From Candidatus Melainabacteria bacterium (lineage in GTDB: Bacteria; Cyanobacteriota; Vampirovibrionia; Obscuribacterales; Obscuribacteraceae), in NCBI GenBank assembly GCA_003153555.1, contig PLZS01000038.1, positions 6,120-70,119 of the forward strand: 64,000 nucleotides of DNA. Direction: 5' to 3'. Both the position numbers and the translations under genes were made by a program. Shown here piece by piece: positions 1 to 64,000 of the stretch. The notes beneath the pieces are model-generated. The model saw only the letters and a program-made list of their open reading frames with translations. It was not told the origin of the DNA and did not search any database. Positions within the stretch are counted from its first letter, which is position 1; every line of letters starts with the position of its first letter.

Positions 1-151
1 CAGGCGTATAGCCGCAGAGCCCTTGAGCTCCATCATTCCAAGAAAGAACAAATCCATTCAGATCAAGTGTGATAACACCAGAATCAGCTATGCCTGAAAG
101 CAGCAAGCCTGCATAGTCTTCAAGTTCGAATTTGGATTTTTCTTGGTACAT
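1..151 (-). CDS. PAS-domain sensor protein, N-terminal part only (gene runs off the left edge)
   Basis: Reverse-strand ATG at 149-151. Translation MYQEKSKFELEDYAGLLLSGIADSGVITLDLNGFVLSWNDGAQGLCGYT looks like the start of a PAS fold (I..D..G.I..WN....l.GY). Too short for the ORF track. Confidence 0.4.
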   Translation of the reverse strand, partial: MYQEKSKFELEDYAGLLLSGIADSGVITLDLNGFVLSWNDGAQGLCGYTP

Positions 152-367
152 TGTGATTTAAACACGCAAAAAAGATGCGTAGAACTACTGGCTCTGATCA
201 CTAATGACCGGAGCTCATGGAAATATATGCCAACAAACTGTTGGAAATAATGACACCGCGCAACTTAGTCAAATCGATAAGTCACAGCTTTCTCTACTGG
301 CCACCATATCACATGTATTGACCAAATTGTCCAAATTGTCAATTGCCACCCTCTTTTGCTCATCTCT

Positions 368-1129
368 TCAACGTCGCATCTGTTCGACTAGTTGAGGCAA
401 CAAGCACCCTGAGGCGCCTTCCAAGAAGAAATCCGCCTCGTAGCTTAACGGTGTTCGTTCCGGGTTGCATTCGATCAATTTAGCACCATGCTTTTTCGCG
501 GTGAATGGAAATGAGGCCGCCGGCTGAACCAATCCAGATGTGCCGACCACTATGAATACGTCAGCGTGTTCTGCGGCCTTAAATGATTTGGTTAAATCCT
601 TTGGATCCAGCGCTTCGCCAAACCAGACTACATCAGGGCGAATAGGCGATCCACAAAGACAGGTTGGCGGTTCCTTCAAATCAGCTTGTACATCAAGTGC
701 GGGATGTCCGTTTTTAAAACACTTATGCCTGGCGATGTTTCCATGCAACTCAATCAAGTTTTTTGAACCAGCCAATCGATGCAAGCCATCAACATTTTGC
801 GTAATGAGCGTGAAGTCGGGAACGATTTTTTCTATTTCAACTAACGCGTAGTGACCAGGGTTTGGTGTCACACTTGATACCATCTTCCGGCGCCAGTCAT
901 ACCAGGTCCAAACCAAAGCCGGATCCCGAAGAAACCCTTCTGGAGTAGCTAGTTTCTCGGGCTCATAGTTAGCCCAAAGTCCCGTTTGAGCTTCTCGAAA
1001 GGTAGGAATTCCACTTTCTTTTGATATGCCGGCGCCTGTTAGAACCGCAACAGACTTCGCCTGCTTTAGTAAATCAGCAGCGCGCGTCAGATCACCTTCC
1101 ATAGACTCGATCCTATTTTTTCGCACCAA
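368..1129 (-). CDS. cobB: NAD-dependent protein deacylase, Sir2/CobB-family sirtuin
   Basis: Motifs GAGISKESGIPTFR, QNVDGLH and a Cys cluster (HKCF..CLCGSPIRPDVVWFGE) are typical of bacterial sirtuins. Confidence 0.9.
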   Translation of the reverse strand: MVRKNRIESMEGDLTRAADLLKQAKSVAVLTGAGISKESGIPTFREAQTGLWANYEPEKLATPEGFLRDPALVWTWYDWRRKMVSSVTPNPGHYALVEIEKIVPDFTLITQNVDGLHRLAGSKNLIELHGNIARHKCFKNGHPALDVQADLKEPPTCLCGSPIRPDVVWFGEALDPKDLTKSFKAAEHADVFIVVGTSGLVQPAASFPFTAKKHGAKLIECNPERTPLSYEADFFLEGASGCLLPQLVEQMRR

Positions 1130-2192
1130 CTAACTCTCGTGGAACATCCACGTTTGTTGGAGCTAGCGGCATCCTGTCAGCATTAAACTTCCTTTGATGC
1201 CAGTAAGGATATGGCACACGTGTCTGACTGACCTTGTCTAATCGCGCCACCTCATCTGGTGTCAAGGACCATTCAGTTGTGGAAAGATTGTCATTTAACT
1301 GATCTATCTTTCGGGCACCGATTATCAACGAAGTTACACCTGGCTTCTTCAGTAACCAGTTAAGAGAAACTTGGGAGGCGCTGACTTTGCGCGCCTTTGC
1401 AATTTCCAAAACGACATCGACAACGGTAAAGCCATGCTCAATATCCAAATCACCATAGTCGCCCCAACTTGCTCGGCGCGTGTTCGGATCCGCTTGTTGA
1501 TTGCGTTGATATTTGCCAGACAACAATCCGCCAGCAAGTGGACCCCAGACAAGAATTCCTGCGCCCTCTGCCTGACAAAGTGGTATCAGTTCATACTCCA
1601 GCTCGCGCGCGACTAAGTTGTAATAAGCCTGCAGTGAGACATATCGCTCTAAATTCTGCTTGTCCGAAATCGACAACGATTTCATCAAATGCCAAGCCGA
1701 CAAATTGGAACAGCCGATGTAGCGAACTTTACCGGCTCTGACCAAATCATCAAGCGCACGCAGAGTATGCTCGACGGAAGTCAATCCATCAAATCCATGT
1801 ATTTGATACAAATCAATGTAGTCTGTTCCAAGTCGCTTGAGACTGGCTTCACAAGCACGCACTATGTGATGTCGCGACTGACCAATGTCATTCACATCTT
1901 CGCTCATGCCTGCATGAAGTTTGGTGGCAACAAGCACCTTATCTCGTTTTTTGCCCAGAGCCTTTCCCAGAATCTCTTCTGACTTCCCAAGTGAATAAAT
2001 GTCAGCCGTGTCAAAGAGATTGATGCCGGCGTCGATGCAAACATCGACAAACTGTTTCGCTTCATCGACTTGAGTATTCCCTGCGTCTTTGAATGCGCCT
2101 TCGCCGCCGAAAGTCATCACACCGAAAGACAAAGCCGAAACTTTGAGCCCGGTATTGCCAAGAAGTCTATATTCCACAGCCTCTCCTCCCAA
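1113..2192 (-). CDS. aldo/keto reductase family oxidoreductase
   Basis: GLKVSALSFGVMTFGG, DTADIY and GKSEEILGKAL are AKR signatures. It overlaps the sirtuin start by 17 nt. Confidence 0.85.
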   Translation of the reverse strand: MGGEAVEYRLLGNTGLKVSALSFGVMTFGGEGAFKDAGNTQVDEAKQFVDVCIDAGINLFDTADIYSLGKSEEILGKALGKKRDKVLVATKLHAGMSEDVNDIGQSRHHIVRACEASLKRLGTDYIDLYQIHGFDGLTSVEHTLRALDDLVRAGKVRYIGCSNLSAWHLMKSLSISDKQNLERYVSLQAYYNLVARELEYELIPLCQAEGAGILVWGPLAGGLLSGKYQRNQQADPNTRRASWGDYGDLDIEHGFTVVDVVLEIAKARKVSASQVSLNWLLKKPGVTSLIIGARKIDQLNDNLSTTEWSLTPDEVARLDKVSQTRVPYPYWHQRKFNADRMPLAPTNVDVPRELVGAKK

Positions 2193-2239
2193 AATTGGAG
2201 AGCGAATTATCGCATGGTTGTGGCAAATATTCCTTACTT

Positions 2240-2836
2240 TCAGTCGGTCACGGTATCAGCTGAAGCGTTCAGCGCTGTCCAAGTTGCCTGATCCAACGAA
2301 TAAACGAGCGTGTCTCGGTACATGCCTTTAATGAACTTGTCTTTCGCTAACTCTGATTCTTTTCGCATGCCAATTTTCTGCATGACGCGCTCCGAAGCCA
2401 AATTCATAGCGTCACAAGTCGCTAGAATTTTGTCCATGCCTAGTTCTTCAAAAGCAAATTTCGCCAGTGCGTTTGCAGCTTCCGTTGCGTAACCTTGTCC
2501 CCAAGCTTTGCTGTGTAGCACATATCCAAGAGCGGAAATTCTCTTCTTCTTGTCTAGTATCGTGACGCTGCACGCGCCAATCAGCTTTTGGTCTCCATCA
2601 ACAATGATCGCCATGTCGAAGGTGACTCTTGGTTGTTCTTTCTGAAATCCTAGTGACTCGTTCAAGAAAACGGTCGTCTCCTTGAGTGTATTTGGACCCC
2701 ACTCAAGATATTTGGTAGTTTCTGCATCCTGCGCGTACGCGTGCACAGCAGGCAAATCGGAGTCGTGGAACTCGCGAAGAGTCAATCTCTTCGTCTTCAT
2801 GGTTACTGTGCTTTGGTCCTTCGGTTTCATCTGCAT
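2240..2836 (-). CDS. GNAT family N-acetyltransferase (RimJ/RimL-like)
   Basis: LTLREF...D...YA.D.E..KYLEWGP followed by a WGQGYATEAA acetyl-CoA loop. Confidence 0.8.
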   Translation of the reverse strand: MQMKPKDQSTVTMKTKRLTLREFHDSDLPAVHAYAQDAETTKYLEWGPNTLKETTVFLNESLGFQKEQPRVTFDMAIIVDGDQKLIGACSVTILDKKKRISALGYVLHSKAWGQGYATEAANALAKFAFEELGMDKILATCDAMNLASERVMQKIGMRKESELAKDKFIKGMYRDTLVYSLDQATWTALNASADTVTD

Positions 2837-2847
2837 TATTGGGTCTA

Positions 2848-3429
2848 TTATGTCGCAAGTAACGATTGAAAAATCGGCTTTACTAGCAGAACGACCGATT
2901 CAACCATAGCCTCGACAGAACATCGGTTTGGCATGTGCATCCATTCCTTCACTGCACCAAATATCGCCCAGCTAACGGTCGCGGCAATCATCTCGGGCGC
3001 TACAGATTTGTCCGGTGGCGCATGCTTTTTAAAACCGACTAGAATCATTCTTTTTACTACTGTAATGATTGCCAGCTCAATATGAGGCTCTATCTGCTTT
3101 TCAGCAGTAACACCACAGAGATAAATCAGATAATCACTTACCGCAAGAATCATATTCGCTAAAGCTGAGTCGCAGGTAGTGTCAAACTGCACGGCGCGTT
3201 TTGTCAAAAATTCATCAAACCTAGTCGCTATGACGCATTCGAGCAGAGCAAATTTATCTGCATAGTGCGCATAGAATGTCGCTCGATTTATCGTTGCGGC
3301 CTCAGTAATATCCTGGACCGAGATCTTATCGAACTCGCGAGTATCCAATAAAGCAGACAACGCCTCTTGCAAAAGCTTCCGTGTACGAAGGATACGAGGA
3401 TCCAAACTGATTTCATTTGCCTGTGGCAT
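2848..3429 (-). CDS. TetR/AcrR family transcriptional regulator
   Basis: N-terminal HTH ISVQDITEAATINRATFYAHYADKFAL. Confidence 0.85.
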   Translation of the reverse strand: MPQANEISLDPRILRTRKLLQEALSALLDTREFDKISVQDITEAATINRATFYAHYADKFALLECVIATRFDEFLTKRAVQFDTTCDSALANMILAVSDYLIYLCGVTAEKQIEPHIELAIITVVKRMILVGFKKHAPPDKSVAPEMIAATVSWAIFGAVKEWMHMPNRCSVEAMVESVVLLVKPIFQSLLAT

Positions 3430-3519
3430 TACTCAGAGATCCTTATTATAGGAATTGCCCATTCTGCCATTCGCTAACGACGAACGTTACGAGTCTATCT
3501 TAGCAACTTTGATACATAA

Positions 3520-3533
3520 ACAACACTTGTTGT
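3520..3533. promoter_or_regulatory. perfect 6-2-6 palindrome ACAACA-CT-TGTTGT, candidate TetR operator
   Basis: Read directly in the TetR/ADH divergent intergenic region, about 90 nt upstream of the TetR start. No other support. Confidence 0.2.
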
Positions 3534-3892
3534 ACAGTTAGACGACGGACGTCGCTTAACCGTCACTTGTTGCAAAGGCGGAAGGTGTGAAGCTGAACTG
3601 CAACGGCGGCATTGCACCTGGTATCATCGTAACCATTGCTGATCTATCGTCTTCTACAGGTTTCGCGCCGCCTTCGCCGGCATTTTCCAGAATAAGGAGC
3701 CGTAATGCCTTCGATGTCACCACTGACAGTGGCGCTTCTATACATTTTGAACCATAACGGGGCTTCGCGAAACGCTCAACAGCGCGGCAATTTATCTCGA
3801 GCCCACCAAAATCAAAGCTTGCTGAGCTGGTCCCCAAAACAATTGAAATATGAGTTATTTGCCTCAGGGCGCAGCGCATTGGTTGCCGCTTC

Positions 3893-4933
3893 ATGATGGC
3901 GCTTGTGTACCTTGGTTCTGGACGCCGGGCCTGGCAGGAGTGCCCACAGCCGGTAATTTCGCAGGCAACTGACGCTATCGTTCGCATTACCGCCACCACC
4001 ATATGTGGTACCGACCTTCACATCCTTAAAGGTGATTTACCAGCGGTTTCCACCGGCAGAATTCTTGGCCACGAAGGCGTAGGAATTGTCGAGGAAGTGG
4101 GAACCGGCGTGGTTGCTTTCAAAAAGGGTGACAGAGTTCTTATATCTTGTATAAGCTCCTGTGCAAAATGCAGTTTTTGTAGAAAGTCTATGTATTCCCA
4201 TTGCTCTACTGGTGGCTGGATTCTTGGTAATCAAATAGACGGCACGCAGGCTGAATACGTCAAAATTCCTCACGCCGATACAAGCCTTTATGCGCTTTCA
4301 TCAGATATCGATGACGAGGCCGCCACCATGTTGAGCGACATTCTGCCTACCGGGCTTGAATGTGGCGTTCTCAACGGTCTGGTCAAACCTGGCGATATTG
4401 TCGCCATTGTTGGTGCCGGACCAATTGGTTTGTCGGCCTTGCTAAACGCGAAACTCTATTCGCCGGCCGAAATTATAGTCATCGACCTCGATGACTATCG
4501 GCTAGAGACTGCGCGCTCTCTTGGAGCGACCGCAGTGATCAGCGCTGATGGTAAAACCGTGGAAGCAGTGATGACCATGACTGGCAACGCCGGAGTGGAC
4601 GTTGCCATGGAAGCCGTCGGAACTCCCGCTACCTTCGACATCTGCCAGTCGATTATCGCACCTGGCGGACGAATCGCTAACATTGGCGTTCATGGTAAGC
4701 CCGTGGAGTTTCACATCGAGAAATTGTGGTCAAGCAATATAACCTTGACCACAAGATTGGTTGATACGGTTACGACTCCCACTCTTCTCAAACTGGTGCA
4801 TTCAGGACAGCTAGATGCCAAAAAACTCATCAGTCATCGCTTTGCCCTGAATGAAATTATGAAGGCCTATGATGTTTTTGAGCATGCCGCTGAGACTCGG
4901 GCATTAAAAGTGGTGCTCAAAGTTGGTAATTAG
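3893..4933 (+). CDS. zinc-dependent alcohol dehydrogenase family protein
   Basis: GHEGVGIVEEVG zinc site, structural Cys cluster CISSCAKCSFC, Rossmann GAGPIGL. Confidence 0.9.
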   Translation: MMALVYLGSGRRAWQECPQPVISQATDAIVRITATTICGTDLHILKGDLPAVSTGRILGHEGVGIVEEVGTGVVAFKKGDRVLISCISSCAKCSFCRKSMYSHCSTGGWILGNQIDGTQAEYVKIPHADTSLYALSSDIDDEAATMLSDILPTGLECGVLNGLVKPGDIVAIVGAGPIGLSALLNAKLYSPAEIIVIDLDDYRLETARSLGATAVISADGKTVEAVMTMTGNAGVDVAMEAVGTPATFDICQSIIAPGGRIANIGVHGKPVEFHIEKLWSSNITLTTRLVDTVTTPTLLKLVHSGQLDAKKLISHRFALNEIMKAYDVFEHAAETRALKVVLKVGN

Positions 4934-4995
4934 TTACCACGCGGCGCACGGTAAGGCAATAGCGTCTAGTTATACTTGAAACCAACTCAAGATAT

Positions 4996-5373
4996 TTGCA
5001 TAACTCGGCCGCGAAGCTTGCTTCCTACACATCAGCGGATGCGACTGACTTGATTAGCAATTGTCGTGGTATTTCATCGATAGCATCGTACAAAGCCAAT
5101 GGCAAACTCTGGCAAGCAGAGCATTTGGGAGGGCTATTCATTGAATTCCTACGTACTCGGCGGGGCGATTCGCCAATAGGCTTTTTTGGAAAATTTGGTG
5201 CGATCTGGCAAGATGTAGGCAACGGAATGGCTTTTCGCACCGCATTCCAACGCTACTTCGGGCAAAGCTTGGCAGAAATGGAAAGACAGTTTATTGCGTA
5301 TATGCAAGCGACTGAGAACCACCCAGATGCTCGATTTCGAGGCACCATCTATGAGGGCACCCAACGCCAGTAA
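4996..5373 (+). CDS. hypothetical protein, possibly a C-terminal gene fragment
   Basis: TTG-initiated 125-aa ORF with no recognisable motif. Its tail (FIEFLRTRRG...AFQRYFGQSLAEMERQFIAYM) vaguely resembles the C-termini of MA-clan peptidase-like proteins. Confidence 0.3.
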   Translation: MHNSAAKLASYTSADATDLISNCRGISSIASYKANGKLWQAEHLGGLFIEFLRTRRGDSPIGFFGKFGAIWQDVGNGMAFRTAFQRYFGQSLAEMERQFIAYMQATENHPDARFRGTIYEGTQRQ

Positions 5374-5524
5374 GAAAATTGTGCAAACCACTTTCTCTTT
5401 ACATGATTGGCAACGCGCCAGCTAGTCAAGAACGACAGACAATGTTTCAAAATGATGCGCCATGCACGACTTTACCGCGCCTTGTGATGTCATCGAATCC
5501 TTTATTGATAAACTGACATCCTAA

Positions 5525-5971
5525 ATGGGAATTTGTTCGAGGAGGAACACTTCGATGGCACAAGTACAGGTCAAATCGAATACCAGCCAACAATATCAAC
5601 AAGAGATCAAGGCTGCTTCTCACTCTTTTCTCTCTGACGCGCCTAAAGAATTTGGTGGCTTAGAGACAGGTCCTGATCCGCACGAATTGCTACTCGCTTC
5701 ACTGGGCTCGTGCACAGCGATTACGCTGCAAATGTATGCCAAGAAAAAAGGCTGGGACCTCAAGAGTGTTAATGTCGACTTGCGCGAAGAATCGATAGAC
5801 GACCCTGAAAATCCCGGTAAGAAAGTTTCGAAGATAACGCGAGAGATCAAGGTCGAAGGCGATTTTGATGCAGAGCAAATCGATAGTTTGAAATCAGCTG
5901 CTGATAGATGCCCAATTCACAAATTGCTTTCAGGACCAAAACAGATTGACACGGTTTTGAATAAGAACTGA
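5525..5971 (+). CDS. OsmC/Ohr family protein
   Basis: GPDPHELLLASLGSCTAITLQMYAKKKGW is the OsmC core motif. The true start may be the MAQVQV methionine. Confidence 0.85.
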   Translation: MGICSRRNTSMAQVQVKSNTSQQYQQEIKAASHSFLSDAPKEFGGLETGPDPHELLLASLGSCTAITLQMYAKKKGWDLKSVNVDLREESIDDPENPGKKVSKITREIKVEGDFDAEQIDSLKSAADRCPIHKLLSGPKQIDTVLNKN

Positions 5972-5972
5972 A

Positions 5973-6803
5973 ATGGCTGCGCATCTTGACGTGCTTGATC
6001 TGGAAAAGATCGAATCGCGCTTGCGCACAAATTTTATTGCGCGGCCCCCGGGACGTCAAAACGAACTTTGGGAATCCATAAATTCCACCAATACAAGAGC
6101 AACAGAACTTGCATTGGAAGGTGGTGCACACGGCACACTTGTTTTAGCTCGGCAGCAATCTGCAGGTCGCGGGAGACTAGGAAGACAGTGGGTTTCACCC
6201 GCGGATTCCGGGATCTACGCAAGCTTTTTACTGCGACCAGATCCAACATCATTACCGAATCTTTCAACAATAACATTGGCAGTCGGCGTTGCCGTTGCCA
6301 GAGCGATTCGAAATAGCGTCGGTGTAGATGTCGGACTGAAGTGGGTGAACGACCTTGTGGTGGATGGACGAAAACTTGGTGGCATCTTGTGCGAAATGTC
6401 TGCGCGACCAAGTGGAAACGCACTGATCATCGGGATCGGAATAAATATTCGCTTCGACGTGGACGAGTTGCCCGATGACTTGCGCGAAAAAATGACATGG
6501 CTTGAAAGAATCACCGGGCAACCTGTGGATCCAAATGTCGTCATTGCCGAAATTGCAAATCAACTGGAAGAGGTTTATTTCTTACTTCTGGACAAACAAT
6601 CTGATTTAGTTTTGGCTGACTGGCGCAAGCGGTCGATTACATTAGGACGCAGAATCATAGCCACTTCCGGAGAGCGCACCATCGAAGGAGAAGCAATAGA
6701 TATCGCACCAAGTGGTGCGTTAATTGTTGATGACGGCAAAGAAAAAATCGAGTTGCACGCCGGCGAAATATCTATTAGAAACGCTGATGGTAGTTATTGT
6801 TGA
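5973..6803 (+). CDS. birA: biotin--[acetyl-CoA-carboxylase] ligase (no N-terminal HTH)
   Basis: QSAGRGRLGRQW (GRGRxGRxW) and KWVNDL motifs. Its 276-aa length fits a group I ligase. Confidence 0.85.
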   Translation: MAAHLDVLDLEKIESRLRTNFIARPPGRQNELWESINSTNTRATELALEGGAHGTLVLARQQSAGRGRLGRQWVSPADSGIYASFLLRPDPTSLPNLSTITLAVGVAVARAIRNSVGVDVGLKWVNDLVVDGRKLGGILCEMSARPSGNALIIGIGINIRFDVDELPDDLREKMTWLERITGQPVDPNVVIAEIANQLEEVYFLLLDKQSDLVLADWRKRSITLGRRIIATSGERTIEGEAIDIAPSGALIVDDGKEKIELHAGEISIRNADGSYC

Positions 6804-6834
6804 AAGGGTCACGCTGATGTTTTGAACGCGCTCG

Positions 6835-7032
6835 CTATTTTTTTGTCGTCTGACAAAACATCCAAACACAGACCAGTAATTCTAGAACCGCCATGGACTT
6901 TGGCAATACAGAGCCATTGCCAATTTTCTCAACTCCACGCTGCCAGAACTTGGCCCAGGCTTGAGGTGAACGCGCAAGCCAGATCCCATCAACTAAACCC
7001 CACACACATAACAGTCTAACAAGAAGATGCAT
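6835..7032 (-). CDS. small hydrophobic protein, hypothetical
   Basis: 65-aa ORF with two hydrophobic segments. A same-size plus-strand ORF overlaps it, so the choice of strand is weak. Confidence 0.3.
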   Translation of the reverse strand: MHLLVRLLCVWGLVDGIWLARSPQAWAKFWQRGVEKIGNGSVLPKSMAVLELLVCVWMFCQTTKK

Positions 7033-7056
7033 GAGAATCTCCCATTGGTAGGTTTG

Positions 7057-7638
7057 CTAATAACTGATTAGTGAGAATATTTCGGCATCTTGTGGAAGCT
7101 TTGTGCGTCCGCCCAAAAATGCTAATTCCACGAGAAAGCCGATTCCGACGACATTTGCACCAAGCACTTGCATAAGCTTGTAAGCGGCACCGGCGGTGCC
7201 ACCAGTAGCCAGCAAGTCATCAATTAACACTACTCGATCGTTTTTCTCAACCGCATCGGCGTGCACTTCAATGCAATCAGTGCCGTACTCTAGAGCATAC
7301 TCAAGCTTTTGCACTACATGAGGGAGTTTGCCTGGTTTGCGAATTGGAACGAAACCAACACCCAATTTATAGGCAATGATTGGTCCCAATATGAAACCAC
7401 GGGCCTCAATGCCGGCTATGTATTTTGGATTAAGGGCGCGACACTTCTCAGTAAGCGCATCGATGGCAAATGTAAAAGCGTCAACATCCTTCAGCAGCGG
7501 AGTCAGATCTTTAAACATGATTCCTGGCTTCGGAAAATCTGGAATGTCCCGAATCTTGCTTTTGATCCAATCTTGCTTTTCGGTGCTAAGCGGAAGGCCT
7601 AACTGTTCCAATTTGCTCTTGTCCACTTGGGTACTCAT
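7057..7638 (-). CDS. apt: adenine phosphoribosyltransferase
   Basis: IRDIPDFPKPGIMFKD and PRPP loop VVLIDDLLATGGTA. The start overlaps the recJ 3' end by 53 nt, so it may lie further downstream. Confidence 0.9.
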   Translation of the reverse strand: MSTQVDKSKLEQLGLPLSTEKQDWIKSKIRDIPDFPKPGIMFKDLTPLLKDVDAFTFAIDALTEKCRALNPKYIAGIEARGFILGPIIAYKLGVGFVPIRKPGKLPHVVQKLEYALEYGTDCIEVHADAVEKNDRVVLIDDLLATGGTAGAAYKLMQVLGANVVGIGFLVELAFLGGRTKLPQDAEIFSLISY

Positions 7639-10513
7639 TAGATTGCTCCATCTCTTCTTCGTCGTCCGACTGGAGAAGCTCCAGAGCGTCCGCTTGGGAA
7701 CCCAATCCTATGTGATTGGGCATGACGGCTAATTGTATCTCTTTCAGGGATGCAGACGAACACCATTCCTTAAACTCTTTCGCAGCTTTAAGGGATAAGA
7801 CGAGCTGTTTGAACTCAGGCAGCTCTTCAGCGTTGCCTGTGGCTGGACCGAGCAGGTCCAGGTTGATGAAGCCATCCTCCGAAAACCAATCAATCAAGTT
7901 TACCTTCTTCAAGATCGTCAGCCCAAGCGCTACTGACATCTTGGTGCTGCCGAGCACAGCTGCGAGCTTTTCTCCATGCGCCTGCCCATCTTTTTTATTG
8001 ACTGCGTATTTGACCAGCCCAAATAATTTCTTCAAAAACAGGCTTGAATCAAACGAATCATCATTCTCGGAGATGCCGACCAAATAAATGGTTTGTGCAC
8101 CTGATTGAGAAAGCAATTCCTGAAAGACCATACTGCTGGGAGGAGTTTGCCAAACGATCAAATGCTGTTTGCGCCCAACAGTCATCCGATCAACGAATTC
8201 GAAAGCCGCTTGCCTAGGGCTATTTTCAGCAAATATGCTGACGTTAGCGCCAAGCTTTTCTATAGCCTTGGCGAGAATTTCTGCGGCTTTACTGTGATTT
8301 CGCAGATCTTTCCAGATTAACTTCGAACTAGTGGCAGAGAAGTCTCGCGGCGGTGTGAAGTCGGAAGAGGCTCGGTCTTGCGTCGCGGCGGGACTAGTAT
8401 CAGGCAGGGACAGTCCCGCTCCAGTGGCGGTAGGCGAGTCATTACGACTACTGGCGTTTACTTCGGATTGTGGACCAGCACCTGGACTGGATTGTGGACC
8501 AGGATCTGGACCGGATTGTGGAGCACCTGGTTCGAGTTGTGGACGAGCACCTGAACCGGGTTGTGGACCAGAATTCAGTCCGGCTCGTGAAGCGGCACCG
8601 AGTCCGGCAGCCAAGCCACTCTGCGGGACGAAGTCCGCAATTCCCATCGTCTTTTTGACTGGCACTGCAGATGGTGCCGATACCGACAATGGTGCAGGGG
8701 CAAATACCCTGGTGTTGCTGTCGCGCCAGTCTGAAAGAACTAACTGCAATCGCTCTTTGTTGTTGAAGGCATTAATTTCAGGAGTGAAAACGGCATCAAT
8801 AATTTGCTTGTCCGCCGGCACATTCCCGCGAGTATTCCACATCACACATTCGAAATTCATTCCACTTTGAGGGTCCTCAAGCATGACTCGATGATGTTTG
8901 CCATCCTTTCCCAGGACGCGAGTGCTAAGGCAAGACAATGACCGCATGCATAGCGTTGGTTTCTTGTTCCACATTCCAAAAGGTGCCAGCTTAGTCAAAA
9001 GCTTTGCCATCTGCTCATTGACGGAAGAAGGAGCAACTTGCACGTCAATTTTGATAGTGGCCTTAAGAGGCGTATCGATGAGCAGCCGATTGCATGTATC
9101 AGTTAGCCCTCGGCAAAGAGCATCGGCCTTGTCTGCATCGACCGTAAAGCCGGCGGCCATTTTATGACCACCGAATTTCACCAATAGATGGTCGTTATGT
9201 TTGAGCACTTGATAAAGATCAATCGCGTCGATACTACGAGCGGAGCCTTTAACAATCCCCTCGGATCGATCCAATTCACCGATGAAAACTGGACGGTGAT
9301 ATTTTTCTACCAATCGAGAGGCAACAATTCCAACAACCCCGTGATGCCAGCCCTCATCGTAGATCGCGATACAACGATCGCGCTCCATGTCCAGACGAGT
9401 AGCGATCATCACTTCTGCCTTGGCGTAGATTTCCTCGCACAGTTCTTGTCGACGCAAATTATCCGTCTGCAATTGACGCGCCAATTTATCAGCGACTTCT
9501 TCATCGGGAGTGGTTAACAGCTCCACGGCAATACGGGCATCAGCCAAACGACCAACAGCGTTTATTCTTGGCGCCAGACCGAAGCCGACAAGGTCAGTGT
9601 CGTCCGATTTTTTCACCTGAGCAAGAAGCGCTTGTATCCCTGGTCTGGCAGAGTTTACGAGCACCGGCAATCCAATTTTAACCAAGTAGCGATTCTCTCG
9701 AATCAGTGGCACGAGATCGGCGATCATGCCGAGCGTCACGTAGTCCAAAAGCAGAGGAACTTCCTCAGGCATGCCTTTGTCGATCAATAACGCTTCGCAA
9801 ACTTTATAAGCAACTCCAACACCGGGCAAGTGAAAAAGTGGATGCTCTTCGTGCAAGCGCTTAGGATGAACAATACCAACTGCAGGCGGCAGCATCTCCG
9901 GCATCGTGTGGTGATCCAAGACCAGAGTGTCGACGCCCAACGATTTCGCAAATTGAATTTCAGCAAAGTTCGACACGCCGCAATCGCAGGAAATAATCAA
10001 TTTGGTGCGGTGCTTACTCGCGAGGATGCTGACTGCTTTCAAGTTCAACCCATATCCTTCACCCGCTCGGTTGGGGATATAGAAGTCGACAACGGCACCT
10101 AACTTGCGAAGCACCGTCAGCAGAACGGATGTGCCAGTCACACCGTCAACGTCATAGTCACCATATACGGTTATGCGTTGCCCTTTGGCAATCGCTTCAG
10201 TAATCCGCATGACCGCTTTATCAACGTCTGGCAATTCCATCGGGCTGGTCGGTTGATAGAGTTCCGTGTTCAAGAAGCTTTTTGCTTCATCGGTCTTTGC
10301 CACACCACGAGCATTTAAAATATGAGCAAGCAACTCTGAGCCATCCGCGGCATCGACAAAACCAGGCTCGAAATCTGGCGCAGCCTGAAATTGCCAAAAT
10401 TTTCCCAAGGCGGACAATCTGGCTTGTTCATCGCCTTCAGCAAAACTGGCAGAGTTAGCCACAGATATTGTCACGAGCACCCCCGACGAGACAGCGGTAT
10501 GTCTGCAAGACAT
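7586..10513 (-). CDS. recJ: single-stranded-DNA-specific exonuclease RecJ with a ~400-aa C-terminal extension
   Basis: DHH motifs (DYDVDGVTG, LVLDHH), DHHA1 motif FGGHKMAAGFT, and an OB-like segment. A P/G/Q/S low-complexity linker follows (GPQPGSGARPQLEPGAPQSGPDPGPQSSPGAGPQ), then an extra ~270-aa domain. The start codon is uncertain. Confidence 0.85.
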   Translation of the reverse strand: MSCRHTAVSSGVLVTISVANSASFAEGDEQARLSALGKFWQFQAAPDFEPGFVDAADGSELLAHILNARGVAKTDEAKSFLNTELYQPTSPMELPDVDKAVMRITEAIAKGQRITVYGDYDVDGVTGTSVLLTVLRKLGAVVDFYIPNRAGEGYGLNLKAVSILASKHRTKLIISCDCGVSNFAEIQFAKSLGVDTLVLDHHTMPEMLPPAVGIVHPKRLHEEHPLFHLPGVGVAYKVCEALLIDKGMPEEVPLLLDYVTLGMIADLVPLIRENRYLVKIGLPVLVNSARPGIQALLAQVKKSDDTDLVGFGLAPRINAVGRLADARIAVELLTTPDEEVADKLARQLQTDNLRRQELCEEIYAKAEVMIATRLDMERDRCIAIYDEGWHHGVVGIVASRLVEKYHRPVFIGELDRSEGIVKGSARSIDAIDLYQVLKHNDHLLVKFGGHKMAAGFTVDADKADALCRGLTDTCNRLLIDTPLKATIKIDVQVAPSSVNEQMAKLLTKLAPFGMWNKKPTLCMRSLSCLSTRVLGKDGKHHRVMLEDPQSGMNFECVMWNTRGNVPADKQIIDAVFTPEINAFNNKERLQLVLSDWRDSNTRVFAPAPLSVSAPSAVPVKKTMGIADFVPQSGLAAGLGAASRAGLNSGPQPGSGARPQLEPGAPQSGPDPGPQSSPGAGPQSEVNASSRNDSPTATGAGLSLPDTSPAATQDRASSDFTPPRDFSATSSKLIWKDLRNHSKAAEILAKAIEKLGANVSIFAENSPRQAAFEFVDRMTVGRKQHLIVWQTPPSSMVFQELLSQSGAQTIYLVGISENDDSFDSSLFLKKLFGLVKYAVNKKDGQAHGEKLAAVLGSTKMSVALGLTILKKVNLIDWFSEDGFINLDLLGPATGNAEELPEFKQLVLSLKAAKEFKEWCSSASLKEIQLAVMPNHIGLGSQADALELLQSDDEEEMEQSNEYPSGQEQIGTVRPSA

Positions 10514-10800
10514 ACAAAATATCGAATTTGTATCTACAGTACGACGCCACCAAATGCGATGCGCAGGCGACGCAGACGAACACAGCTAGAATACTGCATC
10601 GACACATCTTGATCTATCCTGGATCTACCTTCGATCGGCTGCAATAGCCCAGATCGGATCGTGTCGCATATGCGCTGCTATCCGGTCTTCTATGCAGAAG
10701 ATTATAAAAAATATCCGACCTTGGATTCCACCATTCTCTTTATAGAACGTCGAAATCAATAAAAAAGTTCAATGGAGCGCAAAATCATGCATTCATGCAT

Positions 10801-11199
10801 TCATTTATTCAACTTAGGATCGCGAAACTCAAAAATTTTCCTCGGCTTTGGCGGCCAGTTCTCTAAATCCCATTCAATGATCGTCGTAATCACAGGGGAT
10901 TTAGGCCACGGTAATGCCCACCCAGCAACCCAGAGAATCGGTAGCATCACCACATGCAAACTCAACGCAACAAGGAACGCCTCAAGCAACGGAACTTGTT
11001 CGATCAGTAGTCTTATGGTCGTCTCGCGTAATGATTTGCTCAAACGCCGTTGGTCCTCAATAAGTAAATATTCGAAGAGAGCGAGCATGCAAGCTGCTCG
11101 ACTAATGTGAAGCTGCTCAAATTGTTGCCACCATGAATATACAAAAGCAAGAATGGTTAGTCTCAACACGGATCGAGTGGTACTATGGTTAACTAACAT
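10801..11199 (-). CDS. hypothetical protein
   Basis: 132-aa ORF competing with an overlapping plus-strand ORF (10772..11110). No motif seen. Confidence 0.25.
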   Translation of the reverse strand: MLVNHSTTRSVLRLTILAFVYSWWQQFEQLHISRAACMLALFEYLLIEDQRRLSKSLRETTIRLLIEQVPLLEAFLVALSLHVVMLPILWVAGWALPWPKSPVITTIIEWDLENWPPKPRKIFEFRDPKLNK

Positions 11200-11245
11200 T
11201 CAGCATACACTTTGAATACCTGGGTTAGCTCAACATTTCCAGGGA

Positions 11246-11983
11246 TTGGTTTCAATCAAATTGATATTCAGAGCCACAAAAACTATTCCGATCGCTTGCA
11301 TTGCCGCACTCACAGCATTGTTTGTGCAGATTTCGGCCGAGTGCGCGGAAGGGGAATATGGACCTCCGAATCTTCTGAAAACTATGAAGACCCCTTTTGG
11401 CACTGGCGATAAAGAGGATTCCGGGCAGAACGGAGGCGCCTCTGAAATGGCACCCATCAATTTGGGCGGCTCAACAAATCGACGCTTGAGCCTGTCCCAA
11501 CGCCTGGTACCGTCGCGACTTTATTTACCTGGACGAATGGTGCTTGGCAAGTCGTGTGAATTTACGATTAAGGCAAAACCGAAAAGTTGGGTGGCGATTG
11601 CCATGGCAGACAAAAACTCTGGCGCCAATCCAATCATGGGTCACAAGATTAAATTGGGCGCCGACCGCAAACTCGTAGCTTTAGGTGAGATTCCGGAATC
11701 AGGGGTGCTCAATCTGTTTGTTGAAACTCCGATCCAGGGTGACCTGGTCGGCTCATGCCTTTACTTTGAAGCGGCGATCTGGTCAAAACCCGATTGTAGT
11801 GATGTCGAATTTGCGGCAGCTGTGCCGTCTGAAGGTCAGGGCAAAGAAAATGAAAACGGCGTTCTTATTGCAGCCGAATCAGATCAGAAAAAAGGCATTA
11901 AAATCGTGCCGAATACCGCAGTCATGAGCCCCCTTATGCAAAAAGCGGGATCGAGCCTCGGCAGCAACATTGGCCACCCGTAA
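11246..11983 (+). CDS. hypothetical secreted protein
   Basis: N-terminal hydrophobic signal-like segment (IPIACIAALTALFVQISAECAEG). No recognisable domain. Confidence 0.5.
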   Translation: MVSIKLIFRATKTIPIACIAALTALFVQISAECAEGEYGPPNLLKTMKTPFGTGDKEDSGQNGGASEMAPINLGGSTNRRLSLSQRLVPSRLYLPGRMVLGKSCEFTIKAKPKSWVAIAMADKNSGANPIMGHKIKLGADRKLVALGEIPESGVLNLFVETPIQGDLVGSCLYFEAAIWSKPDCSDVEFAAAVPSEGQGKENENGVLIAAESDQKKGIKIVPNTAVMSPLMQKAGSSLGSNIGHP

Positions 11984-12001
11984 TCAAGGAGACAATTTTA
12001 A

Positions 12002-13522
12002 ATGCGAGCTGTTCTACTGCCTCTTGACGATCGTCCAGTGACCTATGGCTTCCCTCAATTGATCGCCAGAGTCGCAGGTGTCGAGGCTCTGGTTCCACCT
12101 CGCAGTCTTTTCGGCTCTTTGAACACATCGGCCGACATAGAAGGAATCACTGAATGGATTCAAAATACAATCGCCAAAACGAATCCGGACGTGCTCCTGC
12201 TCTGCCTCGACACGCTGACATACGGGGGGTTGATCAACTCACGCCGTTCGCCAGATTCCGCCAAAAGTGTGATGGATAGGGTCGCTATCCTGCAAAACTG
12301 GCAAAAGAAGACGACAGGAAAGCTGCCCATCTATGTCCAATCAAGCATCATGCGCATTTCCGACAATTATGATGCGACCGAAGAAAAACCTTATTGGGCT
12401 CGCTATGGGCGGGAAATATTCGCCTGGTCCTCGCAAATGCACCGACTGGCTAAAGGTGACAGCCTTGTTGCCGGTAGCCTGGCATCATCGGAAGCGCGAA
12501 TTCCAGCCGATATCAGGCAAGATTATCAACAAACTCGCGTCAGAAATTTTCAAGCGAACCAGAAATTGGTTGAGCTCGTACAACAAGGCGTGATCAGTAG
12601 ATTGACGTTCAGCCTCGATGATTCAGGTCAAACCGGTCTCAATATTTTGGAAAAGGAAAGATTGATTTCTATGGTGCAGCAAGCCAATCTGACAAAAAAG
12701 ATTGCCACCTATGCTGGTGCCGACGAAGTTCTGTGCGCACTCTTGGCGCGCTGGCTGATCGACTCCAAAAGCAGCATGAGAACTGGACCTACGGCGCTTA
12801 TTAGATATAGCCCCGAAGAAGGTTCGAATTGCCTAAGCCGATACGAGGGGCAAAATATTGGTGAAACAATCAGCTCGCAAATGCAAGCTTGCGGAATAGA
12901 TGTACAGAAGGAAGACGATCGTCCAAACCCGGTTGATTTCGTTGTTCTCGTCCACACCGGGGGCGACGCGCAAGGCGACCACATTCAGCTTCCCGGACAT
13001 TCTGACTTGAGGCGCATGGATACCTCACGATCGATCAAGCGCACTCTTGAATTGCTTCAACAGTCAGAACATCCCTGCGTTCTATGTGACGTTGCTTATG
13101 CGAATGGGGCTGATCCAGAACTGATCGAAGAGCTGCTTCAGCGTCCCGAACTACTAGCAAAACTATGGGCATATTCTGGTTGGAACACGACAGGAAACAG
13201 CACCGGTTCAGCGCTCGCGCTAGCTGTCGCACAGTGGTTCACCGGCACCGCATCTGATACCAATAATAATCTGAAGGCTTGTTTATACGTTCGACTAGCG
13301 GACGATTGGGCCTATCAATCAAAGGTGCGCTCGACACTCAATTCAGCACCATCGTATGAACATCTTCGCGACAACATGAAGCCGTATCTCGAACGTATCA
13401 GTCAAGCACTCTCCTACAAGCCTGACAGCTTGACTCTAGGGTTCCCATGGAATCGCACGTTTGAAGTAGAAATCGGCTTGCCTACCGACTCCAATAGCGG
13501 GTCGCTGTCTTTGGCAAAGTAA
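12002..13522 (+). CDS. DUF4127-like protein
   Basis: The N-terminus MRAVLLPLDDRPVTYGFPQ and the ~500-aa length resemble DUF4127 family members, from memory of that family. Needs an HMM check. Confidence 0.55.
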   Translation: MRAVLLPLDDRPVTYGFPQLIARVAGVEALVPPRSLFGSLNTSADIEGITEWIQNTIAKTNPDVLLLCLDTLTYGGLINSRRSPDSAKSVMDRVAILQNWQKKTTGKLPIYVQSSIMRISDNYDATEEKPYWARYGREIFAWSSQMHRLAKGDSLVAGSLASSEARIPADIRQDYQQTRVRNFQANQKLVELVQQGVISRLTFSLDDSGQTGLNILEKERLISMVQQANLTKKIATYAGADEVLCALLARWLIDSKSSMRTGPTALIRYSPEEGSNCLSRYEGQNIGETISSQMQACGIDVQKEDDRPNPVDFVVLVHTGGDAQGDHIQLPGHSDLRRMDTSRSIKRTLELLQQSEHPCVLCDVAYANGADPELIEELLQRPELLAKLWAYSGWNTTGNSTGSALALAVAQWFTGTASDTNNNLKACLYVRLADDWAYQSKVRSTLNSAPSYEHLRDNMKPYLERISQALSYKPDSLTLGFPWNRTFEVEIGLPTDSNSGSLSLAK

Positions 13523-13618
13523 TCTTGCTTCCTCTTGTTCGCAGACAAGAAGCACCGCCTGATGGGCAGATTCCAATGCAGAACCTGATTCGCAAAGCTA
13601 GGCGGCTCCGCTGTTATA

Positions 13619-14782
13619 ATGCGTTTGAATGTGAACAAGACCTCTGGTTTAATCATCCCTCGAGACGCGTTAACGACTAGCTTGAAAAGCCTTACCAAGC
13701 CATCTCGCAGAAGAATACCCTTGCTTAGCGCCATGCTGCTGGCATGGTCGACCTTTTCTCCGGCGTTTGCACTGGACACGTGGGAGAAAGTGGACAAACG
13801 TGTAAAAAGTCAGATTTACGAGCTGAACGTCGGGCTCAAACTGCGCGTCAAGGATAACCTCTGGGCTCAGCTGGCAGACCTCTCACCTAAGGGACACTTC
13901 CCTGTCTACAGCACATCTCGGGAAGATAAGGGATTTCGAGTGGTCTGTTTCGGCTCGAGTTTTCCGGTGCGTACCAGCCAAACAGACAAAACGTTTTTTT
14001 TGACAAGCGCACATGTTCTCAGTGGCGGTGAACAAATTGTCAAAGAATGCGAGCGATTTTATGCCGCGATGAGACTCTATGCAGAACAACCAGACGCCAG
14101 CAATGCAGATGCGAAGTACAAAGAATTACTTCAAATAGTCAACCTTTCAACCAAGGGAAAGGGTCTAGTCGGAAGCGAGTTGCAAACCTACCAAACCACT
14201 GTTGACGCCATCTGGGACACTTATGAGACGTATCTATCCCTGCGTGCTGATCCAGGCAGAGTTATGTTCAAGAAATACCTGAAGCAAGCTGGAGTAGAAC
14301 CACAATACGGATACTTTTTGCACCCACCAGGCCCAGTTACACAAACGCCAACTGAAGCTAGAGTCTATAAAACTGCGCACTCAGACAAAGAACCAGACAT
14401 AGGCATTCTCACCGCATCTGGTACCACAATATCCGGCCTTGAATTTGACACTTTACCGGCATCTGAAGGGCAAGAAGTACAGGTGATGGGTTATCCGGTG
14501 GCGTCCGAGATAATCGATAAAGATGCGGATAAACATTATTCACCGACCTTAAACAGCGGCAGGATCAGTCGCGTCACTCCAACATTGCTGCAAGTGGACG
14601 CACCAGTTTCTAAAGGAAACAGTGGCGGACCCGTCGTCAGCATTAGAGGAAAGGTACTAGGAGTGGTGGCACTGCGGGCCATTCTGAACGGCACAGAACT
14701 GCCAAACTTTGCCGGAGCTGTGACCACGCAATCTGTGCAAAGCTTTGCGCCGGAACTGTTTTCGAAGTTGTCGGTTCGCTAG
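13619..14782 (+). CDS. trypsin-like (S1-type) serine protease, secreted
   Basis: Candidate catalytic triad contexts LTSAHVL (His), DIGILT (Asp) and KGNSGGPVV (Ser). Signal-like N-terminus. Confidence 0.7.
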   Translation: MRLNVNKTSGLIIPRDALTTSLKSLTKPSRRRIPLLSAMLLAWSTFSPAFALDTWEKVDKRVKSQIYELNVGLKLRVKDNLWAQLADLSPKGHFPVYSTSREDKGFRVVCFGSSFPVRTSQTDKTFFLTSAHVLSGGEQIVKECERFYAAMRLYAEQPDASNADAKYKELLQIVNLSTKGKGLVGSELQTYQTTVDAIWDTYETYLSLRADPGRVMFKKYLKQAGVEPQYGYFLHPPGPVTQTPTEARVYKTAHSDKEPDIGILTASGTTISGLEFDTLPASEGQEVQVMGYPVASEIIDKDADKHYSPTLNSGRISRVTPTLLQVDAPVSKGNSGGPVVSIRGKVLGVVALRAILNGTELPNFAGAVTTQSVQSFAPELFSKLSVR

Positions 14783-14834
14783 GCTGGAGCGCACGCATCT
14801 TGCGTGCTACGAACAATGCGTGCTGGCGCGCTCG

Positions 14835-15677
14835 CTACTTATGAAACATGTCGAAGAAGCTTCCAGTCTTTTTGGGCACTACAGGGGTGACAGGCTTCAC
14901 CACAGGAGTCGGCATTGCATCGAGTGCATCCTCAGCGCCCGCAGCCGGTTCATCGCCTTCGTCAAGCATCATAGCCATCTCATCTTTGACTTTTTTGTAT
15001 CCCTTGAGCGGCATAAACTCAGATACCTTCACGTCCACTTTATTAGCCTTGTAGCAGTCCATTACAACCATCATCTTGTTGCTTGTTTTTGCCATTTGCA
15101 AAACACGAAGTGGAGTCCCAGCTTCGACCGGAATGTCAAGCATGGTCTTCATCATACTGTTGAACTGCGGCGGTGTTTTGATATCCCTGGCGATCCAGGT
15201 CTCAGCAACAGTTTCTGTCTGTTTGGATTTTGGATCCTTCTTCTTCACGATTACCTGATAGCACTTAACGCCCTGAATGGTCTCCATTTTTCCTGTTTTA
15301 ATCGGAGTCAACACAACAGCCTTATCGGCCACCTTTTTGCCGCGAAGCAGAAACTTCGCTTTCCAATGGTCATATGGCAAGTCAACGTAATTCTTGTTGC
15401 TGTCGTTGTATACAAGCGCATTCCACTTCGGCGCCTTGATCAGCATCAAAAGCCCCAACTTGTCGAATTTCATGCGAACAGCGTCAGGCGTAATGTAGTA
15501 AAGCACCGTGCCTGCGAAATTGCTGTTCACATTCAACACCCATGCCGGCACAGTTTTTTCGGAAGACTTGGCTTCTACAGGCGTCTTATCGGCAAAGGTT
15601 TTTGGCGCTGAAAACGCGCCGCAGAGCACGAGCATAGACAGACCCAAATAAATCTTGTTGGCAAAACGCTTTTTCAT
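14835..15677 (-). CDS. hypothetical secreted protein (APKW-motif family, paralog of 57784..58554)
   Basis: Start placed at MKKRFANKIYLGLSMLVLCGAFSAP (signal peptide); the ORF extends to 15722. It shares APKW, the overall order and F.P.G..KV..E with the 57.8-kb protein. Confidence 0.6.
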   Translation of the reverse strand: MKKRFANKIYLGLSMLVLCGAFSAPKTFADKTPVEAKSSEKTVPAWVLNVNSNFAGTVLYYITPDAVRMKFDKLGLLMLIKAPKWNALVYNDSNKNYVDLPYDHWKAKFLLRGKKVADKAVVLTPIKTGKMETIQGVKCYQVIVKKKDPKSKQTETVAETWIARDIKTPPQFNSMMKTMLDIPVEAGTPLRVLQMAKTSNKMMVVMDCYKANKVDVKVSEFMPLKGYKKVKDEMAMMLDEGDEPAAGAEDALDAMPTPVVKPVTPVVPKKTGSFFDMFHK

Positions 15678-15745
15678 GTGCTGTCCTTCGCTCTTTGTTT
15701 CAATGAATCTATGTGAAATCAACTATAGCAGCTCAATCAATTCGA

Positions 15746-17359
15746 TTAAATTATGGGCATTTTGGGCGAGTCGGGCACGAACGACCAAGTTTTGGAAAGC
15801 TGGCCAAGATCGCGCAAATTTTGCCAGATTTTAATCGCCTCACTAACTGTATGAATCGGCTCAGACGAAACAACCTCTAGTCTCACCGCTTCGCGCTTCT
15901 CAATAGTCTCGAAGGCTTTATTGGTACCAAAAGACTGATCGACCAACAACGTCCCCTTGAAAGGCTTTTCTCTATTCGTGATGGCCACAAATTTAATGCC
16001 AATCTGCTGCTTAATTTGCACTTGCAGAGCAGTCAACCTGCAATTGCAATGCAAATTATCAACTTGAAAATCAGTTTTTGCCAAATTGAGTTGATATGGT
16101 TTTTCAGCGGCGCCTGTGAGCTTTTCCCGCAATCGCCCAGCCAAGTCATTGTTAGCCAACTTCACTCGAGACACCAAATACGGTGCCAAAGCATCACTGG
16201 AGTCCAAAACCTTCGCCTTAGTGAGCATCGTCACCATCTCCTCAGTCCGCCCCATTCTGTCAAAAATAGCGGCCAGAGCAAGATAGTATTTTGCATTAGT
16301 GGGCGAACCTTTAATTGCGGCTCGATAAGCCACTTCCGCGTTATCGAGCCAAGCTTCGCAATAGCTTGAGTCACCAGAATGCGTATCCGCCTTTTGTTCA
16401 AAAACTTCGCCGATTCGATAATAGCCCTCAGTATTCGGAAGGCAATTGTCGATTGCTGCGCTGATCAGATTACGACCTCGAAGCGGATTCGTCACCGAAC
16501 AAAGATCCGCAGCAGCGCGAACATAGACCTCGTCATCCTTAGGCTTGCCTTTAAAAACATCGTCTTCGATGGAGCGTGCGCGATCAATTTCGTTGGCGCG
16601 AATCAAATCAATAAACAACGAAGCAATGGCGCTCGCTTTTTGCTCCGCAGAAGAAGCCGCAGCAAATGCCTTCTGGGCGGCTGCGGCAGCCTGCTTCGGC
16701 TTATCGAGCTTTGAGTAAGAATTAGCGAGCTGATACCACCAATCAAAATCAGCATCCGTTTTCCCACTCATCTGATCAAGCACAGCTCTTGCTTCATCAG
16801 CACGGGCACTCGAAACAAGACACTGCATCAAGCCTATTCTCGGTGCCCAGTTTGAAGCTGACACTTTAATCGCTTTCCGAAAGAGCGGAATAGACGTCTC
16901 GTAATAACCAAGTTGCTGGCTCATTTGAGCATAATTGAGAACCGCAGTTTCATTTTCAGGCGCTAACTTCGCCGCCGCTTGTGCTTCTTTCAGCGCGATG
17001 TCGTAGCGGTTACGCCGCCACTCCATAATCGACAGCGCCGAGTGGGGCAGCCAATAGCTAGGTGCGTTCTTAACCACCTGGTTTTCAAGTTCGATTGCTT
17101 CTTGAACTCTGTTGCTGGCAAAGAGCGCAGTTGCCTCTCTGGTCTTCTCATCGGCGGACACGTTTCGGTTTGCAGTTCGGTTGTGAACTCGCGATCCGCT
17201 TTCGGGGCGGACTGGAAATCCACGCTCCATTTCCAAAGCCCTAGCGAATACAGGCATGAACACGCACTCGAACGCCGGCTCGGTTGTAGGTAGATACGCA
17301 CCGAAAAATGCGGCTACCCCGACTAGCGCCAATTTATTGAGTAGAATTGGATTGCGCAT
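15746..17359 (-). CDS. TPR repeat protein, secreted or membrane-anchored
   Basis: N-terminal hydrophobic segment, then multiple 34-residue A/Y/L-pattern repeats (e.g. AIELENQVVKNAPSYWLPH, YYETSIPLFRKAIKVSA). Confidence 0.75.
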   Translation of the reverse strand: MRNPILLNKLALVGVAAFFGAYLPTTEPAFECVFMPVFARALEMERGFPVRPESGSRVHNRTANRNVSADEKTREATALFASNRVQEAIELENQVVKNAPSYWLPHSALSIMEWRRNRYDIALKEAQAAAKLAPENETAVLNYAQMSQQLGYYETSIPLFRKAIKVSASNWAPRIGLMQCLVSSARADEARAVLDQMSGKTDADFDWWYQLANSYSKLDKPKQAAAAAQKAFAAASSAEQKASAIASLFIDLIRANEIDRARSIEDDVFKGKPKDDEVYVRAAADLCSVTNPLRGRNLISAAIDNCLPNTEGYYRIGEVFEQKADTHSGDSSYCEAWLDNAEVAYRAAIKGSPTNAKYYLALAAIFDRMGRTEEMVTMLTKAKVLDSSDALAPYLVSRVKLANNDLAGRLREKLTGAAEKPYQLNLAKTDFQVDNLHCNCRLTALQVQIKQQIGIKFVAITNREKPFKGTLLVDQSFGTNKAFETIEKREAVRLEVVSSEPIHTVSEAIKIWQNLRDLGQLSKTWSFVPDSPKMPII

Positions 17360-17446
17360 TTACAGGGTCAGTGAAATCAATCATCCTCTAACTGATTAAC
17401 TATATCAGCGGCTGACCGAGATGGGTGGAGGTCAAAAATTTAGCTC

Positions 17447-18019
17447 ATGCAGTCAAAGTCAAACACACCCGAATCAAATATTGAATATCCGCCGCTGCGA
17501 TTCCGGCTGTTTATGACAGTGGTGTTGTCGTTTTATTTGTTCTGCCTGATCCTTATTTTGAGCCCTGACTCAGCATTGCGGAATCAACTCTATAAGCCAG
17601 TCTATCCCTTCTTGAGCGCCTTAGGTTTTTGGCAATCATGGAACGTCTTCGCGCCAACAATTAGAACTGAAAATTTTCATTTATTAGCCACAATAACTTT
17701 CACAGATGGCACAACCGCTCTCTGGGAGTTCCCCCGTCAAGACTTACTGACAGGGGTGGAACAGATGCGAGCTGAGCGATTCAGGAAATGGGCAAACGAC
17801 CGCATCAGATATCACGAATACGGATTTTTGCAACCTGACGCAGCAAGATACATCGCGCGCCTACATCACACCGAGTCGGCGCTGCCAAAAACAGTTGAGC
17901 TCACATTCTTTTCTATTCCCATTCCGCCACCGACAGAAGGCATTGACAAAGCTCTGCCCGAACATACTCGGCACAAGACTTTCTTTGTCTATGACGTTCA
18001 GCCCGAGGATCTTAAATGA
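17447..18019 (+). CDS. membrane protein, partner of the HTTM protein
   Basis: One N-terminal TM helix. Its stop overlaps the next start (ATGA, 4 nt), implying translational coupling. Confidence 0.55.
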   Translation: MQSKSNTPESNIEYPPLRFRLFMTVVLSFYLFCLILILSPDSALRNQLYKPVYPFLSALGFWQSWNVFAPTIRTENFHLLATITFTDGTTALWEFPRQDLLTGVEQMRAERFRKWANDRIRYHEYGFLQPDAARYIARLHHTESALPKTVELTFFSIPIPPPTEGIDKALPEHTRHKTFFVYDVQPEDLK

Positions 18020-19083
18020 CAGCAGCGGCAATCTGGCGAGCCTGGAATGAGTTTTGGTTCAAGCCAGGCTCAGCGCTGCCAATGGGGCTGTACCGAATCA
18101 TGTTCGGTGTGATTATTCTCTTGCATCTTGCACTTCTGGCACCTGACTTAAACATATGGTATGGACCAAATGGTGTCGTCAGCGCGGAGACAGTCAAGCA
18201 ATGGCCGTTTGATGTTCTGATCGATCCACTCATGCTGATGCCGCCGACTGAGCAATCGCTGCAACTGTTTATCGGCATTTTTGTGTTGGCAGCTATCTCT
18301 CTAACGCTTGGATTATTCACCAGATTTAGTGCCGCTTTAGTTTTCATCGGACTAACATCGTTTCATCACAGAGATTGGGCAACAATCAACAGCGGCGACA
18401 TCTTCATGCGCCTCGCGGCGCTCTACCTCAGCTTCTCGAACGCCGGGCGAGCCCTGTCACTCGACCGACTAATCGAAGTTTGGACTTCACGAGAATTATT
18501 GACTGGTCCACCTCCGCCTGTGACGATGTGGGTTCATCGTCTGATGCAAGTGCAGTTGAGTTTTCTCTACTGTCAGGCATTTTGGACTAAGACTGTTGGC
18601 GATGTTTGGATCAGCGGCAACGCCTTGTACTATGTAACAAGGCTAGAAGACCTGCGACGATTTTCTCTGCCACCATTTTTGAATAATTTGATCGTTCTGA
18701 AACTGTTGACCTGGTTTACGCTGGCGACTGAATTCGCCTTGTGGACTTTGATTTGGGTTAAGGAATGCCGCTATTGGGTGCTTTTAGCGGGAATGTGCTT
18801 GCATCTAGGAATAGATCTGTTTATGAATCTTCCACTGTTCGAATACCTGATGGTGACTGTCTATATACTGTGGGTCGATCCGAAAGACCTAGTCAACTTA
18901 ATGAGCAAAATTCGATTGTTTATAAAAAGCCTAGTCAAGCAACCGCTCACCTTCACATACGATGGTGCGAATTTAACAAGCGCGCGTAAAGCTGAAACAG
19001 TGCGGCGCTTGGATATATTTCGCATTGTGGAAATAGTAAATACTTCCAAGTTGGATGCACAATCCGCGCCACTTGCACTATGA
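18016..19083 (+). CDS. HTTM (vitamin-K-dependent-carboxylase-like) domain membrane protein
   Basis: WNEFWFKPGSALPMGLYRIMFGVIILLHL is the typical HTTM start, with multiple TM helices. The C-terminal ~60 aa are soluble. Confidence 0.7.
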   Translation: MTAAAIWRAWNEFWFKPGSALPMGLYRIMFGVIILLHLALLAPDLNIWYGPNGVVSAETVKQWPFDVLIDPLMLMPPTEQSLQLFIGIFVLAAISLTLGLFTRFSAALVFIGLTSFHHRDWATINSGDIFMRLAALYLSFSNAGRALSLDRLIEVWTSRELLTGPPPPVTMWVHRLMQVQLSFLYCQAFWTKTVGDVWISGNALYYVTRLEDLRRFSLPPFLNNLIVLKLLTWFTLATEFALWTLIWVKECRYWVLLAGMCLHLGIDLFMNLPLFEYLMVTVYILWVDPKDLVNLMSKIRLFIKSLVKQPLTFTYDGANLTSARKAETVRRLDIFRIVEIVNTSKLDAQSAPLAL

Positions 19084-19188
19084 TACCGAATATGGTGTAA
19101 GCAAACACCCTTCAGGACAGTATTGTGATTAAATTACCGCCCGCAATTGGAAGAATCGGGTATATTGCTTGGGTCAGGTCGAGATTTT

Positions 19189-21438
19189 ATGAACCTCAAC
19201 AACCCCGATAAGCAAAATCTCGAAGATGCTTCGCCAAGCAAGCACTTGCTGTCGAACTTTTACATGCCCGAACCAGGCACGTTCATAGGCAAGTATGAGT
19301 TGCTTGAACAGATTGGGGTTGGGGGAATGAGCATTGTCTTTAAGGCTCAAGACAAAGCACTTAATCGTCTTGTGGCAATTAAGTTCCTTTTGCCACAATC
19401 CAATACGGAAACTATCAACCTACTACGATTTCAGCAAGAAGCTCGAGCCGCCAGCAGCCTCGAACACCCTAACATCGTAAAAATTTATGATTTCAGCACC
19501 ACTTCAGAAGGTATTCCGTTCCTGGTAATGAGTTATTTGGATGGGGTCTCGTTAGCCGATGCCATAAAAATAGAAGGTTCGCTGCCTATTAGTCGCTGGT
19601 TGTCCATCATGATCCAAGCTTGCGATGCTTTAGAACACGCACATCAAAACGGCATCATTCATCGAGATATCAAACCAGGCAATTTTGTTCTTGCTCAGGA
19701 AAAGGGCACTGAAGTTCTTAAGCTTGTAGATTTCGGGATAGCAAAAAATTCTTTCGACGACATGAGCCTAACTAAAACCGGTGACGTTTTTGGTAGCCCA
19801 CTCTACATGAGTCCCGAACAGTGCTCAGGGCTCAAACTTGATTTGCGTTCGGACATTTACTCGTTGGGCTGCGTAATGTATGAGGCGCTGACGGGACGAC
19901 CGCCTCTATCCGGTGACAATTCACTCAGCACAATGCAAAAACATATAGGCGAAAAACCTGAGCCCCTGCAAAAGCTGAGACCCGGAGTAAAAAATATCGC
20001 TTCCATAGACAGAATAGTCATGCGCTGTTTGGAGAAAAAACCAGAAGCCCGATATCAAGATTTGGGTGTCTTGCGCAACGAACTCAATCAAATATTCGTG
20101 GGACAATCATTAACAAATAACTTTTCGCCGCGGCGAATAGCCGCAAGCTTAGGGCTTTTAGCTTTGTTCACTATCACGTCGTGCTGGTTTTACATGGAGC
20201 ATAAGACCCCACCAGCATCCAAGCCCGGACAAAGTGAGTCACTATCTGCGATTGCTACTCCAAAAGCGAGAGATTCAGCTCCAAAAGAATCGATGAATGC
20301 AAAGGATGAAGTAGAAAAGAAAACGAAGCTCGACTCATTGTTGGCACAAGCTAACTACCTGATCACTCATGGTAACAGTGATGCTGCACTCAGACAGTTA
20401 AATGAATCGCTTCAATTAGCCACGGAACTAGGCAAGCCCGCAACGGAATTAGCTCCAATAATCATGCAAATTGCAAACTGCGAACGCGATCTCAAAATTT
20501 TAAGTGCAGGTGAACACTATGAACAGGCATTACATTTAGTGGCAGATGCCGACCTTCCTCCAGACCTGATAGTACAATACGATTGCCAAACGCAATTGGG
20601 AAATTTAGCACTAAACCGCGGTAACCCGGAACAAGCCAAACCACATTACGAGAATGCGTACTTCACGGCTGTGAAGCAAAGAAACATCGAACATCAGGCA
20701 TTGAGCTTTGAAAAACAAGGCGCATGCTCAAAAGCAGAACAAAAGCTAGAAGAGTGCAAAAAAGAATGGACGACTGCTTTGAAGATAATGCCGAATAATC
20801 CGAAGCTCCTAGACAAACTCAATGAGCTTCTCCGAAGGCAAGGCAAGCCAGAAATAACGGATGCCAATGTGCGAAGTTCACTAAACGAGGCAGATACAGT
20901 AAAAAAGCTCTACGCGGAAGGAGAGTCTTTTCTTAAAGCCGAATCATACAAACAAGCAGAGGAAAAATACAAACAAGCATTGCAGCAAATTATCGAGCAT
21001 AAAAATGGTCCACAGCAGATGGCAGTGATTCTGAGCCAGTTAGGGCAGGCTGAATCTAGACTGAGCGAAGGACAAGCCGCAAAGCGAGATTTTCTCAGGG
21101 CACTATATTTGGTATCGGGGAGCGACACCAAAGCAGCGCAACGATGTAAATTCACAATCCTTGTAGGCTTGGGCCGACAATCCAGGATCGCTGGCGACAT
21201 GCCCAAAGCGAAAAAGTATTATTCACAACTGTATGAATACTCAACCGAACTGGAGAAAAAAGCGAGCAGTGAAAAAGAACTGAAACCAATAGATGGTCTG
21301 AAAGCAGATGCCTTAGCTCAATTAGGAGAATGTTCCTTCGCGGAACACGATTTTGCAGAATGTGCAAAGTATTGGCGGCAATCGATAGAAATTCGACCTA
21401 ATGCAGACCTGCAGAAACGCCTGAAAGATCTGCACTAA
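19189..21438 (+). CDS. Hanks-type Ser/Thr protein kinase with TM segment and C-terminal TPR-like region
   Basis: GVGGMSIVFKA, HRDIKPGN, DFG, SPEQ. A TM helix (LGLLALFTITSCWFYM) and a helical repeat region follow. The ORF opens at TTG 19147; ATG 19189 is chosen. Confidence 0.85.
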   Translation: MNLNNPDKQNLEDASPSKHLLSNFYMPEPGTFIGKYELLEQIGVGGMSIVFKAQDKALNRLVAIKFLLPQSNTETINLLRFQQEARAASSLEHPNIVKIYDFSTTSEGIPFLVMSYLDGVSLADAIKIEGSLPISRWLSIMIQACDALEHAHQNGIIHRDIKPGNFVLAQEKGTEVLKLVDFGIAKNSFDDMSLTKTGDVFGSPLYMSPEQCSGLKLDLRSDIYSLGCVMYEALTGRPPLSGDNSLSTMQKHIGEKPEPLQKLRPGVKNIASIDRIVMRCLEKKPEARYQDLGVLRNELNQIFVGQSLTNNFSPRRIAASLGLLALFTITSCWFYMEHKTPPASKPGQSESLSAIATPKARDSAPKESMNAKDEVEKKTKLDSLLAQANYLITHGNSDAALRQLNESLQLATELGKPATELAPIIMQIANCERDLKILSAGEHYEQALHLVADADLPPDLIVQYDCQTQLGNLALNRGNPEQAKPHYENAYFTAVKQRNIEHQALSFEKQGACSKAEQKLEECKKEWTTALKIMPNNPKLLDKLNELLRRQGKPEITDANVRSSLNEADTVKKLYAEGESFLKAESYKQAEEKYKQALQQIIEHKNGPQQMAVILSQLGQAESRLSEGQAAKRDFLRALYLVSGSDTKAAQRCKFTILVGLGRQSRIAGDMPKAKKYYSQLYEYSTELEKKASSEKELKPIDGLKADALAQLGECSFAEHDFAECAKYWRQSIEIRPNADLQKRLKDLH

Positions 21439-21475
21439 CAGTTCACGGCTTGCTGATACAAGGTTTTGACAGGCT

Positions 21476-21724
21476 CTAGTCAGGCCAGGGTTGCACCAAT
21501 TTTTTCTCGCCTGGTTTCAATCCACCGAGATGTTTCAGCACGTCATCGTAATACTTGTCGCCAACCTTGTATTTCGTCCTAGAATCCACGTTCATTCCGT
21601 CAGCAGTCCTTCTCATTTGCAACACGATTGCTCCGTTTTCATCTAACCAAGCTTCGCCGATGGCATTTAGATTGGCATTCTGAACATCATCTGACACTGA
21701 TCCACCGCCGCCAGCATCAGTCAT
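21476..21724 (-). CDS. small cytosolic paralog of the C-terminal domain of the 24530..25024 protein (chimeric N-terminus)
   Basis: NLNAIGEAWLDENGAIVLQMRR..DG....Y.VGDKYYDDVLKHLGGLKPGEKKLVQPWPD aligns along its length with the last ~67 aa of the 164-aa protein. Its first 9 codons (MTDAGGGGS) are identical to codons 36-44 of the 25008..26480 protein. Confidence 0.6.
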   Translation of the reverse strand: MTDAGGGGSVSDDVQNANLNAIGEAWLDENGAIVLQMRRTADGMNVDSRTKYKVGDKYYDDVLKHLGGLKPGEKKLVQPWPD

Positions 21725-21783
21725 GGTGCCGGTGCTCAGTCCATGTCTCGCCAGGTCGAGGCCGAGAGCGAAGCGGCATGCGA
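21697..21783 (-). repeat. remnant of the 5' end plus upstream leader of the M34-like gene
   Basis: 21697..21742 is identical (46/46) to 26348..26393. 21743..21783 matches 26479..26519 at about 36/41. The ~85 nt that separate these blocks at 26.4 kb are missing here. Confidence 0.85.
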
Positions 21784-21957
21784 GTTATCAACGATGGTAA
21801 GATTCAGCAAAGATTCATTTCATAAGTTAGTCGTTGTCAGGATTTAATCCTTGGGTCATACGATCTGGACAGTTAATTCAGTTAATTGGCAGACCAGACA
21901 GATCTCCATCTGCGAGGATATATTTGGAAGGCATCTTAAACACAAAACCGACTGGTA

Positions 21958-23544
21958 ATGCTTGTGGTTGGCAAACGGACTGAGAACACTGCCAATACAA
22001 ATGATCTTTGCACGACGTGTGGTCTAAAGAGCGGCACCAGTGGCTCGATGACAACATGGATTTTGCGGGGCGGCCGCTGCAAATGCAACATCGACGCCGT
22101 TGCCAGGCAGACGTCAAATGGACAGATACTTACCAGGCCGGTTGGTGCTCAGGGAAGCCGCCCAGCAGGACGCGTCTTGAATGAGCGATATCAGCTTTTG
22201 GAACCAGTCGGGCGCGGTGGCGTGTGCCTTGTATACAAGGCCGAGGATTTGACAACCAAAGAGGTAGTCGCCCTCAAACTCATGCGCCCGGAGTTTGCTG
22301 AGCATGAGCAGGCGGTACAACGTCTGATAAAGGAAGTCGACACAGCGGCCCAGTTGATTCACCAAAATCTGGTGCGAGTGCATGGATATGGACAAGATCG
22401 CAAGGGTGAGTCTTATCTTGTCATGGATTTCGTAGCCGGAGAAAACCTGGATGAGCTGATGATTAAGAGCGGAGGGAGACTAGAACCTCGACGCGCTCTG
22501 GAAGTATTCACTCAAATTTGCGAAGGTCTCAAGTGTGCACACGCGCATGGTGTGATTCACCGTGATCTCAAGCCCAGCAACATCATCATTACCCCAGAAG
22601 CCGGCGGGCGCGAAACAGTGAAAATAGTTGACTTCGGGTTTGCCAAGTTGACTGAAACCGGTGATAGCTCTCTAAGATTGACCCAGACAGGTGAGGTATT
22701 TGGCAGTCCCTTCTATATGAGTCCGGAACATTGCCTTGGCAAAGAGCTTGACGCGCGTTCGGATATCTACTCTCTGGGCTGTCTCATGTATGAAACACTT
22801 TCAGGCTGCCCGCCACTGAAGGGAGATAACGTGTTGGCGACTGTCGCTAAACAGGTCACAGAAGAACCAGCGAGCATGCGCACTCTCCATCGATCCATTT
22901 CTGAAAGCCTGGACAACGTGGTGCTCAGGTGCCTGGCAAAAGAACCGGTGCTTAGATATCAGTGCGTGTCCGATTTGCTGTCGGATCTGCACAGTCTAAG
23001 GAGTGGAAAGCACATAAAAGCACCGCTTAAAGCGGCAAAACGACCTTCTTATGAGGTCAAGTCTCTGAGAATCAGAGAAATGTCTGGGTTCAAATGGGCT
23101 GGGCTTCTCCCCACGTTGCTGACCATCGTGCTGTCTGGGTCCGTTGCACTTGTCTTCATGTCCATGCACAAACCTGCTACCACAGCTGTGATCACTCCGG
23201 CAGCTGTGATCAGTCCGGCGCGGAAGAACCTCAAGCCAAAAACGAACCCCAAAACGCATCTTCCTTCGCTCCAGGCAGGAAATGCTTCAAGCATTACTGG
23301 GTTGACAGACAAGACGCAAGGAGCTACTAATCCAGGTCCTGTCGAGCCAAGCAAAGCAACCGAGCGCTCCGGCTTGAGACCACAATTGATTCATGTTGCT
23401 GTTGCTGCACCTTTGCACCACGTCGACCGAAGCCCAAAGCGCGCAGCATTGCCTAAACCTCGACCTGCAAAAAAAATAGCGCCAACATCCAAAGAATCGT
23501 CCAAAGGCTGGGCCGAACTGAAGGAACTCAGAACCGACAGATGA
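21958..23544 (+). CDS. Hanks-type Ser/Thr protein kinase with N-terminal 4-Cys motif, TM segment and basic/Pro-rich tail
   Basis: GRGGVCLVYKA, HRDLKPSN, DFG, SPEH. N-terminal CTTCG..(18)..CKC; TM helix LLPTLLTIVLSGSVALVFM. Confidence 0.85.
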   Translation: MLVVGKRTENTANTNDLCTTCGLKSGTSGSMTTWILRGGRCKCNIDAVARQTSNGQILTRPVGAQGSRPAGRVLNERYQLLEPVGRGGVCLVYKAEDLTTKEVVALKLMRPEFAEHEQAVQRLIKEVDTAAQLIHQNLVRVHGYGQDRKGESYLVMDFVAGENLDELMIKSGGRLEPRRALEVFTQICEGLKCAHAHGVIHRDLKPSNIIITPEAGGRETVKIVDFGFAKLTETGDSSLRLTQTGEVFGSPFYMSPEHCLGKELDARSDIYSLGCLMYETLSGCPPLKGDNVLATVAKQVTEEPASMRTLHRSISESLDNVVLRCLAKEPVLRYQCVSDLLSDLHSLRSGKHIKAPLKAAKRPSYEVKSLRIREMSGFKWAGLLPTLLTIVLSGSVALVFMSMHKPATTAVITPAAVISPARKNLKPKTNPKTHLPSLQAGNASSITGLTDKTQGATNPGPVEPSKATERSGLRPQLIHVAVAAPLHHVDRSPKRAALPKPRPAKKIAPTSKESSKGWAELKELRTDR

Positions 23545-23598
23545 GAATGGGCGACCTCCTTCGATGGCTGGTGTGAATTGACGGAACGAGGAGAGCAA

Positions 23599-24369
23599 AT
23601 GAGAAAGGCAACCTTCATCGCAATCACTCTTTGGTTAGTTCCGTTGGTTTCGCAGATAGTCTATGCGCAGACAACGGCAGATCTTGAGAGTTTGGTCACC
23701 AAATCCAAGCTTGTAGATACTACACATCCCGTGAGAGCGATGATCAGTAGTGACAAGCAGCAGGTAAGTATTTCGACATTTTGCCGCGCCCAAACAACAG
23801 ACAAAGATTGCAAAATCACGGCGCTACTTATGATGAAAGAGCTCATGCAACGCTATAAAACTGTTCATGGGATAAGAGTAACCTTCTTCGATGAAGTAAA
23901 TCCTCATCACAGCAGGACCGTTCGGACAACAGAAGGGGATGCACTGCTAGTCGACAGCGGCAAACCTGTACACGAGGTTCTTGCTTTGATCGATATTTCA
24001 TATGGCGACGTCCGTCCCCGCACCACAGTGGAATCATCCAAGAAGCAATCGAATTTGGCTGCCAACCCTGCCACACCTGCTTCCGGCGTCAATGGCACTT
24101 GGACATCTGGTACTGCACTCGTAATCATTCAGCAATCAGCCGGTTCGCAGATTTCTGGATTCTGGAGTCAAGAAGGGGTGTCACACAAACTGAGGGGATC
24201 ATATAATTCCCGGACACGCATTCTGGACCTCTCCTTCGAGCAACTACAAAGTGATGATCGACCACCCACAACTGGCAGGTTTGAGTTGACCAGAGATGGT
24301 AAAGAGCTTGTTGGCAGCTGGAAAGTAGGTGGAGAAACAGGAAACGTCAAGTTGTACAAGGTTGGATAG
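23599..24369 (+). CDS. hypothetical secreted protein
   Basis: ATG 23599 is preceded by GGAGAG. Signal peptide MRKATFIAITLWLVPLVSQIVYAQ. No known domain recognised. Confidence 0.55.
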   Translation: MRKATFIAITLWLVPLVSQIVYAQTTADLESLVTKSKLVDTTHPVRAMISSDKQQVSISTFCRAQTTDKDCKITALLMMKELMQRYKTVHGIRVTFFDEVNPHHSRTVRTTEGDALLVDSGKPVHEVLALIDISYGDVRPRTTVESSKKQSNLAANPATPASGVNGTWTSGTALVIIQQSAGSQISGFWSQEGVSHKLRGSYNSRTRILDLSFEQLQSDDRPPTTGRFELTRDGKELVGSWKVGGETGNVKLYKVG

Positions 24370-24373
24370 ATAG

Positions 24374-24508
24374 AACGCTCACGGGATTGTCCAGGTCATA
24401 GTCAATCTCTTGTCGAATGCTATTAAGTTCTCGGACGCAGGGTCAGTTGTGACTATTGCTCGCGCTCAAAAGAGAAATCTGCAGGAACGCTCGAACGCTC
24501 TTCACTAA
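24374..24508 (+). pseudogene. histidine-kinase fragment (N-box of the HATPase domain only)
   Basis: A startless 44-codon frame reads NAHGIVQVIVNLLSNAIKFSDAGSVVTIARAQKRN... Compare NLLSNAIKFSP in the intact kinase at 32927..34717. It has no H-box and no G-boxes. Confidence 0.45.
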
Positions 24509-24529
24509 ACGGTTTGCTGATCTTCGTTT

Positions 24530-25024
24530 CTAGTCAGGCCAAGGTAGCACTAATTTTTTCTCGCCCGGCTTCAATCCACCGAGATGTTTCATGACTTCAT
24601 CGTAGTTCTTGTCGCCAACTGGATAATGCAAAGTCCCATCAGTCGGCCTGCCGTCAGCGTCTCTGCGCATCCGAAGAACGATGGTGCCCTTTTCGTCTAA
24701 CCAGGCTTCGCCTAATGCATTCAGATTCGCATTCGCCGACTCAGTCTCTTCTGACACATGACCTCCTTTTTTTGAAGCCGCTGAACATCTGCTTTTCATA
24801 ATGTCCAGAGCGTTAAAAACTGGCGTCGCGTCCTTGCTCACATCATGTTGCGTAACGCACTTATCCATATTTTTCCCCTTTGTCGCACACTTATCGCCGG
24901 ACACTTCTTTTACAACCTTCTCGCCTTGTTTTTCTTTAGCCTCAACAAGGTCAACACTGCAAAAACAAACGAGCAAAAGACTCATGCAAAACGTGAATAG
25001 CTGCCATCTATTGTGGAACTTCAT
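24530..25024 (-). CDS. small secreted protein, candidate inhibitor/immunity/chaperone partner of the M34-like protein
   Basis: Signal peptide MKFHNRWQLFTFCMSLLLVCFCSVDLVEA. The start overlaps the upstream stop by 17 nt. The C-terminal ~67-aa domain is duplicated at 21476..21724. Confidence 0.65.
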   Translation of the reverse strand: MKFHNRWQLFTFCMSLLLVCFCSVDLVEAKEKQGEKVVKEVSGDKCATKGKNMDKCVTQHDVSKDATPVFNALDIMKSRCSAASKKGGHVSEETESANANLNALGEAWLDEKGTIVLRMRRDADGRPTDGTLHYPVGDKNYDEVMKHLGGLKPGEKKLVLPWPD

Positions 25025-26480
25025 TCATTCTCTTCCGAACGTAGTCGATAGTATTGGGATAGGTTTGCATGATCTGATCCATTTGCGACTGATTAGCCGG
25101 TCCGCCGTTTATGGCAGCAAAAGTTTCGGCGAAAGCTTCTGACCTGCCTCCCTTTGCCTGAACAAGATATTGCTCCCTTAATTTCGTTTCGGGCGACATA
25201 GCTGCCACATCTTTGTCGTAAGCCGCCTTAAACTCTGGTGAGTTAGAAGGATAGTCTAGAGCATGATCAACAGCATGTCCGCCCTCATGCCTCACCGCAC
25301 CAGCGTCGCGATTTGACGGACCTGATGAAGTATATTCGGCTACCACAGCAGTACGTTTCTCGGGGAAATAGGAACCTTCAATATCGGCATATGTCGAACC
25401 TACAGGATGACCTGGTGGACGCTTTCCTTCTAGTTCGGGCATTGCCCCGACAAGAGTGCCCGCAATTAAAAACTTGGCACCACTATCTGCGAGCAGCTTT
25501 TTAGTCGAGGCAGGAAGTTGAGCAATATCAGCCTTCACTTTTTCAGCAAAATCCTCACTTGCACCCTTAACTTCAACTACCGGTCCAACGCGCTCGCCTT
25601 TATCATTCACCGTTGTTTCGGAATACTCTAAGTTCTTTTTCTGATCATGCTGAGTGGTCGTGCCGTCTTTGTTCTTGGTCGTTTCAAAGTAACTTCCATC
25701 TGCTCGGGTAACTCTGTCACGAACGACATTGCCTGATGGATCGGTAGTCTCAGTCGTGGAACCGCCACCATCCTTAATATCATTTACGGTGTGGACGGTT
25801 GTTGATGTTCCGTTTTTGTCCGTTAGAGTTTCGACGTAGCTACCATCCTTCTTTTGGTCGTGGAATGTAGTAGAGTTGTCCGGATTTAATTTGCGTTCGG
25901 TGTAGCTATGATCAGCATTTTCAGATTTTCTATCTGTCACCAAACCGGCTTTGTTACGTGTGGTAGTTTCGGTTTTTCCATCAGCACCAACGCTGGTATC
26001 AGTGAAACCACCATCAGGATTAGTGACATGGCTTTTCGATGTGACTTTGCCATCTTGAGTTAGATTTGTTTCGCTAAAATCCCCGTTCGCCTTCTGTTCA
26101 CGAACTTTGACGGAGTGGTCTTTGGGATCGAGCGTTTGCTCGCTGAAACTTTTGTCAGGATTATCGGTGCGATTCTTAATTGCTTGACCCGATTTGTCGA
26201 ACGTGGTCGTGTCAATCGAACCACTCATTCGTGTTGAAGAGTCAGTATGCCCCCCGTCAGTATTCTTTTTGCTACTTCGAAGCATCACTTCGTCGGGCCC
26301 GCTATGGTCGGGAGTTGCACCCTTTTTGGCTTTGCCGTCGACGCCATCTGATCCACCGCCGCCAGCATCAGTCATGGTGCCGGTGCTCAGTCCTGCATAC
26401 TGTTGGTTTGGATAAACAGGCTTTTCATTAAAACTGACGTCGCCCGAAGTTGTACCTTTCTTCGGACCGGTACTCTCCAT
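25008..26480 (-). CDS. repeat-containing protein with C-terminal M34 (anthrax-LF / Pro-Pro endopeptidase-like) zinc metalloprotease domain
   Basis: The C-terminus reads LPASTKKLLADSGAKFLIAG..PELEGKRPPGHP..EGSYFPEKRTAVV..VRHEGGHAVDH..GGRSEAFAETFA (HExxH plus a downstream Glu in an EaFAE context). The N-terminal ~300 aa are D/T/S/K/G-rich degenerate ~23-aa repeats. No signal peptide. Confidence 0.7.
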   Translation of the reverse strand: MESTGPKKGTTSGDVSFNEKPVYPNQQYAGLSTGTMTDAGGGGSDGVDGKAKKGATPDHSGPDEVMLRSSKKNTDGGHTDSSTRMSGSIDTTTFDKSGQAIKNRTDNPDKSFSEQTLDPKDHSVKVREQKANGDFSETNLTQDGKVTSKSHVTNPDGGFTDTSVGADGKTETTTRNKAGLVTDRKSENADHSYTERKLNPDNSTTFHDQKKDGSYVETLTDKNGTSTTVHTVNDIKDGGGSTTETTDPSGNVVRDRVTRADGSYFETTKNKDGTTTQHDQKKNLEYSETTVNDKGERVGPVVEVKGASEDFAEKVKADIAQLPASTKKLLADSGAKFLIAGTLVGAMPELEGKRPPGHPVGSTYADIEGSYFPEKRTAVVAEYTSSGPSNRDAGAVRHEGGHAVDHALDYPSNSPEFKAAYDKDVAAMSPETKLREQYLVQAKGGRSEAFAETFAAINGGPANQSQMDQIMQTYPNTIDYVRKRMNEVPQ

Positions 26481-26519
26481 GTCTCGCCACGTTGAGGCAG
26501 AGAGAGAAGCCGCATGCGA

Positions 26520-27422
26520 CTACGGACCTTCGTGGCCGGGGCTAGGACCAGGACCGGGACCGGGACCAGGACCGGGACCAGGACCAGGACCGGGACCAGG
26601 ACCGGGCCCAGGACCGGGCCCAGGACCGGGCCCAGGACCAGGACCAGGCCCGGGCCCAGGACCAGGACCAGGCCCAGGACCGGGCCCAGGCCCAGGACCG
26701 GGCCCAGGACCGGGTCCTGGCCCACTAGGCGGAGGGCAGGTCGGAGGCGGGTTGTTGCACAGACCTGGCACCTCTGATGGTTGTCCGAACAAAACCTGTT
26801 GATGCTCACGATCGAAGACATCATCAGGCACAGACGACTGCAAATTTAGAATCGGATAGAGATAACTGCTTTCAAAAGTAAGAGAGCCGTTACCGTTGTC
26901 TCCGGTAAACTGAGCGCCACCAAAAAAGAAGATCGGTGCGGGTAACGACACCTGCAAGCGGGTTGCAATGAAGACCGTCGGTTGATTATCAGGATCAATT
27001 GGATTTGCTGATCCGAATGGTTTGACACCATTGTAGATAAATTTCGACACCGTTAAATTCTTGATGAACTGACCATCGACCCTTTGATGGGCTGTGAGCG
27101 CATTCGTCGCTGCGGCTTGTGCTTTACTCGGCGGTGCGATCCCAGCGGCCCTCGCCGCATCTCGGCACGCCTCATTGTTGACACCATTGGCAATTATTAG
27201 AACCGCAACGTCAGCACAAAGCAACGTCAGCACAATAAAGAAAAACGAGCCTACAGCCAGCTCCACTGCTGACATACCTCGACTCCGACTCGCAAGTTGA
27301 TTTGAAGCACTCGGGACGAGTGCGCTCCATTTCGTTTTTAAGGTGCGAGATCTCGAAGCACTAGCTCCGAGTGCGCTCCATTTCGTTTTAGAAGTGTGTG
27401 CTTTTGCTTTCATGCTATTCAA
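26520..27422 (-). CDS. TadE-like pseudopilin with proline-rich (GP)30 C-terminal tail
   Basis: Prepilin-like junction SRG|MSAVELAVGSFFFIVLTLL, with Glu at +5 and a hydrophobic helix. The C-terminus reads CNNPPPTCPPPS(GP)nSPGHEGP. The start overlaps the tadG-like stop by 8 nt. Confidence 0.7.
   Translation of the reverse strand: MNSMKAKAHTSKTKWSALGASASRSRTLKTKWSALVPSASNQLASRSRGMSAVELAVGSFFFIVLTLLCADVAVLIIANGVNNEACRDAARAAGIAPPSKAQAAATNALTAHQRVDGQFIKNLTVSKFIYNGVKPFGSANPIDPDNQPTVFIATRLQVSLPAPIFFFGGAQFTGDNGNGSLTFESSYLYPILNLQSSVPDDVFDREHQQVLFGQPSEVPGLCNNPPPTCPPPSGPGPGPGPGPGPGPGPGPGPGPGPGPGPGPGPGPGPGPGPGPGPGPGPGPGPGPGPGPGPSPGHEGP
26545..26724 (-). repeat. 30 tandem hexanucleotides (GGNCCN) encoding Gly-Pro dipeptides
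   Basis: Counted directly: ggacca/ggaccg/ggccca/ggcccg/ggtcct units, 180 nt, in frame with 26520..27422. Synonymous positions vary between units. Confidence 0.95.
27304..27390 (-). repeat. 51-nt-period tandem duplication inside the pseudopilin leader
   Basis: gaagcactcgggacgagtgcgctccatttcgttttta and gaagcactagctccgagtgcgctccatttcgtttta. At protein level, KTKWSAL..SASRSR occurs twice. Confidence 0.7.
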
Positions 27423-29736
27423 TCAACTGCACAAGACTTCTTGAGACCTGTAAGAATGCCTGACTAATCGCGTTCACCTGTCCGCCACCAGGGGCGATGA
27501 TGCTGTTCTTATTGACGGCAAAGAAACGGGCACCATTTCCGGACAGTTTAGCAAGACCTATGTTTGCCGGCGGTATTGTAAATTCGTCACCTAAAAATGG
27601 CACTTGAAGGTTTTCCACAGTCAGATTCTGCCCAACACCGATTGTGTAAATCGGCACACCATCAGTGTTCGCACGACCTGCTTCCAGTCGTGACTGCGAT
27701 TGAGCCAGTGCTAAGTCTGAGGTGCCATCTTTGGCGCGAGTGGCAATTCCATCTGTAATCAAAATAACGCATTGCCTGGCATATGCTTTGCGAGGACTGG
27801 CGCTCATAATATCCAACGCATCTTCGAGAGCCTTCGCGACGTTCGTTGCCCTTAGTGGCACCAAATAATTTTCAAAGACATCGTTCATGGTCAAGTCAGG
27901 TTTATTACTGTCAGTTGGATCTGGCACCAAATCCACTTGTGGATCTTTCAACGGAGTCAACGGCATCCGCAAAATCGGGTACTTCTTGGAACCAGGAGGT
28001 GGTGAGGGGTAATTCGGTGAGCTCGTATTGATATCGACAGGGCAGATGACAGGCTGATTGTAGGCAATATCCGGCAGTGCAATGTTGGTAACACTTGGAG
28101 TGCCTTGGGCTGCGAAAGTCTCAAAGGCAACCAATCCGAAATTGACGTCGGCACCAGCTCCGTTCAAAGCAAGATAGAAATTTTCCAGAGCGTCGACAGT
28201 GCAGGCAATCGGCTGACTGTAAAAACCAACCATTTCAAAATAGGCAGATTGATAGCCATCTTTGCCCTGGGTAGGTAATTCTCCCGCGGCGATATTGTTT
28301 TTGAATACCGTGTTTCTTAGCTGATTGAAACGAGATATTTCGAGGTTTCCTCGTTCCGCTTCAACCAAATAAGCGATGCCATCAAAGGTATAAGACTGCC
28401 CTTTGAATGGTTCGCGCTTTTTGACGTATGTAAATCGATTCGGTCCCGCCCCAGGAATTGCGGTCTGCGGTAAAGACAAACCAAATATCGGTTGAGCAGG
28501 GTTAACGTTGATTTGATTGTCTAGTTTGACGATCAAATCCGTAAATCCAGATGGCGCGTTAGGACAAGCGCAGCCATAATTTGATGGATATCCAGGTCCA
28601 AGGTTTCCGCCGCACGGAAAATTACCAGGATCTGCACCTGGATTTGTGCCACCACTTTCCTGGTATGCACGCTCGGCATAATTAAATGTGGGCAAATTTG
28701 GATTGGCTGGTGGCATAAACTGTCTTTGCCAGTTCACTAGATTCAAATTTTGCGGATATCGAGTGTTTACAGGCAAACCATCTGGAGACAAGGGATTGAA
28801 CAAACAATCCGCAAGAGTGCCGTTTTGCACTTGCCCATATTCCAGCTTGCCTTTCTGATCGGCGAGATTCGTCCTCAATGTTTTATATTGGATCCACTTC
28901 GCGCTGGCCGTGGCATAGTATCCAGCGCAAACGTTTGGATCATAATTAGGACTACCGATATATGACTGCAAAGTCTGCAACGACGCCAAATAAATGTTAT
29001 AAGAATCGTTGATCTGATTGCGTTCTGGCTCAGGAATTGTGAATCTGCGGTTGACGAAAGAGACGCGCGTCGAATCATCCATCGAACCAGACACATCGAA
29101 GCACACCACCACATCTAATACCGGCACACCAGCTGTCGCTCTGCTCACGATTGGCACGAGAGAACCAAGTCCAAGAAACTTCGAGAAAGCGGGCCGAGCT
29201 GTGAACTGAGCGGAAACTCGCACCGCTTTGGCTCGATCTGAAGTTGGATCCACGACTTGAAGGTTGCCCGGATCAACCGTTTCAACTTTATATGTGCAAT
29301 CGCCAGGCTGAGTACCCAGGCTGAGGGTGCCCGCTCGTCCAACATTTGTTGCAGTCCGCAAAGTGCTTCCAAGCACGTCGTTCAATTGCGCATTAGTTTG
29401 TTGAAACGTACTCTTAAAGGCGTTTTCTGCAGCCTTTGTCGCTTCGTTGAAACGCAACACTCTATCTTGTTTGCGCTGATATCGCGACGTAACAAGCATC
29501 GCCGCTCCGGCAAGAGCAGCTGAATCACAGTTGGCATTGAGCTGATTCACACCGTGCTGGTAGCGCGCAATTTCAAAGGAGAAAATTCCGATCAACGGAA
29601 TAATAATCAAGCCAACTAAAATACTCAGCGCAACAACGCCTTGCCCGACAGTTTTTCGTGATTGAGATCTGATTATCATGATGCTCGCGCTGACTATCGA
29701 CAATAATTGCCCCATAATACGGAGCGTTCGTGACAT
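27415..29736 (-). CDS. TadG-like pilus-assembly protein with von Willebrand factor A domain
   Basis: Tad N-terminal region GQGVVALSILVGLIIIPLIGIFSFEIARY...CDSAALAGA. MIDAS VVVCFDVSGSMDD and a distal ILITDG motif. Confidence 0.8.
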   Translation of the reverse strand: MSRTLRIMGQLLSIVSASIMIIRSQSRKTVGQGVVALSILVGLIIIPLIGIFSFEIARYQHGVNQLNANCDSAALAGAAMLVTSRYQRKQDRVLRFNEATKAAENAFKSTFQQTNAQLNDVLGSTLRTATNVGRAGTLSLGTQPGDCTYKVETVDPGNLQVVDPTSDRAKAVRVSAQFTARPAFSKFLGLGSLVPIVSRATAGVPVLDVVVCFDVSGSMDDSTRVSFVNRRFTIPEPERNQINDSYNIYLASLQTLQSYIGSPNYDPNVCAGYYATASAKWIQYKTLRTNLADQKGKLEYGQVQNGTLADCLFNPLSPDGLPVNTRYPQNLNLVNWQRQFMPPANPNLPTFNYAERAYQESGGTNPGADPGNFPCGGNLGPGYPSNYGCACPNAPSGFTDLIVKLDNQINVNPAQPIFGLSLPQTAIPGAGPNRFTYVKKREPFKGQSYTFDGIAYLVEAERGNLEISRFNQLRNTVFKNNIAAGELPTQGKDGYQSAYFEMVGFYSQPIACTVDALENFYLALNGAGADVNFGLVAFETFAAQGTPSVTNIALPDIAYNQPVICPVDINTSSPNYPSPPPGSKKYPILRMPLTPLKDPQVDLVPDPTDSNKPDLTMNDVFENYLVPLRATNVAKALEDALDIMSASPRKAYARQCVILITDGIATRAKDGTSDLALAQSQSRLEAGRANTDGVPIYTIGVGQNLTVENLQVPFLGDEFTIPPANIGLAKLSGNGARFFAVNKNSIIAPGGGQVNAISQAFLQVSRSLVQLIE

Positions 29737-29875
29737 ATTTCCTTCAGAGCGGCAGATTACCGAAGTTTAATCCGCTCCAAAATCAATGTCAACCTCACAA
29801 TGGAGTTACGGCAACGGTATCAGGAATTAACTCCTGCATGCACGTTCTGCATGCCCGTACTTTCCGGCAAAACGA

Positions 29876-30493
29876 ATGACCAAACCGAACTGGATGAAAA
29901 TACTAGCAATCTCCTGTTTGATCGCCTGGTTTTTGGCAATCAGCCTGGTCAATTTGCTGAATAAAAAGACTCCTCCTAAACTGATGACTGCCGACACTCG
30001 TTGGTCGAAGTTGGCTGCAGAACAGGCGAAGCTCGAGTCGCAGACCAGCACACTAACTGAGCAAAACATTGATTCAGCACGCCGGTTGGTATCAAATTAC
30101 TCACAACAAAATCAATTTGAGAAAGCTGAAGCGCTGGCAGAAAAGGTTTCGAATCTATCTGGTAATAATTCATTGAACGACCTTGAAACACTTGCCGCTG
30201 TCGAAAGACAAAAAGGTGATTACAAGAAGAGCATCCATTTTCTTGAAACCATTGCCGCGCTTGATCAACACGATGTATCAAGATCAGCACGAGACCAAAT
30301 CAACCTGGGGACAATGCACTATTTAAGTGGACTTTCGCTGGAGAATGTAGCAGAGAGAAAATCTAGTTTTCTTAAGGCGGAGGAATGTTTCACTAGTGCA
30401 GAGAAGCAGTTACCATCAGGTTCCGAGAAGACGGCGCAGTATATTGCGCTGAGACAGAATAAAGCTTTGAACGAGCGAGAACTGAGAAAATAA
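29876..30493 (+). CDS. membrane-anchored helical-repeat (TPR-like) protein
   Basis: N-terminal TM helix (ILAISCLIAWFLAISLVNLL), then a helical region. It is wedged convergently, with zero spacing, against the tadE-like gene. Confidence 0.45.
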   Translation: MTKPNWMKILAISCLIAWFLAISLVNLLNKKTPPKLMTADTRWSKLAAEQAKLESQTSTLTEQNIDSARRLVSNYSQQNQFEKAEALAEKVSNLSGNNSLNDLETLAAVERQKGDYKKSIHFLETIAALDQHDVSRSARDQINLGTMHYLSGLSLENVAERKSSFLKAEECFTSAEKQLPSGSEKTAQYIALRQNKALNERELRK

Positions 30494-31063
30494 TTACAAC
30501 ATCAAACCCTTGGGATTTTCAAACACACGTTGTCCGTGGATTGCTAGCGGAAACGGTGCGGTCAGTCCAGGGATGTCGCCGAGCCAGCCGCCTTTGTAGC
30601 TGAGAAGTGGGTCTGTTTCAGCTCTTACAAGTACATCAATGTAATAGGTGTGTCCGTCTTGAGGACGTGAAGTTAGTGGTGCATACGTTGGGCCAACTTT
30701 GGCGCCACTTGCGTTGTCGATGTCGACAATGCCGGTTTTGACATCAATCACGCGAGCGCCACTGAATGAGTTCAGGTAGCGGTTAACTTCGGTACGGGCT
30801 ACAAATTCGGCTGGTACGTTGTTCGCCAAAGTTCCGGCTGGTACGTTGGCGGCAACTCTGTAGGTCAGTGCCTTGCACGCTCTTTCCGATCCCACCTTCG
30901 CGGAGTTCATCACGAAGCAAGCACGCATGCCCATGGCGCCGAGGTTCATAAGCGGAAAGGTTAGGAAAATGAAGAAGACTGCGAGTAACATCGCTGATTC
31001 GGCCAACGCTTGACCACGACAAGACCGCATTCCGAGCTTTGCTTGGGAATTCATTTTAGCCAC
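30494..31063 (-). CDS. TadE-like pseudopilin
   Basis: MRSCRG|QALAESAMLLAVFFIFLTFPLMNLG: Gly cleavage context, Glu at +5, hydrophobic helix. Confidence 0.7.
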   Translation of the reverse strand: MAKMNSQAKLGMRSCRGQALAESAMLLAVFFIFLTFPLMNLGAMGMRACFVMNSAKVGSERACKALTYRVAANVPAGTLANNVPAEFVARTEVNRYLNSFSGARVIDVKTGIVDIDNASGAKVGPTYAPLTSRPQDGHTYYIDVLVRAETDPLLSYKGGWLGDIPGLTAPFPLAIHGQRVFENPKGLML

Positions 31064-31195
31064 CGGCTGTTCTTTAGGGATGCAATCATGGTACCTGTGT
31101 TTCGTGACAATCTCGTGGGAATCCTGTGAGATCCTTGTGACACTGTAAGGTTTCTATTTGGCAAATAGAGTTCATCAAGTTGGCATTTCTGTGAC

Positions 31196-31387
31196 ATGCC
31201 TATTAGATGGTTGTTTTGCACTGAACTGATGAAAGAGTTTTACAAAAATCTTTGGAATAAGACGAGTCCCAGGCCTCCCGCTTTGGCTCTAACGGAAGCA
31301 CAACAAGCGGTTCGGACATATCAGGGCGGCAAGTGGGAACACCCTTATTATTGGGCTGGATGGATCTTCGATGGAGCAGGCTGGTAG
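31196..31387 (+). pseudogene. C-terminal remnant of a CHAT-domain protein
   Basis: ELMKEFYKNLW...ALALTEAQQAVRTYQGGKWEHPYYWAGWIFDG is the characteristic extreme C-terminus of CHAT (caspase-like) proteins. Only 63 codons are present. Confidence 0.5.
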
Positions 31388-31402
31388 ACCAAGTGCATCT
31401 CG

Positions 31403-32080
31403 CTACCAATCGAAAGCGGCTTCTTCTTCCTCTGACTCAGGCTCAAATTCCGAATCAGATTCTGAATATTCGCCATGCTCGCGAACCAAACCGGATCCGT
31501 CTTCTCGCCTCGGCCAATCTACTCCTTCATAAATCGCATCGAGAGACATTTCCAGTGCTCCGGAGGGAATTGATTCTAGTTTTATCTTTCCGCTCACCAC
31601 CGGTTCGAAAATATCCCAGTGCTGTTCGTGGTTTTTACGATGCAGCTGAACCATTTGCTTTTTTTGATGTGCTAAAAGATATTCTTGAACCGACTCAATC
31701 TGCCTGTAGGCGACAAGCTTCTCACGTCGATCAATTACAGCAGTAGAAGGAGATAAGACCTCAACGATGAGCACTGGATTGGTTGCGAAAAGGTCTGTGC
31801 CTTTGAAGGCGCCACATGCCACTACAACGTCAGGATAGTAAATGCTGTTAGCTTTTACGACGCTAACCTTCACGTCATTCGTGTACGCTCTACACGGACC
31901 ACCCTGGAGATGCGCCCGCAAGGCGCAATAAATGTTGCCGATAATGAGCGTGTGTCTTACTGTCGCCCCGGTCATGGCAAACGTTTGTCCATCCACGTAC
32001 TCATGGCGCACGGACGCGTGCTCTTCCTGAGCCAAGTATTCGTCAATGGTTAAGAACAATCTCTTAGTAGTAGTAGACAT
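31403..32080 (-). CDS. Uma2-family (DUF820) PD-(D/E)xK-like endonuclease with acidic tail
   Basis: EYVDGQTFAMTG.T..H, YYPDVVV and IVEVLSPSTAVIDRREKLVAYRQIESVQEYLL. The tail reads SESDSEFEPESEEEEAAFDW. Start placed at MSTTTKRL; the ORF extends to 32152. Confidence 0.8.
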   Translation of the reverse strand: MSTTTKRLFLTIDEYLAQEEHASVRHEYVDGQTFAMTGATVRHTLIIGNIYCALRAHLQGGPCRAYTNDVKVSVVKANSIYYPDVVVACGAFKGTDLFATNPVLIVEVLSPSTAVIDRREKLVAYRQIESVQEYLLAHQKKQMVQLHRKNHEQHWDIFEPVVSGKIKLESIPSGALEMSLDAIYEGVDWPRREDGSGLVREHGEYSESDSEFEPESEEEEAAFDW

Positions 32081-32176
32081 ACGAGCGCCCCTGAGTCCCA
32101 AGTAACTATTATACGCCCAAGGCGCTAATGGATAAATCCGTCTATCTGGCATAATAGCTGGCCAGGAGAATACAGC

Positions 32177-32866
32177 ATGCCCAAAGTTTTATTGGCAGAC
32201 GACAATGTCGAATTATCGGAAATGGTGGCCCGCTATTTGAAGTTCGAGCACTACACAGTTGAAGTAGTGGACAATGGAGACTCAGCGCTTGAACTGTTGA
32301 GCACATGTGACTTCGATCTGGCCATATTAGATTGGGAGATGCCTGGCAAGAGTGGAGTCGAGGTTTGTCAAAGCCATCGACAGCGTGGCGGCACTACACC
32401 CATTTTAATGCTGACAGGAAAAAATGAAATCGACGATAAATTGTTTGGGTTAGACTCTGGCGCTGATGATTACTTAACAAAACCATTTCACGTCCAAGAA
32501 CTGATCGCTCGTCTACGAGCACTCCTTCGCAGGAGTCCGCTTACAGCAAGTCCAATATTCAAATTGGGAAATCTATCGCTCGATTCAGAAAGTTATAGAG
32601 TGCTAGTTGATGCCAAAGATCTAAAACTGATTCCAAAAGAGTTTGGCATTCTGGAAACTTTATTGAAAAAATCAGGGAAGGTCTTCAGCACAGACGAACT
32701 GTTGAACAAGGTTTGGGTGGCAAATGAAGTTGCCTCGGCCGAGAGTGTTCGCACGCACATAAAAAATCTGCGACAGAAATTAAGCAAGGCCGGTTGTAAT
32801 GTTGAAGTGGAGACTTTGCACGGAATTGGCTATAAAGTGACTGAAAAGGTTGTTGACGCGAAGTGA
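32177..32866 (+). CDS. OmpR-family response regulator
   Basis: Receiver domain (DLAILDWEMPGKSG, LTGK) plus a winged-helix output (LIPKEFGILETLLK). Confidence 0.9.
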   Translation: MPKVLLADDNVELSEMVARYLKFEHYTVEVVDNGDSALELLSTCDFDLAILDWEMPGKSGVEVCQSHRQRGGTTPILMLTGKNEIDDKLFGLDSGADDYLTKPFHVQELIARLRALLRRSPLTASPIFKLGNLSLDSESYRVLVDAKDLKLIPKEFGILETLLKKSGKVFSTDELLNKVWVANEVASAESVRTHIKNLRQKLSKAGCNVEVETLHGIGYKVTEKVVDAK

Positions 32867-32926
32867 CAATTAGGCGCTAACCAGGGAGCGGATAACCCGG
32901 AAGCGGCAGAATCTGGGAGCGCCGCA

Positions 32927-34717
32927 CTAGCGCGGTATTCGAAACCAAAAAACACTTCCCTTACCGAGTTCGCTTTGCACGCCGATTTCGCCATGGTGCG
33001 CATTAATAATCGCTTTGCAAATTGGCAGCCCTAGCCCGGTGCTTTTCACTTTATGCACGCTGCGAACACTGGTCTGTTTGTATTTTTCAAATATCGCACT
33101 CTGATCCTCCAGTGGCACTCCCGGCCCACAATCGATTATTTTTACCGTCACTTCGTTAGGCAAGTGTTCCATGCTCACAGACACAGTTTGGAGGCTGGGC
33201 GAAAACTTGATGGCATTAGATAGCAAATTGACCATGACCCGCACGAGGCGCTCTTTATCTCCAGAGATTGGTTCTCTCCCATTATGTTCAAAATGGATTG
33301 CAACCTGGTGCTTCTCAGCAAATGGACTGACTGCATCAATAGACTCTTGAACAAGTGATACCAGTTCAACCTCTCTCAAGTCTAATTTCATTTCCCCTGC
33401 TTGAATTTTTTCATAATCAAGTAAATCGTTGACCAGATCCATCACTCGCCTCATGCTCGTATCAGCAATCGTTAGACTTCTGTGCCCTTCATCATTGAGA
33501 TCGCCTAACATCGACTTGCTCAACATGTCATGAAAAACTTGAACACAAGAGAGCGGCGTGCGGAGGTCGTGGGTAACCATGGTGACAAATTCATCGCGCA
33601 ATTTCTCCAGAGCTCTTTGCTCACTGATGTCGTGAACAACGCAGAAAATCGCCTGCTCATGTGCAGACCATGATATAGACCAGTTTGTCGATATGCGCGA
33701 CTCGTCCTTCCTGACGATTGAACAATCCATTGAAATTGGAGTCTCGCTTTTGATCGCCAGGTTCAGAGCCCGAAGTTTAGTTTCACGTTCGTCGGCAGAT
33801 AATAGAAGAATGAAGCGATTGCCGATCAGCTCTTCGGCTTTGTATCCCCAAGATTCTACGGAAGGGCTGACCGAAAGAAATCTTCCTTCAGCACTAATAG
33901 AGCAGATCACATCAACTGCGTTTTCCACAATCGCGCGTTCACGGTGAATCATTTCTCTCAGTTGCGCAGACACTTCGTGAAAGATTCGATCGAGATCAGC
34001 TATTTCATCTCGCCCCATAATCTCAGGATGGAGCTCCTGTCCGCTTGCAAGTCGAAGCGAATTTTCTGTGACGCGGTGAATTCTTTTCACAATACTGCGA
34101 CTGAAGAAAAACGCTAACAGCAACGTTAATAAAACATTGAACGAAGAAAATAGTGTGGTGAATGTCAGCAACCGTTGGCGTGAACTTTCTCGAACATCTA
34201 TCTTTCCGACAGACTGCATATGAGCATGCAGCTCGTCACTTGCTGCTTGCACATCATCGGCAGCCAAACGAACTTTTCGATAGGTATCGGCAGCTGTATA
34301 TTGCCGCAAGAACTGATTTTCATTTTCGAGTCCAACTCTTTCAGCATCAAATGCGGCCAATCCGTACTGCACTTTCGAATCAAAGCTTGTCACTCCACCC
34401 TTGACACCAAGTTCTTTAAGTCTATCGTCGAGTGACTTCAGATCCTTCTTTGTCTTGTCGGAAAGAGTCAGGTACCTGTCTTTGAACCAAGCATTGCTAG
34501 TTTGCGCATAACCACCAAGGGCAAAACCAGCGTCTGAAAATTCACGCACCAAAGTTTCAATTTTAGAAGTTACTTCGCTCTGCTTGTAGGAATTTGCTAA
34601 ATCCAATTCTGTTTGGCTCAGCATTTGCTCCAAAATCGCGACGGAAGTCAGCCCAAACAATAATGGTACGAGAACAAGGATGATTCCTTTATGCGTGAGA
34701 CCTAGTGTGAAATTCAT
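32927..34717 (-). CDS. sensor histidine kinase (TM, HAMP, PAS, HisKA, HATPase_c)
   Basis: H-box THDLRTPLS, N-box NLLSNAIKFSP, G-box STGLGLPICKAII. Confidence 0.9.
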   Translation of the reverse strand: MNFTLGLTHKGIILVLVPLLFGLTSVAILEQMLSQTELDLANSYKQSEVTSKIETLVREFSDAGFALGGYAQTSNAWFKDRYLTLSDKTKKDLKSLDDRLKELGVKGGVTSFDSKVQYGLAAFDAERVGLENENQFLRQYTAADTYRKVRLAADDVQAASDELHAHMQSVGKIDVRESSRQRLLTFTTLFSSFNVLLTLLLAFFFSRSIVKRIHRVTENSLRLASGQELHPEIMGRDEIADLDRIFHEVSAQLREMIHRERAIVENAVDVICSISAEGRFLSVSPSVESWGYKAEELIGNRFILLLSADERETKLRALNLAIKSETPISMDCSIVRKDESRISTNWSISWSAHEQAIFCVVHDISEQRALEKLRDEFVTMVTHDLRTPLSCVQVFHDMLSKSMLGDLNDEGHRSLTIADTSMRRVMDLVNDLLDYEKIQAGEMKLDLREVELVSLVQESIDAVSPFAEKHQVAIHFEHNGREPISGDKERLVRVMVNLLSNAIKFSPSLQTVSVSMEHLPNEVTVKIIDCGPGVPLEDQSAIFEKYKQTSVRSVHKVKSTGLGLPICKAIINAHHGEIGVQSELGKGSVFWFRIPR

Positions 34718-34720
34718 TTA

Positions 34721-36334
34721 CTATTTAGCAGCTGTTCCTGGAAGTAGACTGATTTTTTTGGAAATTATGTCTCGGCTTTTGGGATTGATTTCGATCGCCT
34801 TCAGATAGTCTGATGTTGCGTCCTTTGTTGCTCCAATCAAACTATAAACCTCCGCGCGTCGTTGATAAAGAGAATCATTTTTCGGCTGAAGTCTAATCGC
34901 GCTCGAAATATCAGCCAAAGATTCCTTGTAACGTTGCAAGTGCTCGTAATGCCGCGCACGTGACATGTAAAAATCCGCGATCCCTGGATGAAGCTTGAGC
35001 AAAGTAGAATATTGTTGAATCGCAGTGACAGGTTGGTCCGTAGATTCTGCAATGCGTGCACTTTGCAAGTAGGCGTAATCCAACTTAGGATCTAGTTTGC
35101 TGGCAGTTGTGAAATCTTTCAAAGCCTCGCTTAGTTTTCCAGCCGACGCATATGCGTCGCCACGTAACGTGTAATAACTGGCATGTGTTTTGTTCAAAGC
35201 GATGAGCTTGTTGCAATCAGGCACGGCGCGGTCAGGCTGTTTGACTCGAATAAATGACTGGGCTCTCTGTCGCAAATATTCAGGGTAAAGCTGGCGAATC
35301 TGCAAATGAGGATCAAATTCCGGATCAACTTTCTCTTCAAGTGCACTTATTGCTACAGAATAGTCCTCGATCGCTTTTGAATATTCACCCAAGTTTTCGT
35401 ACGCTTTCGCTCTAATCGCATGCGCATTTTCTCGAAATTCAGAAGACTTGGTCATCGCCACCGTAAGGTCAGCGATTGCTTCTTGATTGCGAGACATGGC
35501 GATCAGCAAACAGCCTCGGTGAAATGAACCGAGTGGGTCTTCAGGATGCGCGACAATAAATTTATTCAACAAAGTCAGCGCTTCGGAAAACTTACCAGCG
35601 GCTATAAGGGCTTGTGCCTTAAGGGGCATATCAAATTGTTCTGCGGTTTGATCATCTGCGAGGGCTTCTGCGTTTTTCTTGATCATGCGATAAGCAGCAG
35701 CCCTATTTCGGTAGGCTTTAGCATTCCTTGGGTTGAGTTTCAAAGATCTGTTGCAATCAGCTATACCTTCGGCATAGCGACCTAATTTGAAGTAACAATA
35801 TTCCCTTAAATCGAGCCCGTATTGAGCCCGAGGGGTCATTTCCAATTGCACATTCAAACACTTAATGGCTTCCAAATATTTGTGTTGCCGGGATAGAATG
35901 TCAGCCCTTTCCATATAAGCAGGCCAAAATTTTGGTACATGCGAGGCGACCGTTTTGAAACATTCCGCCGCAGCTGGAGGATTGTTGCAGAGACGAAACT
36001 GCAGTCCACGTTTCATCAATGCTCGATCCTTTGCGTCCAACTTCAGTCCAAGGCCTTCGTAGTAACGCAAAGTATTTTCCGAAACGTCCTTTGTCCTACT
36101 GTCAAAGTGATTCTTAACTTGAGAAGAATGACGTTTCGCAGAAAACATATGATATTCGCGAAATCGATCGCCGTAATCTTCGATTGGTAATGCAGGCAAT
36201 TCGTTAAAGCGAGTAGGTCTGGGGCTGATAGTCGGTTGGGCACCAACCTCGGTGCAAGGGTTAAATAAGGAAATTATGCAGACTAATAACGTCATGCAAC
36301 AGAACGATCGTGTTTTTGAAAACGAATGGCGCAA
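34721..36334 (-). CDS. TPR repeat protein
   Basis: About 10 canonical TPR units (e.g. AKAYRNRAAAYRMIKKNAEALADDQTA). Lies 3 nt upstream of the kinase gene, probably co-transcribed. Confidence 0.8.
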   Translation of the reverse strand: MRHSFSKTRSFCCMTLLVCIISLFNPCTEVGAQPTISPRPTRFNELPALPIEDYGDRFREYHMFSAKRHSSQVKNHFDSRTKDVSENTLRYYEGLGLKLDAKDRALMKRGLQFRLCNNPPAAAECFKTVASHVPKFWPAYMERADILSRQHKYLEAIKCLNVQLEMTPRAQYGLDLREYCYFKLGRYAEGIADCNRSLKLNPRNAKAYRNRAAAYRMIKKNAEALADDQTAEQFDMPLKAQALIAAGKFSEALTLLNKFIVAHPEDPLGSFHRGCLLIAMSRNQEAIADLTVAMTKSSEFRENAHAIRAKAYENLGEYSKAIEDYSVAISALEEKVDPEFDPHLQIRQLYPEYLRQRAQSFIRVKQPDRAVPDCNKLIALNKTHASYYTLRGDAYASAGKLSEALKDFTTASKLDPKLDYAYLQSARIAESTDQPVTAIQQYSTLLKLHPGIADFYMSRARHYEHLQRYKESLADISSAIRLQPKNDSLYQRRAEVYSLIGATKDATSDYLKAIEINPKSRDIISKKISLLPGTAAK

Positions 36335-36563
36335 GCAGTAATTTCATCCCTTGTCTAAATCGCTACCTAGTATTCGTGCCCAGCGCGACACTTTTCTGTC
36401 GGCGTTGAGCCGAATATGCTATACCCCTTGATGTTCTATGGTCTCTCCTGACCGGGTCAGGAGTCGGAGGGCGGCCGAGCCCTAATTAGTGCGCGGGCCT
36501 GATAATATGGGCTAGGGAGCCCAAGTCGTTGGATAACTTGAGCAATGAGATAAAGGTTGTACT

Positions 36564-38825
36564 GTGCACTCGGAGCAGCGTTTTACAGAAGATCAAGAAG
36601 AGCAATCGCAGCTCGACGAAGCCTTATCCACGCCAGAAGACCAGGATAAGAAGGGGTCGGGTGCTGCCCCTCAGGACAAGTTCATCGGAAAGACAATTGC
36701 GGGGCGCTATGAGGTCTTAGATCTTGCCGGCAGAGGGGGCATGAGCGTGGTTTATCGCGCCAAGCACCTCTTAACACAGAAGATTGTGGCGCTAAAACTC
36801 ATGCATTCCCATTTATTAACCGACGAGAACGCGGTGCGTCGCTTCCAGCAAGAAGCGAAAGCGGCCAGCCGCTTGCAGCATCCAAATGCAATTTCAGTTC
36901 AGGATATGGGTGTGACAGAGGACGGGCAGCCATTTTTAACGATGGATTATCTAGATGGCTTGCCGCTTTCTGATGTGATCAAGACATGGGGAAAAATGGA
37001 TCCCAAACGTTGCATCCATATCTTTGTCCAAGTTTGCGCCGCTCTCGCCCATGCACATGATCAGCGAATTGTGCATCGCGATCTTAAACCAAGCAACGTA
37101 ATGTTAGTACGCTCAGATGAGAATCCTGATTTCGTAAAAGTTGTCGATTTCGGCATCGCCAAAATCTTGCCGGAAGCTGGAGAAGTACTCAAGCTCACGG
37201 CAACTGGTGAAGTGTTCGGCAGTCCTTTATACATGAGCCCAGAACAATGCATGGGTCGTCAGCTCGATGCGCGGTCGGATATTTATTCAATGGGTTGCTT
37301 GATGTATGAGGCTCTTACAGGGAAGGCGCCTCATGAAGGCAACAATGCTTTAGAAACTATGTACAAGCATACAAATTTAGCCGCGCCATTGTTGGCAGAT
37401 ATAGACGCTGATCCAAGGCTCATCCAACGCCTCGACCACATCTTACAAAAGTGCATGGCGAAAGTGCCCGAGCAACGTTACCAAAGTATGCTCGAGTTGA
37501 GGAATGAATTGTTAGAGGTGGCCGGTTCCGCAAAAAAAGGTTCAAAAATAGCGGCAAAATTAGGGATGGGAGCGGCTGACAAAGGCCGCAAATTCGACAA
37601 CAAGCTCTCCACAGTCTCGTCTAGAAAATTATTCTGGTATGTGGCAATGCCACTACTATTGGTGCTCGGAGTAGGAGCGTCATCATTTGGCTATTACTGG
37701 ATAAGTACCGCGGGAGATCCAATGCTCACCGACCGCGAGTTGGTTTTAAATCGATACATGTCGAGAGTCAAGGCGGATAGCGACATAGCAGAAAGCATGG
37801 AGAAAGAATGCAAGACAGCGCCGGCAGTTCTACAGAAAAGTATTGAAAATCTAAGCGATGCCGATCAGAACCACGAGTCCAATCTGGCTGCGTACTCAGC
37901 AATGAAGCGAGCCGTTCACAGCTACACACCACAAGAATATTACTATAAATGCCAACGGTATGGAATGTATTTCACTAAAAATGGTGACTACACCGAAGCT
38001 ATAGAGGCTTTTACAACCGCGTTGGGCGTGTCAGTTACAGGTGGATTTTCAAATCGTTTGGACAGTGCCATGATGCAGGCACTAATGGCTGAGTGCCTTA
38101 TGGCAGAAGGCGAAGACTCTAAAACCAACGTTCGCCTGGATGCTAAACCAGGTAGCTTAGAAGCTCTTGATTGGGCACTTGCAGCATCCAAGGGCTTCGA
38201 AGATGGCAATGTCACCTCAGCTCCATATGTGACTGCCAATTTGGGAAATTTACTCGAACTTTACTCCGCTCGACCGGCGCAGTTGAGTGCCGGAATACCA
38301 TACTTGGAGAAATTGTTTAGAAAGAGGGAGAATGCTCCGCTGGTTGACGGTCTGGCCTTCGCGCAAGCGGCCCAGTTTGCCGAAGCTTGCTCAAAAAACG
38401 GCATTGCCACGATTACGCTTTGGGAACTTGATCCGCAAAGTTACATGGAGACAAGAATTCCCGTTTCGTCGGCGGAGATTGCAGCGAGGTCGCTGCGTAA
38501 GTCTCTCACTGCATGGTCACAACTCGAACGCAGACGATCCAAGCGAGCCGTTTTTTACAACGAAGGGGTCATTCTCAATCGGCTGGGGTTACTTGCGGAA
38601 CAAAATGGCGATCTACCCCTATCCGAGCAACAGTTTAACAATGCGCTCGAAAAGCTCGCTGAGGCCAACAACAACAAAGACGAATCAGTGGCTAAGGTCT
38701 TGTTTAATCTCAGCGAAGTTCAACTTAAAGAGCATAAATTTTCAGAATACTACAAGAATCACAGCGACGCCAAGAGAATCTGGGCCGATACATTCCACCC
38801 CCGGAAAAAACAGTCCAGCACCTGA
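36564..38825 (+). CDS. Hanks-type Ser/Thr protein kinase with TM segment and helical C-terminal domain
   Basis: GRGGMSVVYRA, HRDLKPSN, DFG, SPEQ. TM helix LFWYVAMPLLLVLGVGA. GTG start. Confidence 0.85.
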   Translation: MHSEQRFTEDQEEQSQLDEALSTPEDQDKKGSGAAPQDKFIGKTIAGRYEVLDLAGRGGMSVVYRAKHLLTQKIVALKLMHSHLLTDENAVRRFQQEAKAASRLQHPNAISVQDMGVTEDGQPFLTMDYLDGLPLSDVIKTWGKMDPKRCIHIFVQVCAALAHAHDQRIVHRDLKPSNVMLVRSDENPDFVKVVDFGIAKILPEAGEVLKLTATGEVFGSPLYMSPEQCMGRQLDARSDIYSMGCLMYEALTGKAPHEGNNALETMYKHTNLAAPLLADIDADPRLIQRLDHILQKCMAKVPEQRYQSMLELRNELLEVAGSAKKGSKIAAKLGMGAADKGRKFDNKLSTVSSRKLFWYVAMPLLLVLGVGASSFGYYWISTAGDPMLTDRELVLNRYMSRVKADSDIAESMEKECKTAPAVLQKSIENLSDADQNHESNLAAYSAMKRAVHSYTPQEYYYKCQRYGMYFTKNGDYTEAIEAFTTALGVSVTGGFSNRLDSAMMQALMAECLMAEGEDSKTNVRLDAKPGSLEALDWALAASKGFEDGNVTSAPYVTANLGNLLELYSARPAQLSAGIPYLEKLFRKRENAPLVDGLAFAQAAQFAEACSKNGIATITLWELDPQSYMETRIPVSSAEIAARSLRKSLTAWSQLERRRSKRAVFYNEGVILNRLGLLAEQNGDLPLSEQQFNNALEKLAEANNNKDESVAKVLFNLSEVQLKEHKFSEYYKNHSDAKRIWADTFHPRKKQSST

Positions 38826-38933
38826 CGCAAGGATTCTTTGGAGATGATTTAAAATTGGATCAGCTTTCAATCGGGTTTTCAACAGACCAGACATAGTAAG
38901 CTCGTTTACCACAATCATTCTGTTGGGTGACCG

Positions 38934-40883
38934 ATGAATCGCAATATTCCCCAGTGTTTCCAAGCGCTATCATTTTCATTGAGCGCGTTGCTACTTCTTC
39001 CACTTCTATCCGGATGCGGAGCAGATAAGCTTCCTGCCACCACAAATGGTGCGTCGACAACAACGACCACGACTACGACCACGACTACTACCACCAATTT
39101 GCCGGGGATGAAAAGTGCACTGCCGATAGTTAACCCGGCAAACCCAGGTCCCTATCGCACTAAAGCTATAGACGGCGAAGAGATGCGCATCGGACGATTT
39201 CCTGCCGGGCAATATGGTGGCACGATGGTTCGTTCTATGATTGGTGCCGACCCAAAAACATTCAATTATTGGGCAGCTGAAGACACAGCCTCCACCTTGC
39301 TTGCAGGCTTAATGTTTTCAGGGCTTGTGACAGTTGACCCTTGGACTGGTGATGTCATTCCAGACATGGCCGAGAGCTTCAAGGTAGATCCCGATGGACT
39401 GACCTACACGACCACTTTGCGCAAAGGGTTGAAGTGGTCTGATGGCAAACCGATAACTTCTGCAGATGTTGCGTTTACCTGGAACAAGCTCATTGCCGGA
39501 GGCTATGGCAATTCGTCGTTAAGAGACGTTGTCAGCGTTAATGGCAAGATGCCCACTGTCACGGTCGTTGATGAGCTAACCAACAAGTTCGTAACGCCCA
39601 AACCGTTTGCACCATTTCTGCGTCAAATTGGAATCGCTATTGCTCCCAAGCATATAGTTGAACCCATTTTGGCGCAAAAAGATGGCAGAGCTGCATTTCA
39701 GCAGTTGTGGTCGTCGAATATTGACCCCCAAACTCTGGTCACGAGCGGTCCTTATACCTTGTCCCGATTCGTCCCGGCACAGCGTGTTGAGATGGAAGCG
39801 ACAAAGAACTATTACATGGCAAATACTGATGGAAAAAAATTGCCATACTTAGCGCGGATGATGTTTCTAATTGTGCCGGACCCGAACACGAATTTACTCA
39901 AGTTCCGCGGCAAGGAAATTGACATCACTCCCGTTCGAGCCCGCGACATTCCAAAATTGCTAAGTGAGCAAGAGAAGGACAACTTCAAGCTCTACAACCT
40001 CGGACCGTCGATTGGAACGACGTTCATTATGATGAACATGAACCGCCGTGAAAATCCGAAAAGTCATAAGCCATATGTTGACCCAATTAAATCTAAATGG
40101 TTCAACGACACTAATTTCAGACAAGCGCTCAACCATATAATCAATCGTGAAGACATGGTGGCAAATTATTTCAAGGGTATCGGGTCAACATTGTTCACGG
40201 CGGAGCCGTCAGCAAGTCCTTATCACAACACCAAATTGCAACCTTTTAAGCCTGATCTTCAGTATTCGATGTCACTGTTAACCAAATCCGGTTTCACCAA
40301 GAGGCCCGATGGGGTGCTTTACGACAAAGATGGGCACAAAGTCGAGATCAATCTAGTAACGTCTGCCGGCAGCACATTTTATGAAGCGCTGGGGAACATG
40401 ATGGTGGACGATTTCAAAAAACTTGGCATCACCATGAATTTCCAACCCATAGATTTCAATGTGTTGAACGACAAAGTGAGCACGGGAGACTGGGAAGTCT
40501 GCCTGATGAGCCTGTCTCCAGGTGATGCGCTTGAGCCCAACGATGGCGCAAATGTTTGGAAATCGAATGGTCGTATGCACATGTTCGATGAACGGAAAGC
40601 TGACGCCGCCGGCAACATTGTCGTTACTGATGCACGCCCGTGGGAAAAGAGACTGGACCAAATTTTCACCGACGGTGCTCTAACCTTGGACAAAGCGAAG
40701 CGCCATGCCTTCTATGACGAGTATCAACAGATTGCCTACGATCAAGCACCATTCATTTTCCTAGTCACACCAACAACTGTGATTGGTGCACGCAACACTA
40801 TGCAAAACTTCGTACCAACGCCTTTATCCCAATATACGAACGGCGTGCATAACGTTGAAGAAGTTTGGAAAAAAGCAGAGTGA
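38934..40883 (+). CDS. ABC transporter substrate-binding lipoprotein, family 5 (peptide/nickel type), with poly-Thr linker
   Basis: Lipobox LLSGC followed by a 13-residue Thr run (39056-39095). The family-5 SBP body is paralogous to the next gene. Confidence 0.85.
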   Translation: MNRNIPQCFQALSFSLSALLLLPLLSGCGADKLPATTNGASTTTTTTTTTTTTTNLPGMKSALPIVNPANPGPYRTKAIDGEEMRIGRFPAGQYGGTMVRSMIGADPKTFNYWAAEDTASTLLAGLMFSGLVTVDPWTGDVIPDMAESFKVDPDGLTYTTTLRKGLKWSDGKPITSADVAFTWNKLIAGGYGNSSLRDVVSVNGKMPTVTVVDELTNKFVTPKPFAPFLRQIGIAIAPKHIVEPILAQKDGRAAFQQLWSSNIDPQTLVTSGPYTLSRFVPAQRVEMEATKNYYMANTDGKKLPYLARMMFLIVPDPNTNLLKFRGKEIDITPVRARDIPKLLSEQEKDNFKLYNLGPSIGTTFIMMNMNRRENPKSHKPYVDPIKSKWFNDTNFRQALNHIINREDMVANYFKGIGSTLFTAEPSASPYHNTKLQPFKPDLQYSMSLLTKSGFTKRPDGVLYDKDGHKVEINLVTSAGSTFYEALGNMMVDDFKKLGITMNFQPIDFNVLNDKVSTGDWEVCLMSLSPGDALEPNDGANVWKSNGRMHMFDERKADAAGNIVVTDARPWEKRLDQIFTDGALTLDKAKRHAFYDEYQQIAYDQAPFIFLVTPTTVIGARNTMQNFVPTPLSQYTNGVHNVEEVWKKAE

Positions 40884-40969
40884 ACCCTCTTCTCCTTCTG
40901 TCACTACTATCGCTATGTGTGTCCCTCCTTTCGATAGAGAAATGGAGCGCGGCTATCCTAGCCGCCCAT

Positions 40970-43072
40970 ATGCGCACCCTCCTACTGCTCGTGTCATCTC
41001 TGTCGATGTCCTTATTGTTAGCTGGCTGCAACCTGGGAGCGCCGGCATCCTTGCCGGCACCTAGCAACGCATCAAAATCCCAATCACTCACGAGCGCTCC
41101 CACCAAATCCGAATCATCCACGGACGCTGCCACCAAATCCCCACCCACTAATAACGCTGCCACCAAAAATGGTGCGCAACCATCCTCACCCGATTCCAAA
41201 AGCACATCAGCCACAGGAATCATCCCCACCCCAGCTATTGACACTGGCATGTCCCACATCGCCAAAACTCCGCAACCGCCGCCATTCAAATTGATCGAAG
41301 CGGCAGCATCCTCCGACCAAACGGTCAAACCCAAATCAAAAGACGAACCGGTCGCAGAGTTCTGGCAAGCTCGCGGCGAGACCGGTGAATTTGGTGGCAC
41401 ATTTACTACAGGCACCTTCGGACAAGGTCCCAAAACCTTCAACAAATGGCAAGCCGCTGACGTCGAGAGCGATGGCATCGGACAATTGATGTATGAGGAT
41501 CTGCTTGCACCAGATCCCTGGACTGGAGAATTCTATCCAAAACTGGCGAAGAGTTTTACAATTAGTCCAAACAAGAAGGAAATCACTTTTGTTTTGCGAA
41601 AGGGCTTGAAGTGGTCGGACGGACATCCACTAAACGCGGACGATGTAGTATTCACTTTTGATACCATTGTGCGAAAGGGTTATGGCAACTCGAGTTATCG
41701 CGATGTTCTATCTGTTCATGGAAAGTTTCCAGACGTCATCAAAGTTGATGATCTAACCGTCAAGTTCCGCACGACTGTGCCATTTGCACCGATTTTAAAT
41801 GGACTGCGTGTAGCTATTGCCCCTAAACATATTCTCGAAAAAGTAACGAAAAAACCGGTGGCCGAATTCAGCAAATTCTGGGACGTTAACAGTGATTTGT
41901 CGACGTTGGTGGTGAGCGGCCCTTTTAAAGTGACGCGTTACCTCGCTGCGCAACGCGTTGAACTAACCCGCAATCCCAACTATTCAATGGTTGATCGGCT
42001 CGGACGCCGTTTGCCATACCTTGATAGATTCAATGTTTCTATCGTGCCGGATCAGAACACCGAAATTTTGAAGTTCTACGGCAACGAAATTGACTTCCTG
42101 GACATCCGTGCTGTGCGCGGTTCTGATGCGGCTTTGATGAAAAAGCGCGAAGTCCAAGGTGGCTATAAAATGTACAACTTGGGACCAGATGACGGCACCA
42201 TGTTTCTTATGTTTAATCAGAACCAACGCAAAGATAAAAAAGGCAAATACTATGTTGATCCGATTAAGCAAAAATGGTTCGACAGCAAGAACTTCAGGCA
42301 AGCGGTCAGTCATGCAATCAATCGAAGGCGCATCATCAGCAATGTGTTGCGTGGAGTCGGGCTGCCACTCTACACTGCCGAGTCACCGGCATCCATCTAT
42401 TTCGACAAGGCTCTCGAGCCATACCCGCAAGATTTGGAGTTTGCAGCTGAGCTGCTGACTTTGGCTAAATTCAAAAAGAAAGGGGAGTGGCTATACGACG
42501 AAGACGGACATCAGGTCGAATTCACACTCAATACTAACGCCGGCAACACGACTCGCGACGGCGTCTGCGTAATGATTGTAAATGAACTTAAAAAGCTCGG
42601 CATCAAGGCTAACTATCAGCCGATCGAATTCAACATCCTGATCGATAAAGTGGAAACGAGCCTCGATTGGCAAGCAGTAGTGATGGGACTGACTGGCGAC
42701 AAACTCGAACCTTACAACGGCGCTAACATCTGGAAATCGAATGGTCGCCTTCACATGTTTAACCAACGGCTGCCGGCGCCTGATGGCAGCATCCCGGTTA
42801 ATGACGCGCGTGACTACGAGAAGGCCATTGATGAATGTTTCGACAAGGGTGCCACCACATTCGATATCGCCGAACGGCACAAGTACTTCGACACGTATCA
42901 AGAAATAGCCTACGAAAAACTGCCGTTTATCTATCTCTATTCGACCCTTGATTTGACTGCCATCAAGAACAAAGTCGGAAATTACATGCCGACTCCATTG
43001 GGGATTTGGTATACGCCGAAAGGCAGTCTTCATAATATCGAAGAGATTTATATCCGCAAGGCAGCTAACTGA
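40970..43072 (+). CDS. ABC transporter substrate-binding lipoprotein, family 5, with ~130-aa S/T/A/P-rich linker
   Basis: Start placed at MRTLLLLVSSLSMSLLLAGC (lipobox); the ORF opens at 40865. It is colinear with the preceding SBP (RKGLKWSDG, IAPKHI, NPNYSM). Confidence 0.85.
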   Translation: MRTLLLLVSSLSMSLLLAGCNLGAPASLPAPSNASKSQSLTSAPTKSESSTDAATKSPPTNNAATKNGAQPSSPDSKSTSATGIIPTPAIDTGMSHIAKTPQPPPFKLIEAAASSDQTVKPKSKDEPVAEFWQARGETGEFGGTFTTGTFGQGPKTFNKWQAADVESDGIGQLMYEDLLAPDPWTGEFYPKLAKSFTISPNKKEITFVLRKGLKWSDGHPLNADDVVFTFDTIVRKGYGNSSYRDVLSVHGKFPDVIKVDDLTVKFRTTVPFAPILNGLRVAIAPKHILEKVTKKPVAEFSKFWDVNSDLSTLVVSGPFKVTRYLAAQRVELTRNPNYSMVDRLGRRLPYLDRFNVSIVPDQNTEILKFYGNEIDFLDIRAVRGSDAALMKKREVQGGYKMYNLGPDDGTMFLMFNQNQRKDKKGKYYVDPIKQKWFDSKNFRQAVSHAINRRRIISNVLRGVGLPLYTAESPASIYFDKALEPYPQDLEFAAELLTLAKFKKKGEWLYDEDGHQVEFTLNTNAGNTTRDGVCVMIVNELKKLGIKANYQPIEFNILIDKVETSLDWQAVVMGLTGDKLEPYNGANIWKSNGRLHMFNQRLPAPDGSIPVNDARDYEKAIDECFDKGATTFDIAERHKYFDTYQEIAYEKLPFIYLYSTLDLTAIKNKVGNYMPTPLGIWYTPKGSLHNIEEIYIRKAAN

Positions 43073-44040
43073 TGTCTATACCCATCTATATCCTGAAGCG
43101 AATCCTGCAGGCGCTGCCTCTCTTGCTGATCATTTCAATCATGAGTTTCACAATGTTGAAACTTGCTCCCATTGATCCTCTAGCCCACTTGCGAGCCAAT
43201 CCAGCGATCTCGTTATCGGCAATCAAAGCCGAGGAACAGAGGCTCGGTTTGGACAAACCAGCACCTGTTCAATACGCAATTTGGATCGGGAATATTCTGC
43301 GCGGTGATATGGGAATCTCCACATCTGGTGCTTCGGTTTTTGTGCTGCTCATGCAACGAGCCGGAAACACCCTGATTTTAAGCGTTTTGAGCATCGCATT
43401 CACCTGGCTGATTGCCATTCCTGCCGGTGTAGCAGCAGCAGTAGATCGAGGCAAGTTCATTGACAAATTCTTTGGCATTCTCACTTCGATCGGAATGTCC
43501 ATGCCTACATTCCTCTTCGCCCTACTCTTGCTAATGTTTGCGTTAGCCACACACTGGCTTCCTATCGGCGGTTTAACTAGTCCAGACTTTTTCGAGCTCG
43601 ATTTGCCGCATCAAATTTTGGATGAAGGAAAGCATTTGATCATCCCCGTGATCGTGCTGACGTTTGTTTCGTTGGCAGGGATTCAGCGACAGATGCGAGC
43701 AAACTTGCTCGACGTTTTGCGAGCTGAATACGTTCGCACCGCGCGCGCTAAGGGCTTGCCCGAGCACACTGTTATCTATCATCATGCGCTCCGCAATGCA
43801 GTTAACCCGCTAATCACTCTTTTGGGATTCGAGTTCTCCGCCCTGTTGAGCGGTGCGGCTCTGACTGAAACTGTGCTCGCCTATCCTGGACTAGGCAGGC
43901 TGACCCTGGAAGGGGTGCTAACCAAAGATATGAATCTCGTCATGGCGTCTTTGATGCTTGGCGCTGTGATGCTTATCGTCGGTAATTTGCTCGCCGACGT
44001 TTTGCTCAAGTTTGTTGACCCCCGCATCACCTTGGAATGA
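43072..44040 (+). CDS. ABC transporter permease (DppB/OppB-like)
   Basis: MSIPIYILKRILQALPLLLIISIMSF and YVRTARAKGL are classic OppB/DppB motifs. Confidence 0.9.
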   Translation: MSIPIYILKRILQALPLLLIISIMSFTMLKLAPIDPLAHLRANPAISLSAIKAEEQRLGLDKPAPVQYAIWIGNILRGDMGISTSGASVFVLLMQRAGNTLILSVLSIAFTWLIAIPAGVAAAVDRGKFIDKFFGILTSIGMSMPTFLFALLLLMFALATHWLPIGGLTSPDFFELDLPHQILDEGKHLIIPVIVLTFVSLAGIQRQMRANLLDVLRAEYVRTARAKGLPEHTVIYHHALRNAVNPLITLLGFEFSALLSGAALTETVLAYPGLGRLTLEGVLTKDMNLVMASLMLGAVMLIVGNLLADVLLKFVDPRITLE

Positions 44041-44041
44041 T

Positions 44042-45160
44042 ATGGAATCTGCGATAGCGACAATCAAACCAGTTATAGCGGATGAGCCACTGCGCAAGAC
44101 TCCCTGGGATCGCTTATGGGCGGACAAGTTGGCTCGCTTCTCGCTGCTTGTTCTCGCTCTTTTATATTTCGGCGCAATCTTTGCCGATCCGCTCACCCCT
44201 TACAGCATGGGTTTCAACGACGCGGAAGTAGCGAATCAACCACCAAGCGTGATTCATTGGCACAACGCTCAAGGGAATGTTGAAGGACCCTACGTCCTGC
44301 AAGTCGAGCGCACATTCAATCCTGAGACGTTCCAGCAATCCTACATGGAACTTCCGGGTCCAGGTTTTCCGATTAAACTGTTTATCAAAGGCGAACCATA
44401 CAAAATTCTTGGCATCATCCCTGGTGACATCCATTTGTTCGGCGTGCAAGATCCCGGTCGATTATTCCTATTAGGATCCGACATAAACGGACGTGACAAT
44501 TTCTCTCGCTTATTCTTTGGAGCCCAGAAAAGCCTAACCATCGGCTTCTTGGGCTTGTTTATCGCATTCCCAATCGGCATTGTATATGGTGGCATCTCCG
44601 GTTTCCTGGGCGGCGCGATCGACAACGCGATGATGCGACTAGCTGAAGCGATTATGTCGGTGCCCAGCTTCTACTTACTGATTGGACTGGCTGCTATGCT
44701 CCCGCCTGAGATGACGAGCTCCCAACGGTTTGCCTTAATCACAGTCATTCTCTCTTTCATTGGTTGGGCTGGATTAGCAAGGGTGATTCGCGGTATGGTC
44801 TTATCAATAAGAGAGGAAGAGTTTGTACAAGCGGCACGAGCAGCGGGTATGCCTGAGTTTTTCAATGTCATCAAGCATGTTTTGCCACAAACGGCGAGTT
44901 TCATCATCGTTGCGGCGACGTTACAAGTTCCCAACTTCATCCTTTCAGAAAGCGGTTTGAGCTTTATCGGATTGGGGATTCAGCAACCCGATGCCAGCTG
45001 GGGAAACATGCTCAAGGCGGCGTTGGACAATGCCAACGAGCTTGTAGACCAACCCTGGCTGTTAGCGCCAGGCTTCCTCATATTCATCACAATTCTTTGT
45101 TTCAACAACGTCGGCGACGTTCTCAGAGACGTGCTCGACCCTAAAATGCAGGGACGGTGA
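44042..45160 (+). CDS. ABC transporter permease (DppC/OppC-like, long periplasmic loop)
   Basis: ATG 44042 lies 1 nt after the upstream stop. EEFVQAARAAGM motif and six TM segments. Confidence 0.9.
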   Translation: MESAIATIKPVIADEPLRKTPWDRLWADKLARFSLLVLALLYFGAIFADPLTPYSMGFNDAEVANQPPSVIHWHNAQGNVEGPYVLQVERTFNPETFQQSYMELPGPGFPIKLFIKGEPYKILGIIPGDIHLFGVQDPGRLFLLGSDINGRDNFSRLFFGAQKSLTIGFLGLFIAFPIGIVYGGISGFLGGAIDNAMMRLAEAIMSVPSFYLLIGLAAMLPPEMTSSQRFALITVILSFIGWAGLARVIRGMVLSIREEEFVQAARAAGMPEFFNVIKHVLPQTASFIIVAATLQVPNFILSESGLSFIGLGIQQPDASWGNMLKAALDNANELVDQPWLLAPGFLIFITILCFNNVGDVLRDVLDPKMQGR

Positions 45161-45163
45161 GCG

Positions 45164-45394
45164 GTGGAGCATCCAATCATCTACTGGTTCGTGACCGCAA
45201 TCGTGATTGTGGTGACAGTTGTGATTACGGTGTTCAACGCAAAACATTGGATTGGTAAGCGTCGTTTCTTGTGCGCGGACTGCAAGTTTAATACACCAGA
45301 AGACTGCTTAAAACCGGAACGCCCCAAGGCGCTTGAGTGCACAGCCTATCGCCCTGAGAGCGCCATCGAACTGCCTGGGAGCGCCGGCTTCTAG
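45164..45394 (+). CDS. small single-TM protein with four Cys
   Basis: GTG start 3 nt after the permease stop. TM helix IIYWFVTAIVIVVTVVITVF, then CADCKF..EDC..ALEC. No homolog recognised. Confidence 0.35.
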   Translation: MEHPIIYWFVTAIVIVVTVVITVFNAKHWIGKRRFLCADCKFNTPEDCLKPERPKALECTAYRPESAIELPGSAGF

Positions 45395-45596
45395 CCGGCA
45401 TCGAGCTCGCCCCGCGAAGAACCTCTTTATCAAGTTCTGTGACGATGCCGGAAGGGGAAGCTAAGCCGATCCTCAGTGATGCTGGCAGGGTTGGCGGCGC
45501 TCCCAGCATAGGAATAACCAACTGCTTACAATCAACCCGGAACCTTTCAACCCTTTCGGTGTCTACTTATTCATAAGTTCAAGCCTGAGGGGAGTT

Positions 45597-45896
45597 ATGA
45601 CTGAGTTAACAATTTACGGCAAGTACGCGAAAGAAGGCGATGCAGCTATAAAGTCCGGGAACTACCGCGAGGCGGAAGCCTGCTGGCACACAGCTATGAA
45701 GATAGCGGAGTATTTCGGTGAGCACGATCCTCGGCTGACTGAAAGCATGGAAAAGTTAGCCAGCGTATACAGCCAAATGGAACGTGTTCGGGAGGCGGAA
45801 AGTCTGCTGGCCACCGCAGGCAAAATCAAAACCAGAATCACTGGCACGAACATTCCACCTCAAGGCCCAATGAACCATAGTAGCCTGAAAGCTTAG
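45597..45896 (+). CDS. small TPR-like protein
   Basis: GAGG Shine-Dalgarno upstream. GNYREAEACWHTAMKIAEYFGEHDPRLTESMEKLASVY resembles kinesin-light-chain-type TPR units. Confidence 0.45.
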   Translation: MTELTIYGKYAKEGDAAIKSGNYREAEACWHTAMKIAEYFGEHDPRLTESMEKLASVYSQMERVREAESLLATAGKIKTRITGTNIPPQGPMNHSSLKA

Positions 45897-45956
45897 CTCA
45901 GGGTTATGCTATTCTTGATATCTCTTTTGATGTCCCTTTAGCGACCCAATACAAGC

Positions 45957-46829
45957 TTGACCCAAACCTCACTAGCTCCGATTCGCTGGCTGCTCACACC
46001 CTTTGCGGCGTTAGCAGCCTTTTTTGCCAGCCAGGAATTATTCTCGGTTATGACGAGCGTTCTCAAGCCGACCTTGCTTCCATCCCTGGCTCTATGGGCT
46101 GTGAGCGATTGGTGTGGCACGACTTTTGCAATATTGACTGCAGCCGAAATTGCTCCCTCCAGGAAAGGACAAGTATCGATCATTGCAGCCATCGTCTTGA
46201 TCGTATGGCACAGTGTTTTGCTGTTTATGTCTCCAAGCCATCCAATTTCGGCAACGTTTTCTCACGAAACAATAACGATCACCGCCTTAGGAGGAATTTT
46301 AATAGCTGGACTGCTCTGTGCGCGGGTTATTCGAAACGAACAACGAGTCGTGCCAGGAGACGAGCTCGTCCAAATAATGCTTCAACAGTTGGCCGAGTCG
46401 CGCGCCTTACTCGAGCACAATGATCCAGCCGAAGCCATCGATGTTCAATTCGAATTCGCGAAAGAACCGTCGCAGACCCGCACCATAGATCGAGACATGT
46501 TGCTGCTCGAACGAGAGCTGCGCTACATAAACTTGCAACGCACAGCGTACATCTCCGCAATTAGATTCGCTATAGCAGTCGAGAAGGATGCAGCATTCAA
46601 TAATTGCAAAGGCGAGTTTCTATTTTTTCATCAAATCGTTTTAGATAGCGCGATGCGACTTAGCGTGATGAAGAGTACCGAGCCGTTCTGGCGAGTGACA
46701 GCCAATCAGTATCGAGCCTATGAGAATCTTACCGAATCAGAGCGACGTTCATTAGTCGAACGAACAGAATTGCTTTTGCCAATTGAAGTAGACAACGGCG
46801 ATCCACTTGAAGTGTATGTAACAGCATAA
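45957..46829 (+). CDS. hypothetical membrane protein (about four N-terminal TM helices plus a soluble C-terminal half)
   Basis: Hydrophobic segments in the first ~125 aa; the rest is unrecognised. TTG start. Confidence 0.5.
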   Translation: MTQTSLAPIRWLLTPFAALAAFFASQELFSVMTSVLKPTLLPSLALWAVSDWCGTTFAILTAAEIAPSRKGQVSIIAAIVLIVWHSVLLFMSPSHPISATFSHETITITALGGILIAGLLCARVIRNEQRVVPGDELVQIMLQQLAESRALLEHNDPAEAIDVQFEFAKEPSQTRTIDRDMLLLERELRYINLQRTAYISAIRFAIAVEKDAAFNNCKGEFLFFHQIVLDSAMRLSVMKSTEPFWRVTANQYRAYENLTESERRSLVERTELLLPIEVDNGDPLEVYVTA

Positions 46830-46952
46830 AGTTTGCAAAAAACAAGAATGCTTTCAAAGAACGCGCTCTGGCGTTGGTAATTCAAAGGAGGTCGGCTGCA
46901 GGAAAACCTACAGCCGACCAGGAAAGTACATGCAATCAATTGTCAGTGAATG

Positions 46953-47618
46953 CTACGGTCCGCAATATTGATCAGGCGAGATGCCTGTTTGGTCTGTTCC
47001 AATTGGGCAGACTAGCGGATGCTGAAGATCGAGGGGCACGACAACGTCATTTATGGCGAAATTCTTTATGTCGTAGGCACCGCCATTGGTGGCGAACAGC
47101 GCGAGATTGTTGAATGTATAAGGTCCGATCGTGCTGAGATCATACTTGGCACTATAGAAACCATAGGCATCTGGTCCTACGATTGTAAAGTACTGACCCG
47201 ATGGTGCAGTAATGATTTTGAAGGGCACTCCATTTAGAGTGCCATCATCTCGAAGAAGAGTGCCTTGAGAACAATTGATAGCGGCAAGACCAGCACTGTT
47301 CAAAGGTCTCACTTGGTAGGAAAGACTTTTAGTGACAAGAATTCCGTTCGATATTCCTTCAATGTAAATTCCAGCTTGTGACTGGCTATAGCCTTCACCA
47401 GCAACCGATTCGATTCGGCTTAAGAGTGCGCCTTGCCGATGACGATTGACTGTTTTCGGAACAAGTTGGTTTACGTAGGCAACGTGCCCATCACCGCAGG
47501 TGTATAACCGGGAGAGTATCGTAGGCGCTGATTGAGCTGAGGCTTGCGGAGCAGATCCCATAGATACTGCGACAAAAATGCCGAAGGCCGCCAAACCGAA
47601 TGTGTTCTTTTTGCTCAT
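46953..47618 (-). CDS. hypothetical secreted protein
   Basis: Start placed at MSKKNTFGLAAFGIFVAVSMGSAPQASA (AGGAAAG Shine-Dalgarno upstream); the ORF extends to 47789. Confidence 0.55.
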   Translation of the reverse strand: MSKKNTFGLAAFGIFVAVSMGSAPQASAQSAPTILSRLYTCGDGHVAYVNQLVPKTVNRHRQGALLSRIESVAGEGYSQSQAGIYIEGISNGILVTKSLSYQVRPLNSAGLAAINCSQGTLLRDDGTLNGVPFKIITAPSGQYFTIVGPDAYGFYSAKYDLSTIGPYTFNNLALFATNGGAYDIKNFAINDVVVPLDLQHPLVCPIGTDQTGISPDQYCGP

Positions 47619-48193
47619 AGTGCTTTCCTTTTTTGAGTGATGCCTTGCCAGCAAATCCTTAGATCGTCTTTGTTCGGTAGCAGATATTGAATTTGTAAAG
47701 TAATCTTTGAAGGTAACGCAGATTTGCCTTCTTCGCTTGCGTGAGATTGTTCGATTCATGTCGTCTGATTGTCCATCATACGCTTCCAATGATTACTGCA
47801 ATCATCCGAGAGGATGATTACTTCGACGCAAAAGTAATCGCGTAAAGAGAATGTCAGATGTACCCGAACTGGTAAGCACTTCCACGCTTGAGTTCAGATC
47901 TCAATTGTGAACAATCAACAATGCAATGTAGCCTATACGTTACAATATTACGTTGAATTAGAGGTTGACAAGAAGCGAAAGCTGTGGGCGGATTGTCGGT
48001 GTGACCTCAGATGCCTGCCATATACGATTTTCTTGAGAACGTTGGAGCAGAACAAAATAAGCCGTGGATGTTTCTGAGCTAAACAGCTCAAATGCCACCA
48101 CACTCAGTACCGAAGAGATTGCAGCAAGATTAGCGACAATTTTGTATGTGTACTCGGCCTGAACAAATGCAAGTTCGGACTCCGGGTCAACTC

Positions 48194-48222
48194 TTGACTT
48201 TTATCTCCCAAAATGGGAGAAT
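48194..48222 (+). promoter_or_regulatory. candidate higBA promoter with embedded operator palindrome
   Basis: TTGACT (48194-99), a 17-nt spacer, then GAGAAT (48217-22). A perfect inverted repeat TCTCCCA-aaa-TGGGAGA (48204-48220) overlaps the spacer and -10. Confidence 0.4.
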
Positions 48223-48243
48223 TTTATATAGTGAGGGAAATTG

Positions 48244-48552
48244 ATGCGGATCAATCACTGGGGACGGGCAAGGCAATTCATAAAGAAACATCCCGAAGCT
48301 GAAAGCTCGCTTGCCACGTGGAAAAGAGCTGTAACCCAAGCAGTTTGGTTTAACTTTACGGATGTGAAGCAAACTTGCAATAGCGTTGATTGGTACGAGG
48401 GAGCTCTCATTTTCGACATTGGCGGTAACAACATTCGTTTGATCGCTGTTTGCCGTTTTGAGTTAGGCAGGCTGTATATCGACAAGGTCTTGAATCACGA
48501 TGAATATGACAAAGGAACGTGGAAGAAGCGTTATGTGAAGAAAAAACGATAG
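48244..48552 (+). CDS. higB: type II toxin HigB (RelE-fold mRNA interferase, HigB_toxin family)
   Basis: RINHWGRARQFIKKHPEAESSLATWKRAV..AVWFNFTDVKQ...IFDIGGNNIRLIA...LYIDKVLNHDEYDK matches the HigB family that pairs with C-terminal-HTH antitoxins. GAGGG Shine-Dalgarno upstream. Confidence 0.8.
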   Translation: MRINHWGRARQFIKKHPEAESSLATWKRAVTQAVWFNFTDVKQTCNSVDWYEGALIFDIGGNNIRLIAVCRFELGRLYIDKVLNHDEYDKGTWKKRYVKKKR

Positions 48553-48561
48553 AGGAATGCA

Positions 48562-48975
48562 ATGAAGCTGGCTATAAAACCTGATAAAAAATACCTTGAA
48601 CGTATCAAGCAGTTTCCGTTGAAACCAATTCGTTCCGAACAGGAAAATGAAATGGCAGCTGATGTGTGCGACAAACTTTTAGACAATTTTGATTCACTCT
48701 CGCCAAATGAACGCGACTACTTAGAAGTGCTATCCAAGCTTGTGGAAGACTTTGAATCCCAGTGGCAAGAAGAAAAATTAGTGGACCCACGAGAGCTACT
48801 CAAGTTTCTCATGGAGCAAAACAAGCTAAGTCAAACTGACCTTATCCCTGAATTTGGATCATCATCCCGCGCATCTGAATATCTTTCAGGAAAACGCCCA
48901 AATCTTTCTTTGCCTCAAATTCTTAAGCTCTCGAAGAGATTTAGTCTTTCGCCAAGTGCATTTATCCGAGGATAG
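48562..48975 (+). CDS. higA: HigA-type antitoxin with C-terminal HTH
   Basis: Lies 9 nt after higB. LMEQNKLSQTDLIPEFGSSSRASEYLSGKRPNLSLPQILKLSKRF is the HTH segment. Confidence 0.7.
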   Translation: MKLAIKPDKKYLERIKQFPLKPIRSEQENEMAADVCDKLLDNFDSLSPNERDYLEVLSKLVEDFESQWQEEKLVDPRELLKFLMEQNKLSQTDLIPEFGSSSRASEYLSGKRPNLSLPQILKLSKRFSLSPSAFIRG

Positions 48976-49065
48976 CCTATGCACACTAGTGGGGTCTATG
49001 CAGCAAAGCTGCCCGACTCCGCAAGCTGCTCGGCATAATCCGAGGATAGCCTATGCAGCTAGTGG
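48964..49065 (+). repeat. direct repeat duplicating the higA 3' end
   Basis: atccgaggatagcctatgca occurs at 48964..48983 (covering the higA stop) and again at 49038..49057. Both are followed by (c)actagtgg / gctagtgg. Confidence 0.7.
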
Positions 49066-49125
49066 AGAATTACATGCAACCGTCGAGCCCGTGATACTGT
49101 AGAGACTCACCGGACTGGTTCTAAC

Positions 49126-49596
49126 ATGAACGACATTGAGCTCAAAGCTCTCGAATTGAAACGCAAGGCGTGGGAAGTGCTGGACTGCAAGGCGGAAGCC
49201 GATGTTTTGTTTCAAGAGCTTTACAGGCTGGAGCGGCAAACTCCAGAGTTTTTCGAAGCAGTTGCAAAGCAACTAGAGGAAGACAACGGCAGATGGGCTG
49301 CTACCTCGGCGCTTCCCAATGCGGAAGTAAAAAGAGAGCCAACAACCACTCGGATTGAAGAAATCTGTTTTCACGCGCTGGATCCACAGACACAGGTGCA
49401 TCCGCATTCAGAAAACAAAACGGAATTTAAGCATATAGCAGTGCCTAAATCTGCAGCTGAAGAAATGAGCCGAAGTACCGATAAAGATTCCGAGCCATTG
49501 TCGGTGATTGTGTGGCGATCAGATTATGGCGACAGAGCGTGGATTGAAGATTTCGCCAAAGATTTTAGCGAGAACAAGAAGAAAGATGCCAACTAA
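49126..49596 (+). CDS. hypothetical protein
   Basis: 156-aa acidic/helical ORF. No motif recognised. Confidence 0.4.
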   Translation: MNDIELKALELKRKAWEVLDCKAEADVLFQELYRLERQTPEFFEAVAKQLEEDNGRWAATSALPNAEVKREPTTTRIEEICFHALDPQTQVHPHSENKTEFKHIAVPKSAAEEMSRSTDKDSEPLSVIVWRSDYGDRAWIEDFAKDFSENKKKDAN

Positions 49597-49645
49597 CATA
49601 GCGCAGCAATTTCAAACTTCAATTCAATTACTTTCGGAGATTTAA

Positions 49646-51043
49646 ATGAGTACAAGCGCAATTCAGGATGTCTTTAAACGCTATGACGTTAGAGGTATTT
49701 ATCCATCTGAGTTGGATGAAGACGTAGCCTTCCAGATCGGCAAGTATTTTGTTCGGCTTCTCAAGGCGAAAACGGTCGCCGTTGGCAGAGACATGCGCGT
49801 TAGTGGTATCAAACTTTTTGATGCATTGGCCGCTGGTATCACAGAGAGTGGCGCAACGGTTGTAGACATCGGTCTTGTGTCGACTGACGCTTTGTATTTC
49901 GCGGTGGGCAACTATGGTTACGACGGCGGAATTATGATCACCGCATCGCATAACCCTGCTGAATACAACGGCATGAAGTTTACTGGGAAGAACGCGGAGG
50001 CGCTCTCACTTGAGACCGGCTTATCTGAGATCCGAGATCAAATCGTTTCGAAGCAGACATATAAGCCTGACAGCGCGCTGTCTAGCTCTACGGACAGGCA
50101 ATCTTCAAATAGTAATGCTCCTAAGACAGCAAACATAGTTGAAAGAGATGTGCTCGATGATTTTGCCAAACACTGCTTATCCTTCATTGATCCCAAGAAA
50201 ATCAAACCGTTTAAAATCGCAATTGACGCTGGCAACGGAATGGGCGGTAAAATTGTTCCGCCGGTTTTCAAACATCTGCCATGTGAGGTAATTCCGCTTT
50301 TCTTTGAATTGGATGGCAGTTTCCCAAATCATCCAGCTAATCCGCTAGATCCTGAGAACATGCGGGCTTTGCAAAGCGCTGTGCTGAAAAATGGATGTGA
50401 TTTAGGAATCGCCTTCGATGGCGATGCGGATCGGATGTTTATCCTCGATGAGAACGCGAATCTGATCACGGGTGATATCGTCACGGCCCTGGTGGCAATC
50501 AACATACTGCAGCATAATCCTGGACAAAAAATTCTCTACAACGTGGTTTGTAGTCAGACTGTGCCAGAAGTCGTTGCAGCAAATAACGGCATTCCTCGAC
50601 GATCGCCCGTCGGTCATTCGCTGATTAAAAAAATCATGAGGGACGAAGACATCATATTCGGTGGCGAGCACAGTGGACACTTCTATTTCAGGGATAACTG
50701 GTATGCAGATTCCGGCATGATTGCGTTATTGCAATGCCTTCAGGTTTTTAGCGAATCAGGAAAAAAAGTCAGTGAAATAATTTCGCCGATCGATACGCGT
50801 TTTCGTTCTGGTGAAATCAATAGAACAGTCGCTGATATTCCAGCGGCGATCAAAAAACTAGAAAATCACTTCAAAGACGCGAAGCTGGATTATTTAGATG
50901 GCGTGACAGTGCAATACCCAGATTGGTGGATGAACATTCGCAGCTCTAATACTGAGCCTCTCTTGAGAATCAACATCGAGGCGAAAGACCGAATCGTCAT
51001 GGAAGAACGACTACAAGAAGTTCTTGCTCTAGCCGGAGATTAA
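49646..51043 (+). CDS. phosphomannomutase/phosphoglucomutase
   Basis: Active-site TASHNPAEYNGMKF, metal loop FDGDADR, GEHSGH. Confidence 0.9.
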   Translation: MSTSAIQDVFKRYDVRGIYPSELDEDVAFQIGKYFVRLLKAKTVAVGRDMRVSGIKLFDALAAGITESGATVVDIGLVSTDALYFAVGNYGYDGGIMITASHNPAEYNGMKFTGKNAEALSLETGLSEIRDQIVSKQTYKPDSALSSSTDRQSSNSNAPKTANIVERDVLDDFAKHCLSFIDPKKIKPFKIAIDAGNGMGGKIVPPVFKHLPCEVIPLFFELDGSFPNHPANPLDPENMRALQSAVLKNGCDLGIAFDGDADRMFILDENANLITGDIVTALVAINILQHNPGQKILYNVVCSQTVPEVVAANNGIPRRSPVGHSLIKKIMRDEDIIFGGEHSGHFYFRDNWYADSGMIALLQCLQVFSESGKKVSEIISPIDTRFRSGEINRTVADIPAAIKKLENHFKDAKLDYLDGVTVQYPDWWMNIRSSNTEPLLRINIEAKDRIVMEERLQEVLALAGD

Positions 51044-51071
51044 CCGACTCGACGACTACTGCAAGGCGAGC

Positions 51072-51170
51072 TGGCTTGTGGGTCCGCCGTTGCGTGCTAG
51101 CATGATAATAGTTGAACTTTTTTGCTGTGTCAGACGTATAAGTAAGTGATGAGTTTACGAGGTGCACATC
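51072..51170 (+). repeat. conserved leader of the coiled-coil gene family (copy 1)
   Basis: gcttgtgggtccgccgttgcgtgctagcatgataatagttgaacttttttgctgtgtcagacgtataagtaagtgatgagtttacgaggtgca is near-identical to 54242..54339. It contains the palindrome tgctagca, a TTGAAC/TATAAG pair (19-nt spacer) and a GAGG Shine-Dalgarno. Confidence 0.85.
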
Positions 51171-51452
51171 ATGGCTGAATGGGAAACGGCATTTGAAAGG
51201 TTAGCTGGCGAGATGCGCATTGGCTTTGGTCAGGTCGTTTCAGCGGTTCAACAAACCAACGAGCAACTTGTTCAAACCAACCTACGATTGGACCAAACCA
51301 ACGAGCAGCTTAAGGAGTTTAAGCAATCGGTAAACTCAAAGCTGGATGGTATCGGTAGTTATCTCAAATTGATTGACCGGAATTTTGCGGGAGTGGAAGT
51401 GAGACTGACGAAGATAGAGCATCGAGTAGACAGGCTGGAAGACGTAGGGTAG
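51171..51452 (+). CDS. small coiled-coil protein, family copy 1 (3 QTNxxLx heptads)
   Basis: MAEWETAFERLAGEMRIGFGQVVSAVQ, then QTNEQLV QTNLRLD QTNEQLK (51252..51314), then EFKQSVNSKLDGIGSYLKLIDRNFAGVEVRLTKIEHRVDRLEDVG. Confidence 0.7.
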   Translation: MAEWETAFERLAGEMRIGFGQVVSAVQQTNEQLVQTNLRLDQTNEQLKEFKQSVNSKLDGIGSYLKLIDRNFAGVEVRLTKIEHRVDRLEDVG

Positions 51453-51453
51453 G

Positions 51454-51508
51454 ACTTTTTTGCTGTGTCAGACGTATAAGTAAGTGATGAGTTCACGAGG
51501 TGCAGATA
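51454..51508 (+). repeat. short (3' half only) leader, copy 2
   Basis: acttttttgctgtgtcagacgtataagtaagtgatgagttcacgaggtgca. It lacks the tgctagca palindrome and the TTGAAC box and starts 2 nt after the copy-1 stop. Confidence 0.8.
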
Positions 51509-51811
51509 ATGGCTGAATGGGAAACGGCATTTGAAAGATTAGCTGGCGAGATGCGAATTGGCTTTGGTCAGGTCGTTTCAGCGGTTCAACAAACTAACGT
51601 GCGGTTGGACCAAACCAATGAGCAGCTTGTTCAAACCAACCTACGATTGGACCAAACCAACGAGCATCTTAAGGAATTCAAGCTATCCGTAAACTCAAAG
51701 CTGGATGGTATCGGTAGTTACCTCAAACTGATTGACCGGAATTTTGACGGAGTAGAAATGCGACTGACGAAGATCGAGCATCGAGTAGACAGGCTGGAAG
51801 ACGTAGGGTAG
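51509..51811 (+). CDS. small coiled-coil protein, family copy 2 (4 heptads)
   Basis: Same N- and C-terminal modules; the heptad array at 51590..51673 reads QTNVRLD QTNEQLV QTNLRLD QTNEHLK. Confidence 0.7.
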   Translation: MAEWETAFERLAGEMRIGFGQVVSAVQQTNVRLDQTNEQLVQTNLRLDQTNEHLKEFKLSVNSKLDGIGSYLKLIDRNFDGVEMRLTKIEHRVDRLEDVG

Positions 51812-51860
51812 GCGAACAGTAACAATTTTTCCCACCCCGGAATTACCCGTAATTATTGCG

Positions 51861-52496
51861 ATGAAAGAAACGAACACACCGACGCATCTATCAGCAGATG
51901 AGTACTTGCGTGCAGAAGAAGTCAGTACTTTGCGGCGAGAGTATGTAGACGGACGCGTATTCACCATGACCGGCACGACACTCAGGCACAATGCCCTGGT
52001 GAACAACATATATTCCGCGCTTCGCGCACACACAAAAAACGGTCCCTGCAAAGCCTATACAATTGACGTAAAAGTACATGTGCAAAGCGCGAATAGTTTT
52101 TATTATCCCGACGTTGTCGTTACCTGTAGCAAATCGCCTGATAATAGCTTGATTGTGGAGTCTCCAGTTTTTATTGCTGAAGTGTTATCGCGCTCTACTA
52201 GCCTTGTCGACCGGCGCGAGAAAGTGGTCACCTACAAGCAACTTCCCTCGTTGAAGGAATATTTGATTGTTCATCAGACAAAAAAGAAAGTAGAGTTGCA
52301 TCGTAGAATAGATTCTAATTCTTGGGAGATTCTGGAACTGATTCAGGGCGAACTCCTACTCTTAGTGTCCATGCCTTGTGGCCCAATGCGAATAACATTC
52401 GATGACCTGTATGAAGACGTACAGTTCGAATCTGGATTCGTCAAAGAAGAACCAACTGAGTATGAAACATCTCAAGAAGGGGAATTTGATTACTAG
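51861..52496 (+). CDS. Uma2-family (DUF820) endonuclease with acidic tail
   Basis: EYVDGRVFTMTG.T..H, YYPDVVV and IAEVLSRSTSLVDRREKVVTYKQLPSLKEYLI. The tail reads EEPTEYETSQEGEFDY. By eye, roughly half its residues match the 31403..32080 protein. Confidence 0.8.
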   Translation: MKETNTPTHLSADEYLRAEEVSTLRREYVDGRVFTMTGTTLRHNALVNNIYSALRAHTKNGPCKAYTIDVKVHVQSANSFYYPDVVVTCSKSPDNSLIVESPVFIAEVLSRSTSLVDRREKVVTYKQLPSLKEYLIVHQTKKKVELHRRIDSNSWEILELIQGELLLLVSMPCGPMRITFDDLYEDVQFESGFVKEEPTEYETSQEGEFDY

Positions 52497-52566
52497 GTGC
52501 GAGAGCTTTCATCGCTCCAGCAATTCGTTTTAGTGCAACATCAACCCCGAGTGACCGGCAACGCGA

Positions 52567-52666
52567 GCTTGCAGTGGATCTGGCGTTGCGTGCTAGCATG
52601 CTAACAGCTGAACTTTTTTGCGGTGTCAGACGTATAAGTAAGTGATGAGTTCACGAGGTGTGCATA
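52567..52666 (+). repeat. conserved leader, copy 3 (more diverged 5' part)
   Basis: gcgttgcgtgctagcatgctaacagctgaacttttttgcggtgtcagacgtataagtaagtgatgagttcacgaggtgtgca. Confidence 0.8.
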
Positions 52667-53011
52667 ATGGCCGAATGGGAAATGGCATTTGAAAGGTTAG
52701 CTGGCGAGATGCGCATTGGCTTTGGCCAGGTCGTTTCAGCGGTTCAACAAACTAACGTGCGGTTGGACCAAACCAACGAGCAGCTTGTTCAAAGCAACCT
52801 ACGATTGGACCAAACCAACGAGCATCTTGCTCAAACCAACCTACGGTTGGACCAAACCAATGAGCAGCTTAAGGAGTTTAAGCAATCGGTAAACTCAAAG
52901 CTGGATGGTATTGGTAGTTACCTCAAACTGCTTGACCGGAATTTTGACGGAGTAGAAATGCGACTGACGAAGATCGAGCATCGAGTAGACAGGCTGGAAG
53001 ACGTAGGGTAG
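52667..53011 (+). CDS. small coiled-coil protein, family copy 3 (6 heptads)
   Basis: Heptad array 52748..52873: QTNVRLD QTNEQLV QSNLRLD QTNEHLA QTNLRLD QTNEQLK. Confidence 0.7.
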   Translation: MAEWEMAFERLAGEMRIGFGQVVSAVQQTNVRLDQTNEQLVQSNLRLDQTNEHLAQTNLRLDQTNEQLKEFKQSVNSKLDGIGSYLKLLDRNFDGVEMRLTKIEHRVDRLEDVG

Positions 53012-53059
53012 GAAACAACGGCGCATCTATCAGCTAGTAGGTGCGCGAGCTTTCATTGC
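53012..53059 (+). pseudogene. internally deleted remnant of a Uma2 endonuclease gene
   Basis: gaaacaacggcgcatctatcagc resembles 51867..51895 (Uma2 codons 3-12). It is joined directly to tagtaggtgcgcgagctttcattgc, which resembles 52491..52515 (the Uma2 stop plus downstream). About 595 nt of gene interior are missing. Confidence 0.5.
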
Positions 53060-53076
53060 ATTCGTCGTGCTGCGTT

Positions 53077-53331
53077 TTACTCAGTCGGTGGCTTGATTAT
53101 CCCGAGAATGATTCCCACAGTCCGTTCTACTGCTTCCATCGTCGCAGGGGAGACGATGCCTAGTTTCTCTTTCAGCCGCTCATGGGAGATGCAACGCATC
53201 TTCTCGCAAAGGATGTAACTATCTAAAGTCAGATCACCCTCCCCGGCTGGAATGGGGATGCGAGTCCTGACCTTTCGAATTTTACTGGTTATCGGAACGG
53301 CGTAGACGAGCTCGGCGCTAGCAGAATCAGA
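53077..53331 (-). pseudogene. 5'-truncated MazF/PemK-family toxin
   Basis: My hand translation of the minus strand reads ..SAELVYAVPITSKIRKVRTRIPIPAGEGDLTLDSYILCEKMRCISHERLKEKLGIVSPATMEAVERTVGIILGIIKPPTE*. This is the PemK pattern PiTs......v.i.....L...S.il.dqir.i...Rl...lG.ls...m. There is no start codon, and the N-terminal ~35 aa are absent. Confidence 0.55.
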
Positions 53332-53350
53332 ACTATTTGGTCAATCATGC

Positions 53351-53566
53351 TTGCTGACAGCAGCCGCATTTTTTTTGCCGTCGCTGCCTGATTCGCCCTT
53401 CGACGAAGTCATGGCTCTTCCTTATCACTTGTACGTACTTTCCACTCAATATCCCGATGCCGCGAGAATCAGACCAATGCTGGATGCAACAGCCTTTGTT
53501 CTGCTTTTGATCGTCTTCGGTTTTAGCTTAGTCGCACTCACGATCAGGCATAAGAAAAGGGCGTGA
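53351..53566 (+). pseudogene. pstA: C-terminal fragment of phosphate ABC permease PstA
   Basis: Only 71 codons, ending in a TM helix plus a basic tail ([23 protein letters not shown]). It is coupled to the pstB start (GTGA overlap), as in pst operons. Confidence 0.5.
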
Positions 53567-54185
53567 TATTCATGGTCAATAAGGAAACTGTAAATGATGT
53601 GGCAGACCTTGACAGGTTGGCACCAAAAATACTCATCGAGAACTTGAACATTTTTTACGGTGACATTCATGCTGTTCGTTCAGTGAACATGGCATTACCA
53701 GACAAGAAAGTGACAGCCCTGATTGGTCCGTCAGGTTGTGGCAAGAGCACCCTGTTGCGTTCTTTGAATCGCATGAACGACTTGCGTTCAGAGATAAGAA
53801 CGACCGGGTGCGTTCTGATAGATCGGTTTAATATCTATGATAAAGCAATTGATATCAATCAACTTCGGAGAAAAGTGGGCATCGTTTTTCAAAAAGCGAA
53901 TCCATTTCCTATGTCCATCTTCGACAATATTGCGTACGGTCCGCGAGTGCACGGGTATTCATAATCAGAACCAGCACGGCGATGGTCGAGCAACTGATCC
54001 GCCAACTTTGCGACAAACTCTCCATTGTCGTTGTTACTCACAACATGCAGCAAGCGGCAAGAATTTCTCACCGGACAGGTTTTATGTACAAGGGCTCACT
54101 CGTCGAGTTCGGCGAAACTTCAGCATTTTTCAGCAACCCGAAAGAGGAGCAGTCCCAGAAATACCTTGCAGGTGCATTTGGCTAA
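53563..54185 (+). pseudogene. pstB: phosphate import ATP-binding protein PstB with internal deletion
   Basis: The N-part has Walker [10 protein letters not shown] and [22 protein letters not shown], then a stop at 53964. The C-part (53982..54185) resumes at VEQLIRQLCDKLSIVVVTHNMQQAARISHRTGFMYKGSLVEFG. The LSGGQQQR signature and Walker B segment are missing. Confidence 0.75.
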
Positions 54186-54241
54186 TACATTTCCCGAGTT
54201 TTAATTTCCGAACATGGCATCTAGAGCTAAGTCTAGCTCAC

Positions 54242-54339
54242 CTGCTTGTGGGTTCGCCGTTGCGTGCTAGCATGATAATAGTTGAACTTTTTTGCTGTGT
54301 CAGACGTATAAGTAAGTGATGAGTTCACGAGGTGCACAC
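54242..54339 (+). repeat. conserved leader, copy 4
   Basis: Near-identical to 51072..51170 but 1 nt shorter just before the start position (gcacacac vs gcacatcat). Confidence 0.85.
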
Positions 54340-54726
54340 ACGGCTGAATGGGAAATGGCATTTGAAAGGTTAGCCGGCGAGATGCGCATTGGCTTTGGTC
54401 AGGTCGTTTCGGCGGTTCAACAAACCAACGAGCAACTCGTTCAAACCAACCTGCGATTGGACCAAACCAACGAGCAGCTTGTTCAAAGCAACCTACGATT
54501 GGACCAAACCATCCTAAGATTGGACCAAACCAACCTACGATTGGACCAAACCAACCTGCGATTGGACCAAACCAACGAGCATCTTCAGGAATTTAAGCTA
54601 TCTGTAAACTCAAAGCTGGATGGTATCGGTAGCTATCTCAAACTGATTGACCGGAATTTTGTCGGAGTGGAAATGCGACTGACGAAGATCGAGCATCGAG
54701 TAGACAGGCTGGAAGACGTAGGGTAA
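54319..54726 (+). CDS. small coiled-coil protein, family copy 4 (8 heptads), altered start
   Basis: The family ATG is ACG here (54340-42). ATG 54319 from the leader is in frame and gives MSSRGAHT+AEWEMAF... The heptad array is 54421..54588. Confidence 0.6.
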   Translation: MSSRGAHTAEWEMAFERLAGEMRIGFGQVVSAVQQTNEQLVQTNLRLDQTNEQLVQSNLRLDQTILRLDQTNLRLDQTNLRLDQTNEHLQEFKLSVNSKLDGIGSYLKLIDRNFVGVEMRLTKIEHRVDRLEDVG

Positions 54727-54810
54727 CTCAGCTAACTTACTAACTTACACAAGTCTTGTACAACTGCATAGGCAGTGCCTGTAACTTGTACATCTGAGAT
54801 CTGAGAATCG

Positions 54811-54984
54811 AATCTTCAACGATGTCACCGCGGGCGGTGCACGAGGCAGATACCAGGTGGCGCCTCTTAGTTAGCCCTTTTTCAGATTTTGGTCGGACTT
54901 TGGCTGTCGGCGCACAGGACCGCTTACGAACCGAATGCGGATGAAGAAAGGGTTTATAGCGAAAGGGCACGAGGACTGGACTAA
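54811..54984 (+). pseudogene. frameshifted remnant of a BrnT-like (DUF497) toxin
   Basis: One frame reads IFNDV and HEADTRWRLLVSPFSDFGRTLAVGAQDR. Another reads AHRTAYEPNADEERVYSERARGLD*. Together these resemble the BrnT pattern vFdDp...E.R....G....gr.L.V..t.R...ISAR.A...Er.iY. The TAA overlaps the next ATG. Weak call. Confidence 0.3.
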
Positions 54985-55139
54985 TGACAAGCAACAAGCA
55001 AGACAAGCTCAAGGAAATAGAGAAATTCGACAAGGACACGGAACTGTGGGAAACCAGGCGGTTAGGGGACTCCGCTGAACACGCCGTACCGATTTCCGAC
55101 GAGGAAGAGAAAGAAATAGACGACGCAATGGCATCTTGA
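54984..55139 (+). CDS. truncated BrnA/CopG-type antitoxin (N-terminal part only)
   Basis: The 51-aa ORF MTSNKQDKLKEIEKFDKDTELWETRRLGDSAEHAVPISDEEEKEIDDAMAS resembles the N-terminal region of COG5304-type antitoxins (..WE.g.LG...ehv......e...iD.alg). The ribbon-helix-helix half is absent. Below the ORF-track cutoff. Confidence 0.4.
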   Translation: MTSNKQDKLKEIEKFDKDTELWETRRLGDSAEHAVPISDEEEKEIDDAMAS

Positions 55140-55140
55140 T

Positions 55141-55166
55141 GTAATATTCAAAATTTTGTATAATAC
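55141..55166. promoter_or_regulatory. imperfect 26-nt palindrome containing a TATAAT box
   Basis: gtaatattc-aaaatttt-gtataatac has arms matching 7/9. TATAAT at 55159-64 lies 6 nt before ATG 55171. Confidence 0.3.
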
Positions 55167-55170
55167 TCAA

Positions 55171-55471
55171 ATGAAGAAGGTCGTCTGGCTCGGCTGTAGC
55201 TACGAGCCGCGCCGGACAAGAACTAAACCAAGTGCAGTTCGGGCGGATGCCAGATGATTGGAAACCTATGGCAAGTGTCGGTCAAGGCGCGATAGAGATA
55301 AGGATTCATAAGCCGCACGAGCATCGGGTTATTTACGCAGCGAAGTTCGAGGATGCAGTGTATGTGCTGCATGCCTTCGAGAAGAAGACACAGAAGACGC
55401 CGGAGAAAGACTTGAAGATAGCGAGGGCTGCATATGCCGAAATCAAAAAGCATGAAGATAAAAACGGTTAA
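55171..55471 (+). pseudogene. RelE/ParE-superfamily toxin (phage Gp49/DUF891-like) with 5' deletion and frameshift
   Basis: ATG 55171 gives MKKVVWLGCS.., the family start, but that frame ends after 28 codons. The family body (QFGRMPDDWKPMASVGQGAIEIRIHKPHEHRVIYAAKFEDAVYVLHAFEKKTQKTPEKDLKIA) is in another frame (55232..55471), and about 15 codons appear to be missing between them. Confidence 0.5.
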
Positions 55472-55766
55472 TGGTGTCACCTTCTTAGAAGGCTCAGACA
55501 ACATCTTCCGCGACCTAGGCTTTCCAGAACCAGAAGCAGCGAGTCTTTTGGGGCGTTCACACTTGATGATTGAGATCAAGAACATCATAGACGAGCGCAA
55601 GCTGACTCAGACGCAAGCGGCCAAAATATTGGGAGTACGGCAGCCACGTGTATCGGCGATGTACACTGGGAGGCTAGAGGATTTCACGATAGACATGCTA
55701 GTACAGTGGCTGGCCAAGTTAGGGAAGCAGGTCACGATCACGGTTGAGGATCGCGATGTGGCGTAA
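55434..55766 (+). CDS. XRE-family HTH antitoxin (partner of Gp49-like toxins)
   Basis: NIFRDLGF...ERKLTQTQAAKILGVRQPRVSAMYTGRLEDFTIDMLVQWLAKLGKQVTITVE. It overlaps the toxin's 3' end. Confidence 0.75.
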   Translation: MPKSKSMKIKTVNGVTFLEGSDNIFRDLGFPEPEAASLLGRSHLMIEIKNIIDERKLTQTQAAKILGVRQPRVSAMYTGRLEDFTIDMLVQWLAKLGKQVTITVEDRDVA

Positions 55767-55823
55767 GGCGAACGACAACTGTCGCCGCACCCAAAAGTAA
55801 AAGCGGAATGAAGCAACAGCAAA

Positions 55824-57707
55824 GTGGATAACACCGAGATTGAAGCGATTCTTTTAAAGGTCTTAGCAATTCGGTCTGAAATGGTCGCCGATGTTGCCCA
55901 GGCCAGCGCTCGGCTTGATGCAATTCACGACAACTACCGCGAGAGCGCCCGAAATCTCTTGCACTACCTGTCGCTTCGCCGCCACGACTTGCGAAAGTTG
56001 CAAAGCCGATTGGCGGCGCTCGGGCTATCGTCGCTCGGTCGAGCAGAATCGCATGTTCTTGCTACGGTCGATTCGGTGTTGAGTATTCTTTATCGGCTCT
56101 CCCGGGCGGGCGAGCAGCAGCAGCCTTATGAGTCTACTGCACTCGATTTCAAGAAAGGAAAGCGCTTGCTCGACGAACACACCGAAGCACTGTTTGGCCC
56201 TTCACCTATAGGCCGCACCGTGCGAATCATGGTTACCATGCCAACAGAAGCGGCTTACGATGCCAATCTCATTCACGACCTCCTGGAGCAAGGCATGAAC
56301 TGTATGCGCATCAACTGCGCCCACGACGGCCCCGCCACCTGGCTCAAGATGATCGAGCACTTGAGACGGGCTGAGCGATCAACGGGAAAAACTTGTCGTA
56401 TCTTTATGGATCTCTCCGGGCCGAAGCTACGAACTGGACCTCTCGAGCCGGGCCCAGCGGTGATCCGCATTCGCCCGCGTCGCGACCTGTACGGCAGAGT
56501 GATCGCTCCTGCGCGAATCTGGCTGACAGCAGATTCCTCTCGCCATGCTCCACCCGCCGGAGGCGCTGCTGATGCCGTTCTGTACGTGTCAGCCTCATGG
56601 CTGGCTGCTCTGCAAGTGGGCGAAAAGGTCCATCTTACTGACGCGCGAGAGTCCAGGCGAACTCTCCTTATCGTTGAGGTCAACAATCATGGATGCTGGG
56701 CGGAGGCAAATAAGACTATTTACCTCGTCCCTGACACAGTCCTTCATCGCCAGGAGACGGCAGAAAACCAGTCCGAGTGTCAAACTACCTTGAAAGACTT
56801 TCCACCCTCGCTAAATTGTCTGCACTTGAATGCAGGCGATTTTCTCCATCTGACGAGGACCCTCAACCCGGGTCGGCCAGCCATTCGATGCCAGGATGGC
56901 AGCCTCCTCAGCCCGGCAACAATAGGCTGCACTCTTCCAGAAGGGTTCGACAAAGTACAGCCGGGTGAGCCAATCTGGTTCGACGATGGGAAGATCGGCG
57001 GCAAGATCGAAAAGGTGGAAAGCGACCGAGTAATCGTGCGAATTACAAATTCGCGCCCGAGTGGTGAAAAACTACGTGCTGACAAAGGCATCAATTTGCC
57101 CGAGAGTGACATTGAATTAGCGGCCATGACACCTAAAGATGTTGAAGATCTCGAATTCGTCGCCAATTACGCGGACGTGGTCGAACTCTCTTTCGCTAAT
57201 ACCGCACGCGATGTTGAGATGCTCCAGGAGCGCTTGCGGGGCCTTGGCGAACGTAGTCCGGGCATTGTCCTCAAAATAGAAACGAAGCGCGGCTTCGAGA
57301 ATCTGCCGGAGATGATGTTGTCAGCCATGCGCTGGCCTAGCTGCGGTGTGATGATCGCGCGCGGCGATCTGGCGATCGAGTGCGGGTTTGAAAGACTCGC
57401 TGAAGTGCAGGAGGAAATTCTCTGGATTTGCGAAGCAGCCCACATTCCCGTTATATGGGCGACGCAGGTTTTGGAGTCGCTCGCTCAAAGAGGTGTGCCG
57501 TCGCGCGCGGAAATTTCCGACGCAGCCATGGGTCACCGAGCCGAGTGCGTGATGTTGAATAAAGGTCCACATATCCTCGACGCCGTGCGCGCGCTTGATG
57601 ATATTCTTCGGCGGATGCAAACTCACCAGGCAAAGAAAAGCTCCATGCTTCGCGGTCTGCGCCTCGCTCGCACACCGGCCGAGAGGTTTGATGGCAGCGA
57701 CGGATGA
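55824..57707 (+). CDS. pyruvate-kinase-family protein (atypical: N-terminal extension, enlarged lid, no C-terminal regulatory domain)
   Basis: MNCMRINCAHD, KIETKRGFENLPEMM, GVMIARGDLAIECGFERLAEVQEEI, PVIWATQVLESL and PSRAEISDAA parallel canonical PK barrel motifs. GTG start. The region is visibly G+C-richer than its flanks. Confidence 0.75.
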   Translation: MDNTEIEAILLKVLAIRSEMVADVAQASARLDAIHDNYRESARNLLHYLSLRRHDLRKLQSRLAALGLSSLGRAESHVLATVDSVLSILYRLSRAGEQQQPYESTALDFKKGKRLLDEHTEALFGPSPIGRTVRIMVTMPTEAAYDANLIHDLLEQGMNCMRINCAHDGPATWLKMIEHLRRAERSTGKTCRIFMDLSGPKLRTGPLEPGPAVIRIRPRRDLYGRVIAPARIWLTADSSRHAPPAGGAADAVLYVSASWLAALQVGEKVHLTDARESRRTLLIVEVNNHGCWAEANKTIYLVPDTVLHRQETAENQSECQTTLKDFPPSLNCLHLNAGDFLHLTRTLNPGRPAIRCQDGSLLSPATIGCTLPEGFDKVQPGEPIWFDDGKIGGKIEKVESDRVIVRITNSRPSGEKLRADKGINLPESDIELAAMTPKDVEDLEFVANYADVVELSFANTARDVEMLQERLRGLGERSPGIVLKIETKRGFENLPEMMLSAMRWPSCGVMIARGDLAIECGFERLAEVQEEILWICEAAHIPVIWATQVLESLAQRGVPSRAEISDAAMGHRAECVMLNKGPHILDAVRALDDILRRMQTHQAKKSSMLRGLRLARTPAERFDGSDG

Positions 57708-57783
57708 TTGCTCCAGTGAAGCGGGACTAGCCGCGTCGTATTGGAAAACTGCACCACGAAAGCTTTGCTCAAGAAAATAACAA

Positions 57784-58554
57784 ATGCACAAACTGCTTCA
57801 GAAAAATGATAATTGCATAGCAAGGCGGCGAGCAGTTATAGGCGCGCTATTTATCATGGTTCCTTTTCTATGCAACCATTCACTTGCTTCCGGATCCGAC
57901 GGACTTGTCATTGCTCAATCAGGAATCTTTTCTGGCGAAACCACTACATACCTAAAGCCTTTAGTTGCTATCAAGGTTGTAAGACAAAAGTCGAATATGT
58001 GTTTCATTTCAACAGCACCGAAGTGGGACATCATTCTCACGAACACCAAAACAAAGACTTGGTGCCATCTCACCAATGATACATTCAAGGGTCCAATTAA
58101 CAGTTCGGCAATGTTGATTTTAACGGGACAGAATGTAGAAAAATTGAATTGGATTAAGCACGAGCAAAAAGCAACAACCATGTTTGGAATTCCGGTTTTA
58201 GAATATCAAAGCTCATTAGTCGATACAAACACTGGCCAACTGTCGCCGCACCTGAAGGCAATTCTGTTCGTAATGAAGGATGATGGAATTCCAAAAACTG
58301 TAGCTTCAGCAGCGTGCAGATTTCTCGCTTTCCGCTGTGCATTAGGAGCGCTGCCATTGAAAATAGTTTACCCCAAACACACCGACAGCATGATCGTGAT
58401 GCATACAACTTCTGTGCAACACAGAATAGTTAAGAATGCTGAATTTGAGGTGCCGCAGGGATTTACGAAAGTCGCGAACGAGCAAAGTGTTGTTCGAGAC
58501 ATCGCCGCTCAAGACGCGATCGAACAGATGGTGAATTCTATGGGTGGGAAATAA
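57784..58554 (+). CDS. hypothetical secreted protein (APKW-motif family)
   Basis: Signal-like AVIGALFIMVPFLCNHSLASG. Distant paralog of 14835..15677. Its last 64 nt plus 8 nt downstream are copied exactly at 63043..63114. Confidence 0.55.
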   Translation: MHKLLQKNDNCIARRRAVIGALFIMVPFLCNHSLASGSDGLVIAQSGIFSGETTTYLKPLVAIKVVRQKSNMCFISTAPKWDIILTNTKTKTWCHLTNDTFKGPINSSAMLILTGQNVEKLNWIKHEQKATTMFGIPVLEYQSSLVDTNTGQLSPHLKAILFVMKDDGIPKTVASAACRFLAFRCALGALPLKIVYPKHTDSMIVMHTTSVQHRIVKNAEFEVPQGFTKVANEQSVVRDIAAQDAIEQMVNSMGGK

Positions 58555-58575
58555 CGCTTGAGCAGTTTCCGCTGA

Positions 58576-59361
58576 CTATGGATTGCCATCTGACCGACTG
58601 CTCCAAGCCAGAATTTGATTTAGCCTTTCTGTCAAGGTTCCCCCAACAATTTCGTAGCAGCTAGCTTTGCTCAAATATTGATCCATCTTCTTCAATCCAC
58701 TCGAAATTCTTATCAGATTGGAGTTAGGCACAATCTTACGAACGTATTCCGCTGAAGAAATTGCTCTATGTTGCAGTGGCTCATTTGTCTTAGCATCATT
58801 AAGATAGATCGCGACATCCAGCGCTGAAGAGCTGTCATGTTCAGCAGCAGCAAGACCTAGAGGAAACCACTCCCCAAAAAAGATAGGCTCTGGATCTATG
58901 TGCACTGTTTTTTTGATTAGCTCTCGTGTACCTGCTTTTAGTGAAAAAGGAGATCGAAATGCAATCACAGAGTCCTGCACCAGATCAAAAAGTGTTAAAT
59001 CCTCAGAAAAGATCTTCCATTCATGGCCAAGCGCAAGAGCCATGCTAGTGGTGCTCTTTCCAGAACCGGACTTGCCTGCAATCAAAACTTTCGCGCCCTC
59101 TGGCGAGACAAGACAAGCCGCGTCGATCCATAGGAATCCCGAATGGCACCGGAGAATATAATTGATAAGCAAACGTGGATCCCTACCGTCACCCAACTCT
59201 ACTTTACGAGACTCTCCGTCTGTTGCTGAGGCAAGCGTCAGTATTTGCGCCAGTTCCTTTTCAAACTCAACACTTTCGCTCACCACAGAAAAAACAACCC
59301 GTCCCAGCTTGTATACAGGTTTGGTTGTGCCAGTCGTCTGAATTATTGGAGATGTACTCAT
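58576..59361 (-). CDS. HPr-kinase-C-terminal-like P-loop protein
   Basis: LIAGKSGSGKSTTSMALALGHEWKIFSEDLTLF parallels the HprK catalytic-domain motif G.SG.GKS..al.L...GH.lv.DD. There is no N-terminal HprK domain. Confidence 0.45.
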   Translation of the reverse strand: MSTSPIIQTTGTTKPVYKLGRVVFSVVSESVEFEKELAQILTLASATDGESRKVELGDGRDPRLLINYILRCHSGFLWIDAACLVSPEGAKVLIAGKSGSGKSTTSMALALGHEWKIFSEDLTLFDLVQDSVIAFRSPFSLKAGTRELIKKTVHIDPEPIFFGEWFPLGLAAAEHDSSSALDVAIYLNDAKTNEPLQHRAISSAEYVRKIVPNSNLIRISSGLKKMDQYLSKASCYEIVGGTLTERLNQILAWSSRSDGNP

Positions 59362-59578
59362 GGTTTTAGCCTGCTCGCGCTTAGCATGAAATTGACTAAT
59401 CAGGCGTAATATTGGACCTTGGAAACAGGCAATAGAATATCATCCAAAGCCCTTGGGCGTCATCAGTTTGTATCAAGCATCCGCAACGCCTACCGTCTTG
59501 TTTCCGATAACGGAAGTAATAGCTTGCTTTCCATTTTCACAGCATGAGATATTTGAGTCCGAAAGCAAGGGATAAGAT

Positions 59579-60112
59579 GTGAACAAATCGAGATTGCGGT
59601 TTCGCCTGGCGACTTTGGTCGTTTTAGTGTCTATCACACCCTTTGCCATCCCAAACTGGCGAACCCCCACGGCGAAGATCGGAGAGCAAGCCCTAAGTTT
59701 GGAGCTTGCCAGCTCATGGGACAAACAGAAGAAAGGACTAATGTTCCGAAAGTCGATGCCTGAAAATCATGGCATGCTCTTTTTATTTTCCCCGCCCAGG
59801 ACTGTCAATTTTTGGATGTATCACACGCTGATACCATTGGACATTTTGTTTATTGAAAACGACAAAATCGTCAAGGTTTTTCATAATGTGCCACCATGCA
59901 CATCGGAGGTTGCAACTGATTGTCCAAGATATGGTGGCATAAAGGCGTCTGAAGTATTGGAGCTTAACGGCGGCTACGCAGTCAGGCACCACGTGGGGGA
60001 AGGCGATTCTATAAAGTTTGATCGATGGTTTCGTCTAGCGAGTTTTGCGGAATTGTACGAAAAGGTCAAAAATCCATTGCGACCTTTGATCAAATTGATT
60101 CGATCAAAATAA
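59579..60112 (+). CDS. DUF192 domain protein, secreted
   Basis: KKGLMFRKSMPENHGMLFLFSPPRTVNFWMYHTLIPLDILFIENDKIV is the DUF192 core. Signal-like N-terminus. Confidence 0.7.
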   Translation: MNKSRLRFRLATLVVLVSITPFAIPNWRTPTAKIGEQALSLELASSWDKQKKGLMFRKSMPENHGMLFLFSPPRTVNFWMYHTLIPLDILFIENDKIVKVFHNVPPCTSEVATDCPRYGGIKASEVLELNGGYAVRHHVGEGDSIKFDRWFRLASFAELYEKVKNPLRPLIKLIRSK

Positions 60113-60348
60113 TCCGAAGAGACTGCAGCGAGTGCTTGTGGTCTCGAAAGTGGCAAACTTCGCAATCGATCTGCCTGATGCGTCACTGGCAATTCAACCA
60201 TCTGCTATTCATCAAGCTTATCAACCTGGTATTGCCACCATCCATGATTTCCCAATGTTGCTAGACCAGGGCGGCAGTGATGGAAAATTCCACCATCATG
60301 TGGCGATAATTTCCCAATCGGCATTAGTTCACTCATACCCGTATTAGC

Positions 60349-60395
60349 TAATTTTCCGACTATCTACTAGCCAATTTCTCGGCTATCTACTAGAC
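60349..60395 (+). repeat. two tandem ~23-nt imperfect direct repeats upstream of the ATPase gene
   Basis: aattttccgactatctactag and aatttctcggctatctactag, about 35 nt before the 60428 start. Possible regulator sites. Confidence 0.5.
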
Positions 60396-60427
60396 TATTT
60401 ACAGAAAGGTAGTCTTGAGGTCTGTGG

Positions 60428-61711
60428 ATGTCAGAACTTGTAAAGCGCCATCTTGTCTCAAAAGTCAAAGAGGCATTGCAGACCAGCCGGATTGTCAACA
60501 TAGTCGGACCTCGGCAGTCCGGCAAAAGCACCCTGGTTAAGTATCAACTACCGATCGCAGAGTATTTGACGATGGATTCGGACAGTATCCGAAACTCCAT
60601 GCATGCCGATGCATATGCCCATTTGCGTAGCCTCGCCGATAAGCACAAAGCCACTCAATTGCCGATTGTGTTAGATGAGGTGCAGCGTCTCCCAGAGATC
60701 TCTCTTGCCCTAAAGCGAATTGTTGATGAGGATAACAAGAAGGGTCAATTCTTGCTCACAGGCTCCGCTGATGTCTTTGGTTTAGTCGGCTCTGGAGATT
60801 CTCTCGCTGGGCGAGTTCATACGCTTCTCCTCCGTCCGCTGAGCGTAGCGGAAATAAATAATGCTGGTCCTTGCCAGTTGTTGGATGCTGTCGAAAAAGC
60901 CCCAGAGGCAATTATGTCAGCACTGCCAGGCATCAAACAGTATTCGAGAGCGACTGCTATCGAGCTGATATTGAGGGGTGGTTATCCGGAGATTCGTGTT
61001 CTGGCTGATCGTCAACGAATTGAGCGCTATAGCAGCTACATTGACAGCATTATCATAAAAGACGTGCCTATTGTTTCTCCGGTGCGCAAGCCGGAGCTAC
61101 TGCGTCGACTGATTGATCAGTTGGCGGCTCGCACGGCACAAGAACTAAATATGTCCAATCTTTGCAATGCGGTGGGTGCTCGAAAAGAAACCGTGGAAAG
61201 CTGGGTTGATACATTAGAGCGGGTTTGCTTGGTGCTCCGATTACCGTCATGGGCACCATCTGCTGCAAAGCGCGCGGTTCACTGGCCAAAGCTACACTTC
61301 CTTGATACTGGCTGTGCTGCAGCATTGCGTAATGAGACGCAAGCAAGTTTTGATTTTAGTGCAGACCCTGCAGCCTTTGGAGCGATGCTTGAAACCTTTG
61401 TCCATCAGGAACTGGAGAAGATTCTACCCCTGGCTAGTAGTCACTGGCGGCTAGCTCACTGGCGTTCTGACAATGCCGAGATCGACATAGTGGCAGAGTG
61501 TCCTGGGCGCAGCTTGGCACTGTTTGAAATTAAGGCGACATCCTCAGTAACTCAGTCCGATTTTAAATCGATTGATTGGTTCCTGAAAGATGGTCCTGGT
61601 AAAGCCTATGCTGCGAGGTCGGTCGGATTTGTGGTCTATCTTGGTGACCAATTACTGACGATGGGACCAAACAGAATCTGCCTGCCGCTTTCGGCTTTCT
61701 GGTCCTATTGA
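60428..61711 (+). CDS. AAA-family ATPase with DUF4143-type C-terminal domain
   Basis: Walker A GPRQSGKSTL, Walker B IVLDEVQ. The C-terminal region (HFLDTG...FE..V..EL.K...........W) is typical of AAA_14/DUF4143 proteins. Confidence 0.8.
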   Translation: MSELVKRHLVSKVKEALQTSRIVNIVGPRQSGKSTLVKYQLPIAEYLTMDSDSIRNSMHADAYAHLRSLADKHKATQLPIVLDEVQRLPEISLALKRIVDEDNKKGQFLLTGSADVFGLVGSGDSLAGRVHTLLLRPLSVAEINNAGPCQLLDAVEKAPEAIMSALPGIKQYSRATAIELILRGGYPEIRVLADRQRIERYSSYIDSIIIKDVPIVSPVRKPELLRRLIDQLAARTAQELNMSNLCNAVGARKETVESWVDTLERVCLVLRLPSWAPSAAKRAVHWPKLHFLDTGCAAALRNETQASFDFSADPAAFGAMLETFVHQELEKILPLASSHWRLAHWRSDNAEIDIVAECPGRSLALFEIKATSSVTQSDFKSIDWFLKDGPGKAYAARSVGFVVYLGDQLLTMGPNRICLPLSAFWSY

Positions 61712-61751
61712 TGAAGATTCGGGTGGCGTAATTGTAGCGGCGTGACAGTAC

Positions 61752-61901
61752 CAAGAGGCGGCAAAGAGGTTGGATGTTCATCAGCCTCGTATTTCAGATC
61801 TTTTGCACGTTGATCTGTTCTCTACAGATACGCTGGTTGAATGGTTGGATAAGCTCGGAAAAAAAGTGGAGCTGACGCTAAAAAATAAAGCTGTGGCATG
61901 A
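61752..61901 (+). pseudogene. 3' fragment of an XRE-family antitoxin (same family as 55434..55766)
   Basis: QEAAKRLDVHQPRISDLLHVDLFSTDTLVEWLDKLGKKVELTLKNKAVA* aligns with QAAKILGVRQPRVSAMYTGRLEDFTIDMLVQWLAKLGKQVTITVE. A stop codon lies immediately upstream and there is no N-terminal half. Confidence 0.5.
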
Positions 61902-61972
61902 AATTTTCTAGGAGTCTGTCGGAATAATCCCGCTTGGACATCAGCGGAAAAGCAAGATCGAAATGAGCGGAA

Positions 61973-62308
61973 CTATTTTATGCGCTTATCACAAGAAGCT
62001 GTCAGCGGTCGAGCACGTTTGACCCGCTCGCGTTCTCGGGGCGAGTGCATCGCCTCCCATAGATCGCTGCGCCGCTGCACGTTCAGCCAGAAATCAGGGC
62101 TGTTGCCAAATACGCGGGCAAGGATGAGCGCGGTCGGGGCAGTCACTGCCCTGCGCTGGTTGCACAGCTCGTTGACGTGCTTGCGTTGTACGCCCATCGC
62201 GTTAGCCAACGCGCTTTGCGTCAGTCCCATCGGCTCCATGAACTCTTCGATCAGAATTTCGCCTATGCTCACCGGCTTACGCTTCGTTGTCAACACAAAC
62301 CACCTCAC
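61973..62308 (-). CDS. higA: HigA-family antitoxin (XRE HTH)
   Basis: PVSIGEILIEEFMEPMGLTQSALANAMGVQRKHVNELCNQRRAVTAPTALILARVFGNSPDFWLNVQ. Confidence 0.85.
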   Translation of the reverse strand: MRWFVLTTKRKPVSIGEILIEEFMEPMGLTQSALANAMGVQRKHVNELCNQRRAVTAPTALILARVFGNSPDFWLNVQRRSDLWEAMHSPRERERVKRARPLTASCDKRIK

Positions 62309-62601
62309 AGATAACTATGGTCGTCCAGATAGACGCCTGTCGCTTCACCTCGGCCGCCATCCCATTTGAAGATAAGCCGCCATTGTTTGTTGACGCGAAG
62401 CGAATGGAAACCTTCCAAATTGCCACTTAGTTTTTCAAGATGGTTGCTGGGTGGCACCCGTAAATCCTGATCCGTCATCGCATCGTCGATCATCTGAATT
62501 TTACGGAACAAGCGGCTTTCGAGATCGGGTGGGATTTTCTTCGATCGAACGTCCTCGACAAAGAAATTGCGCAACCAGTCGTCCTGAAAGCTCACGATCA
62601 T
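62305..62601 (-). CDS. higB: HigB-type plasmid-maintenance killer toxin (RelE fold)
   Basis: FQDDWLRNFFVED......P.DLESRLFRKIQMIDDA..DQDLRVPPSNHLEKLSGNLEGFHSLRVNKQWRLIFKW. It overlaps higA by 4 nt. Confidence 0.85.
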   Translation of the reverse strand: MIVSFQDDWLRNFFVEDVRSKKIPPDLESRLFRKIQMIDDAMTDQDLRVPPSNHLEKLSGNLEGFHSLRVNKQWRLIFKWDGGRGEATGVYLDDHSYL

Positions 62602-62681
62602 TCCGCAACTCCATTATAGGCTAATGTACCACCCACCGGTACAGATTGCAATCCTCTATCTTCGTAAAGCGGTCCATTTGG

Positions 62682-62818
62682 TTATGTCCAATCTTTGTCC
62701 AATCTTTGCAATGCGGTGGGTGCCCTATCTGCCGCAGTAAGGTTGTCTTCTGCTATGTAAGCGTAAATGTCTTCTATGTCTTGCCCAGCGTCTTCGGCAA
62801 AGGTAATGCGAGCTTCAT
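62682..62818 (-). pseudogene. ParE/RelE-family toxin, frameshifted near the start and truncated after ~35 codons
   Basis: ATG 62818 overlaps the antitoxin's 3' end. One frame over it reads RITFAEDAGQDIEDIYAYIAEDNLTAADR, the ParE N-terminal pattern (v.fs..A..Di.eI..YIaednp.aA.r). It then runs into the foreign patch at 62684..62723 and stops. Confidence 0.4.
62684..62723. repeat. patch copied from inside the DUF4143 ATPase gene
   Basis: atgtccaatcttt[gtccaatcttt]gcaatgcggtgggtgc equals 61151..61179 (29 nt) with an internal 11-nt tandem duplication. Confidence 0.85.
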
Positions 62819-62917
62819 CTCGTCTATAAGCTGTTCCTGCGCTTCAGGCATGAGGCTCTCAACCAGTTTGAGCACCTGGTCAAAAGTAGTCTGTTCTTCT
62901 GGTTTGCGCTGAGCCAT
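62774..62917 (-). CDS. short helical addiction-module antitoxin candidate
   Basis: GAGGT Shine-Dalgarno 7 nt upstream. The 47-aa product is MAQRKPEEQTTFDQVLKLVESLMPEAQEQLIDEMKLALPLPKTLGKT. It sits immediately 5' of the ParE remnant. Below the ORF-track cutoff as a separate ORF. Confidence 0.4.
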   Translation of the reverse strand: MAQRKPEEQTTFDQVLKLVESLMPEAQEQLIDEMKLALPLPKTLGKT

Positions 62918-63042
62918 GCTTTTTACCTCTATGCCTATCAGTATACGCGTCCAGGCATTTTGGCCAGCGATTGAATTTCCACCTTCATTCGCATGTACCA
63001 ATGAGATGCTGCCACTGGTGATTGAAGCGCAATGAACCTGAA

Positions 63043-63114
63043 TGTTCGAGACATCGCCGCTCAAGACGCGATCGAACAGATGGTGAATTCTATGGGTGGG
63101 AAATAACGCTTGAG
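63043..63114. repeat. exact 72-nt copy of the 3' end of gene 57784..58554
   Basis: tgttcgagacatcgccgctcaagacgcgatcgaacagatggtgaattctatgggtgggaaataacgcttgag is identical (72/72) to 58491..58562, including the stop codon and 8 nt beyond. Confidence 0.95.
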
Positions 63115-63148
63115 TCCATGGTCAAATACCGATTTCGGCTTCTAGAAC

Positions 63149-63171
63149 GGAACGTGGAAGAAGCGTTATGT
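63149..63171. repeat. exact 23-nt copy of a segment near the higB (48244..48552) 3' end
   Basis: ggaacgtggaagaagcgttatgt equals 48514..48536. It abuts the stop codon of the nucleotidyltransferase gene. Confidence 0.85.
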
Positions 63172-64000
63172 CACTCTTCATCTAACCGATTGAAATGCCT
63201 ATCATAGCCGCCTTTAAGGAAGCGGATAGTAATTCTTGGCACGTGCTCCAGTAAAAGATTGACGGGTCTAATACAACGGTAAAGAGGAAACAGCGAAGTA
63301 GGCAGTTTTACTGAAAGCAGATCATCCAATGTAGGCTTAATACAAAGCTCGGTAAGTAAGCTGAACTTCTCTGTGAACTCTTCTTTTAAATTCAATACAT
63401 ACAGCCAATTTTTAAACTCCTTCCACTGCGAAGCAGTTGGTTTCGAGCGAAAACGACTTGTTATTTCCTCGGCCATGCTGCGCACTACCGCATCGCTGTG
63501 TATTTTCAGCAAAATCGGCTCTGGCAGCTTAGTACCAGGTAAAAAAGTAGACAAATGCAAACCTAATAACAACATCCTTTCGGCGCGCAACTGATTCGCC
63601 AAATTTAGTAACTTCTGCCAATTAATATCCGGAACAGCGTCCAGGAATTCGGCTACATCAGTGACCCAAGTTAGCGAACTCCATGCATGTTTACTGGCAT
63701 GCGCGCAAAGCATTAACAAAGTCAACTCATTATTCAATGAAGTTATCTTTGCTCCTTGCAATTCCCACATCTTCAAGTTGTTCTGCAGGTCCTGGTTTGA
63801 GAGTGGAAAGTACTGATACGAAAGCACTTTCCAATGCAGATCAACATAGACATTCTTGTCTTCATTGTAAAAAGCATATTCGTGGCAAAAATCAAGCAGC
63901 TCCGCAGACTGAAAGAACCTCTCGTCGAACGTTCGACCGCGCCATTTACACGGTTTGTAGCCACGGGCTTTAAGAAGGATTTGCGCCGCGCCTACGAATT
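63171..64000 (-). CDS. nucleotidyltransferase-family protein (NTP_transf_5-like), 5' end beyond the window
   Basis: The frame stays open to the right edge (..FVGAAQILLKARGYKPCKWRGRTFDERFFQSAELLDFCHEYAFYNEDKNVYVDLHWKVLSYQYF..). VDLHW and the later HASKHAW.SL.W..D motifs are typical of PF14907-type proteins, from memory. Confidence 0.6.
   Translation of the reverse strand, partial: FVGAAQILLKARGYKPCKWRGRTFDERFFQSAELLDFCHEYAFYNEDKNVYVDLHWKVLSYQYFPLSNQDLQNNLKMWELQGAKITSLNNELTLLMLCAHASKHAWSSLTWVTDVAEFLDAVPDINWQKLLNLANQLRAERMLLLGLHLSTFLPGTKLPEPILLKIHSDAVVRSMAEEITSRFRSKPTASQWKEFKNWLYVLNLKEEFTEKFSLLTELCIKPTLDDLLSVKLPTSLFPLYRCIRPVNLLLEHVPRITIRFLKGGYDRHFNRLDEE

Follow-up and report, generated by a model that had tools for sequence, protein, structure and literature searches.

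The question raised by this locus is whether a set of Tad-type minor-pilin genes and the peptidase and partner genes that follow them on the minus strand form one functional module or two units that have come to lie side by side. The window, as the term is used here, is the whole 64,000-nt stretch of DNA that was analyzed. A sequence-only reading of the locus had proposed a pilus- or adhesin-trimming module as its headline idea and had named as the alternative a toxin/immunity pair carried along on a pseudopilin operon. The five minus-strand ORFs that it described were recovered at the same coordinates (Table 1), and the junctions calculated from them were likewise as it had given them: an 8-nt overlap of the TadG-like and TadE-like genes, a 39-nt gap between the TadE-like and peptidase genes, and a 17-nt overlap of the peptidase and partner genes. 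Its protein family calls and its toxin/immunity option stood, the latter being favored by the comparative evidence, and its trimming module did not, the linkage not being conserved. The locus is probably explained by two independent units, an orphan Tad minor-pilin cluster and a peptidase toxin/immunity cassette, made adjacent by a lineage-specific rearrangement; as part of this explanation, the toxin/immunity pair riding on the pseudopilin operon is the best-supported reading and one that we hold to be likely.

Table 1. Features of the pilin cluster, the peptidase/partner cassette, and the related upstream site (window coordinates)
Feature	Position	Strand	Remarks
Minor-pilin-like protein, 189 aa	30494..31063	-	Prepilin-type motif RG/QALAE, then hydrophobic helix
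Small TPR protein, 205 aa	29876..30493	+	Pfam TPR_12/TPR_2, below gathering cut-offs
TadG-like large minor pilin, 773 aa	27415..29736	-	N-terminal hydrophobic pilin-like segment and vWA
TadE-like minor pilin, 300 aa	26520..27422	-	Prepilin motif RG/MSAVE, CNNPPPxCPPP motif, (GP)30 tail
(GP)30 low-complexity tail of TadE-like protein	26544..26723	-	
39-nt spacer	26481..26519	-	Peptidase-gene 5' leader; left border of inserted cassette
Toxin-like protein with PPEP/LF-like zinc peptidase domain, 490 aa	25008..26480	-	
HEGGH zinc-binding/catalytic motif	25275..25289	-	H398, E399, H402; Y438 and E448 downstream
Exported partner, 164 aa	24530..25024	-	Predicted immunity protein/inhibitor
Partner C-terminal domain, ~65 aa	24533..24733	-	Ends KLVLPWPD
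30-nt relic of kinase-TPR gene 3' end	24479..24508	+	Right border of duplicated segment
Signal-peptide protein, 263 aa	23578..24369	+	Inside inserted block
Orphan partner without signal peptide, 82 aa	21476..21724	-	Chimera
Relics of peptidase-gene leader, start codon, and codons ~30-45	21697..21783	-	Upstream of orphan partner

The large pilin-like protein was matched by Pfam VWA at 5.1e-5 (24.0 bits against a cut-off of 23.8), and the DxSxS MIDAS motif of its vWA domain was intact (CFDVSGSMDD), with D214, S216, and S218 invariant; its homologs were Candidatus Obscuribacterales proteins, several of which carried PF13400 (Tad) together with VWA. The 300-aa protein matched Pfam TadE at 8.7e-4, below the cut-off, and 5 of 15 members of its family matched TadE, the best at 2e-8. 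Its CNNPPPxCPPP motif was conserved, and the proline-rich tail noted earlier proved to be an uninterrupted (GP)30 (aa 234-293), encoded by an imperfect 6/12/18-nt repeat (26536..26714). The TadG-like vWA and TadE-like calls were thus upheld. The call of a second TadE-like gene was upheld in part: no Pfam family matched the 189-aa product, which would be a remote TadE/TadF-like protein from its G/xxxxE prepilin-type motif, its conserved position, and a profile-profile match to the family of the 300-aa protein (TadE300; hhalign 95.5%, E 1.3e-8). Its homologs were present in 61 of 65 TadG-like loci; in loci L010 and L011 its ortholog was 77% identical and kept its position, as did the ortholog of the TPR protein (60-61% identical), and TPR genes flanked TadG in L012 and L054 too.

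These four genes, from the 189-aa ORF to the TadE-like ORF, constitute an orphan Tad minor-pilin cluster, which was conserved across the whole of Candidatus Obscuribacterales. Genomes often carried several paralogs of it, none of them close to an assembly ATPase gene. As the sequence-only reading had stated, the window held no Tad machinery: 30 further window ORFs of at least 150 aa, outside the cluster and its neighbors, gave no Pfam match to a component of Tad or type IV pili (a few short ORFs being left out), small Flp-like prepilins were missing from a motif scan of the window, and the Walker A motif of a secretion ATPase was likewise not detected. Minor-pilin trios apart from the core machinery are known in Myxococcus (PMC12075869), and by analogy with the KilLMN 'Tip' trios the most likely role of the cluster is to build the initiation or tip complex of a Tad-type pilus.

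The C-terminal part of the 490-aa protein had been assigned to peptidase family M34 from an HExxH motif followed by a Glu, with a proposal that it be compared with known structures and profiles. Those comparisons were run and returned a PPEP fold. The protein reads RHEGGHAVDH and GGRSEAFAETFA, and H398, E399, H402, Y438, and E448, invariant across 20 homologs, align to H142/E143/H146, Y178, and E185 of PPEP-1. The AlphaFold model (pLDDT 85) shows a modular product, predicted to comprise a disordered N-terminus with a conserved motif (residues 1-60), a stalk formed by a single-layer array of beta-hairpin repeats (residues 61-305; Foldseek match, OspA), and a C-terminal PPEP/anthrax lethal factor (LF)-like zinc endopeptidase domain (residues 306-490) with a complete catalytic set. 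Foldseek aligned this domain with PPEP-1, PPEP-2, and PPEP-3 at TM 0.65-0.71 over about 197 columns, the peptidase profile matched PPEP-1 at 5e-13 and LF at 2e-7 in the PDB, and Pfam ATLF matched the isolated domain (29.3 bits against a cut-off of 27.4) and 13 of 15 family members. The presence of a PPEP/lethal-factor domain (M34, Pfam ATLF) with all catalytic residues can be stated with confidence. The S-loop differs from that of the PPEPs at three positions (K101 to P, W103 to H, and W110 to Y), and W103H strongly lowers the activity of PPEP-1 (PMC12828418); the specificity, and even the activity, of the window peptidase is therefore uncertain. The 490-aa protein had no signal peptide, PAAR, VgrG, or MuF domain, and no evidence of a type VI system was found in this lineage.

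The 164-aa protein had been claimed as a secreted partner, and its N-terminus is a hydrophobic, signal-peptide-like segment (MKFHNRWQLFTFCMSLLLVCFCSVDLVEA/KEK; helix at residues 6-18 in the model), followed by a disordered linker and a C-terminal domain of about 65 aa; the model was confident only for residues ~100-164. The fold had no significant PDB match, and the domain matched no Pfam or NCBIfam model. The domain family comprised about 1,100 clusters, most partners carried signal peptides or lipoboxes, and the C-terminal tail was near-invariant (PVPP[WF] in most members, VLPWP in the 164-aa protein). Of 18 informative metagenome loci, 10 had the partner gene directly 3' of a gene for an ATLF peptidase; the arrangement was seen in L009, with a 17-nt overlap as in the window, and likewise in L111 and L112. 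The domain had no ATLF neighbor in 8 of the 18, and it was found in tandem copies as well as joined to a Ser/Thr kinase (P0060); it is not exclusively an immunity module. Exported and non-exported partners were encoded together in L026, L027, and L041 (partner first) and in L111 (peptidase first). The conserved unit is the two-gene cassette of peptidase and partner.

A survey of relatives for co-occurrence of the TadE, M34, and partner genes, which the sequence-only reading had proposed, was run on 65 TadG-like loci from species-representative genomes (1.12 Mb), 7 loci of orthologs of the 490-aa protein (39-52% identical), and 31 partner-domain loci, and the gene order was not conserved. At the TadG-like loci the partner was found in none and ATLF in one (5 kb off behind unrelated genes, outside the operon); the linkage was likewise absent at the TadG loci of 78%, 59%, and 49% identity, and no Tad genes were found at the 7 peptidase-ortholog or the 31 partner-domain loci. 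The trimming module, in which the M34 peptidase would cut the TadE-like tail (or TadG) and so release or remodel the pilus, with the 164-aa protein as inhibitor or chaperone, was rejected because the Tad-protease linkage was not conserved in any relative examined, and we regard it as very unlikely. It accords with the contiguity of the four genes, between whose TadE and peptidase members there is no convincing promoter or terminator (the 39-nt spacer held no promoter-like match and only a weak 5-bp hairpin), with a peptidase clade whose nearer relatives are the Pro-Pro endopeptidases, not LF, and most of whose members keep a PPEP-like S-loop motif, and with the habit of characterized PPEPs of cutting adhesins encoded beside them (PMC8610288). 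Poly-Pro TadE tails are also frequent in Obscuribacterales, and at least one relative's genome has both genes, though unlinked (GCA_038322035.1, with the pilin cluster on contig 45 [L011] and a peptidase homolog on contig 69 [L006]). The adjacency, however, is limited to the window lineage and was made by insertion, the operon occurred in 0/65 TadG-like loci, and the pilin tail lies outside the cytoplasm, whereas the peptidase lacks a signal peptide. In TadE-like orthologs the corresponding place is taken by a tail that is (GP)n, T-rich, (SPT)n, (PQ)n, or poly-Pro, with no protease nearby, and the proline-rich tail is an older, widespread trait of this TadE-like subfamily. Moreover, the window tail is (GP)30, with PPP only in NNPPPT and CPPPS, and therefore lacks the P3' Pro common to PPEPs, and elsewhere the peptidase-partner pair is joined to type VI spike proteins, not pilins. 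Were such trimming to take place, LCNNPPPTCPPPSGPG would be the candidate stretch for cleavage.

The origin of the adjacency was traced by comparison with L010 and L011, with which the window was collinear gene for gene from 13.6 to 31.1 kb (TadG 78% identical), except at 21476..21724 and 23578..26519. Relative to these loci, the peptidase, partner, and 263-aa genes were inserted directly after the TadE stop codon; the 263-aa gene was absent from the syntenic loci L010-L013, and its product, which matched no Pfam family, is lineage-specific. Both borders of the inserted cassette resembled a site beside the kinase genes. Positions 24479..24734 were 72% identical to 21409..21680 (blastn), 21409..21438 being the true end of a 763-aa kinase-TPR gene and 24479..24508 its relic copy. 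At the other border, the 39-nt spacer was 85% identical to 21729..21783 (an 85% match with 26467..26519), the similarity stopping at the TadE stop codon, and 21697..21742 was 100% identical to 26348..26393 over 46 nt. The orphan partner at this site consisted of peptidase-gene codons 36-44 (MTDAGGGGS) fused to a partner domain, was 69% identical to the C-terminus of the 164-aa protein (tblastn), and matched the partner profile at 2.7e-46. The pilin genes and the peptidase/partner pair are, on balance and as part of the whole explanation, unrelated units joined by a recent, lineage-specific insertion. The cassette was probably copied from the site beside the kinase genes to just after the TadE stop codon, where it would now probably rely on read-through from the pilin operon; co-transcription with that operon is plausible.

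A further proposal is that the Tad tip-like cluster is a delivery or presentation platform for adjacent toxins, the peptidase being cargo of a Tad-type contact-killing pilus. Myxococcus offers a precedent, contact killing via a Tad-like pilus with interchangeable minor-pilin tips (PMC12075869), and toxin-like genes lay beside the pilin cluster in 3 of 4 distinct close loci, namely those for the ATLF protein in the window, a 599-aa RHS-repeat protein in L010/L011, and a 2,691-aa protein with degenerate ATLF-like domains in L013. These three neighbors are, however, mutually unrelated and at different positions, and an ATLF gene lay within 10 kb in only 1 of the 65 TadG-like loci, the partner in none. 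The peptidase start codon lies 13 codons beyond the TadE stop codon and in its frame, but this would arise by accident in 1 of 3 cases, and nothing points to a broken fusion, since the TadE C-terminus (...EGP-stop) matches the natural ends of its relatives (...EDP-stop). Such delivery is very unlikely.

The preferred reading, a toxin/immunity cassette, draws on the wider context of the peptidase clade. The ALF-type metallopeptidase domain is listed among those of polymorphic toxins (PMC3482391), partner-linked peptidases carried a VgrG fusion in L036 and a PAAR fusion in L022, L033, and L038, and MuF-ATLF fusions in L110 adjoined a phage portal gene. Since the clade is fused to type VI spike proteins elsewhere, the cassette has the look of a toxin and immunity pair. 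The ~65-aa domain would be the cognate peptidase-binding partner, and the 164-aa protein probably neutralizes the peptidase outside the cytoplasm as a putative immunity protein or inhibitor, a role suggested because of the conserved adjacency, the translational overlap, the signal peptides, and the PAAR/VgrG fusions. The partner tail (PVPP[WF]/VLPWP) may sit in the active-site cleft of the peptidase as a pseudo-substrate, and the 82-aa copy without a signal peptide would provide a cytoplasmic version of the partner.

The pair might instead be an ordinary secreted protease, exported for nutrition, predation, or matrix remodeling and no interbacterial toxin, with a self-protecting inhibitor whose export shields the producer's own envelope, in the manner of AprI against AprA. 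In Pseudomonas the periplasmic inhibitor AprI protects against the signal-peptide-less alkaline protease AprA. None of the 7 orthologs of the 490-aa protein had a partner gene within 10 kb, which is unusual for a self-toxic effector, and the lack of a partner beside most Obscuribacterales orthologs is what one would expect of an enzyme with no intrinsic toxicity to its producer; toxin-trafficking domains, of type VI systems or otherwise, are missing from the window protein, the partner has a signal peptide, and one peptidase paralog, in L054, is a plain signal-peptide peptidase. PAAR, VgrG, and MuF fusions in the same clade are, however, hallmarks of toxin delivery, the orphan partner amid toxin-gene relics and the duplicated partners are toxin hallmarks too, and polymorphic toxins are built in the same way, with an N-terminal region, then repeats, then a C-terminal enzyme (PMC3482391). 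A secreted protease of this kind is an unlikely explanation, if one deserving some weight.

Set beside known systems, the pilin cluster resembles Tad TadE/TadF/TadG and the Myxococcus KilL/KilM/KilN 'Tip' clusters (PMC12075869) in its pilin-like trio with prepilin-type N-termini, in one large pilin with an extra C-terminal domain, and in the occurrence of several paralogous clusters per genome away from ATPase, platform, and secretin genes; it differs in the vWA domain of the large pilin, the embedded TPR gene, the long proline-rich low-complexity tail of one small pilin, and the lack of an accompanying major pilin or machinery in the 64-kb window. The peptidase shares with PPEP-1 (Zmp1 of C. 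difficile), PPEP-2, and PPEP-3 (MEROPS M34) the fold, the best sequence-profile matches (5e-13 to 8e-10), the HExxH, Tyr178, and Glu185 equivalents, and, in most members of its clade, the S-loop pattern P-[KR]-G-[WY]...T-W. The PPEPs, however, are secreted, stand-alone Firmicutes enzymes of ~200 aa, whereas here the domain is the C-terminal module of a signal-peptide-less protein from a non-photosynthetic cyanobacterial lineage, with Pro, His, and Tyr at the positions of K101, W103, and W110, a dedicated partner gene, and a single-sequence match to PPEP-2 of E = 0.09 against a published family cut-off of 1e-25. Tox-ALFMPTase (Zhang et al. 2012, PMC3482391) and anthrax lethal factor share Pfam ATLF (PF07737) and a C-terminal peptidase placed after trafficking and repeat modules, and Tox-ALFMPTase also resembles the present clade in its PAAR, VgrG, and MuF fusions and in a small gene directly downstream; its catalogued immunity family is, however, Imm-SuFu (PMC3482391), a domain different from that of the partner, and the window protein itself has no recognized trafficking domain. 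VgrG2b-PA0261 of Pseudomonas aeruginosa has no detectable sequence kinship with the window pair in the peptidase domains (VgrG2b did not appear among the profile matches) or the immunity proteins, and the likeness, an analogy, is of mechanism only: VgrG2b is an HExxH metallopeptidase toxin acting in the periplasm, and PA0261, encoded directly downstream with a signal peptide, neutralizes it by complex formation (PMC6899460), an arrangement to which the window pair can be likened from its genes.

The ORF check recovered all five minus-strand genes proposed by the sequence-only reading at the same coordinates (see the table), and the junctions from the TadG-like gene (TadG773) through its TadE-like neighbour (TadE300) and the 490-aa peptidase to the 164-aa exported partner were confirmed as an overlap of 8 nt (27415-27422), a gap of 39 nt (26481-26519), and an overlap of 17 nt (25008-25024). 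By its protein homologues, the window belongs to Candidatus Obscuribacterales, of the non-photosynthetic Melainabacteria/Vampirovibrionia. The motif RHEGGHAVDH and the stretch GGRSEAFAETFA are present in the 490-aa protein, and the proline stretches of interest in TadE300 are LCNNPPPTCPPPSGPG and (GP)n. Promoter and terminator scans gave nothing over shuffled background that convincingly separated or joined the genes. At 26478..26522, the stop codon of TadE300 (TAG) and the start codon of the peptidase are in frame with 13 sense codons between them. Because of this shared frame, read-through of the stop codon, or a former TadE-peptidase fusion now broken, was considered and rejected as unsupported since the TadE protein of the window ends where its relatives end.

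Features of the window and of related loci (nucleotide positions unless residues are stated)
Feature	Location	Strand	Description
TadE189	window 30494..31063	-	second TadE-like protein
TadG773	window 27415..29736	-	TadG-like protein
TadE300	window 26520..27422	-	TadE-like protein
Tail of TadE300	aa 234-293		uninterrupted (GP)30 in the C-terminal part, encoded by an imperfect short-period DNA repeat
Peptidase, 490 aa	window 25008..26480	-	
Peptidase, first region	residues 1-60		predicted disordered (AlphaFold model)
Peptidase, second region	residues 61-305		about 21 predicted beta-hairpin strands (AlphaFold model); Foldseek match to OspA-type single-layer sheets
Peptidase, third region	residues 306-490		predicted alpha/beta domain (AlphaFold model)
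Partner, 164 aa	window 24530..25024	-	N-terminus hydrophobic and signal-peptide-like
Chimera, 82 aa	window 21476..21724	-	peptidase codons 36-44 fused to an intact partner domain; no signal peptide
Second cassette copy	window 21409..21783		peptidase-partner cassette, degenerate and internally deleted
Kinase-TPR gene	window 19147..21438		
Conserved block	window 13619..23544 and 36564..38825		trypsin-like protease, TPR proteins, HTTM-domain protein, several Ser/Thr kinases with TPR tails
Uma2-family genes (two)	window 31403..32152 and 51861..52496		putative restriction endonucleases
599-aa protein	L010 6666..8465; L011 2951..4750		adjoins pilin cluster; RHS repeats (Pfam, 1.5e-8)
2,691-aa protein	L013 394..8469		gene lies upstream of a 49%-identical TadG orthologue, at a distance of 1.5 kb

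The proposal that the 490-aa protein ends in a domain like those of peptidase family M34 and the PPEPs was borne out by Pfam ATLF (PF07737), by profile comparison with the PDB, and by Foldseek on the predicted model. The full-length protein scored 26.6 bits against ATLF, slightly below the cut-off of 27.4, and the isolated domain exceeded it at 29.3 bits; 13 of 15 clade members matched the family (best 1.4e-16). A single-sequence phmmer search of the PDB returned only a marginal match to PPEP-2 (E = 0.09), and a clade profile was therefore needed; the domain profile matched PPEP-1 (5e-13), PPEP-2 (5.5e-12), PPEP-3 (8e-10), and lethal factor (2e-7). The AlphaFold model, built from 20 homologues, was confident (pLDDT 85), and its C-terminal domain matched PPEP-1/2/3 in Foldseek with probability 1.00, a target-normalised TM of 0.65-0.71, and an rmsd of 3.6-4.1 A over about 197 columns, lethal factor being matched more weakly. 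In the layout built on HExxH, a downstream Tyr serves the oxyanion and a Glu is the third zinc ligand. Residues H398, E399, H402, Y438, and E448 are invariant in the alignment of 20 sequences and line up with H142, E143, H146, Y178, and E185 of PPEP-1 in the profile-PDB alignment. Taken together, these comparisons place the 490-aa protein as a predicted M34/ATLF peptidase nearer to the PPEPs than to lethal factor. Its N-terminal 300 residues had no Pfam or NCBIfam match, and a search for a Sec signal peptide found an N-terminus (MESTGPKKGTTSGD...) without a hydrophobic segment, within the part predicted to be disordered.

In the PPEPs, S-loop residues 101 and 103 and Trp110 contact the P1, P1', and P3' prolines. 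The corresponding pattern, P-[KR]-G-[WY]...T-W, is kept by many clade members (for example as P-R-G-W...T-W), and the window protein reads P-P-G-H...T-Y in place of the Lys/Arg101, Trp/Tyr103, and Trp110 by which PPEPs are recognised. The substitution W103H strongly lowers the activity of PPEP-1 (PMC12828418). Because the published PPEP family comprises Firmicutes only, at E <= 1e-25 (PMC8610288), against the single-sequence value of 0.09 with PPEP-2, the 490-aa protein is probably not a Pro-Pro endopeptidase in the strict sense (EC 3.4.24.89).

Linkage between the peptidase and the Tad-like genes was then assessed from both sides. Seven loci carry an orthologue of the 490-aa protein, at 39-52% identity, as a stand-alone gene, and no Tad-like gene or partner gene was found within 10 kb of any of them. 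In the same loci, a small TPR gene lies convergent and downstream of the orthologue in six of seven, and a xanthine-dehydrogenase-type cluster adjoins it in four. Conversely, the TadG-orthologue loci (78%, 59%, and 49% identical) retain a block of TadE-like gene, TPR gene on the opposite strand, TadG, and TadE with tail, and the protease-partner cassette is absent from all three. One assembly holds both a pilin cluster (L011, contig 45) and a peptidase homologue (L006, contig 69). A scan with a TadG profile, using one genome per species, yielded 65 loci (1.12 Mb), nearly all from Obscuribacterales or Melainabacteria, with several loci often found in one genome; the two kinds of TadE-type gene were frequent (53/65 and 61/65), the partner occurred in none, and an ATLF gene occurred in one (L054). 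This last candidate was rejected as a Tad linkage: its product carries a signal peptide, and the gene is separated from the TadG paralogue by 5 kb, with a response regulator and an oxidoreductase in between. Of 55 downstream TadE proteins, 16 had long proline-rich, low-complexity tails, all close orthologues among them; the repeats were of varied type ((GP)n, (PQ)n, poly-Pro, and (APAPKP)n), and no protease was found near these tailed relatives. Nor was a Tad gene present in any of 31 loci retrieved with the partner profile. The pilus-trimming module, which by the sequence-only reading would fall if the gene order was conserved in no relative, is thus not supported, as the Tad-M34 order was conserved in no relative examined. 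A module of this kind would have meant a new form of pilus regulation; the linkage is instead best explained as a recent accident and illustrates how a recent insertion can yield tight, operon-like junctions.

The window from 13.6 to 31.1 kb is collinear with the TadG-orthologue loci L010 and L011 through a trypsin-like protease, TPR, HTTM, two kinases, TadE, TadG, TPR, and TadE, and the only pieces extra to the window are 21476..21724 and 23578..26519. DNA comparison showed that segment 24479..26519 contains 30 nt left over from the 3' end of the kinase-TPR gene, whose genuine end is at 21438, and that the leader of this segment matches 21729..21783, the match ending at the TadE stop codon. 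The second cassette copy retains relics of the leader and start codon together with a 46-nt stretch 100% identical to peptidase codons ~30-45. The 82-aa orphan partner encoded there is convergent to the kinase-TPR gene and seems, by eye, closer in sequence to P0022, which comes from a different organism, than to the 164-aa protein nearby.

Conservation was found in the pairing of peptidase and partner. The word-indexed search gave only three relatives of the partner, one of them on a 1.2-kb contig (L009) in which the end of an ATLF gene overlaps the partner start by 17 nt, as in the window. The partner-profile scan of metagenomes returned the 31 loci already mentioned, 18 of which had enough upstream sequence, and an ATLF-domain ORF lay directly upstream on the same strand in 10 of these 18. 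A small gene thus follows the peptidase immediately in the window, L009, L111/L112 (further peptidase loci), and 10 metagenome loci, and is missing in the seven orthologues. The match of the L111/L112 peptidase (P0014) to the window protein spans 72% of its length and extends past the peptidase domain. Downstream of this peptidase come two partner genes, of which one encodes a signal peptide and the other does not; the same pair occurs in the opposite order in L026, L027, and L041, and the window mirrors it with its exported 164-aa and non-exported 82-aa proteins. A 69-aa ORF after the MuF-ATLF gene of L110, with a faintly partner-like RIEGPGGMLGD, scored about 0 bits and was not counted. On these comparisons, it is the peptidase and its partner together that form the conserved unit.

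Several peptidases of the clade, though not the window protein itself, are fused to trafficking modules according to Pfam: PAAR+ATLF in the partner-linked L022, L033, and L038, a VgrG fusion in L036 (Phage_GPD, Phage_base_V, Gp5_trimer_C, ATLF), and MuF+ATLF in P0010 and P0012, where the MuF-ATLF fusions adjoin a phage portal gene. A signal peptide or lipobox is present in most partners. Together with the conserved pairing, the PAAR and VgrG fusions support the alternative raised from the sequence, a toxin/immunity pair riding on a pseudopilin operon. ALF-type metallopeptidases are listed among the polymorphic-toxin domains (PMC3482391), and VgrG2b-PA0261 provides the precedent of a periplasm-acting metallopeptidase toxin neutralised by a small, downstream-encoded immunity protein with a signal peptide (PMC6899460); on these grounds, 25008..26480 and 24530..25024 are read as encoding a toxin-like peptidase and the cognate partner that neutralises it. 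Because the seven orthologues have no partner gene, neither a recognised trafficking domain nor a signal peptide is present in the window protein, and the partner domain is also found by itself, a simple pair of protease and inhibitor with no toxin function remains as a competing explanation, set against the paired and fused relatives and considered unlikely. The clade is one of PPEP/lethal-factor-like zinc peptidases outside the Firmicutes, and its members form the C-terminal part of toxin-like proteins, type VI PAAR and VgrG fusions among them. The window pair would be a new addition to the effector-immunity kind, of modest novelty, which lies in the non-Firmicute PPEP-like clade and in a partner family without Pfam or NCBIfam match.

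In an exhaustive HMMER search with the partner, E <= 1e-3 was reached by 1,103 cluster representatives and E <= 1e-10 by 386; at 50% identity, the family comprises about 1,100 clusters. Members are mostly of 70-220 aa and some are tandem; in P0060, the domain sits as a module at the C-terminus of a Ser/Thr kinase-TPR protein. No Pfam match passed through the partner domain in ten family members scanned, and neither the 164-aa partner nor a 263-aa protein had a Pfam or NCBIfam match. The structure model of the partner was confident only for residues ~100-164 and gave nothing against the PDB at E <= 0.001 in Foldseek; therefore no known inhibitor or immunity fold could be assigned to it.

The C-terminal tail of the partner is near-invariant: with Trp in the peptidase at the position of W103 it reads ...KPVPP[WF], with His (window and L009) V[LQ]PWP, and with Tyr (L111) V[KR]PF. 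The peptidase residue and the partner tail appear to co-vary, in a small sample of lineages that are not independent (L015, L022, L027, L031-L033, L036, L038, L041, L111, L009, and the window). This suggests that the tail may sit in the proline-binding cleft of the peptidase as a pseudo-substrate. The fuller proposal, that these are Pro-Pro-type endopeptidases of a non-Firmicute clade used as toxins and blocked by an immunity protein that inserts its PVPP[WF] tail, is put forward tentatively and with more doubt than confidence. The partners form a widespread small domain family that recurs downstream of these peptidases, and their conserved proline-rich tail makes pseudo-substrate inhibition a testable suggestion.

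The TadE and TadG labels are supported by prepilin motifs and by the Pfam matches of relatives, while the proteins' own Pfam matches were marginal, sub-threshold, or absent. TadG773 had a marginal VWA match with an intact DxSxS motif and no PF13400 match; PF13400 (Tad) and VWA were both found in its homologue P0037 (49% identical) and in several more distant homologues. TadE300 scored 19.8-20.5 bits against Pfam TadE (PF07811), below the cut-off of 22.9, and five of its 15 relatives matched (best 2e-8). TadE189 had no Pfam or NCBIfam match and was tied to the TadE300 family solely through hhalign (95.5%). Scored as Gly at -1, Glu at +5, and a hydrophobic helix, N-termini of the prepilin-peptidase type were found in TadE300 (RG|MSAVE) and TadE189 (RG|QALAE), TadG773 having VG|QGVVA without the Glu. 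The reported lack of Tad machinery held for the window: Pfam on 30 further ORFs of at least 150 aa, beyond the cluster and its neighbours, gave no CpaF/TadA, TadB/C, secretin, or prepilin peptidase, and motif scans gave no Flp-like small prepilin and no secretion-ATPase Walker A motif. No secretion-ATPase Walker motif was found within 10 kb of any of the 65 TadG-like loci either.

The conserved block of the window is syntenic with L010-L012, and the first of the two Uma2-family genes marks the end point of synteny with L010. Toxin-like neighbours of the pilin clusters are the RHS-type protein of the closest relative (L010/L011), the giant ATLF-like protein of L013, and the PPEP-like peptidase of the window. 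The first (599 aa) is absent from the window and has no signal peptide and a Cys/His-containing C-terminal domain of unassigned family. The giant protein has an ATLF-like domain with HEFAGH replacing HExxH and a second copy without the first His, and both look like degenerate peptidase domains. These three neighbouring yet unrelated genes, with a frame coincidence expected one time in three, are the basis for supposing that the orphan clusters are platforms for contact-dependent toxin delivery, with toxin genes recruited alongside and the pilus presenting or exporting the peptidase. This supposition is very improbable.

In Obscuribacterales genomes, the TadE/TPR/TadG/TadE cluster occurs as several paralogues, with a maximum of three per assembly (among L045-L109). 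Like the KilLMN 'Tip' clusters of Myxococcus and the TadE/F/G tip complexes, the pilin trio has one large member, occurs in paralogous copies, and lies distant from the machinery (PMC12075869). By this analogy, the orphan TadE-TadG-TadE clusters of Obscuribacterales, with their proline-rich tails, resemble the pilus 'Tip' modules of Myxococcus.

Follow-up and report, generated by a model that had tools for sequence, protein, structure and literature searches.

Why should a small pilin-like protein end in thirty uninterrupted Gly-Pro dipeptides, and is the protease gene that follows it connected with this tail? The question is raised by one locus in a 64,000-nucleotide stretch of DNA from a Candidatus Melainabacteria contig (hereafter the window). 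According to the initial annotation, the adjacent PPEP-like protease would cleave off (GP)30, as a pro-peptide or releasable stalk, at the candidate sites NNP|PPT and/or CPP|PS. The features that bear on this question are listed in Table 1.

Table 1. Features of the tailed pilin locus and its surroundings, in window coordinates.
Feature	Position	Strand	Remarks
Second, rearranged copy of the protease module	21476..21783	minus	82-aa partner paralog (69% identical), with protease 5'-end fragments before it
Small exported partner protein, 164 aa	24530..25024	minus	overlaps the protease stop by 17 nt
Protease, 490 aa	25008..26480	minus	residues 1-60 disordered, 61-305 single-layer beta ribbon, 306-490 PPEP-like zinc metalloprotease (predicted)
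39-nt spacer SHAASLSASTWRD	26481..26519	minus	in frame with both ORFs, stop-free; 5' end of the inserted module
TadE-like pseudopilin with tail	26520..27413	minus	ORF; start uncertain
Non-repeat cap SPGHEGP and native TAG stop	26520..26543	minus	
(GP)30 array, 180 nt	26544..26723	minus	ORF translation and Tandem Repeats Finder
Cys loop and Pro triplets, C173-NNPPPT-C180-PPPS	26724..26759	minus	
Predicted prepilin-peptidase site G|MSAVE	27261..27278	minus	Gly -1, Glu +5, then a hydrophobic helix
TadG-like large minor pilin	27415..29736	minus	vWA domain; first gene of the pseudopilin operon
Second TadE-like pseudopilin	30494..31063	minus	G|QALAE motif; conserved pilin cluster

The tailed protein belongs to a conserved pseudopilin cluster

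The pilin is encoded by a minus-strand ORF (26520..27422) with two candidate starts, ATG 27413 or TTG 27422, that give a leader of 46-49 residues; gene callers place the start at ATG 27275. As first annotated, its C-terminus reads ...GLCNNPPPTCPPPS-(GP)30-SPGHEGP, and the stop is TAG (26520..26522). The TadE-like identity assigned to it is supported at the level of the family, where 17 of 40 relatives match PF07811 (E<=0.01; best 2.9e-8), but the window protein alone, at 17.7-18.7 bits, falls below the Pfam cut-off of 22.9. It carries a class III signal, SRSRG|MSAVELAVGSFFFIVLTLLCADVAVLIIA, with a hydrophobic helix of about 20 residues, and the motif is kept in three further pilins and one related locus (P0022-P0024 and L014: G|VSAIE, G|VTVVE, G|MSAVE), suggesting that the protein is processed by a prepilin peptidase. 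AF2 predicted, at low confidence (pLDDT 64), a long N-terminal helix and a four- to five-stranded sheet, with disorder throughout beyond residue 144. The best Foldseek match to this weak model, a type IV-like pilin, was not significant (E=0.3), and the search matched no close TadE structure.

Between the head and the tail lies a small loop whose C-x6-C spacing is kept in the orthologs (CNNPPPNC, CNNPPSEC, CKDDIPPC, CSDSIPDC, CDDAPPTC, CQPAPPPC) and which may be closed by a putative disulfide bond. The initial annotation placed all Pro-Pro bonds of the protein immediately before the tail; this is incorrect, as the head contains an invariant A47-P48-P49 (27129..27134).

The pilin is encoded together with a TadG-like protein (Pfam VWA match, 24 bits) and a second small pseudopilin, as is characteristic of TadE/TadF-like proteins. 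Orthologs of the TadG-like protein (57-79% identity) directly precede the tailed pilin in L010-L012 and L014-L022. The second TadE-like pilin has no Pfam match of its own and was assigned by a visible sequence motif; its orthologs occupy the equivalent position in L012, L014-L017, and L019-L022. The gene order TadE2, TPR gene, TadG-vWA, tailed TadE is conserved in at least 10 related loci. A scan of five proteins of the neighborhood against NCBIfam gave no match. A promoter-like site (29792..29764) agrees at 10 of 12 positions, and counts of promoters and terminators were not above those of shuffled controls.

TadE, TadF, and TadG homologs are predicted to form pilus tip complexes in which exposed, variable C-terminal parts customize the tip, and intramolecular disulfides have been predicted for them (PMC12075869). 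Like these minor pilins, including Myxococcus KilL/KilM/KilN, the window pilin has Gly -1, Glu +5, and a hydrophobic helix, and is co-encoded with a large TadG-like and a second small pilin. Unlike them, its variable part is a 67-residue dipeptide repeat that follows a small Cys loop and not a folded module, it has no Tad machinery genes nearby, and it comes from Obscuribacterales, a non-photosynthetic relative of the cyanobacteria. Among the larger ORFs of the window (kinases, TPR proteins, an ABC transporter, RecJ, and others) we found no TadA/CpaF ATPase, TadB/C platform, RcpA secretin, or TadV prepilin peptidase. A search of the literature on proline-rich pilin tails and on Melainabacteria pili gave nothing specific.

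The (GP)30 array carries a signature of slippage

The length of the array had been given correctly, but its position (26545..26724) was 1 nt off. The third codon positions had been described as scrambled, and this had been read as selection on the peptide rather than slippage. The scrambling was overstated: the array contains six unit types (GGTCCT x15, GGGCCC x6, GGTCCC x4, GGGCCT x3, and two singletons) against an expectation of about 13, and six or fewer were obtained in 0 of 20,000 simulations. Essentially two codon pairs make up the array, GGC and CCG are absent, and its codons are strongly skewed relative to local usage (chi-square; Gly p=1e-6, Pro p=8e-8). Tandem Repeats Finder reported periods of 12, 18, and 30 with 85-87% matches.

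The initial annotation had suggested that repeat number be compared between strains and had raised the possibility of an assembly artifact. An independent assembly of a strain at 99.08% identity (L008) has identical (GP)30 DNA, and the run is therefore not a one-off artifact of assembly. A zero-mismatch assembly (L009) has (GP)28, which is 12 nt shorter through the loss of one GGTCCTGGGCCC unit. The exact length of the array is thus uncertain by about 2 units, and the difference between 28 and 30 could alternatively be due to collapse during short-read assembly. Given the two codon pairs and the 12-nt difference, the array has probably grown by replication slippage of 6- and 12-nt units on an older, short GP motif. 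The other half of the original claim, selection on the peptide, is supported by two sister species that keep GP with codons other than those of the window.

Three other interpretations of the repeat were rejected. A collagen-like triple helix needs Gly at every third residue, (G-X-Y)n, and (GP)30 has it at every second. A phase-variable contingency repeat would switch expression on and off; here the 6- and 12-nt units and the observed 12-nt indel keep the frame, giving variation in length only. A plus-strand ORF (26479..26802) is a mirror artifact, as GGNCCN encodes GP on both strands, and the minus strand is the coding one because homology fixes it. Homology search with the tail, limited by bias filters, found no long (GP)n and only four short low-complexity proteins of eukaryote-like or unknown origin; procyclin-type proteins (PF05887) were returned.

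A proline-based tail is kept while its repeat unit changes

All ten orthologs that reach the tail (eight species-level genomes, P0021, and P0023; 57-83% identity) share the Cys loop, a low-complexity tail rich in proline, and a short cap rich in Gly; an eleventh, whose contig stops short of the tail, was left out. The tails are about 40-70 residues long, all follow the same Cys loop, and are built of different units: (GP)3-T7-(GP)7, about (GP)11, (PQ)n with P14, P20-25, and (AP)n. Their caps are Gly-rich or acidic (GGNNEDP, GGSFEDP, NNGEYPG, AGNFPG, GGANGDG). The stop codon is TAG in most orthologs and TAA in L017 and L019. P0022 was rejected as a tail-less ortholog, its short "tail" being Illumina adapter at the end of a contig.

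Across the wider family, tails reach 30 residues or more in 43 of 108 representatives, and P, D/E, S/T, or A are abundant in them; the median length is 11 residues, and many members have no tail. The initial annotation considered a C-terminal extension of this kind unusual, which these numbers do not support; only the pure (GP)30 composition may be unusual. Since a proline-based tail is kept while its repeat unit varies freely, the comparison suggests a role that depends on physical properties and not on a specific sequence, in agreement with the earlier suggestion of a rigid spacer or stalk on a minor pilin.

One possibility is that the tail is an unselected, slippage-prone, low-complexity 3' end that is tolerated as the C-terminus of the pilin is exposed. 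The free change of composition between species, the slippage signature and length polymorphism of the array, and the many family members with little or no tail are all consistent with this. However, all orthologs that extend into the tail, even at about 57% identity, retain 40-70 proline-based residues and a Gly-rich or acidic cap; pure drift would be expected to lose the tail through stop mutations in some lineages, and the sister species have kept GP in different codons. We consider this explanation unlikely.

The explanation that we favor, and believe to be somewhat better than an even bet, is that (GP)30 serves as an extended spacer of variable length on a minor pilin of the Tad tip, and is the form taken in this lineage by a proline-based tail of the Obscuribacterales (Melainabacteria). 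The three pilins (TadG-like vWA, second TadE-like, and tailed TadE-like) would most likely form the priming or tip complex of a Tad (type IVc) pilus. The pilin head would be followed by the probably disulfide-closed C-x6-C loop, by 40-70 residues of (XP)n or poly-Pro, and by the short Gly-rich or acidic end. The tail may form an extended polyproline-II-like spacer, anywhere from flexible to stiff, which at about 3.1 A per residue would reach up to about 19 nm; it would stick out from the C-terminus, exposed on the tip pilin, and keep the short end-piece off the filament. Selection would act on the physical length and proline content of the tail and not on its exact sequence. In this picture an ancestral short GP motif was expanded by slippage of 6- and 12-nt units and still varies in length (30 versus 28), and the protease and partner module was placed immediately after the stop codon of the pilin.

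Alternating X-Pro repeats, tens of residues long, serve as extended, protease-resistant spacers whose copy number varies between alleles. Examples of such (XP)n spacers are the (EP)n/(KP)n of TonB, the (EP)n of trypanosome procyclin, and the (AP)n linkers of lipoyl-domain proteins. Like these, (GP)30 is an alternating X-Pro repeat of variable copy number. Unlike them, it has Gly as X, which should make the rod much more flexible, and its place is the far C-terminal end of a pilin; the resemblance is not taken to mean homology. Poly(GP) may behave as a flexible coil and not as a stiff rod. A second parallel is offered by modular minor pilins with an extra C-terminal module, such as PilB (vWA) and PilC (lectin) of S. 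sanguinis (cited in PMC12075869). Like PilB and PilC, the tailed pilin displays an additional C-terminal element that would be tolerated at the filament tip; theirs are folded domains with defined ligands, in contrast to a low-complexity repeat with no recognizable binding domain.

The neighboring protein is PPEP-like

[quoted passage not shown] Its ATLF/M34 domain scores 26.6 bits in Pfam against a cut-off of 27.4. Foldseek with the AF2 model (pLDDT 85) returned PPEP-3, PPEP-1, and PPEP-2 with target-normalized TM-scores of 0.65-0.71. A profile of the protease family matched PPEP-1 at E=1.9e-11 and lethal factor at 1e-4, and the single sequence matched PPEP-2 at E=0.09. The protease lies outside the published PPEP family, which is defined by E<1e-25 to PPEP-1 or PPEP-2 and comprises Firmicutes only (PMC8610288). 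The catalytic set H398, E399, H402 (HEGGH), Y438, and E448 is invariant in 20 homologs and aligns to the PPEP-1 motifs. The family motif PrGW..G.TWdd.dG aligns to PKGWEGTGKTWDDVPG, and the aromatic position of the S-loop, Trp103 in PPEP-1 and Tyr113 in PPEP-3 (PMC12828418), is Tyr in the window protease (...PPGHPVGSTYADIEG). The modeled domain has a true PPEP-like fold. A PPEP-like domain need not hydrolyze Pro-Pro bonds, however, since the PPEP-like protein CD1597 has no detectable Pro-Pro activity (PMC11460543).

By inspection the protease has no signal peptide: its N-terminus (MESTGPKKGTTSGD...) is hydrophilic, and the predicted disorder extends over residues 1-60. Its orthologs likewise lack one. 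The recurrent partner of PPEP-like domains is the C-terminal domain (about 65 aa) of the 164-aa protein, which is fused or adjacent to the protease in 12 loci (hmmsearch, strong E-values) and is also seen in L013 and P0013. An unrelated protein, P0016 in L013, joins a Flp-type pilin N-terminus to a PPEP-like domain.

The protease module is an insertion behind the pilin

Homology of the protease module ends at 26519, 1 nt past the native TAG of the pilin. The spacer ("AASLS..W") matches N-terminal extensions of the protease orthologs P0003, P0005, and P0006 and the sequence upstream of P0002. The second copy of the module shares 46 of 46 positions with the first (21697-21742 versus 26348-26393), and the spacer is duplicated there (21740-21783 matches 26476-26519 at 89%).

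The proposed shedding of the tail had been made to depend on linkage of tailed pseudopilins to an M34 gene, and outside the window lineage no such linkage was seen in the loci compared. The protease is absent from all eight related pilin loci with 4-6 kb of downstream flank, and from two further short contigs. A convergent kinase gene lies within about 18 nt of the pilin stop in L014 and L015, and an HTTM gene comes next in L016-L021. Conversely, none of the six orthologous protease loci fetched (five distinct proteins) has a pilin nearby, and a TadE-like neighbor was found in 0 of 54 more distant PPEP-like loci. The metagenome scan was run with a 7-sequence alignment. At least one related MAG, JBBQFO01, has both the tailed pilin and the protease, unlinked.

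The protease and partner genes are therefore a lineage-specific insertion, a separately evolving module and not a conserved partner of the tail. The insertion looks recent, and the module is probably co-transcribed with the pilin in the window strain; the only terminator-like hairpin between the two genes, which spans the TAG, is weak, and such sites are not above background. The TAG is not a sequencing error, as three assemblies contain it and most sister species use it as their native stop. The comparative loci thus allowed us to tell the conserved tail from what appears to be a recently arrived protease.

Does the protease cut the pilin?

PPEP-1 with CD2831/CD3246 and PPEP-2 with a neighboring adhesin are secreted Pro-Pro endopeptidases that release the cell's own adhesins (PMC8610288, PMC12828418), and substrates are encoded near the protease in the known systems (PMC8610288). 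Several observations agree with such a role here, with the candidate sites in the pilin peptides GLCNNPPPTCPPPSGPGP and GLCNNPPPTCPPPSGPGPGP. Like PPEP-1 and PPEP-2, the window protease is PPEP-like in fold and profile, with HExxH, Tyr, Glu, and the S-loop motif intact, and its gene adjoins that of an adhesion-related surface protein with Pro-Pro bonds, 39 nt away on the same strand with no convincing terminator between. The Cys loop containing Pro-Pro is conserved. Because both genes occur unlinked in JBBQFO01, action in trans would be possible.

On the other hand, the adjacency is unique to the window lineage, and the tail and its PP motifs are conserved where no protease is next door. PPEP substrates have xxP|PxP sites, usually several in a row, in a surface protein encoded nearby, and Pro at P3' is described as a shared preference (PMC12828418). 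None of the Pro-Pro sites of the pilin (NNP|PPT, NPP|PTC, TCP|PPS, CPP|PSG, IAP|PSK) has Pro at P3', the four near the tail having T, C, S, or G instead, and none is repeated, in contrast to the multiple consecutive sites of known PPEP-1 substrates (PMC8610288). NNPPPT would moreover be enclosed in the likely disulfide loop. Unlike PPEP-1 and PPEP-2, the protease is far below the published similarity threshold, has no signal peptide, starts with a disordered segment, and has an added beta-ribbon domain; its conserved partner is another small protein, not the pilin. The lack of Pro-Pro activity in CD1597 also argues against cleavage. Shedding of the tail at NNP|PPT or CPP|PS, as proposed by the initial annotation, is left unsupported by the unconserved adjacency and the missing P3' Pro, and we judge it very improbable.

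Remaining explanations

The proline-rich tail might instead be a site of O-glycosylation or other post-translational modification, which would be compatible with a spacer. In other bacteria, glycosylation is known from linkers rich in Pro, Ser, and Thr and from pilin C-termini, and sister tails have T7 and STT/STTSS runs beside their GP units. However, (GP)30 lacks both Ser and Thr, with only Ser184 and Ser245 on its flanks, and no glycosyltransferase was present among the neighboring genes scanned. As an explanation of the tail, modification is very improbable.

A broader proposal is that the PPEP-like module has become coupled to the tail in the window strain, either by trimming of the tip pilin at its Pro-Pro loop, which would release the (GP)30 whisker, or by low-level read-through of the TAG into a fusion protein that would display the protease on a Tad pilus tip. 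We give this very little credence. If true, PPEP-type systems would for the first time extend beyond Firmicutes, and one would for the first time be linked to a type IV filament.

The read-through variant, in which occasional passage through the TAG yields a fusion of pilin and protease joined by (GP)30 and provides an export route for a signal-less protease, draws on the single in-frame TAG between the ORFs and the 13 sense codons after it, the homology of the spacer to coding sequence of protease orthologs, the signal peptide of the partner protein where the protease has none, and the Flp-type fusion of P0016; it is nevertheless barely credible, as the chance of being in frame is 1 in 3, the spacer is stop-free because of its coding ancestry, TAG is native to most sister pilins and ordinary locally (9 of 24 large ORFs), the spacer is duplicated upstream of the 82-aa paralog without any pilin, the orthologous signal-less proteases have no pilin upstream, and we know of no read-through signal in this TAG context.

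Implications

The contrast between the tail and the protease shows how two genes that adjoin in one genome may give a misleading picture. PPEP-like domains occur far beyond Firmicutes, together with a conserved and undescribed partner domain of about 65 residues, which may interest protease researchers more than the tail does. If the spacer interpretation is true, Obscuribacterales would equip the tip pilin of a Tad pilus with a proline whisker that evolves fast and can be tuned in length, and not with a folded module. Such a whisker would be a cheap means of varying the reach or the surface properties of the pilus tip, and it would add to the recent idea that TadE, TadF, and TadG tips customize Tad pili.

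The GP tail and its codons

The tailed pilin ORF ends in ...VPGLCNNPPPTCPPPS-(GP)30-SPGHEGP and a TAG stop, so the run recognized in the initial annotation is present, 1 nt from where it had been placed. The minus strand is the coding strand, because homology fixes the strand; a plus-strand ORF over the same DNA was discarded as a mirror artefact (GGNCCN encodes GP on either strand).

The array carries a slippage signature. Tandem Repeats Finder reported periods of 12, 18 and 30 nt with 85–87% matches, and the 30 units fall into GGTCCT (15), GGGCCC (6), GGTCCC (4), GGGCCT (3), GGGCCA (1) and GGACCC (1). GGC and CCG are absent and CCA occurs once; all four Gly and all four Pro codons are in use in six large neighboring genes (chi-square, p = 1e-6 for Gly and 8e-8 for Pro). 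If synonymous codons were drawn at random, about 13 unit types would be expected as compared to the 6 observed, and six or fewer arose in 0 of 20,000 simulations. Judged by its codons, the array in the window is a recent slippage expansion from two founder units.

The tract is reproducible, since it was also found in two further assemblies, L008 and L009. L008 is a separate strain (99.08% identity, 148 mismatches in 21.5 kb) and its (GP)30 DNA is identical to that of the window. L009 has 0 mismatches over 18.3 kb, yet one GGTCCTGGGCCC unit is missing, giving (GP)28. The two array lengths thus differ by 12 nt, which reflects either variation within the population or a collapse of short reads in assembly.

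Positions of features in the window and in L013, a PPEP-like locus
Feature	Position	Strand
Tailed pilin ORF	26520–27422	-
(GP)30 array	26544–26723	-
Probable pilin start, ATG	27413	-
Gene callers' pilin start, ATG	27275	-
42-nt leader duplication	27304–27345, 27355–27396	-
Mirror ORF (rejected)	26479–26802	+
Small G|QALAE pseudopilin	30494–31063	-
PPEP-like protease	25008–26480	-
164-aa partner	24530–25024	-
Second module copy	21476–21783	
82-aa paralogue of the partner	21476–21724	-
Duplicated fragments	21697–21783	
Their counterparts	26348–26393, 26476–26519	
Kinase and TPR-only genes	19147–23544, 36564–38825 (+)	
Four small paralogous ORFs	51162–54726	+
P0016, in L013	7992–8825	
Partner domain, in L013	8825–9157	

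Tails of related pilins

In all orthologues that reach the tail, the last strand (YLYPILN) is followed by a C-x6-C loop, then by low-complexity sequence built on proline, and finally by a short cap. The window reads CNNPPPTC-PPPS-(GP)30-SPGHEGP, and L014 (83% identity) reads CNNPPPNC-PPPN-(GP)3-SN-T7-GVNPT-(GP)7-STTGNNGEYPG. L015 (82%) is GP-rich, including about (GP)11, and ends in ...GAGNFPG. Other tails contain (PQ)9 (L016) or about (PQ)14 (L017), with or without P14 and ending ...GGSFEDP or GGNNEDP, P20-25 ending -GGNNEDP (L018–L021), or (AP)n-rich sequence ending ...GGANGDG (P0021, P0023). In the sister species, GP units are made up of mixtures of GGA/GGT and CCA/CCG/CCC/CCT codons, and GP has therefore been kept through synonymous change.

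The initial annotation had regarded a C-terminal extension on such a pilin as unusual. It is common in this family, because 43 of 108 representatives have a tail of at least 30 residues, rich in P, D/E, S/T or A; none of these tails is a pure (GP)n, and only that composition and the length are special here. P0022 was rejected as a short-tailed orthologue, as the 3' end of its locus (L012) is Illumina adapter at a contig end. Its C-terminus (...KIGRAHV) and that of P0085 (...CLLYTSPSPRD) are translated sequencing adapters, on contigs broken inside the proline-rich repeat. Low-complexity tails cut assemblies short and so create false "short" homologues.

The pilin and its gene cluster

Pfam TadE scored 17.7–18.7 bits on the window pilin alone, under the cut-off of 22.9. 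Searching 1.84 billion representatives with a profile gave 309 relatives, and PF07811 matched 17 of the 40 scanned. The window pilin has a class III signal (G|MSAVE) and then a hydrophobic helix; the signal is common to the homologues. An AF2 model (pLDDT 64) has a long N-terminal helix and a small sheet and is disordered beyond residue 144; a Foldseek search with it was uninformative.

The preceding gene encodes a TadG-like, vWA-containing protein of 773 aa. L012 and L014–L022 (Candidatus Obscuribacterales or Melainabacteria MAGs) have the same gene order: TadE2, TPR gene, TadG-vWA, tailed TadE. As the ORF is open upstream of the called start and relatives start directly after the TadG gene, the upstream ATG is probably the true start, giving a 46-residue leader (about 15 in L014). 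An imperfect 42-nt direct duplication (83% identity) in this putative leader encodes KTKWSAL twice and brings the leader to that length. The window ORFs that were scanned include no Tad machinery genes.

Three Ser/Thr kinase genes and several TPR-only genes surround the cluster. Two of the kinase genes carry TPR repeats, while the third (528 aa) was not scanned for them, and convergent kinase genes directly abut the pilin stop codon in sister genomes. Elsewhere, interspersed among unrelated genes, four small ORFs (96–136 aa, starting ...MAEWE.AFERLAGEMRIGFGQVVSAVQQTN...) contain differing counts of 7-residue QTNLRLD/QTNEQLV repeats, encoded as 21- and 42-nt tandem arrays.

The neighboring PPEP-like protein

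The AF2 model of the 490-aa protein (pLDDT 85) comprises a disordered region (1–60), a single-layer beta ribbon matching engineered OspA (61–305) and a protease domain (306–490). The best PDB matches of the protease domain are PPEP-3, PPEP-1 and PPEP-2 (target-normalised TM-score 0.65–0.71, 18–21% identity), with anthrax lethal factor ranking below them. With a profile of 20 homologues, E was 1.9e-11 for PPEP-1 and about 1e-4 for lethal factor, and the S-loop motif PrGW..G.TWdd.dG aligned with PKGWEGTGKTWDDVPG; H398, E399, H402, Y438 and E448 are invariant. Fold and motifs thus justify the name "PPEP-like".

By similarity, however, the protein lies far outside the published family, which is limited to E<1e-25 to PPEP-1 or PPEP-2 and to Firmicutes (PMC8610288); its single-sequence similarity to a PPEP is E = 0.09 and, unlike PPEPs, it lacks a signal peptide. 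CD1597 illustrates that a PPEP-like domain may lack activity on Pro-Pro bonds (PMC11460543). Metalloproteases with the PPEP fold and S-loop motif are widespread outside Firmicutes, in Melainabacteria and many metagenome contigs (the window, L001–L007, L023–L075); the phylogeny in print has Bacilli and Clostridia only.

Linkage of protease and pilin

The initial annotation had proposed that this protease cuts Pro-Pro sites beside the tail and sheds it. None of six orthologous protease loci (5 distinct proteins, 39–52% identity) has a pilin gene nearby, and most adjoin xanthine-dehydrogenase genes. Likewise, none of eight related pilin loci with 4–6 kb of downstream flank has the protease: in L014 and L015 the pilin stop is followed, about 18 nt on, by the end of a convergent kinase gene, and an HTTM gene comes next in L016–L021. 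MAG JBBQFO01 has both genes, on separate contigs, and no TadE-like ORF occurs among 53 distant metagenome PPEP-like loci and L013. In these loci tailed pilins are not linked to the protease gene, and by the refutation test set in the initial annotation the proposal fails; the gene neighborhoods speak against a link between protease and tail.

The pilin has five Pro-Pro bonds: NNP|PPT, NPP|PTC, TCP|PPS, CPP|PSG and IAP|PSK. They are not confined to the base of the tail, as had been thought, since A47-P48-P49 lies in the pilin head and is invariant among homologues. None has Pro at P3', a preference common to PPEPs (PMC12828418), and in contrast to PPEP-1 substrates the sites are not repeated. 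NNP|PPT and NPP|PTC fall inside the conserved C-x6-C loop. These features argue against cleavage of the pilin, although the specificity of this distant family may differ.

Another possibility is that read-through of the TAG yields a pilin-protease fusion. One reading frame runs through the pilin ORF, the 39-nt spacer (SHAASLSASTWRD) and the protease ORF, broken only by a single TAG, and the sole outside support is one unrelated fusion of a Flp-type N-terminus to a PPEP-like domain (P0016). However, sharing a frame is a 1 in 3 event, the spacer lacks a stop because it is homologous to the N-terminal extensions (AASLSR..W) of orthologues, and TAG is the native pilin stop in most sister species and ends 9 of 24 large ORFs in the window. 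Read-through is of low probability. Among 54 PPEP-like loci, P0016 is alone in joining a Flp-type pilin N-terminus (G|ATMVEYLIVIAVVAVAAIGA) to such a domain; the partner lipoprotein gene follows directly, and a Secretin_N gene is nearby.

From the loci lacking linkage, the recurrence of the partner and a second copy, protease and partner are a mobile or duplicating module that landed just behind the pilin gene. The partner gene overlaps the protease stop by 17 nt, and a domain of about 65 residues homologous to its C-terminus is fused to or beside the protease in 12 distant PPEP-like loci. The second copy is rearranged: the 82-aa paralogue follows two pieces of the protease 5' end, which take in the 39-nt spacer and are separated by an 82-nt internal deletion. 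This duplication is evidence for recombination of the module inside the genome. Homology to the protease locus ends at 26519, 1 nt past the pilin TAG.

The partner domain (...G(T/A)IVL.LR....G....Y..GD..Y..V..HLGGLKPGE.K.V.PWP) is undescribed, with no Pfam or NCBIfam match. Besides the window and L013 it occurs in L023, L024, L026, L029–L032, L044 and L045; it is an N-terminal fusion in six loci and an adjacent gene in seven, three of which have both. Possible roles are those of an inhibitor, an immunity protein or a pro-domain.

The initial description of the array and tail was thus largely right, and its "spacer or stalk" fits; its protease-substrate inference does not. Sequence comparison establishes the build of the tail, its conservation, the slippage signature of the array and the insertion of the protease module. 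By analogy with TadE, TadF and TadG tips (PMC12075869), the pilin would sit at the tip, and we infer a disulfide bond in the pilin, an extended tail conformation and the tail's function. We regard it as more likely than not that the tail is a conserved C-terminal whisker, proline-based but compositionally free, which was slippage-expanded to (GP)30 here and is still length-variable; that the pilin bearing it is probably a Tad tip minor pilin; and that the PPEP-like gene is a neighbor of recent insertion, probably co-transcribed, with its own conserved partner.

Follow-up and report, generated by a model that had tools for sequence, protein, structure and literature searches.

The Bdr proteins of Borrelia are plasmid-borne in spirochaetes and have a central repeat of 11 residues and a C-terminal hydrophobic membrane anchor. 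In trimeric autotransporter adhesin (TAA) stalks, layers with asparagine at heptad position d (N@d) have the form [I/V]xxNTxx and are bracketed by R@g and D@b, and served as the starting point for designed 'TDENTKR' coiled coils (Hartmann et al., PMC13580157). The window analysed here, a stretch of 64,000 nucleotides from a Candidatus Melainabacteria bacterium (GenBank assembly GCA_003153555.1, contig PLZS01000038.1), an uncultured member of the Obscuribacterales, which are relatives of cyanobacteria without photosynthesis, carries four small repeat genes that recall both systems. They are best explained as old paralogs in a family of small cytoplasmic proteins that has not been described before. 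A probability of roughly 0.55 was assigned to the full reading, in which the products are cytoplasmic homo-oligomeric coiled-coil rods, the length of which has been changed by repeat recombination and the expression of which is controlled through a shared leader.

The open reading frames, the protein alignment and two assemblies agreed with the original prediction of four plus-strand paralogs with 3, 4, 6 and 8 heptads (Table 1). The N- and C-modules were common to all four, which differed in the number of in-frame 21-nt units. Periods of 21 nt and 42 nt were detected in the arrays by TRF. The unit pattern occurred 20 times within the four genes, and three one-mismatch matches were found outside them, where 0.78 would be expected in the window as a whole. 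The array had been described as repeats of a single QTN(E/L/V)-type unit, which was correct for the 21-nt period and incomplete for the pattern: two heptad flavours, QTNEQLV and QTNLRLD, alternated as a 14-residue super-repeat, and the variants QSN and QTI were also present.

Table 1. Positions of the four paralogs and their upstream leaders in the window
Feature	Coordinates	Strand	Details	Basis
Copy 1 (c1)	51171..51452	+	93 aa, 3 heptads, array 51252-51314	ORF list, protein alignment, AF2
Copy 2 (c2)	51509..51811	+	100 aa, 4 heptads, array 51590-51673	ORF list, protein alignment, TRF
Copy 3 (c3)	52667..53011	+	114 aa, 6 heptads, array 52748-52873	ORF list, alignment, TRF, AF2
Copy 4 (c4)	54319..54726	+	ORF of 135 aa, 8 heptads, array 54421-54588	ORF list, alignment
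Copy 1 leader, full	51089..51170	+	palindrome TGCTAGCA 51095-51102, TTGAAC 51112-51117, TATAAG 51137-51142, GAGG Shine-Dalgarno 51160-51163	
Copy 2 leader, short	51455..51508	+	3' half only, from CTTTTTTGCTG; starts 2 nt past the copy 1 stop codon	
Copy 3 leader, full	52585..52666	+	palindrome 52591-52598	
Copy 4 leader, full	54259..54339	+	palindrome 54265-54272, TATAAG 54307-54312	

The protein sizes predicted for copies 1 to 3 held, and the 128 aa given for copy 4 covered its aligned part only. Direct reading of the sequence showed that copy 4 has ACG at 54340-54342 in place of the ATG of the other copies, together with a 1-nt deletion; the ATG at 54319, 7 nt downstream of TATAAG, is thereby in frame and extends the ORF. 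Exactly this 135-aa product of copy 4 (P0001) was called in public assemblies, and copies 1 to 3 were called as genes of 93, 100 and 114 aa in both ENA assemblies. Copy 4, which lacks the canonical start codon, may be in decay.

Either a single gene expanded by the assembly or repetitive non-coding DNA left open by chance would fit the missing ATG of copy 4 and the absence of the exact sequences of copies 1 to 3 from the protein collection searched. This explanation was effectively refuted by two independent metagenome assemblies from different samples, which had an identical gap-free structure and the same repeat counts: ERZ27254241 was 100% identical to the window across 19.7 kb, and ERZ19978165 was 99.95% identical across the same 19.7 kb. 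The gene calls above, the hundreds of relatives recovered by family searches and the unique sequence that flanks the copies also stand against an artefact, as does the divergence among the four copies (pS 0.16-0.21, about 0.18; pN/pS 0.10-0.20). Comparison with the copies in two related lineages, L003 and L092, gave similar values. The copies are old and under purifying selection.

The wider family of small proteins showed the architecture ELRxGF, (DQTNxRL)n, F..V..KLDGIG.YL...RVDRLE, and all three named core members (3/3) were proteins of Obscuribacterales or Melainabacteria metagenome-assembled genomes. The spacing between the N and C anchors ranged from 29 to 110 residues among 58 members, and arrays in the family had anywhere from about 1 heptad to more than 8. 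This spacing was 1 mod 7 in 44 of the 58 members, so heptad phase is kept while length is free; a further 10 of the 58 had a spacing of 5 mod 7, equal to whole heptads and a 4-residue stutter. All four window copies had both end modules joined by a whole-heptad linker, with a spacing of 1 mod 7. Multi-copy clusters were seen in three lineages only and most relatives were single-copy, so the family does not generally need a set of lengths.

Comparison of copies and genomes pointed to the way in which length changes. Copy 3 matched copy 2 with one extra 42-nt double unit, and copy 1 was a mosaic of two copies from the related genome L003, in which an inserted two-gene module interrupts one copy. 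Five clustered SNPs in the leader and N-terminus of copy 1 told apart two 99.95%-identical strains. Near-identical proteins from different samples differed by at least one repeat (P0012/P0013 and P0043/P0183). Array length would be altered in frame both when the 21/42-nt units recombine or slip against one another and when paralogs undergo unequal recombination or conversion, with selection holding the heptad phase between the end modules and not the length.

If selection acted on the lengths of 3, 4, 6 and 8 heptads themselves, the proteins could be graded molecular rulers or spacers: co-regulated rods of different length with which the cell sets different distances or tunes one distance. The four differing lengths, all under purifying selection and behind one shared regulatory region, are consistent with such a set, as are the three copies of differing length kept at the same locus in a related species and the pair of paralogs, 114 and 139 aa long, found 5 kb apart in a distant lineage. 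Graded rulers are nevertheless unlikely: the positional counterparts in a sister lineage carry 2 and 3 repeats against 3 and 4 here, and the single-copy state of most relatives, the variation between near-identical proteins and the free length in the family together look like length drift under a phase constraint only.

The prediction that the proteins are all-helical, with a rod length stepped in whole heptads, was supported. AF2 returned a single uninterrupted helix for copy 1 (residues 2-92, pLDDT 96.0) and for copy 3 (residues 2-113, pLDDT 94.7). At about 1 nm per heptad, the four rods would be roughly 14, 15, 17 and 19-20 nm long. A hydrophobic stripe recurred at every seventh residue from A12 to L89. 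A second seam ran through F8-M15-V22-T29-T36-T43-F50 in the N half and L58-L65-F72-L79-V86 in the C half, with the switch between halves forming a stutter at residues 50-58. The most likely repeat register is L(a) D/V(b) Q(c) T(d) N(e) x(f) R/Q(g), which would give a half-polar core; an alternative continuous register with N at a and L at d would favour dimers. The proteins would form parallel, in-register homo-oligomeric coiled coils, most likely trimers, held together by the hydrophobic N-module and the canonical five-heptad hydrophobic C-module, with the half-polar array as a spacer between these end modules.

A trimer is suggested by R@g and D@b, which bracket position a, and by N/T pairs at d/e, as in the stalk heptads of TAAs. 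The best PDB profile matches were trimeric polar coiled coils, namely coronavirus (CoV) HR1 (5zuv, E=3e-7), reovirus sigma-1, HA2 and a TAA adhesin, and the family profile also matched a YadA-type adhesin stalk. Against a trimer, the C-module has Leu at a and Ile or Val at d, a pattern that by the GCN4 rules would fit a tetramer.

The residues D, G and G of DGIG were nearly invariant across the family, and this D-G-[IV]-G motif inside the helix could be a turn missed by monomer AF2. The proteins would then be helical hairpins or six-helix bundles, in which the 31-residue C-helix folds onto the polar repeat helix like HR2 on HR1 and the repeat number sets the uncovered share of the N-helix. The best PDB profile match was a CoV HR1-linker-HR2 construct, the HMMER linker insertion fell exactly at DGIG, and the L-type heptad has an exposed Leu at f, all of which agree with a turn. 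A hairpin is rather improbable, however, since the AF2 helix was unbroken across DGIG with pLDDT >90 in two paralogs, I61, between the DGIG glycines, lies on the continuous hydrophobic stripe, and the conserved phase between N and C anchors is predicted by a continuous coiled coil and not required by a hairpin. The spike match was compositional: CoV_S2 (PF01601) reached 13.5-16.6 bits against a threshold of 40, and the AF2 monomers were straight helices with no HR1-turn-HR2 hairpin.

A more speculative and doubtful extension of the continuous rod is a natural cytoplasmic 'polar zipper', in which co-regulated paralogs of 3 to 8 heptads provide graded thresholds or lengths, as a tunable ruler or sensor. 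Core layers of Thr, Asn and Gln would then bind water or ions and be of marginal stability, temperature, ionic strength or a specific ion would affect assembly or rod stiffness, and the family would be the first example outside adhesins of a natural system based on extended polar-core heptads.

Analysis of the upstream region supported part of the original description of a leader of about 100 nt: copies 1, 3 and 4 share the palindrome, TTGAAC, TATAAG and GAGG, but the well-conserved part (GTTGCG...ATG) is about 82 nt long and the hexamers match sigma-70 poorly because their spacing is 19 nt and TATAAG is missing the final T. The pair was not called by the promoter scanner. A 39-nt leader core occurred 4 times against 0 expected, and the palindrome was confined to the three full leaders. 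The leaders were nearly invariant in an alignment of 8 leaders from 3 lineages; leader divergence was 0.06 against a pS of 0.18, which makes the 82-nt upstream region about 3 times better conserved than synonymous sites. The 16-mer GTTGCGTGCTAGCATG was found only upstream of stand-alone family copies, in three lineages. Fold prediction gave no stable RNA fold for the leader and there was no Rfam match; the region reads better as promoter/operator DNA followed by a 5' UTR of about 20 nt. As the same constrained 82-nt region precedes each stand-alone copy, the copies are probably under joint control by one DNA-binding factor. Copy 2, as predicted, has only the 3' half of the leader and directly follows copy 1; the same type of tandem junction was present in L003 (P0004-P0003). 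The stretch between copies 1 and 2 had no terminator call, and the two copies are probably transcribed together.

The neighbours in the window were a Uma2 gene, three HigB-type (HigBA-type) modules, a MazF fragment, pstA/pstB remnants and an AAA_14/DUF4143 gene, so the setting among toxin-antitoxin (TA) debris had been described correctly. This company, and the two-gene module inserted in the L003 copy, would suit an accessory part of a TA, anti-phage defence or prophage module. Such a function, of which the defence and phage-derived versions had been proposed earlier, is very unlikely. Searches of 50,697 phage genomes and 2.9 million viral contigs found no relatives, and GC content was unremarkable. 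The best PADLOC defence/TA match (21.7 bits) lay inside the coiled-coil arms of LmuB, JetC or ZorA, and PHROGs gave sub-threshold coiled-coil noise only. Relatives in other lineages were stand-alone genes; the eight other loci had unrelated housekeeping neighbours with no Uma2 or TA partner, and no neighbour gene was conserved across the 9 loci. Insertions into a paralog cluster prone to recombination account better for the debris.

The family had not been recognised in the original prediction, and no curated family in Pfam, NCBIfam, PHROGs or PADLOC reached its threshold. The best Pfam match, DUF1664 (PF07889), scored 25.5, 22.9 and 14.9 bits for copies 1, 3 and 4 against a gathering threshold of 34.6 and reflected coiled-coil composition. 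SlyX (PF04102), the JGI name of the relative P0003, scored 13.4 bits (E=0.12) against 30 for copy 1, while ZapB (17.1 bits, cut-off 31.5) and Mycoplasma DUF16 (16.5 bits, cut-off 40) were likewise rejected. WXG100 (PF06013) reached 16.2 bits against 27.3, with W4 placed N-terminally and no central hairpin predicted. Several relatives are named methyl-accepting chemotaxis proteins by JGI, but there was no MCPsignal match; TarH (19.2 against 25.2 bits) and sCache_4 (17.6 against 22.1 bits) were also below cut-off. For trimeric autotransporter adhesins, no YadA domain was present among the Pfam matches of copies 1, 3 and 4 at E up to 10, and NCBIfam TAA matches were at most 20 bits against cut-offs of at least 500. 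No Bdr family appeared among the Pfam matches at E up to 10. With no conserved neighbour, fused domain or homolog to name a role, a structural or scaffolding spacer is the default reading for a rod-shaped protein.

Compared with known systems, the Bdr likeness suggested earlier is a formal one: both are small paralogs with conserved N and C parts and a central in-frame array of differing copy number, but the period here is 21 nt (7 aa) against 11 residues in Bdr, the C-terminus (...RVDRLEDVG) is charged with no membrane anchor, and the Pfam matches gave no sign of sequence similarity. The Q/N/T-rich heptads, with a polar and probably trimeric core, and the more hydrophobic helix after them are like coronavirus S2 HR1; the likeness to class I fusion proteins is compositional only, with no fusion peptide, TM segment, viral context or AF2 hairpin. 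SlyX, ZapB and DUF16 are similarly all-helical proteins of roughly 70-130 aa from stand-alone genes with no other domains, and DUF16 is likewise a multi-paralog coiled-coil family, but they lack the QTNxRLD array and the KLDGIGxYL module. The proteins differ from TAAs in size (merely 90-135 aa) and presumed cytoplasmic location, and have no head, YadA_stalk or YadA_anchor domain; direct reading of MAEWETAFERLAGEMRIGFGQ found no hydrophobic h-region and hence no signal peptide. The N@d layer motif is absent, as the repeat is LxQTNxx with T before N (T@d, N@e in the favoured register), in a related polar-heptad style. Judged by sequence pattern and without detectable homology, the array nonetheless resembles TAA stalks in its long consecutive heptad runs with one aliphatic and one small polar core residue, its Asn/Thr pair at d/e, the Arg at g and Asp at b that flank position a, its hydrophobic adaptor segments at the ends and its variable repeat number.

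The four small coiled-coil genes are best explained as members of a family not described before, whose members would be homo-oligomeric coiled-coil rods of the cytoplasm; recombination would lengthen or shorten the polar heptad array without disturbing the phase between the hydrophobic end modules. All four predicted paralogs (c1 to c4) were confirmed as plus-strand ORFs, and protein alignment showed that they have invariant N- and C-modules in common, separated by 3, 4, 6 and 8 seven-residue units. Tandem Repeats Finder gave periods of 21 nt and 42 nt in the arrays, where two flavours, QTNEQLV and QTNLRLD, alternate. The unit pattern occurred 20 times inside the four genes, and outside them there were 3 one-mismatch matches against 0.78 expected by chance in the whole window, while the 39-nt core of the leader, the conserved DNA upstream of each copy, had 4 occurrences against 0 expected. 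Copy c4 carries ACG in place of the ATG of the other copies and a 1-nt deletion, which puts an upstream ATG (54319) in frame; the ORF is therefore 135 aa with a 7-residue extension, so that the eight heptads predicted for c4 stood and the length of 128 aa did not. Within the start region of c4 (54319-54342), this gained ATG begins 7 nt after the TATAAG hexamer. The c4 protein may be translated from a leaderless mRNA, or c4 may be undergoing decay. The positions of all features are listed in the table.

Table. Positions of the family genes and of associated features in the window and in the sister lineage L003
Feature	Sequence	Position (nt)	Strand	Content
c1 ORF	window	51171-51452	+	3 heptads
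c2 ORF	window	51509-51811	+	4 heptads
c3 ORF	window	52667-53011	+	6 heptads
c4 ORF	window	54319-54726	+	8 heptads
Gene debris between c3 and c4	window	53077-53300	-	
Gene debris between c3 and c4	window	53351-53566	+	
Gene debris between c3 and c4	window	53563-53964 and 53982-54185	+	
Sigma-70-like motif in c1 leader	window	51105-51133	-	CTGACA-17-TATTAT (10/12)
Sigma-70-like motif in c4 leader	window	54275-54303	-	CTGACA-17-TATTAT (10/12)
First mismatch cluster	window	51156-51212		57 nt
Second mismatch cluster	window	62147-62297		151 nt
ORF with duplicated 3' end	window	57784-58554		
Exact direct repeat	window	58491-58562 and 63043-63114		72 nt
End of ORF matching L003	window	63171-63233	-	63 nt
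Reverse-complement match	L003	10295-10357		98%
Inserted gene pair	L003	8841-9489	-	147 aa and 86 aa

The same 19.7 kb was found in two ENA metagenome assemblies from different samples, ERZ27254241 (100% identical) and ERZ19978165 (99.95% identical), and since both matched without gaps, the repeat counts are identical. An assembly expansion of one gene was thus discarded, as two assemblies agree and the copies are divergent. Measured on the 73 codons of the N- and C-modules, pS among the four copies was 0.16-0.21 and pN/pS 0.10-0.20, which identifies them as old paralogs under purifying selection and not recent or assembly duplicates; comparison with the copies of two related lineages gave the same range. 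The window and the 99.95% assembly differ at 10 positions, all of them in two clusters, the first of which changes c1 to T6M and R10K, the sister-lineage allele. Five SNPs clustered in the leader and N-terminus of c1 separate the two 99.95% strains and recreate the allele of the L003 type. The mismatch clusters suggest short conversion or recombination tracts, or a chimeric assembly of co-occurring strains.

The sister lineage L003 (~86% identical) carries three family copies at the corresponding site, also downstream of the phosphomannomutase gene. Its tandem pair has 2 and 3 heptads and the same junction as c1-c2, so the pair is older than the split from L003, and its repeat numbers have been altered since. 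Copy c1 combines sequence of two L003 copies as a mosaic, and c3 is c2 with one 42-nt double unit added; together with the strain SNP cluster, these are signs of recombination among family copies. The L003 copy with 6 heptads is truncated by an inserted two-gene module: this first copy (P0006) ends after KLDGI, and the insert is an opposite-strand pair with no Pfam match on record. Directly after the last L003 copy, a stretch is the reverse complement of the end of a minus-strand ORF 8.4 kb downstream of c4, which places a rearrangement breakpoint against the family cluster. The phosphomannomutase neighbouring the cluster showed 78% identity to a Candidatus Obscuribacterales MAG protein and 76% identity to a protein of 'Cyanobacteria bacterium SZAS-4'. 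No family member was found near this gene in more distant Obscuribacterales loci, and a GTDB scan with the gene found the family in 0/80 related loci.

No model of Pfam, NCBIfam, PADLOC or PHROGs passed threshold for the family, and only sub-threshold coiled-coil noise was returned. Large protein collections contained many small proteins of the same architecture, namely a short N-terminus with ELRxGF, then a variable number of DQTNxRL heptads, then a C-module with the pattern F(R/K)xEVxxKLDGIGxYLRSINGxxxxHExRIxxLExRVxxLE. There were 13 clusters at E<1e-30, 186 at E<1e-10 and 2715 at E<1e-3, with generic coiled coils among the last; roughly 200-300 would be true members, bearing both end modules. 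NCBI assigns three members to Obscuribacterales or Melainabacteria MAGs. Near-identical proteins from different samples (P0012/P0013 and P0043/P0183) differ in repeat number by one or more, and one distant lineage has two paralogs of unlike length 5 kb apart. The distance between the GF and DGIG anchors was 1 mod 7 in 44 of the 58 members with both anchors and 5 mod 7 (heptads plus a 4-residue stutter) in 10, with absolute distances of 29-110 residues; the heptad phase between the anchors is conserved, and the length is not. Most distant members (e.g. P0009, P0014 and P0016) have His at core position d of the C-module (..NGxIxxHExRI..), aligned with V75 of c1, the residue being Val in the window clade. 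This His could form a buried layer and so provide a metal or pH site. Fused domains were rejected, the long profile-matched proteins being generic coiled coils and one a trimeric autotransporter adhesin (TAA). A GTDB genome scan with the family patterns gave no confirmed locus, a metagenome contig scan gave only one distant locus, and a full-text literature search on the repeat peptides, Obscuribacterales coiled coils and ssr2422 returned nothing relevant.

The all-helical structure originally proposed was supported by AF2 with the family alignment, which modelled one uninterrupted helix in c1 (residues 2-92, pLDDT 96.0) and in c3 (residues 2-113, pLDDT 94.7). At 0.148 nm/residue, rod lengths were ~13.8, 14.8, 16.9 and 18.9-20.0 nm for c1 to c4, respectively. 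A hairpin with D-G-[IV]-G as its turn would suit the near invariance of that motif, but it is improbable, since both the AF2 models and the conserved phase favour an unbroken helix. Register analysis showed one hydrophobic stripe at every seventh residue from A12 to L89, with a second seam at +3 in the N half (F8, M15, V22, then T29, T36, T43, then F50) and at +4 in the C half (L58, L65, F72, L79, V86), the switch being a stutter at residues 50-58. The repeat register would then be L(a) D/V(b) Q(c) T(d) N(e) x(f) R/Q(g), which makes the core half polar, with position a bracketed by Arg(g) and Asp(b). This style is typically seen in the stalks of trimeric autotransporters and in recent designs based on those stalks (PMC13580157). 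In the PDB, the best profile matches were trimeric polar coiled coils (CoV HR1, reovirus sigma-1, HA2 and a TAA adhesin); the likeness to these and to TAAs would bear on how the protein works, not on homology. An alternative is a continuous register with N at a and L at d. The C-module has Leu at a and Ile or Val at d, which under the GCN4 rules would suit a tetramer.

In the 82 nt before the start codon, six stand-alone copies drawn from three lineages diverged by 0.06 per site, against a pS of ~0.18. The conserved leader of the original prediction was therefore upheld, with a tightly conserved length of ~82 nt and not ~100 nt; TTGAAC and TATAAG are present in it, but they stand 19 nt apart and were not called by a sigma-70 scan. 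The 16-mer GTTGCGTGCTAGCATG was confined to the upstream regions of stand-alone copies, and TGCTAGCA had no occurrence in the window outside leaders. Rfam gave nothing over 48-58 kb, and a structured RNA leader was rejected on folding z-scores of -1.2 to +0.3; with neither an Rfam match nor a stable fold, the leader is read as a putative operator and promoter plus a UTR of ~20 nt and a GAGG Shine-Dalgarno. Transcription would start near 51149, 52645 and 54318. The minus-strand sigma-70-like motif inside the c1 and c4 leaders was rejected as a promoter because neither c3 nor the other lineages conserve it. Tandem second copies keep just the last ~55 nt of the leader, no terminator was called between the first and second copies, and the two are probably co-transcribed.

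The copies are interspersed with a Uma2 gene, a MazF fragment and remnants of pstA/pstB. In the debris between c3 and c4, a MazF/PemK-like toxin is represented by its C-terminal two-thirds and PstA by its C-terminal end, and an internal deletion or frameshift splits PstB. The GC content at the locus was unremarkable. A defence, phage or accessory role, suggested earlier from these neighbours, found no support: in every lineage examined the neighbours were unrelated housekeeping genes and never Uma2, and phage genomes and viral contigs contained no match, so a phage origin was rejected. A sole plasmid match, a weak one to a coiled coil inside a Streptomyces EndoU protein, was dismissed. An inverted-repeat search found no mobile-element ends, and there was no tRNA in the window. 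Beyond the cluster, the 3' end of an ORF recurs 4.55 kb downstream of itself, and the two copies form an exact 72-nt direct repeat flanking DUF192, AAA_14/DUF4143, HigB/HTH_3 and NTP_transf_5 genes; the segment between the repeats looks like an insert with a duplicated target or gene end.

These results define an unannotated protein family in uncultured Obscuribacterales/Melainabacteria MAGs, with the end-module motifs and the leader 16-mer as anchors to find and annotate more members. Its value would lie chiefly in coiled-coil structural biology and in the annotation of these genomes: free variation in length under a conserved phase offers a clean natural experiment, and a small soluble natural family of this layout would be a convenient model for folding, oligomer choice and possible ion binding. 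The family is undescribed, while its kind, length-polymorphic coiled-coil repeat proteins, is already known; the analogy drawn with the Borrelia Bdr proteins holds as a formal likeness only. Recent designs based on adhesin motifs have attempted consecutive half-polar-core heptads capped by hydrophobic modules (PMC13580157); the present family has natural runs of up to 8 such consecutive heptads between hydrophobic caps.
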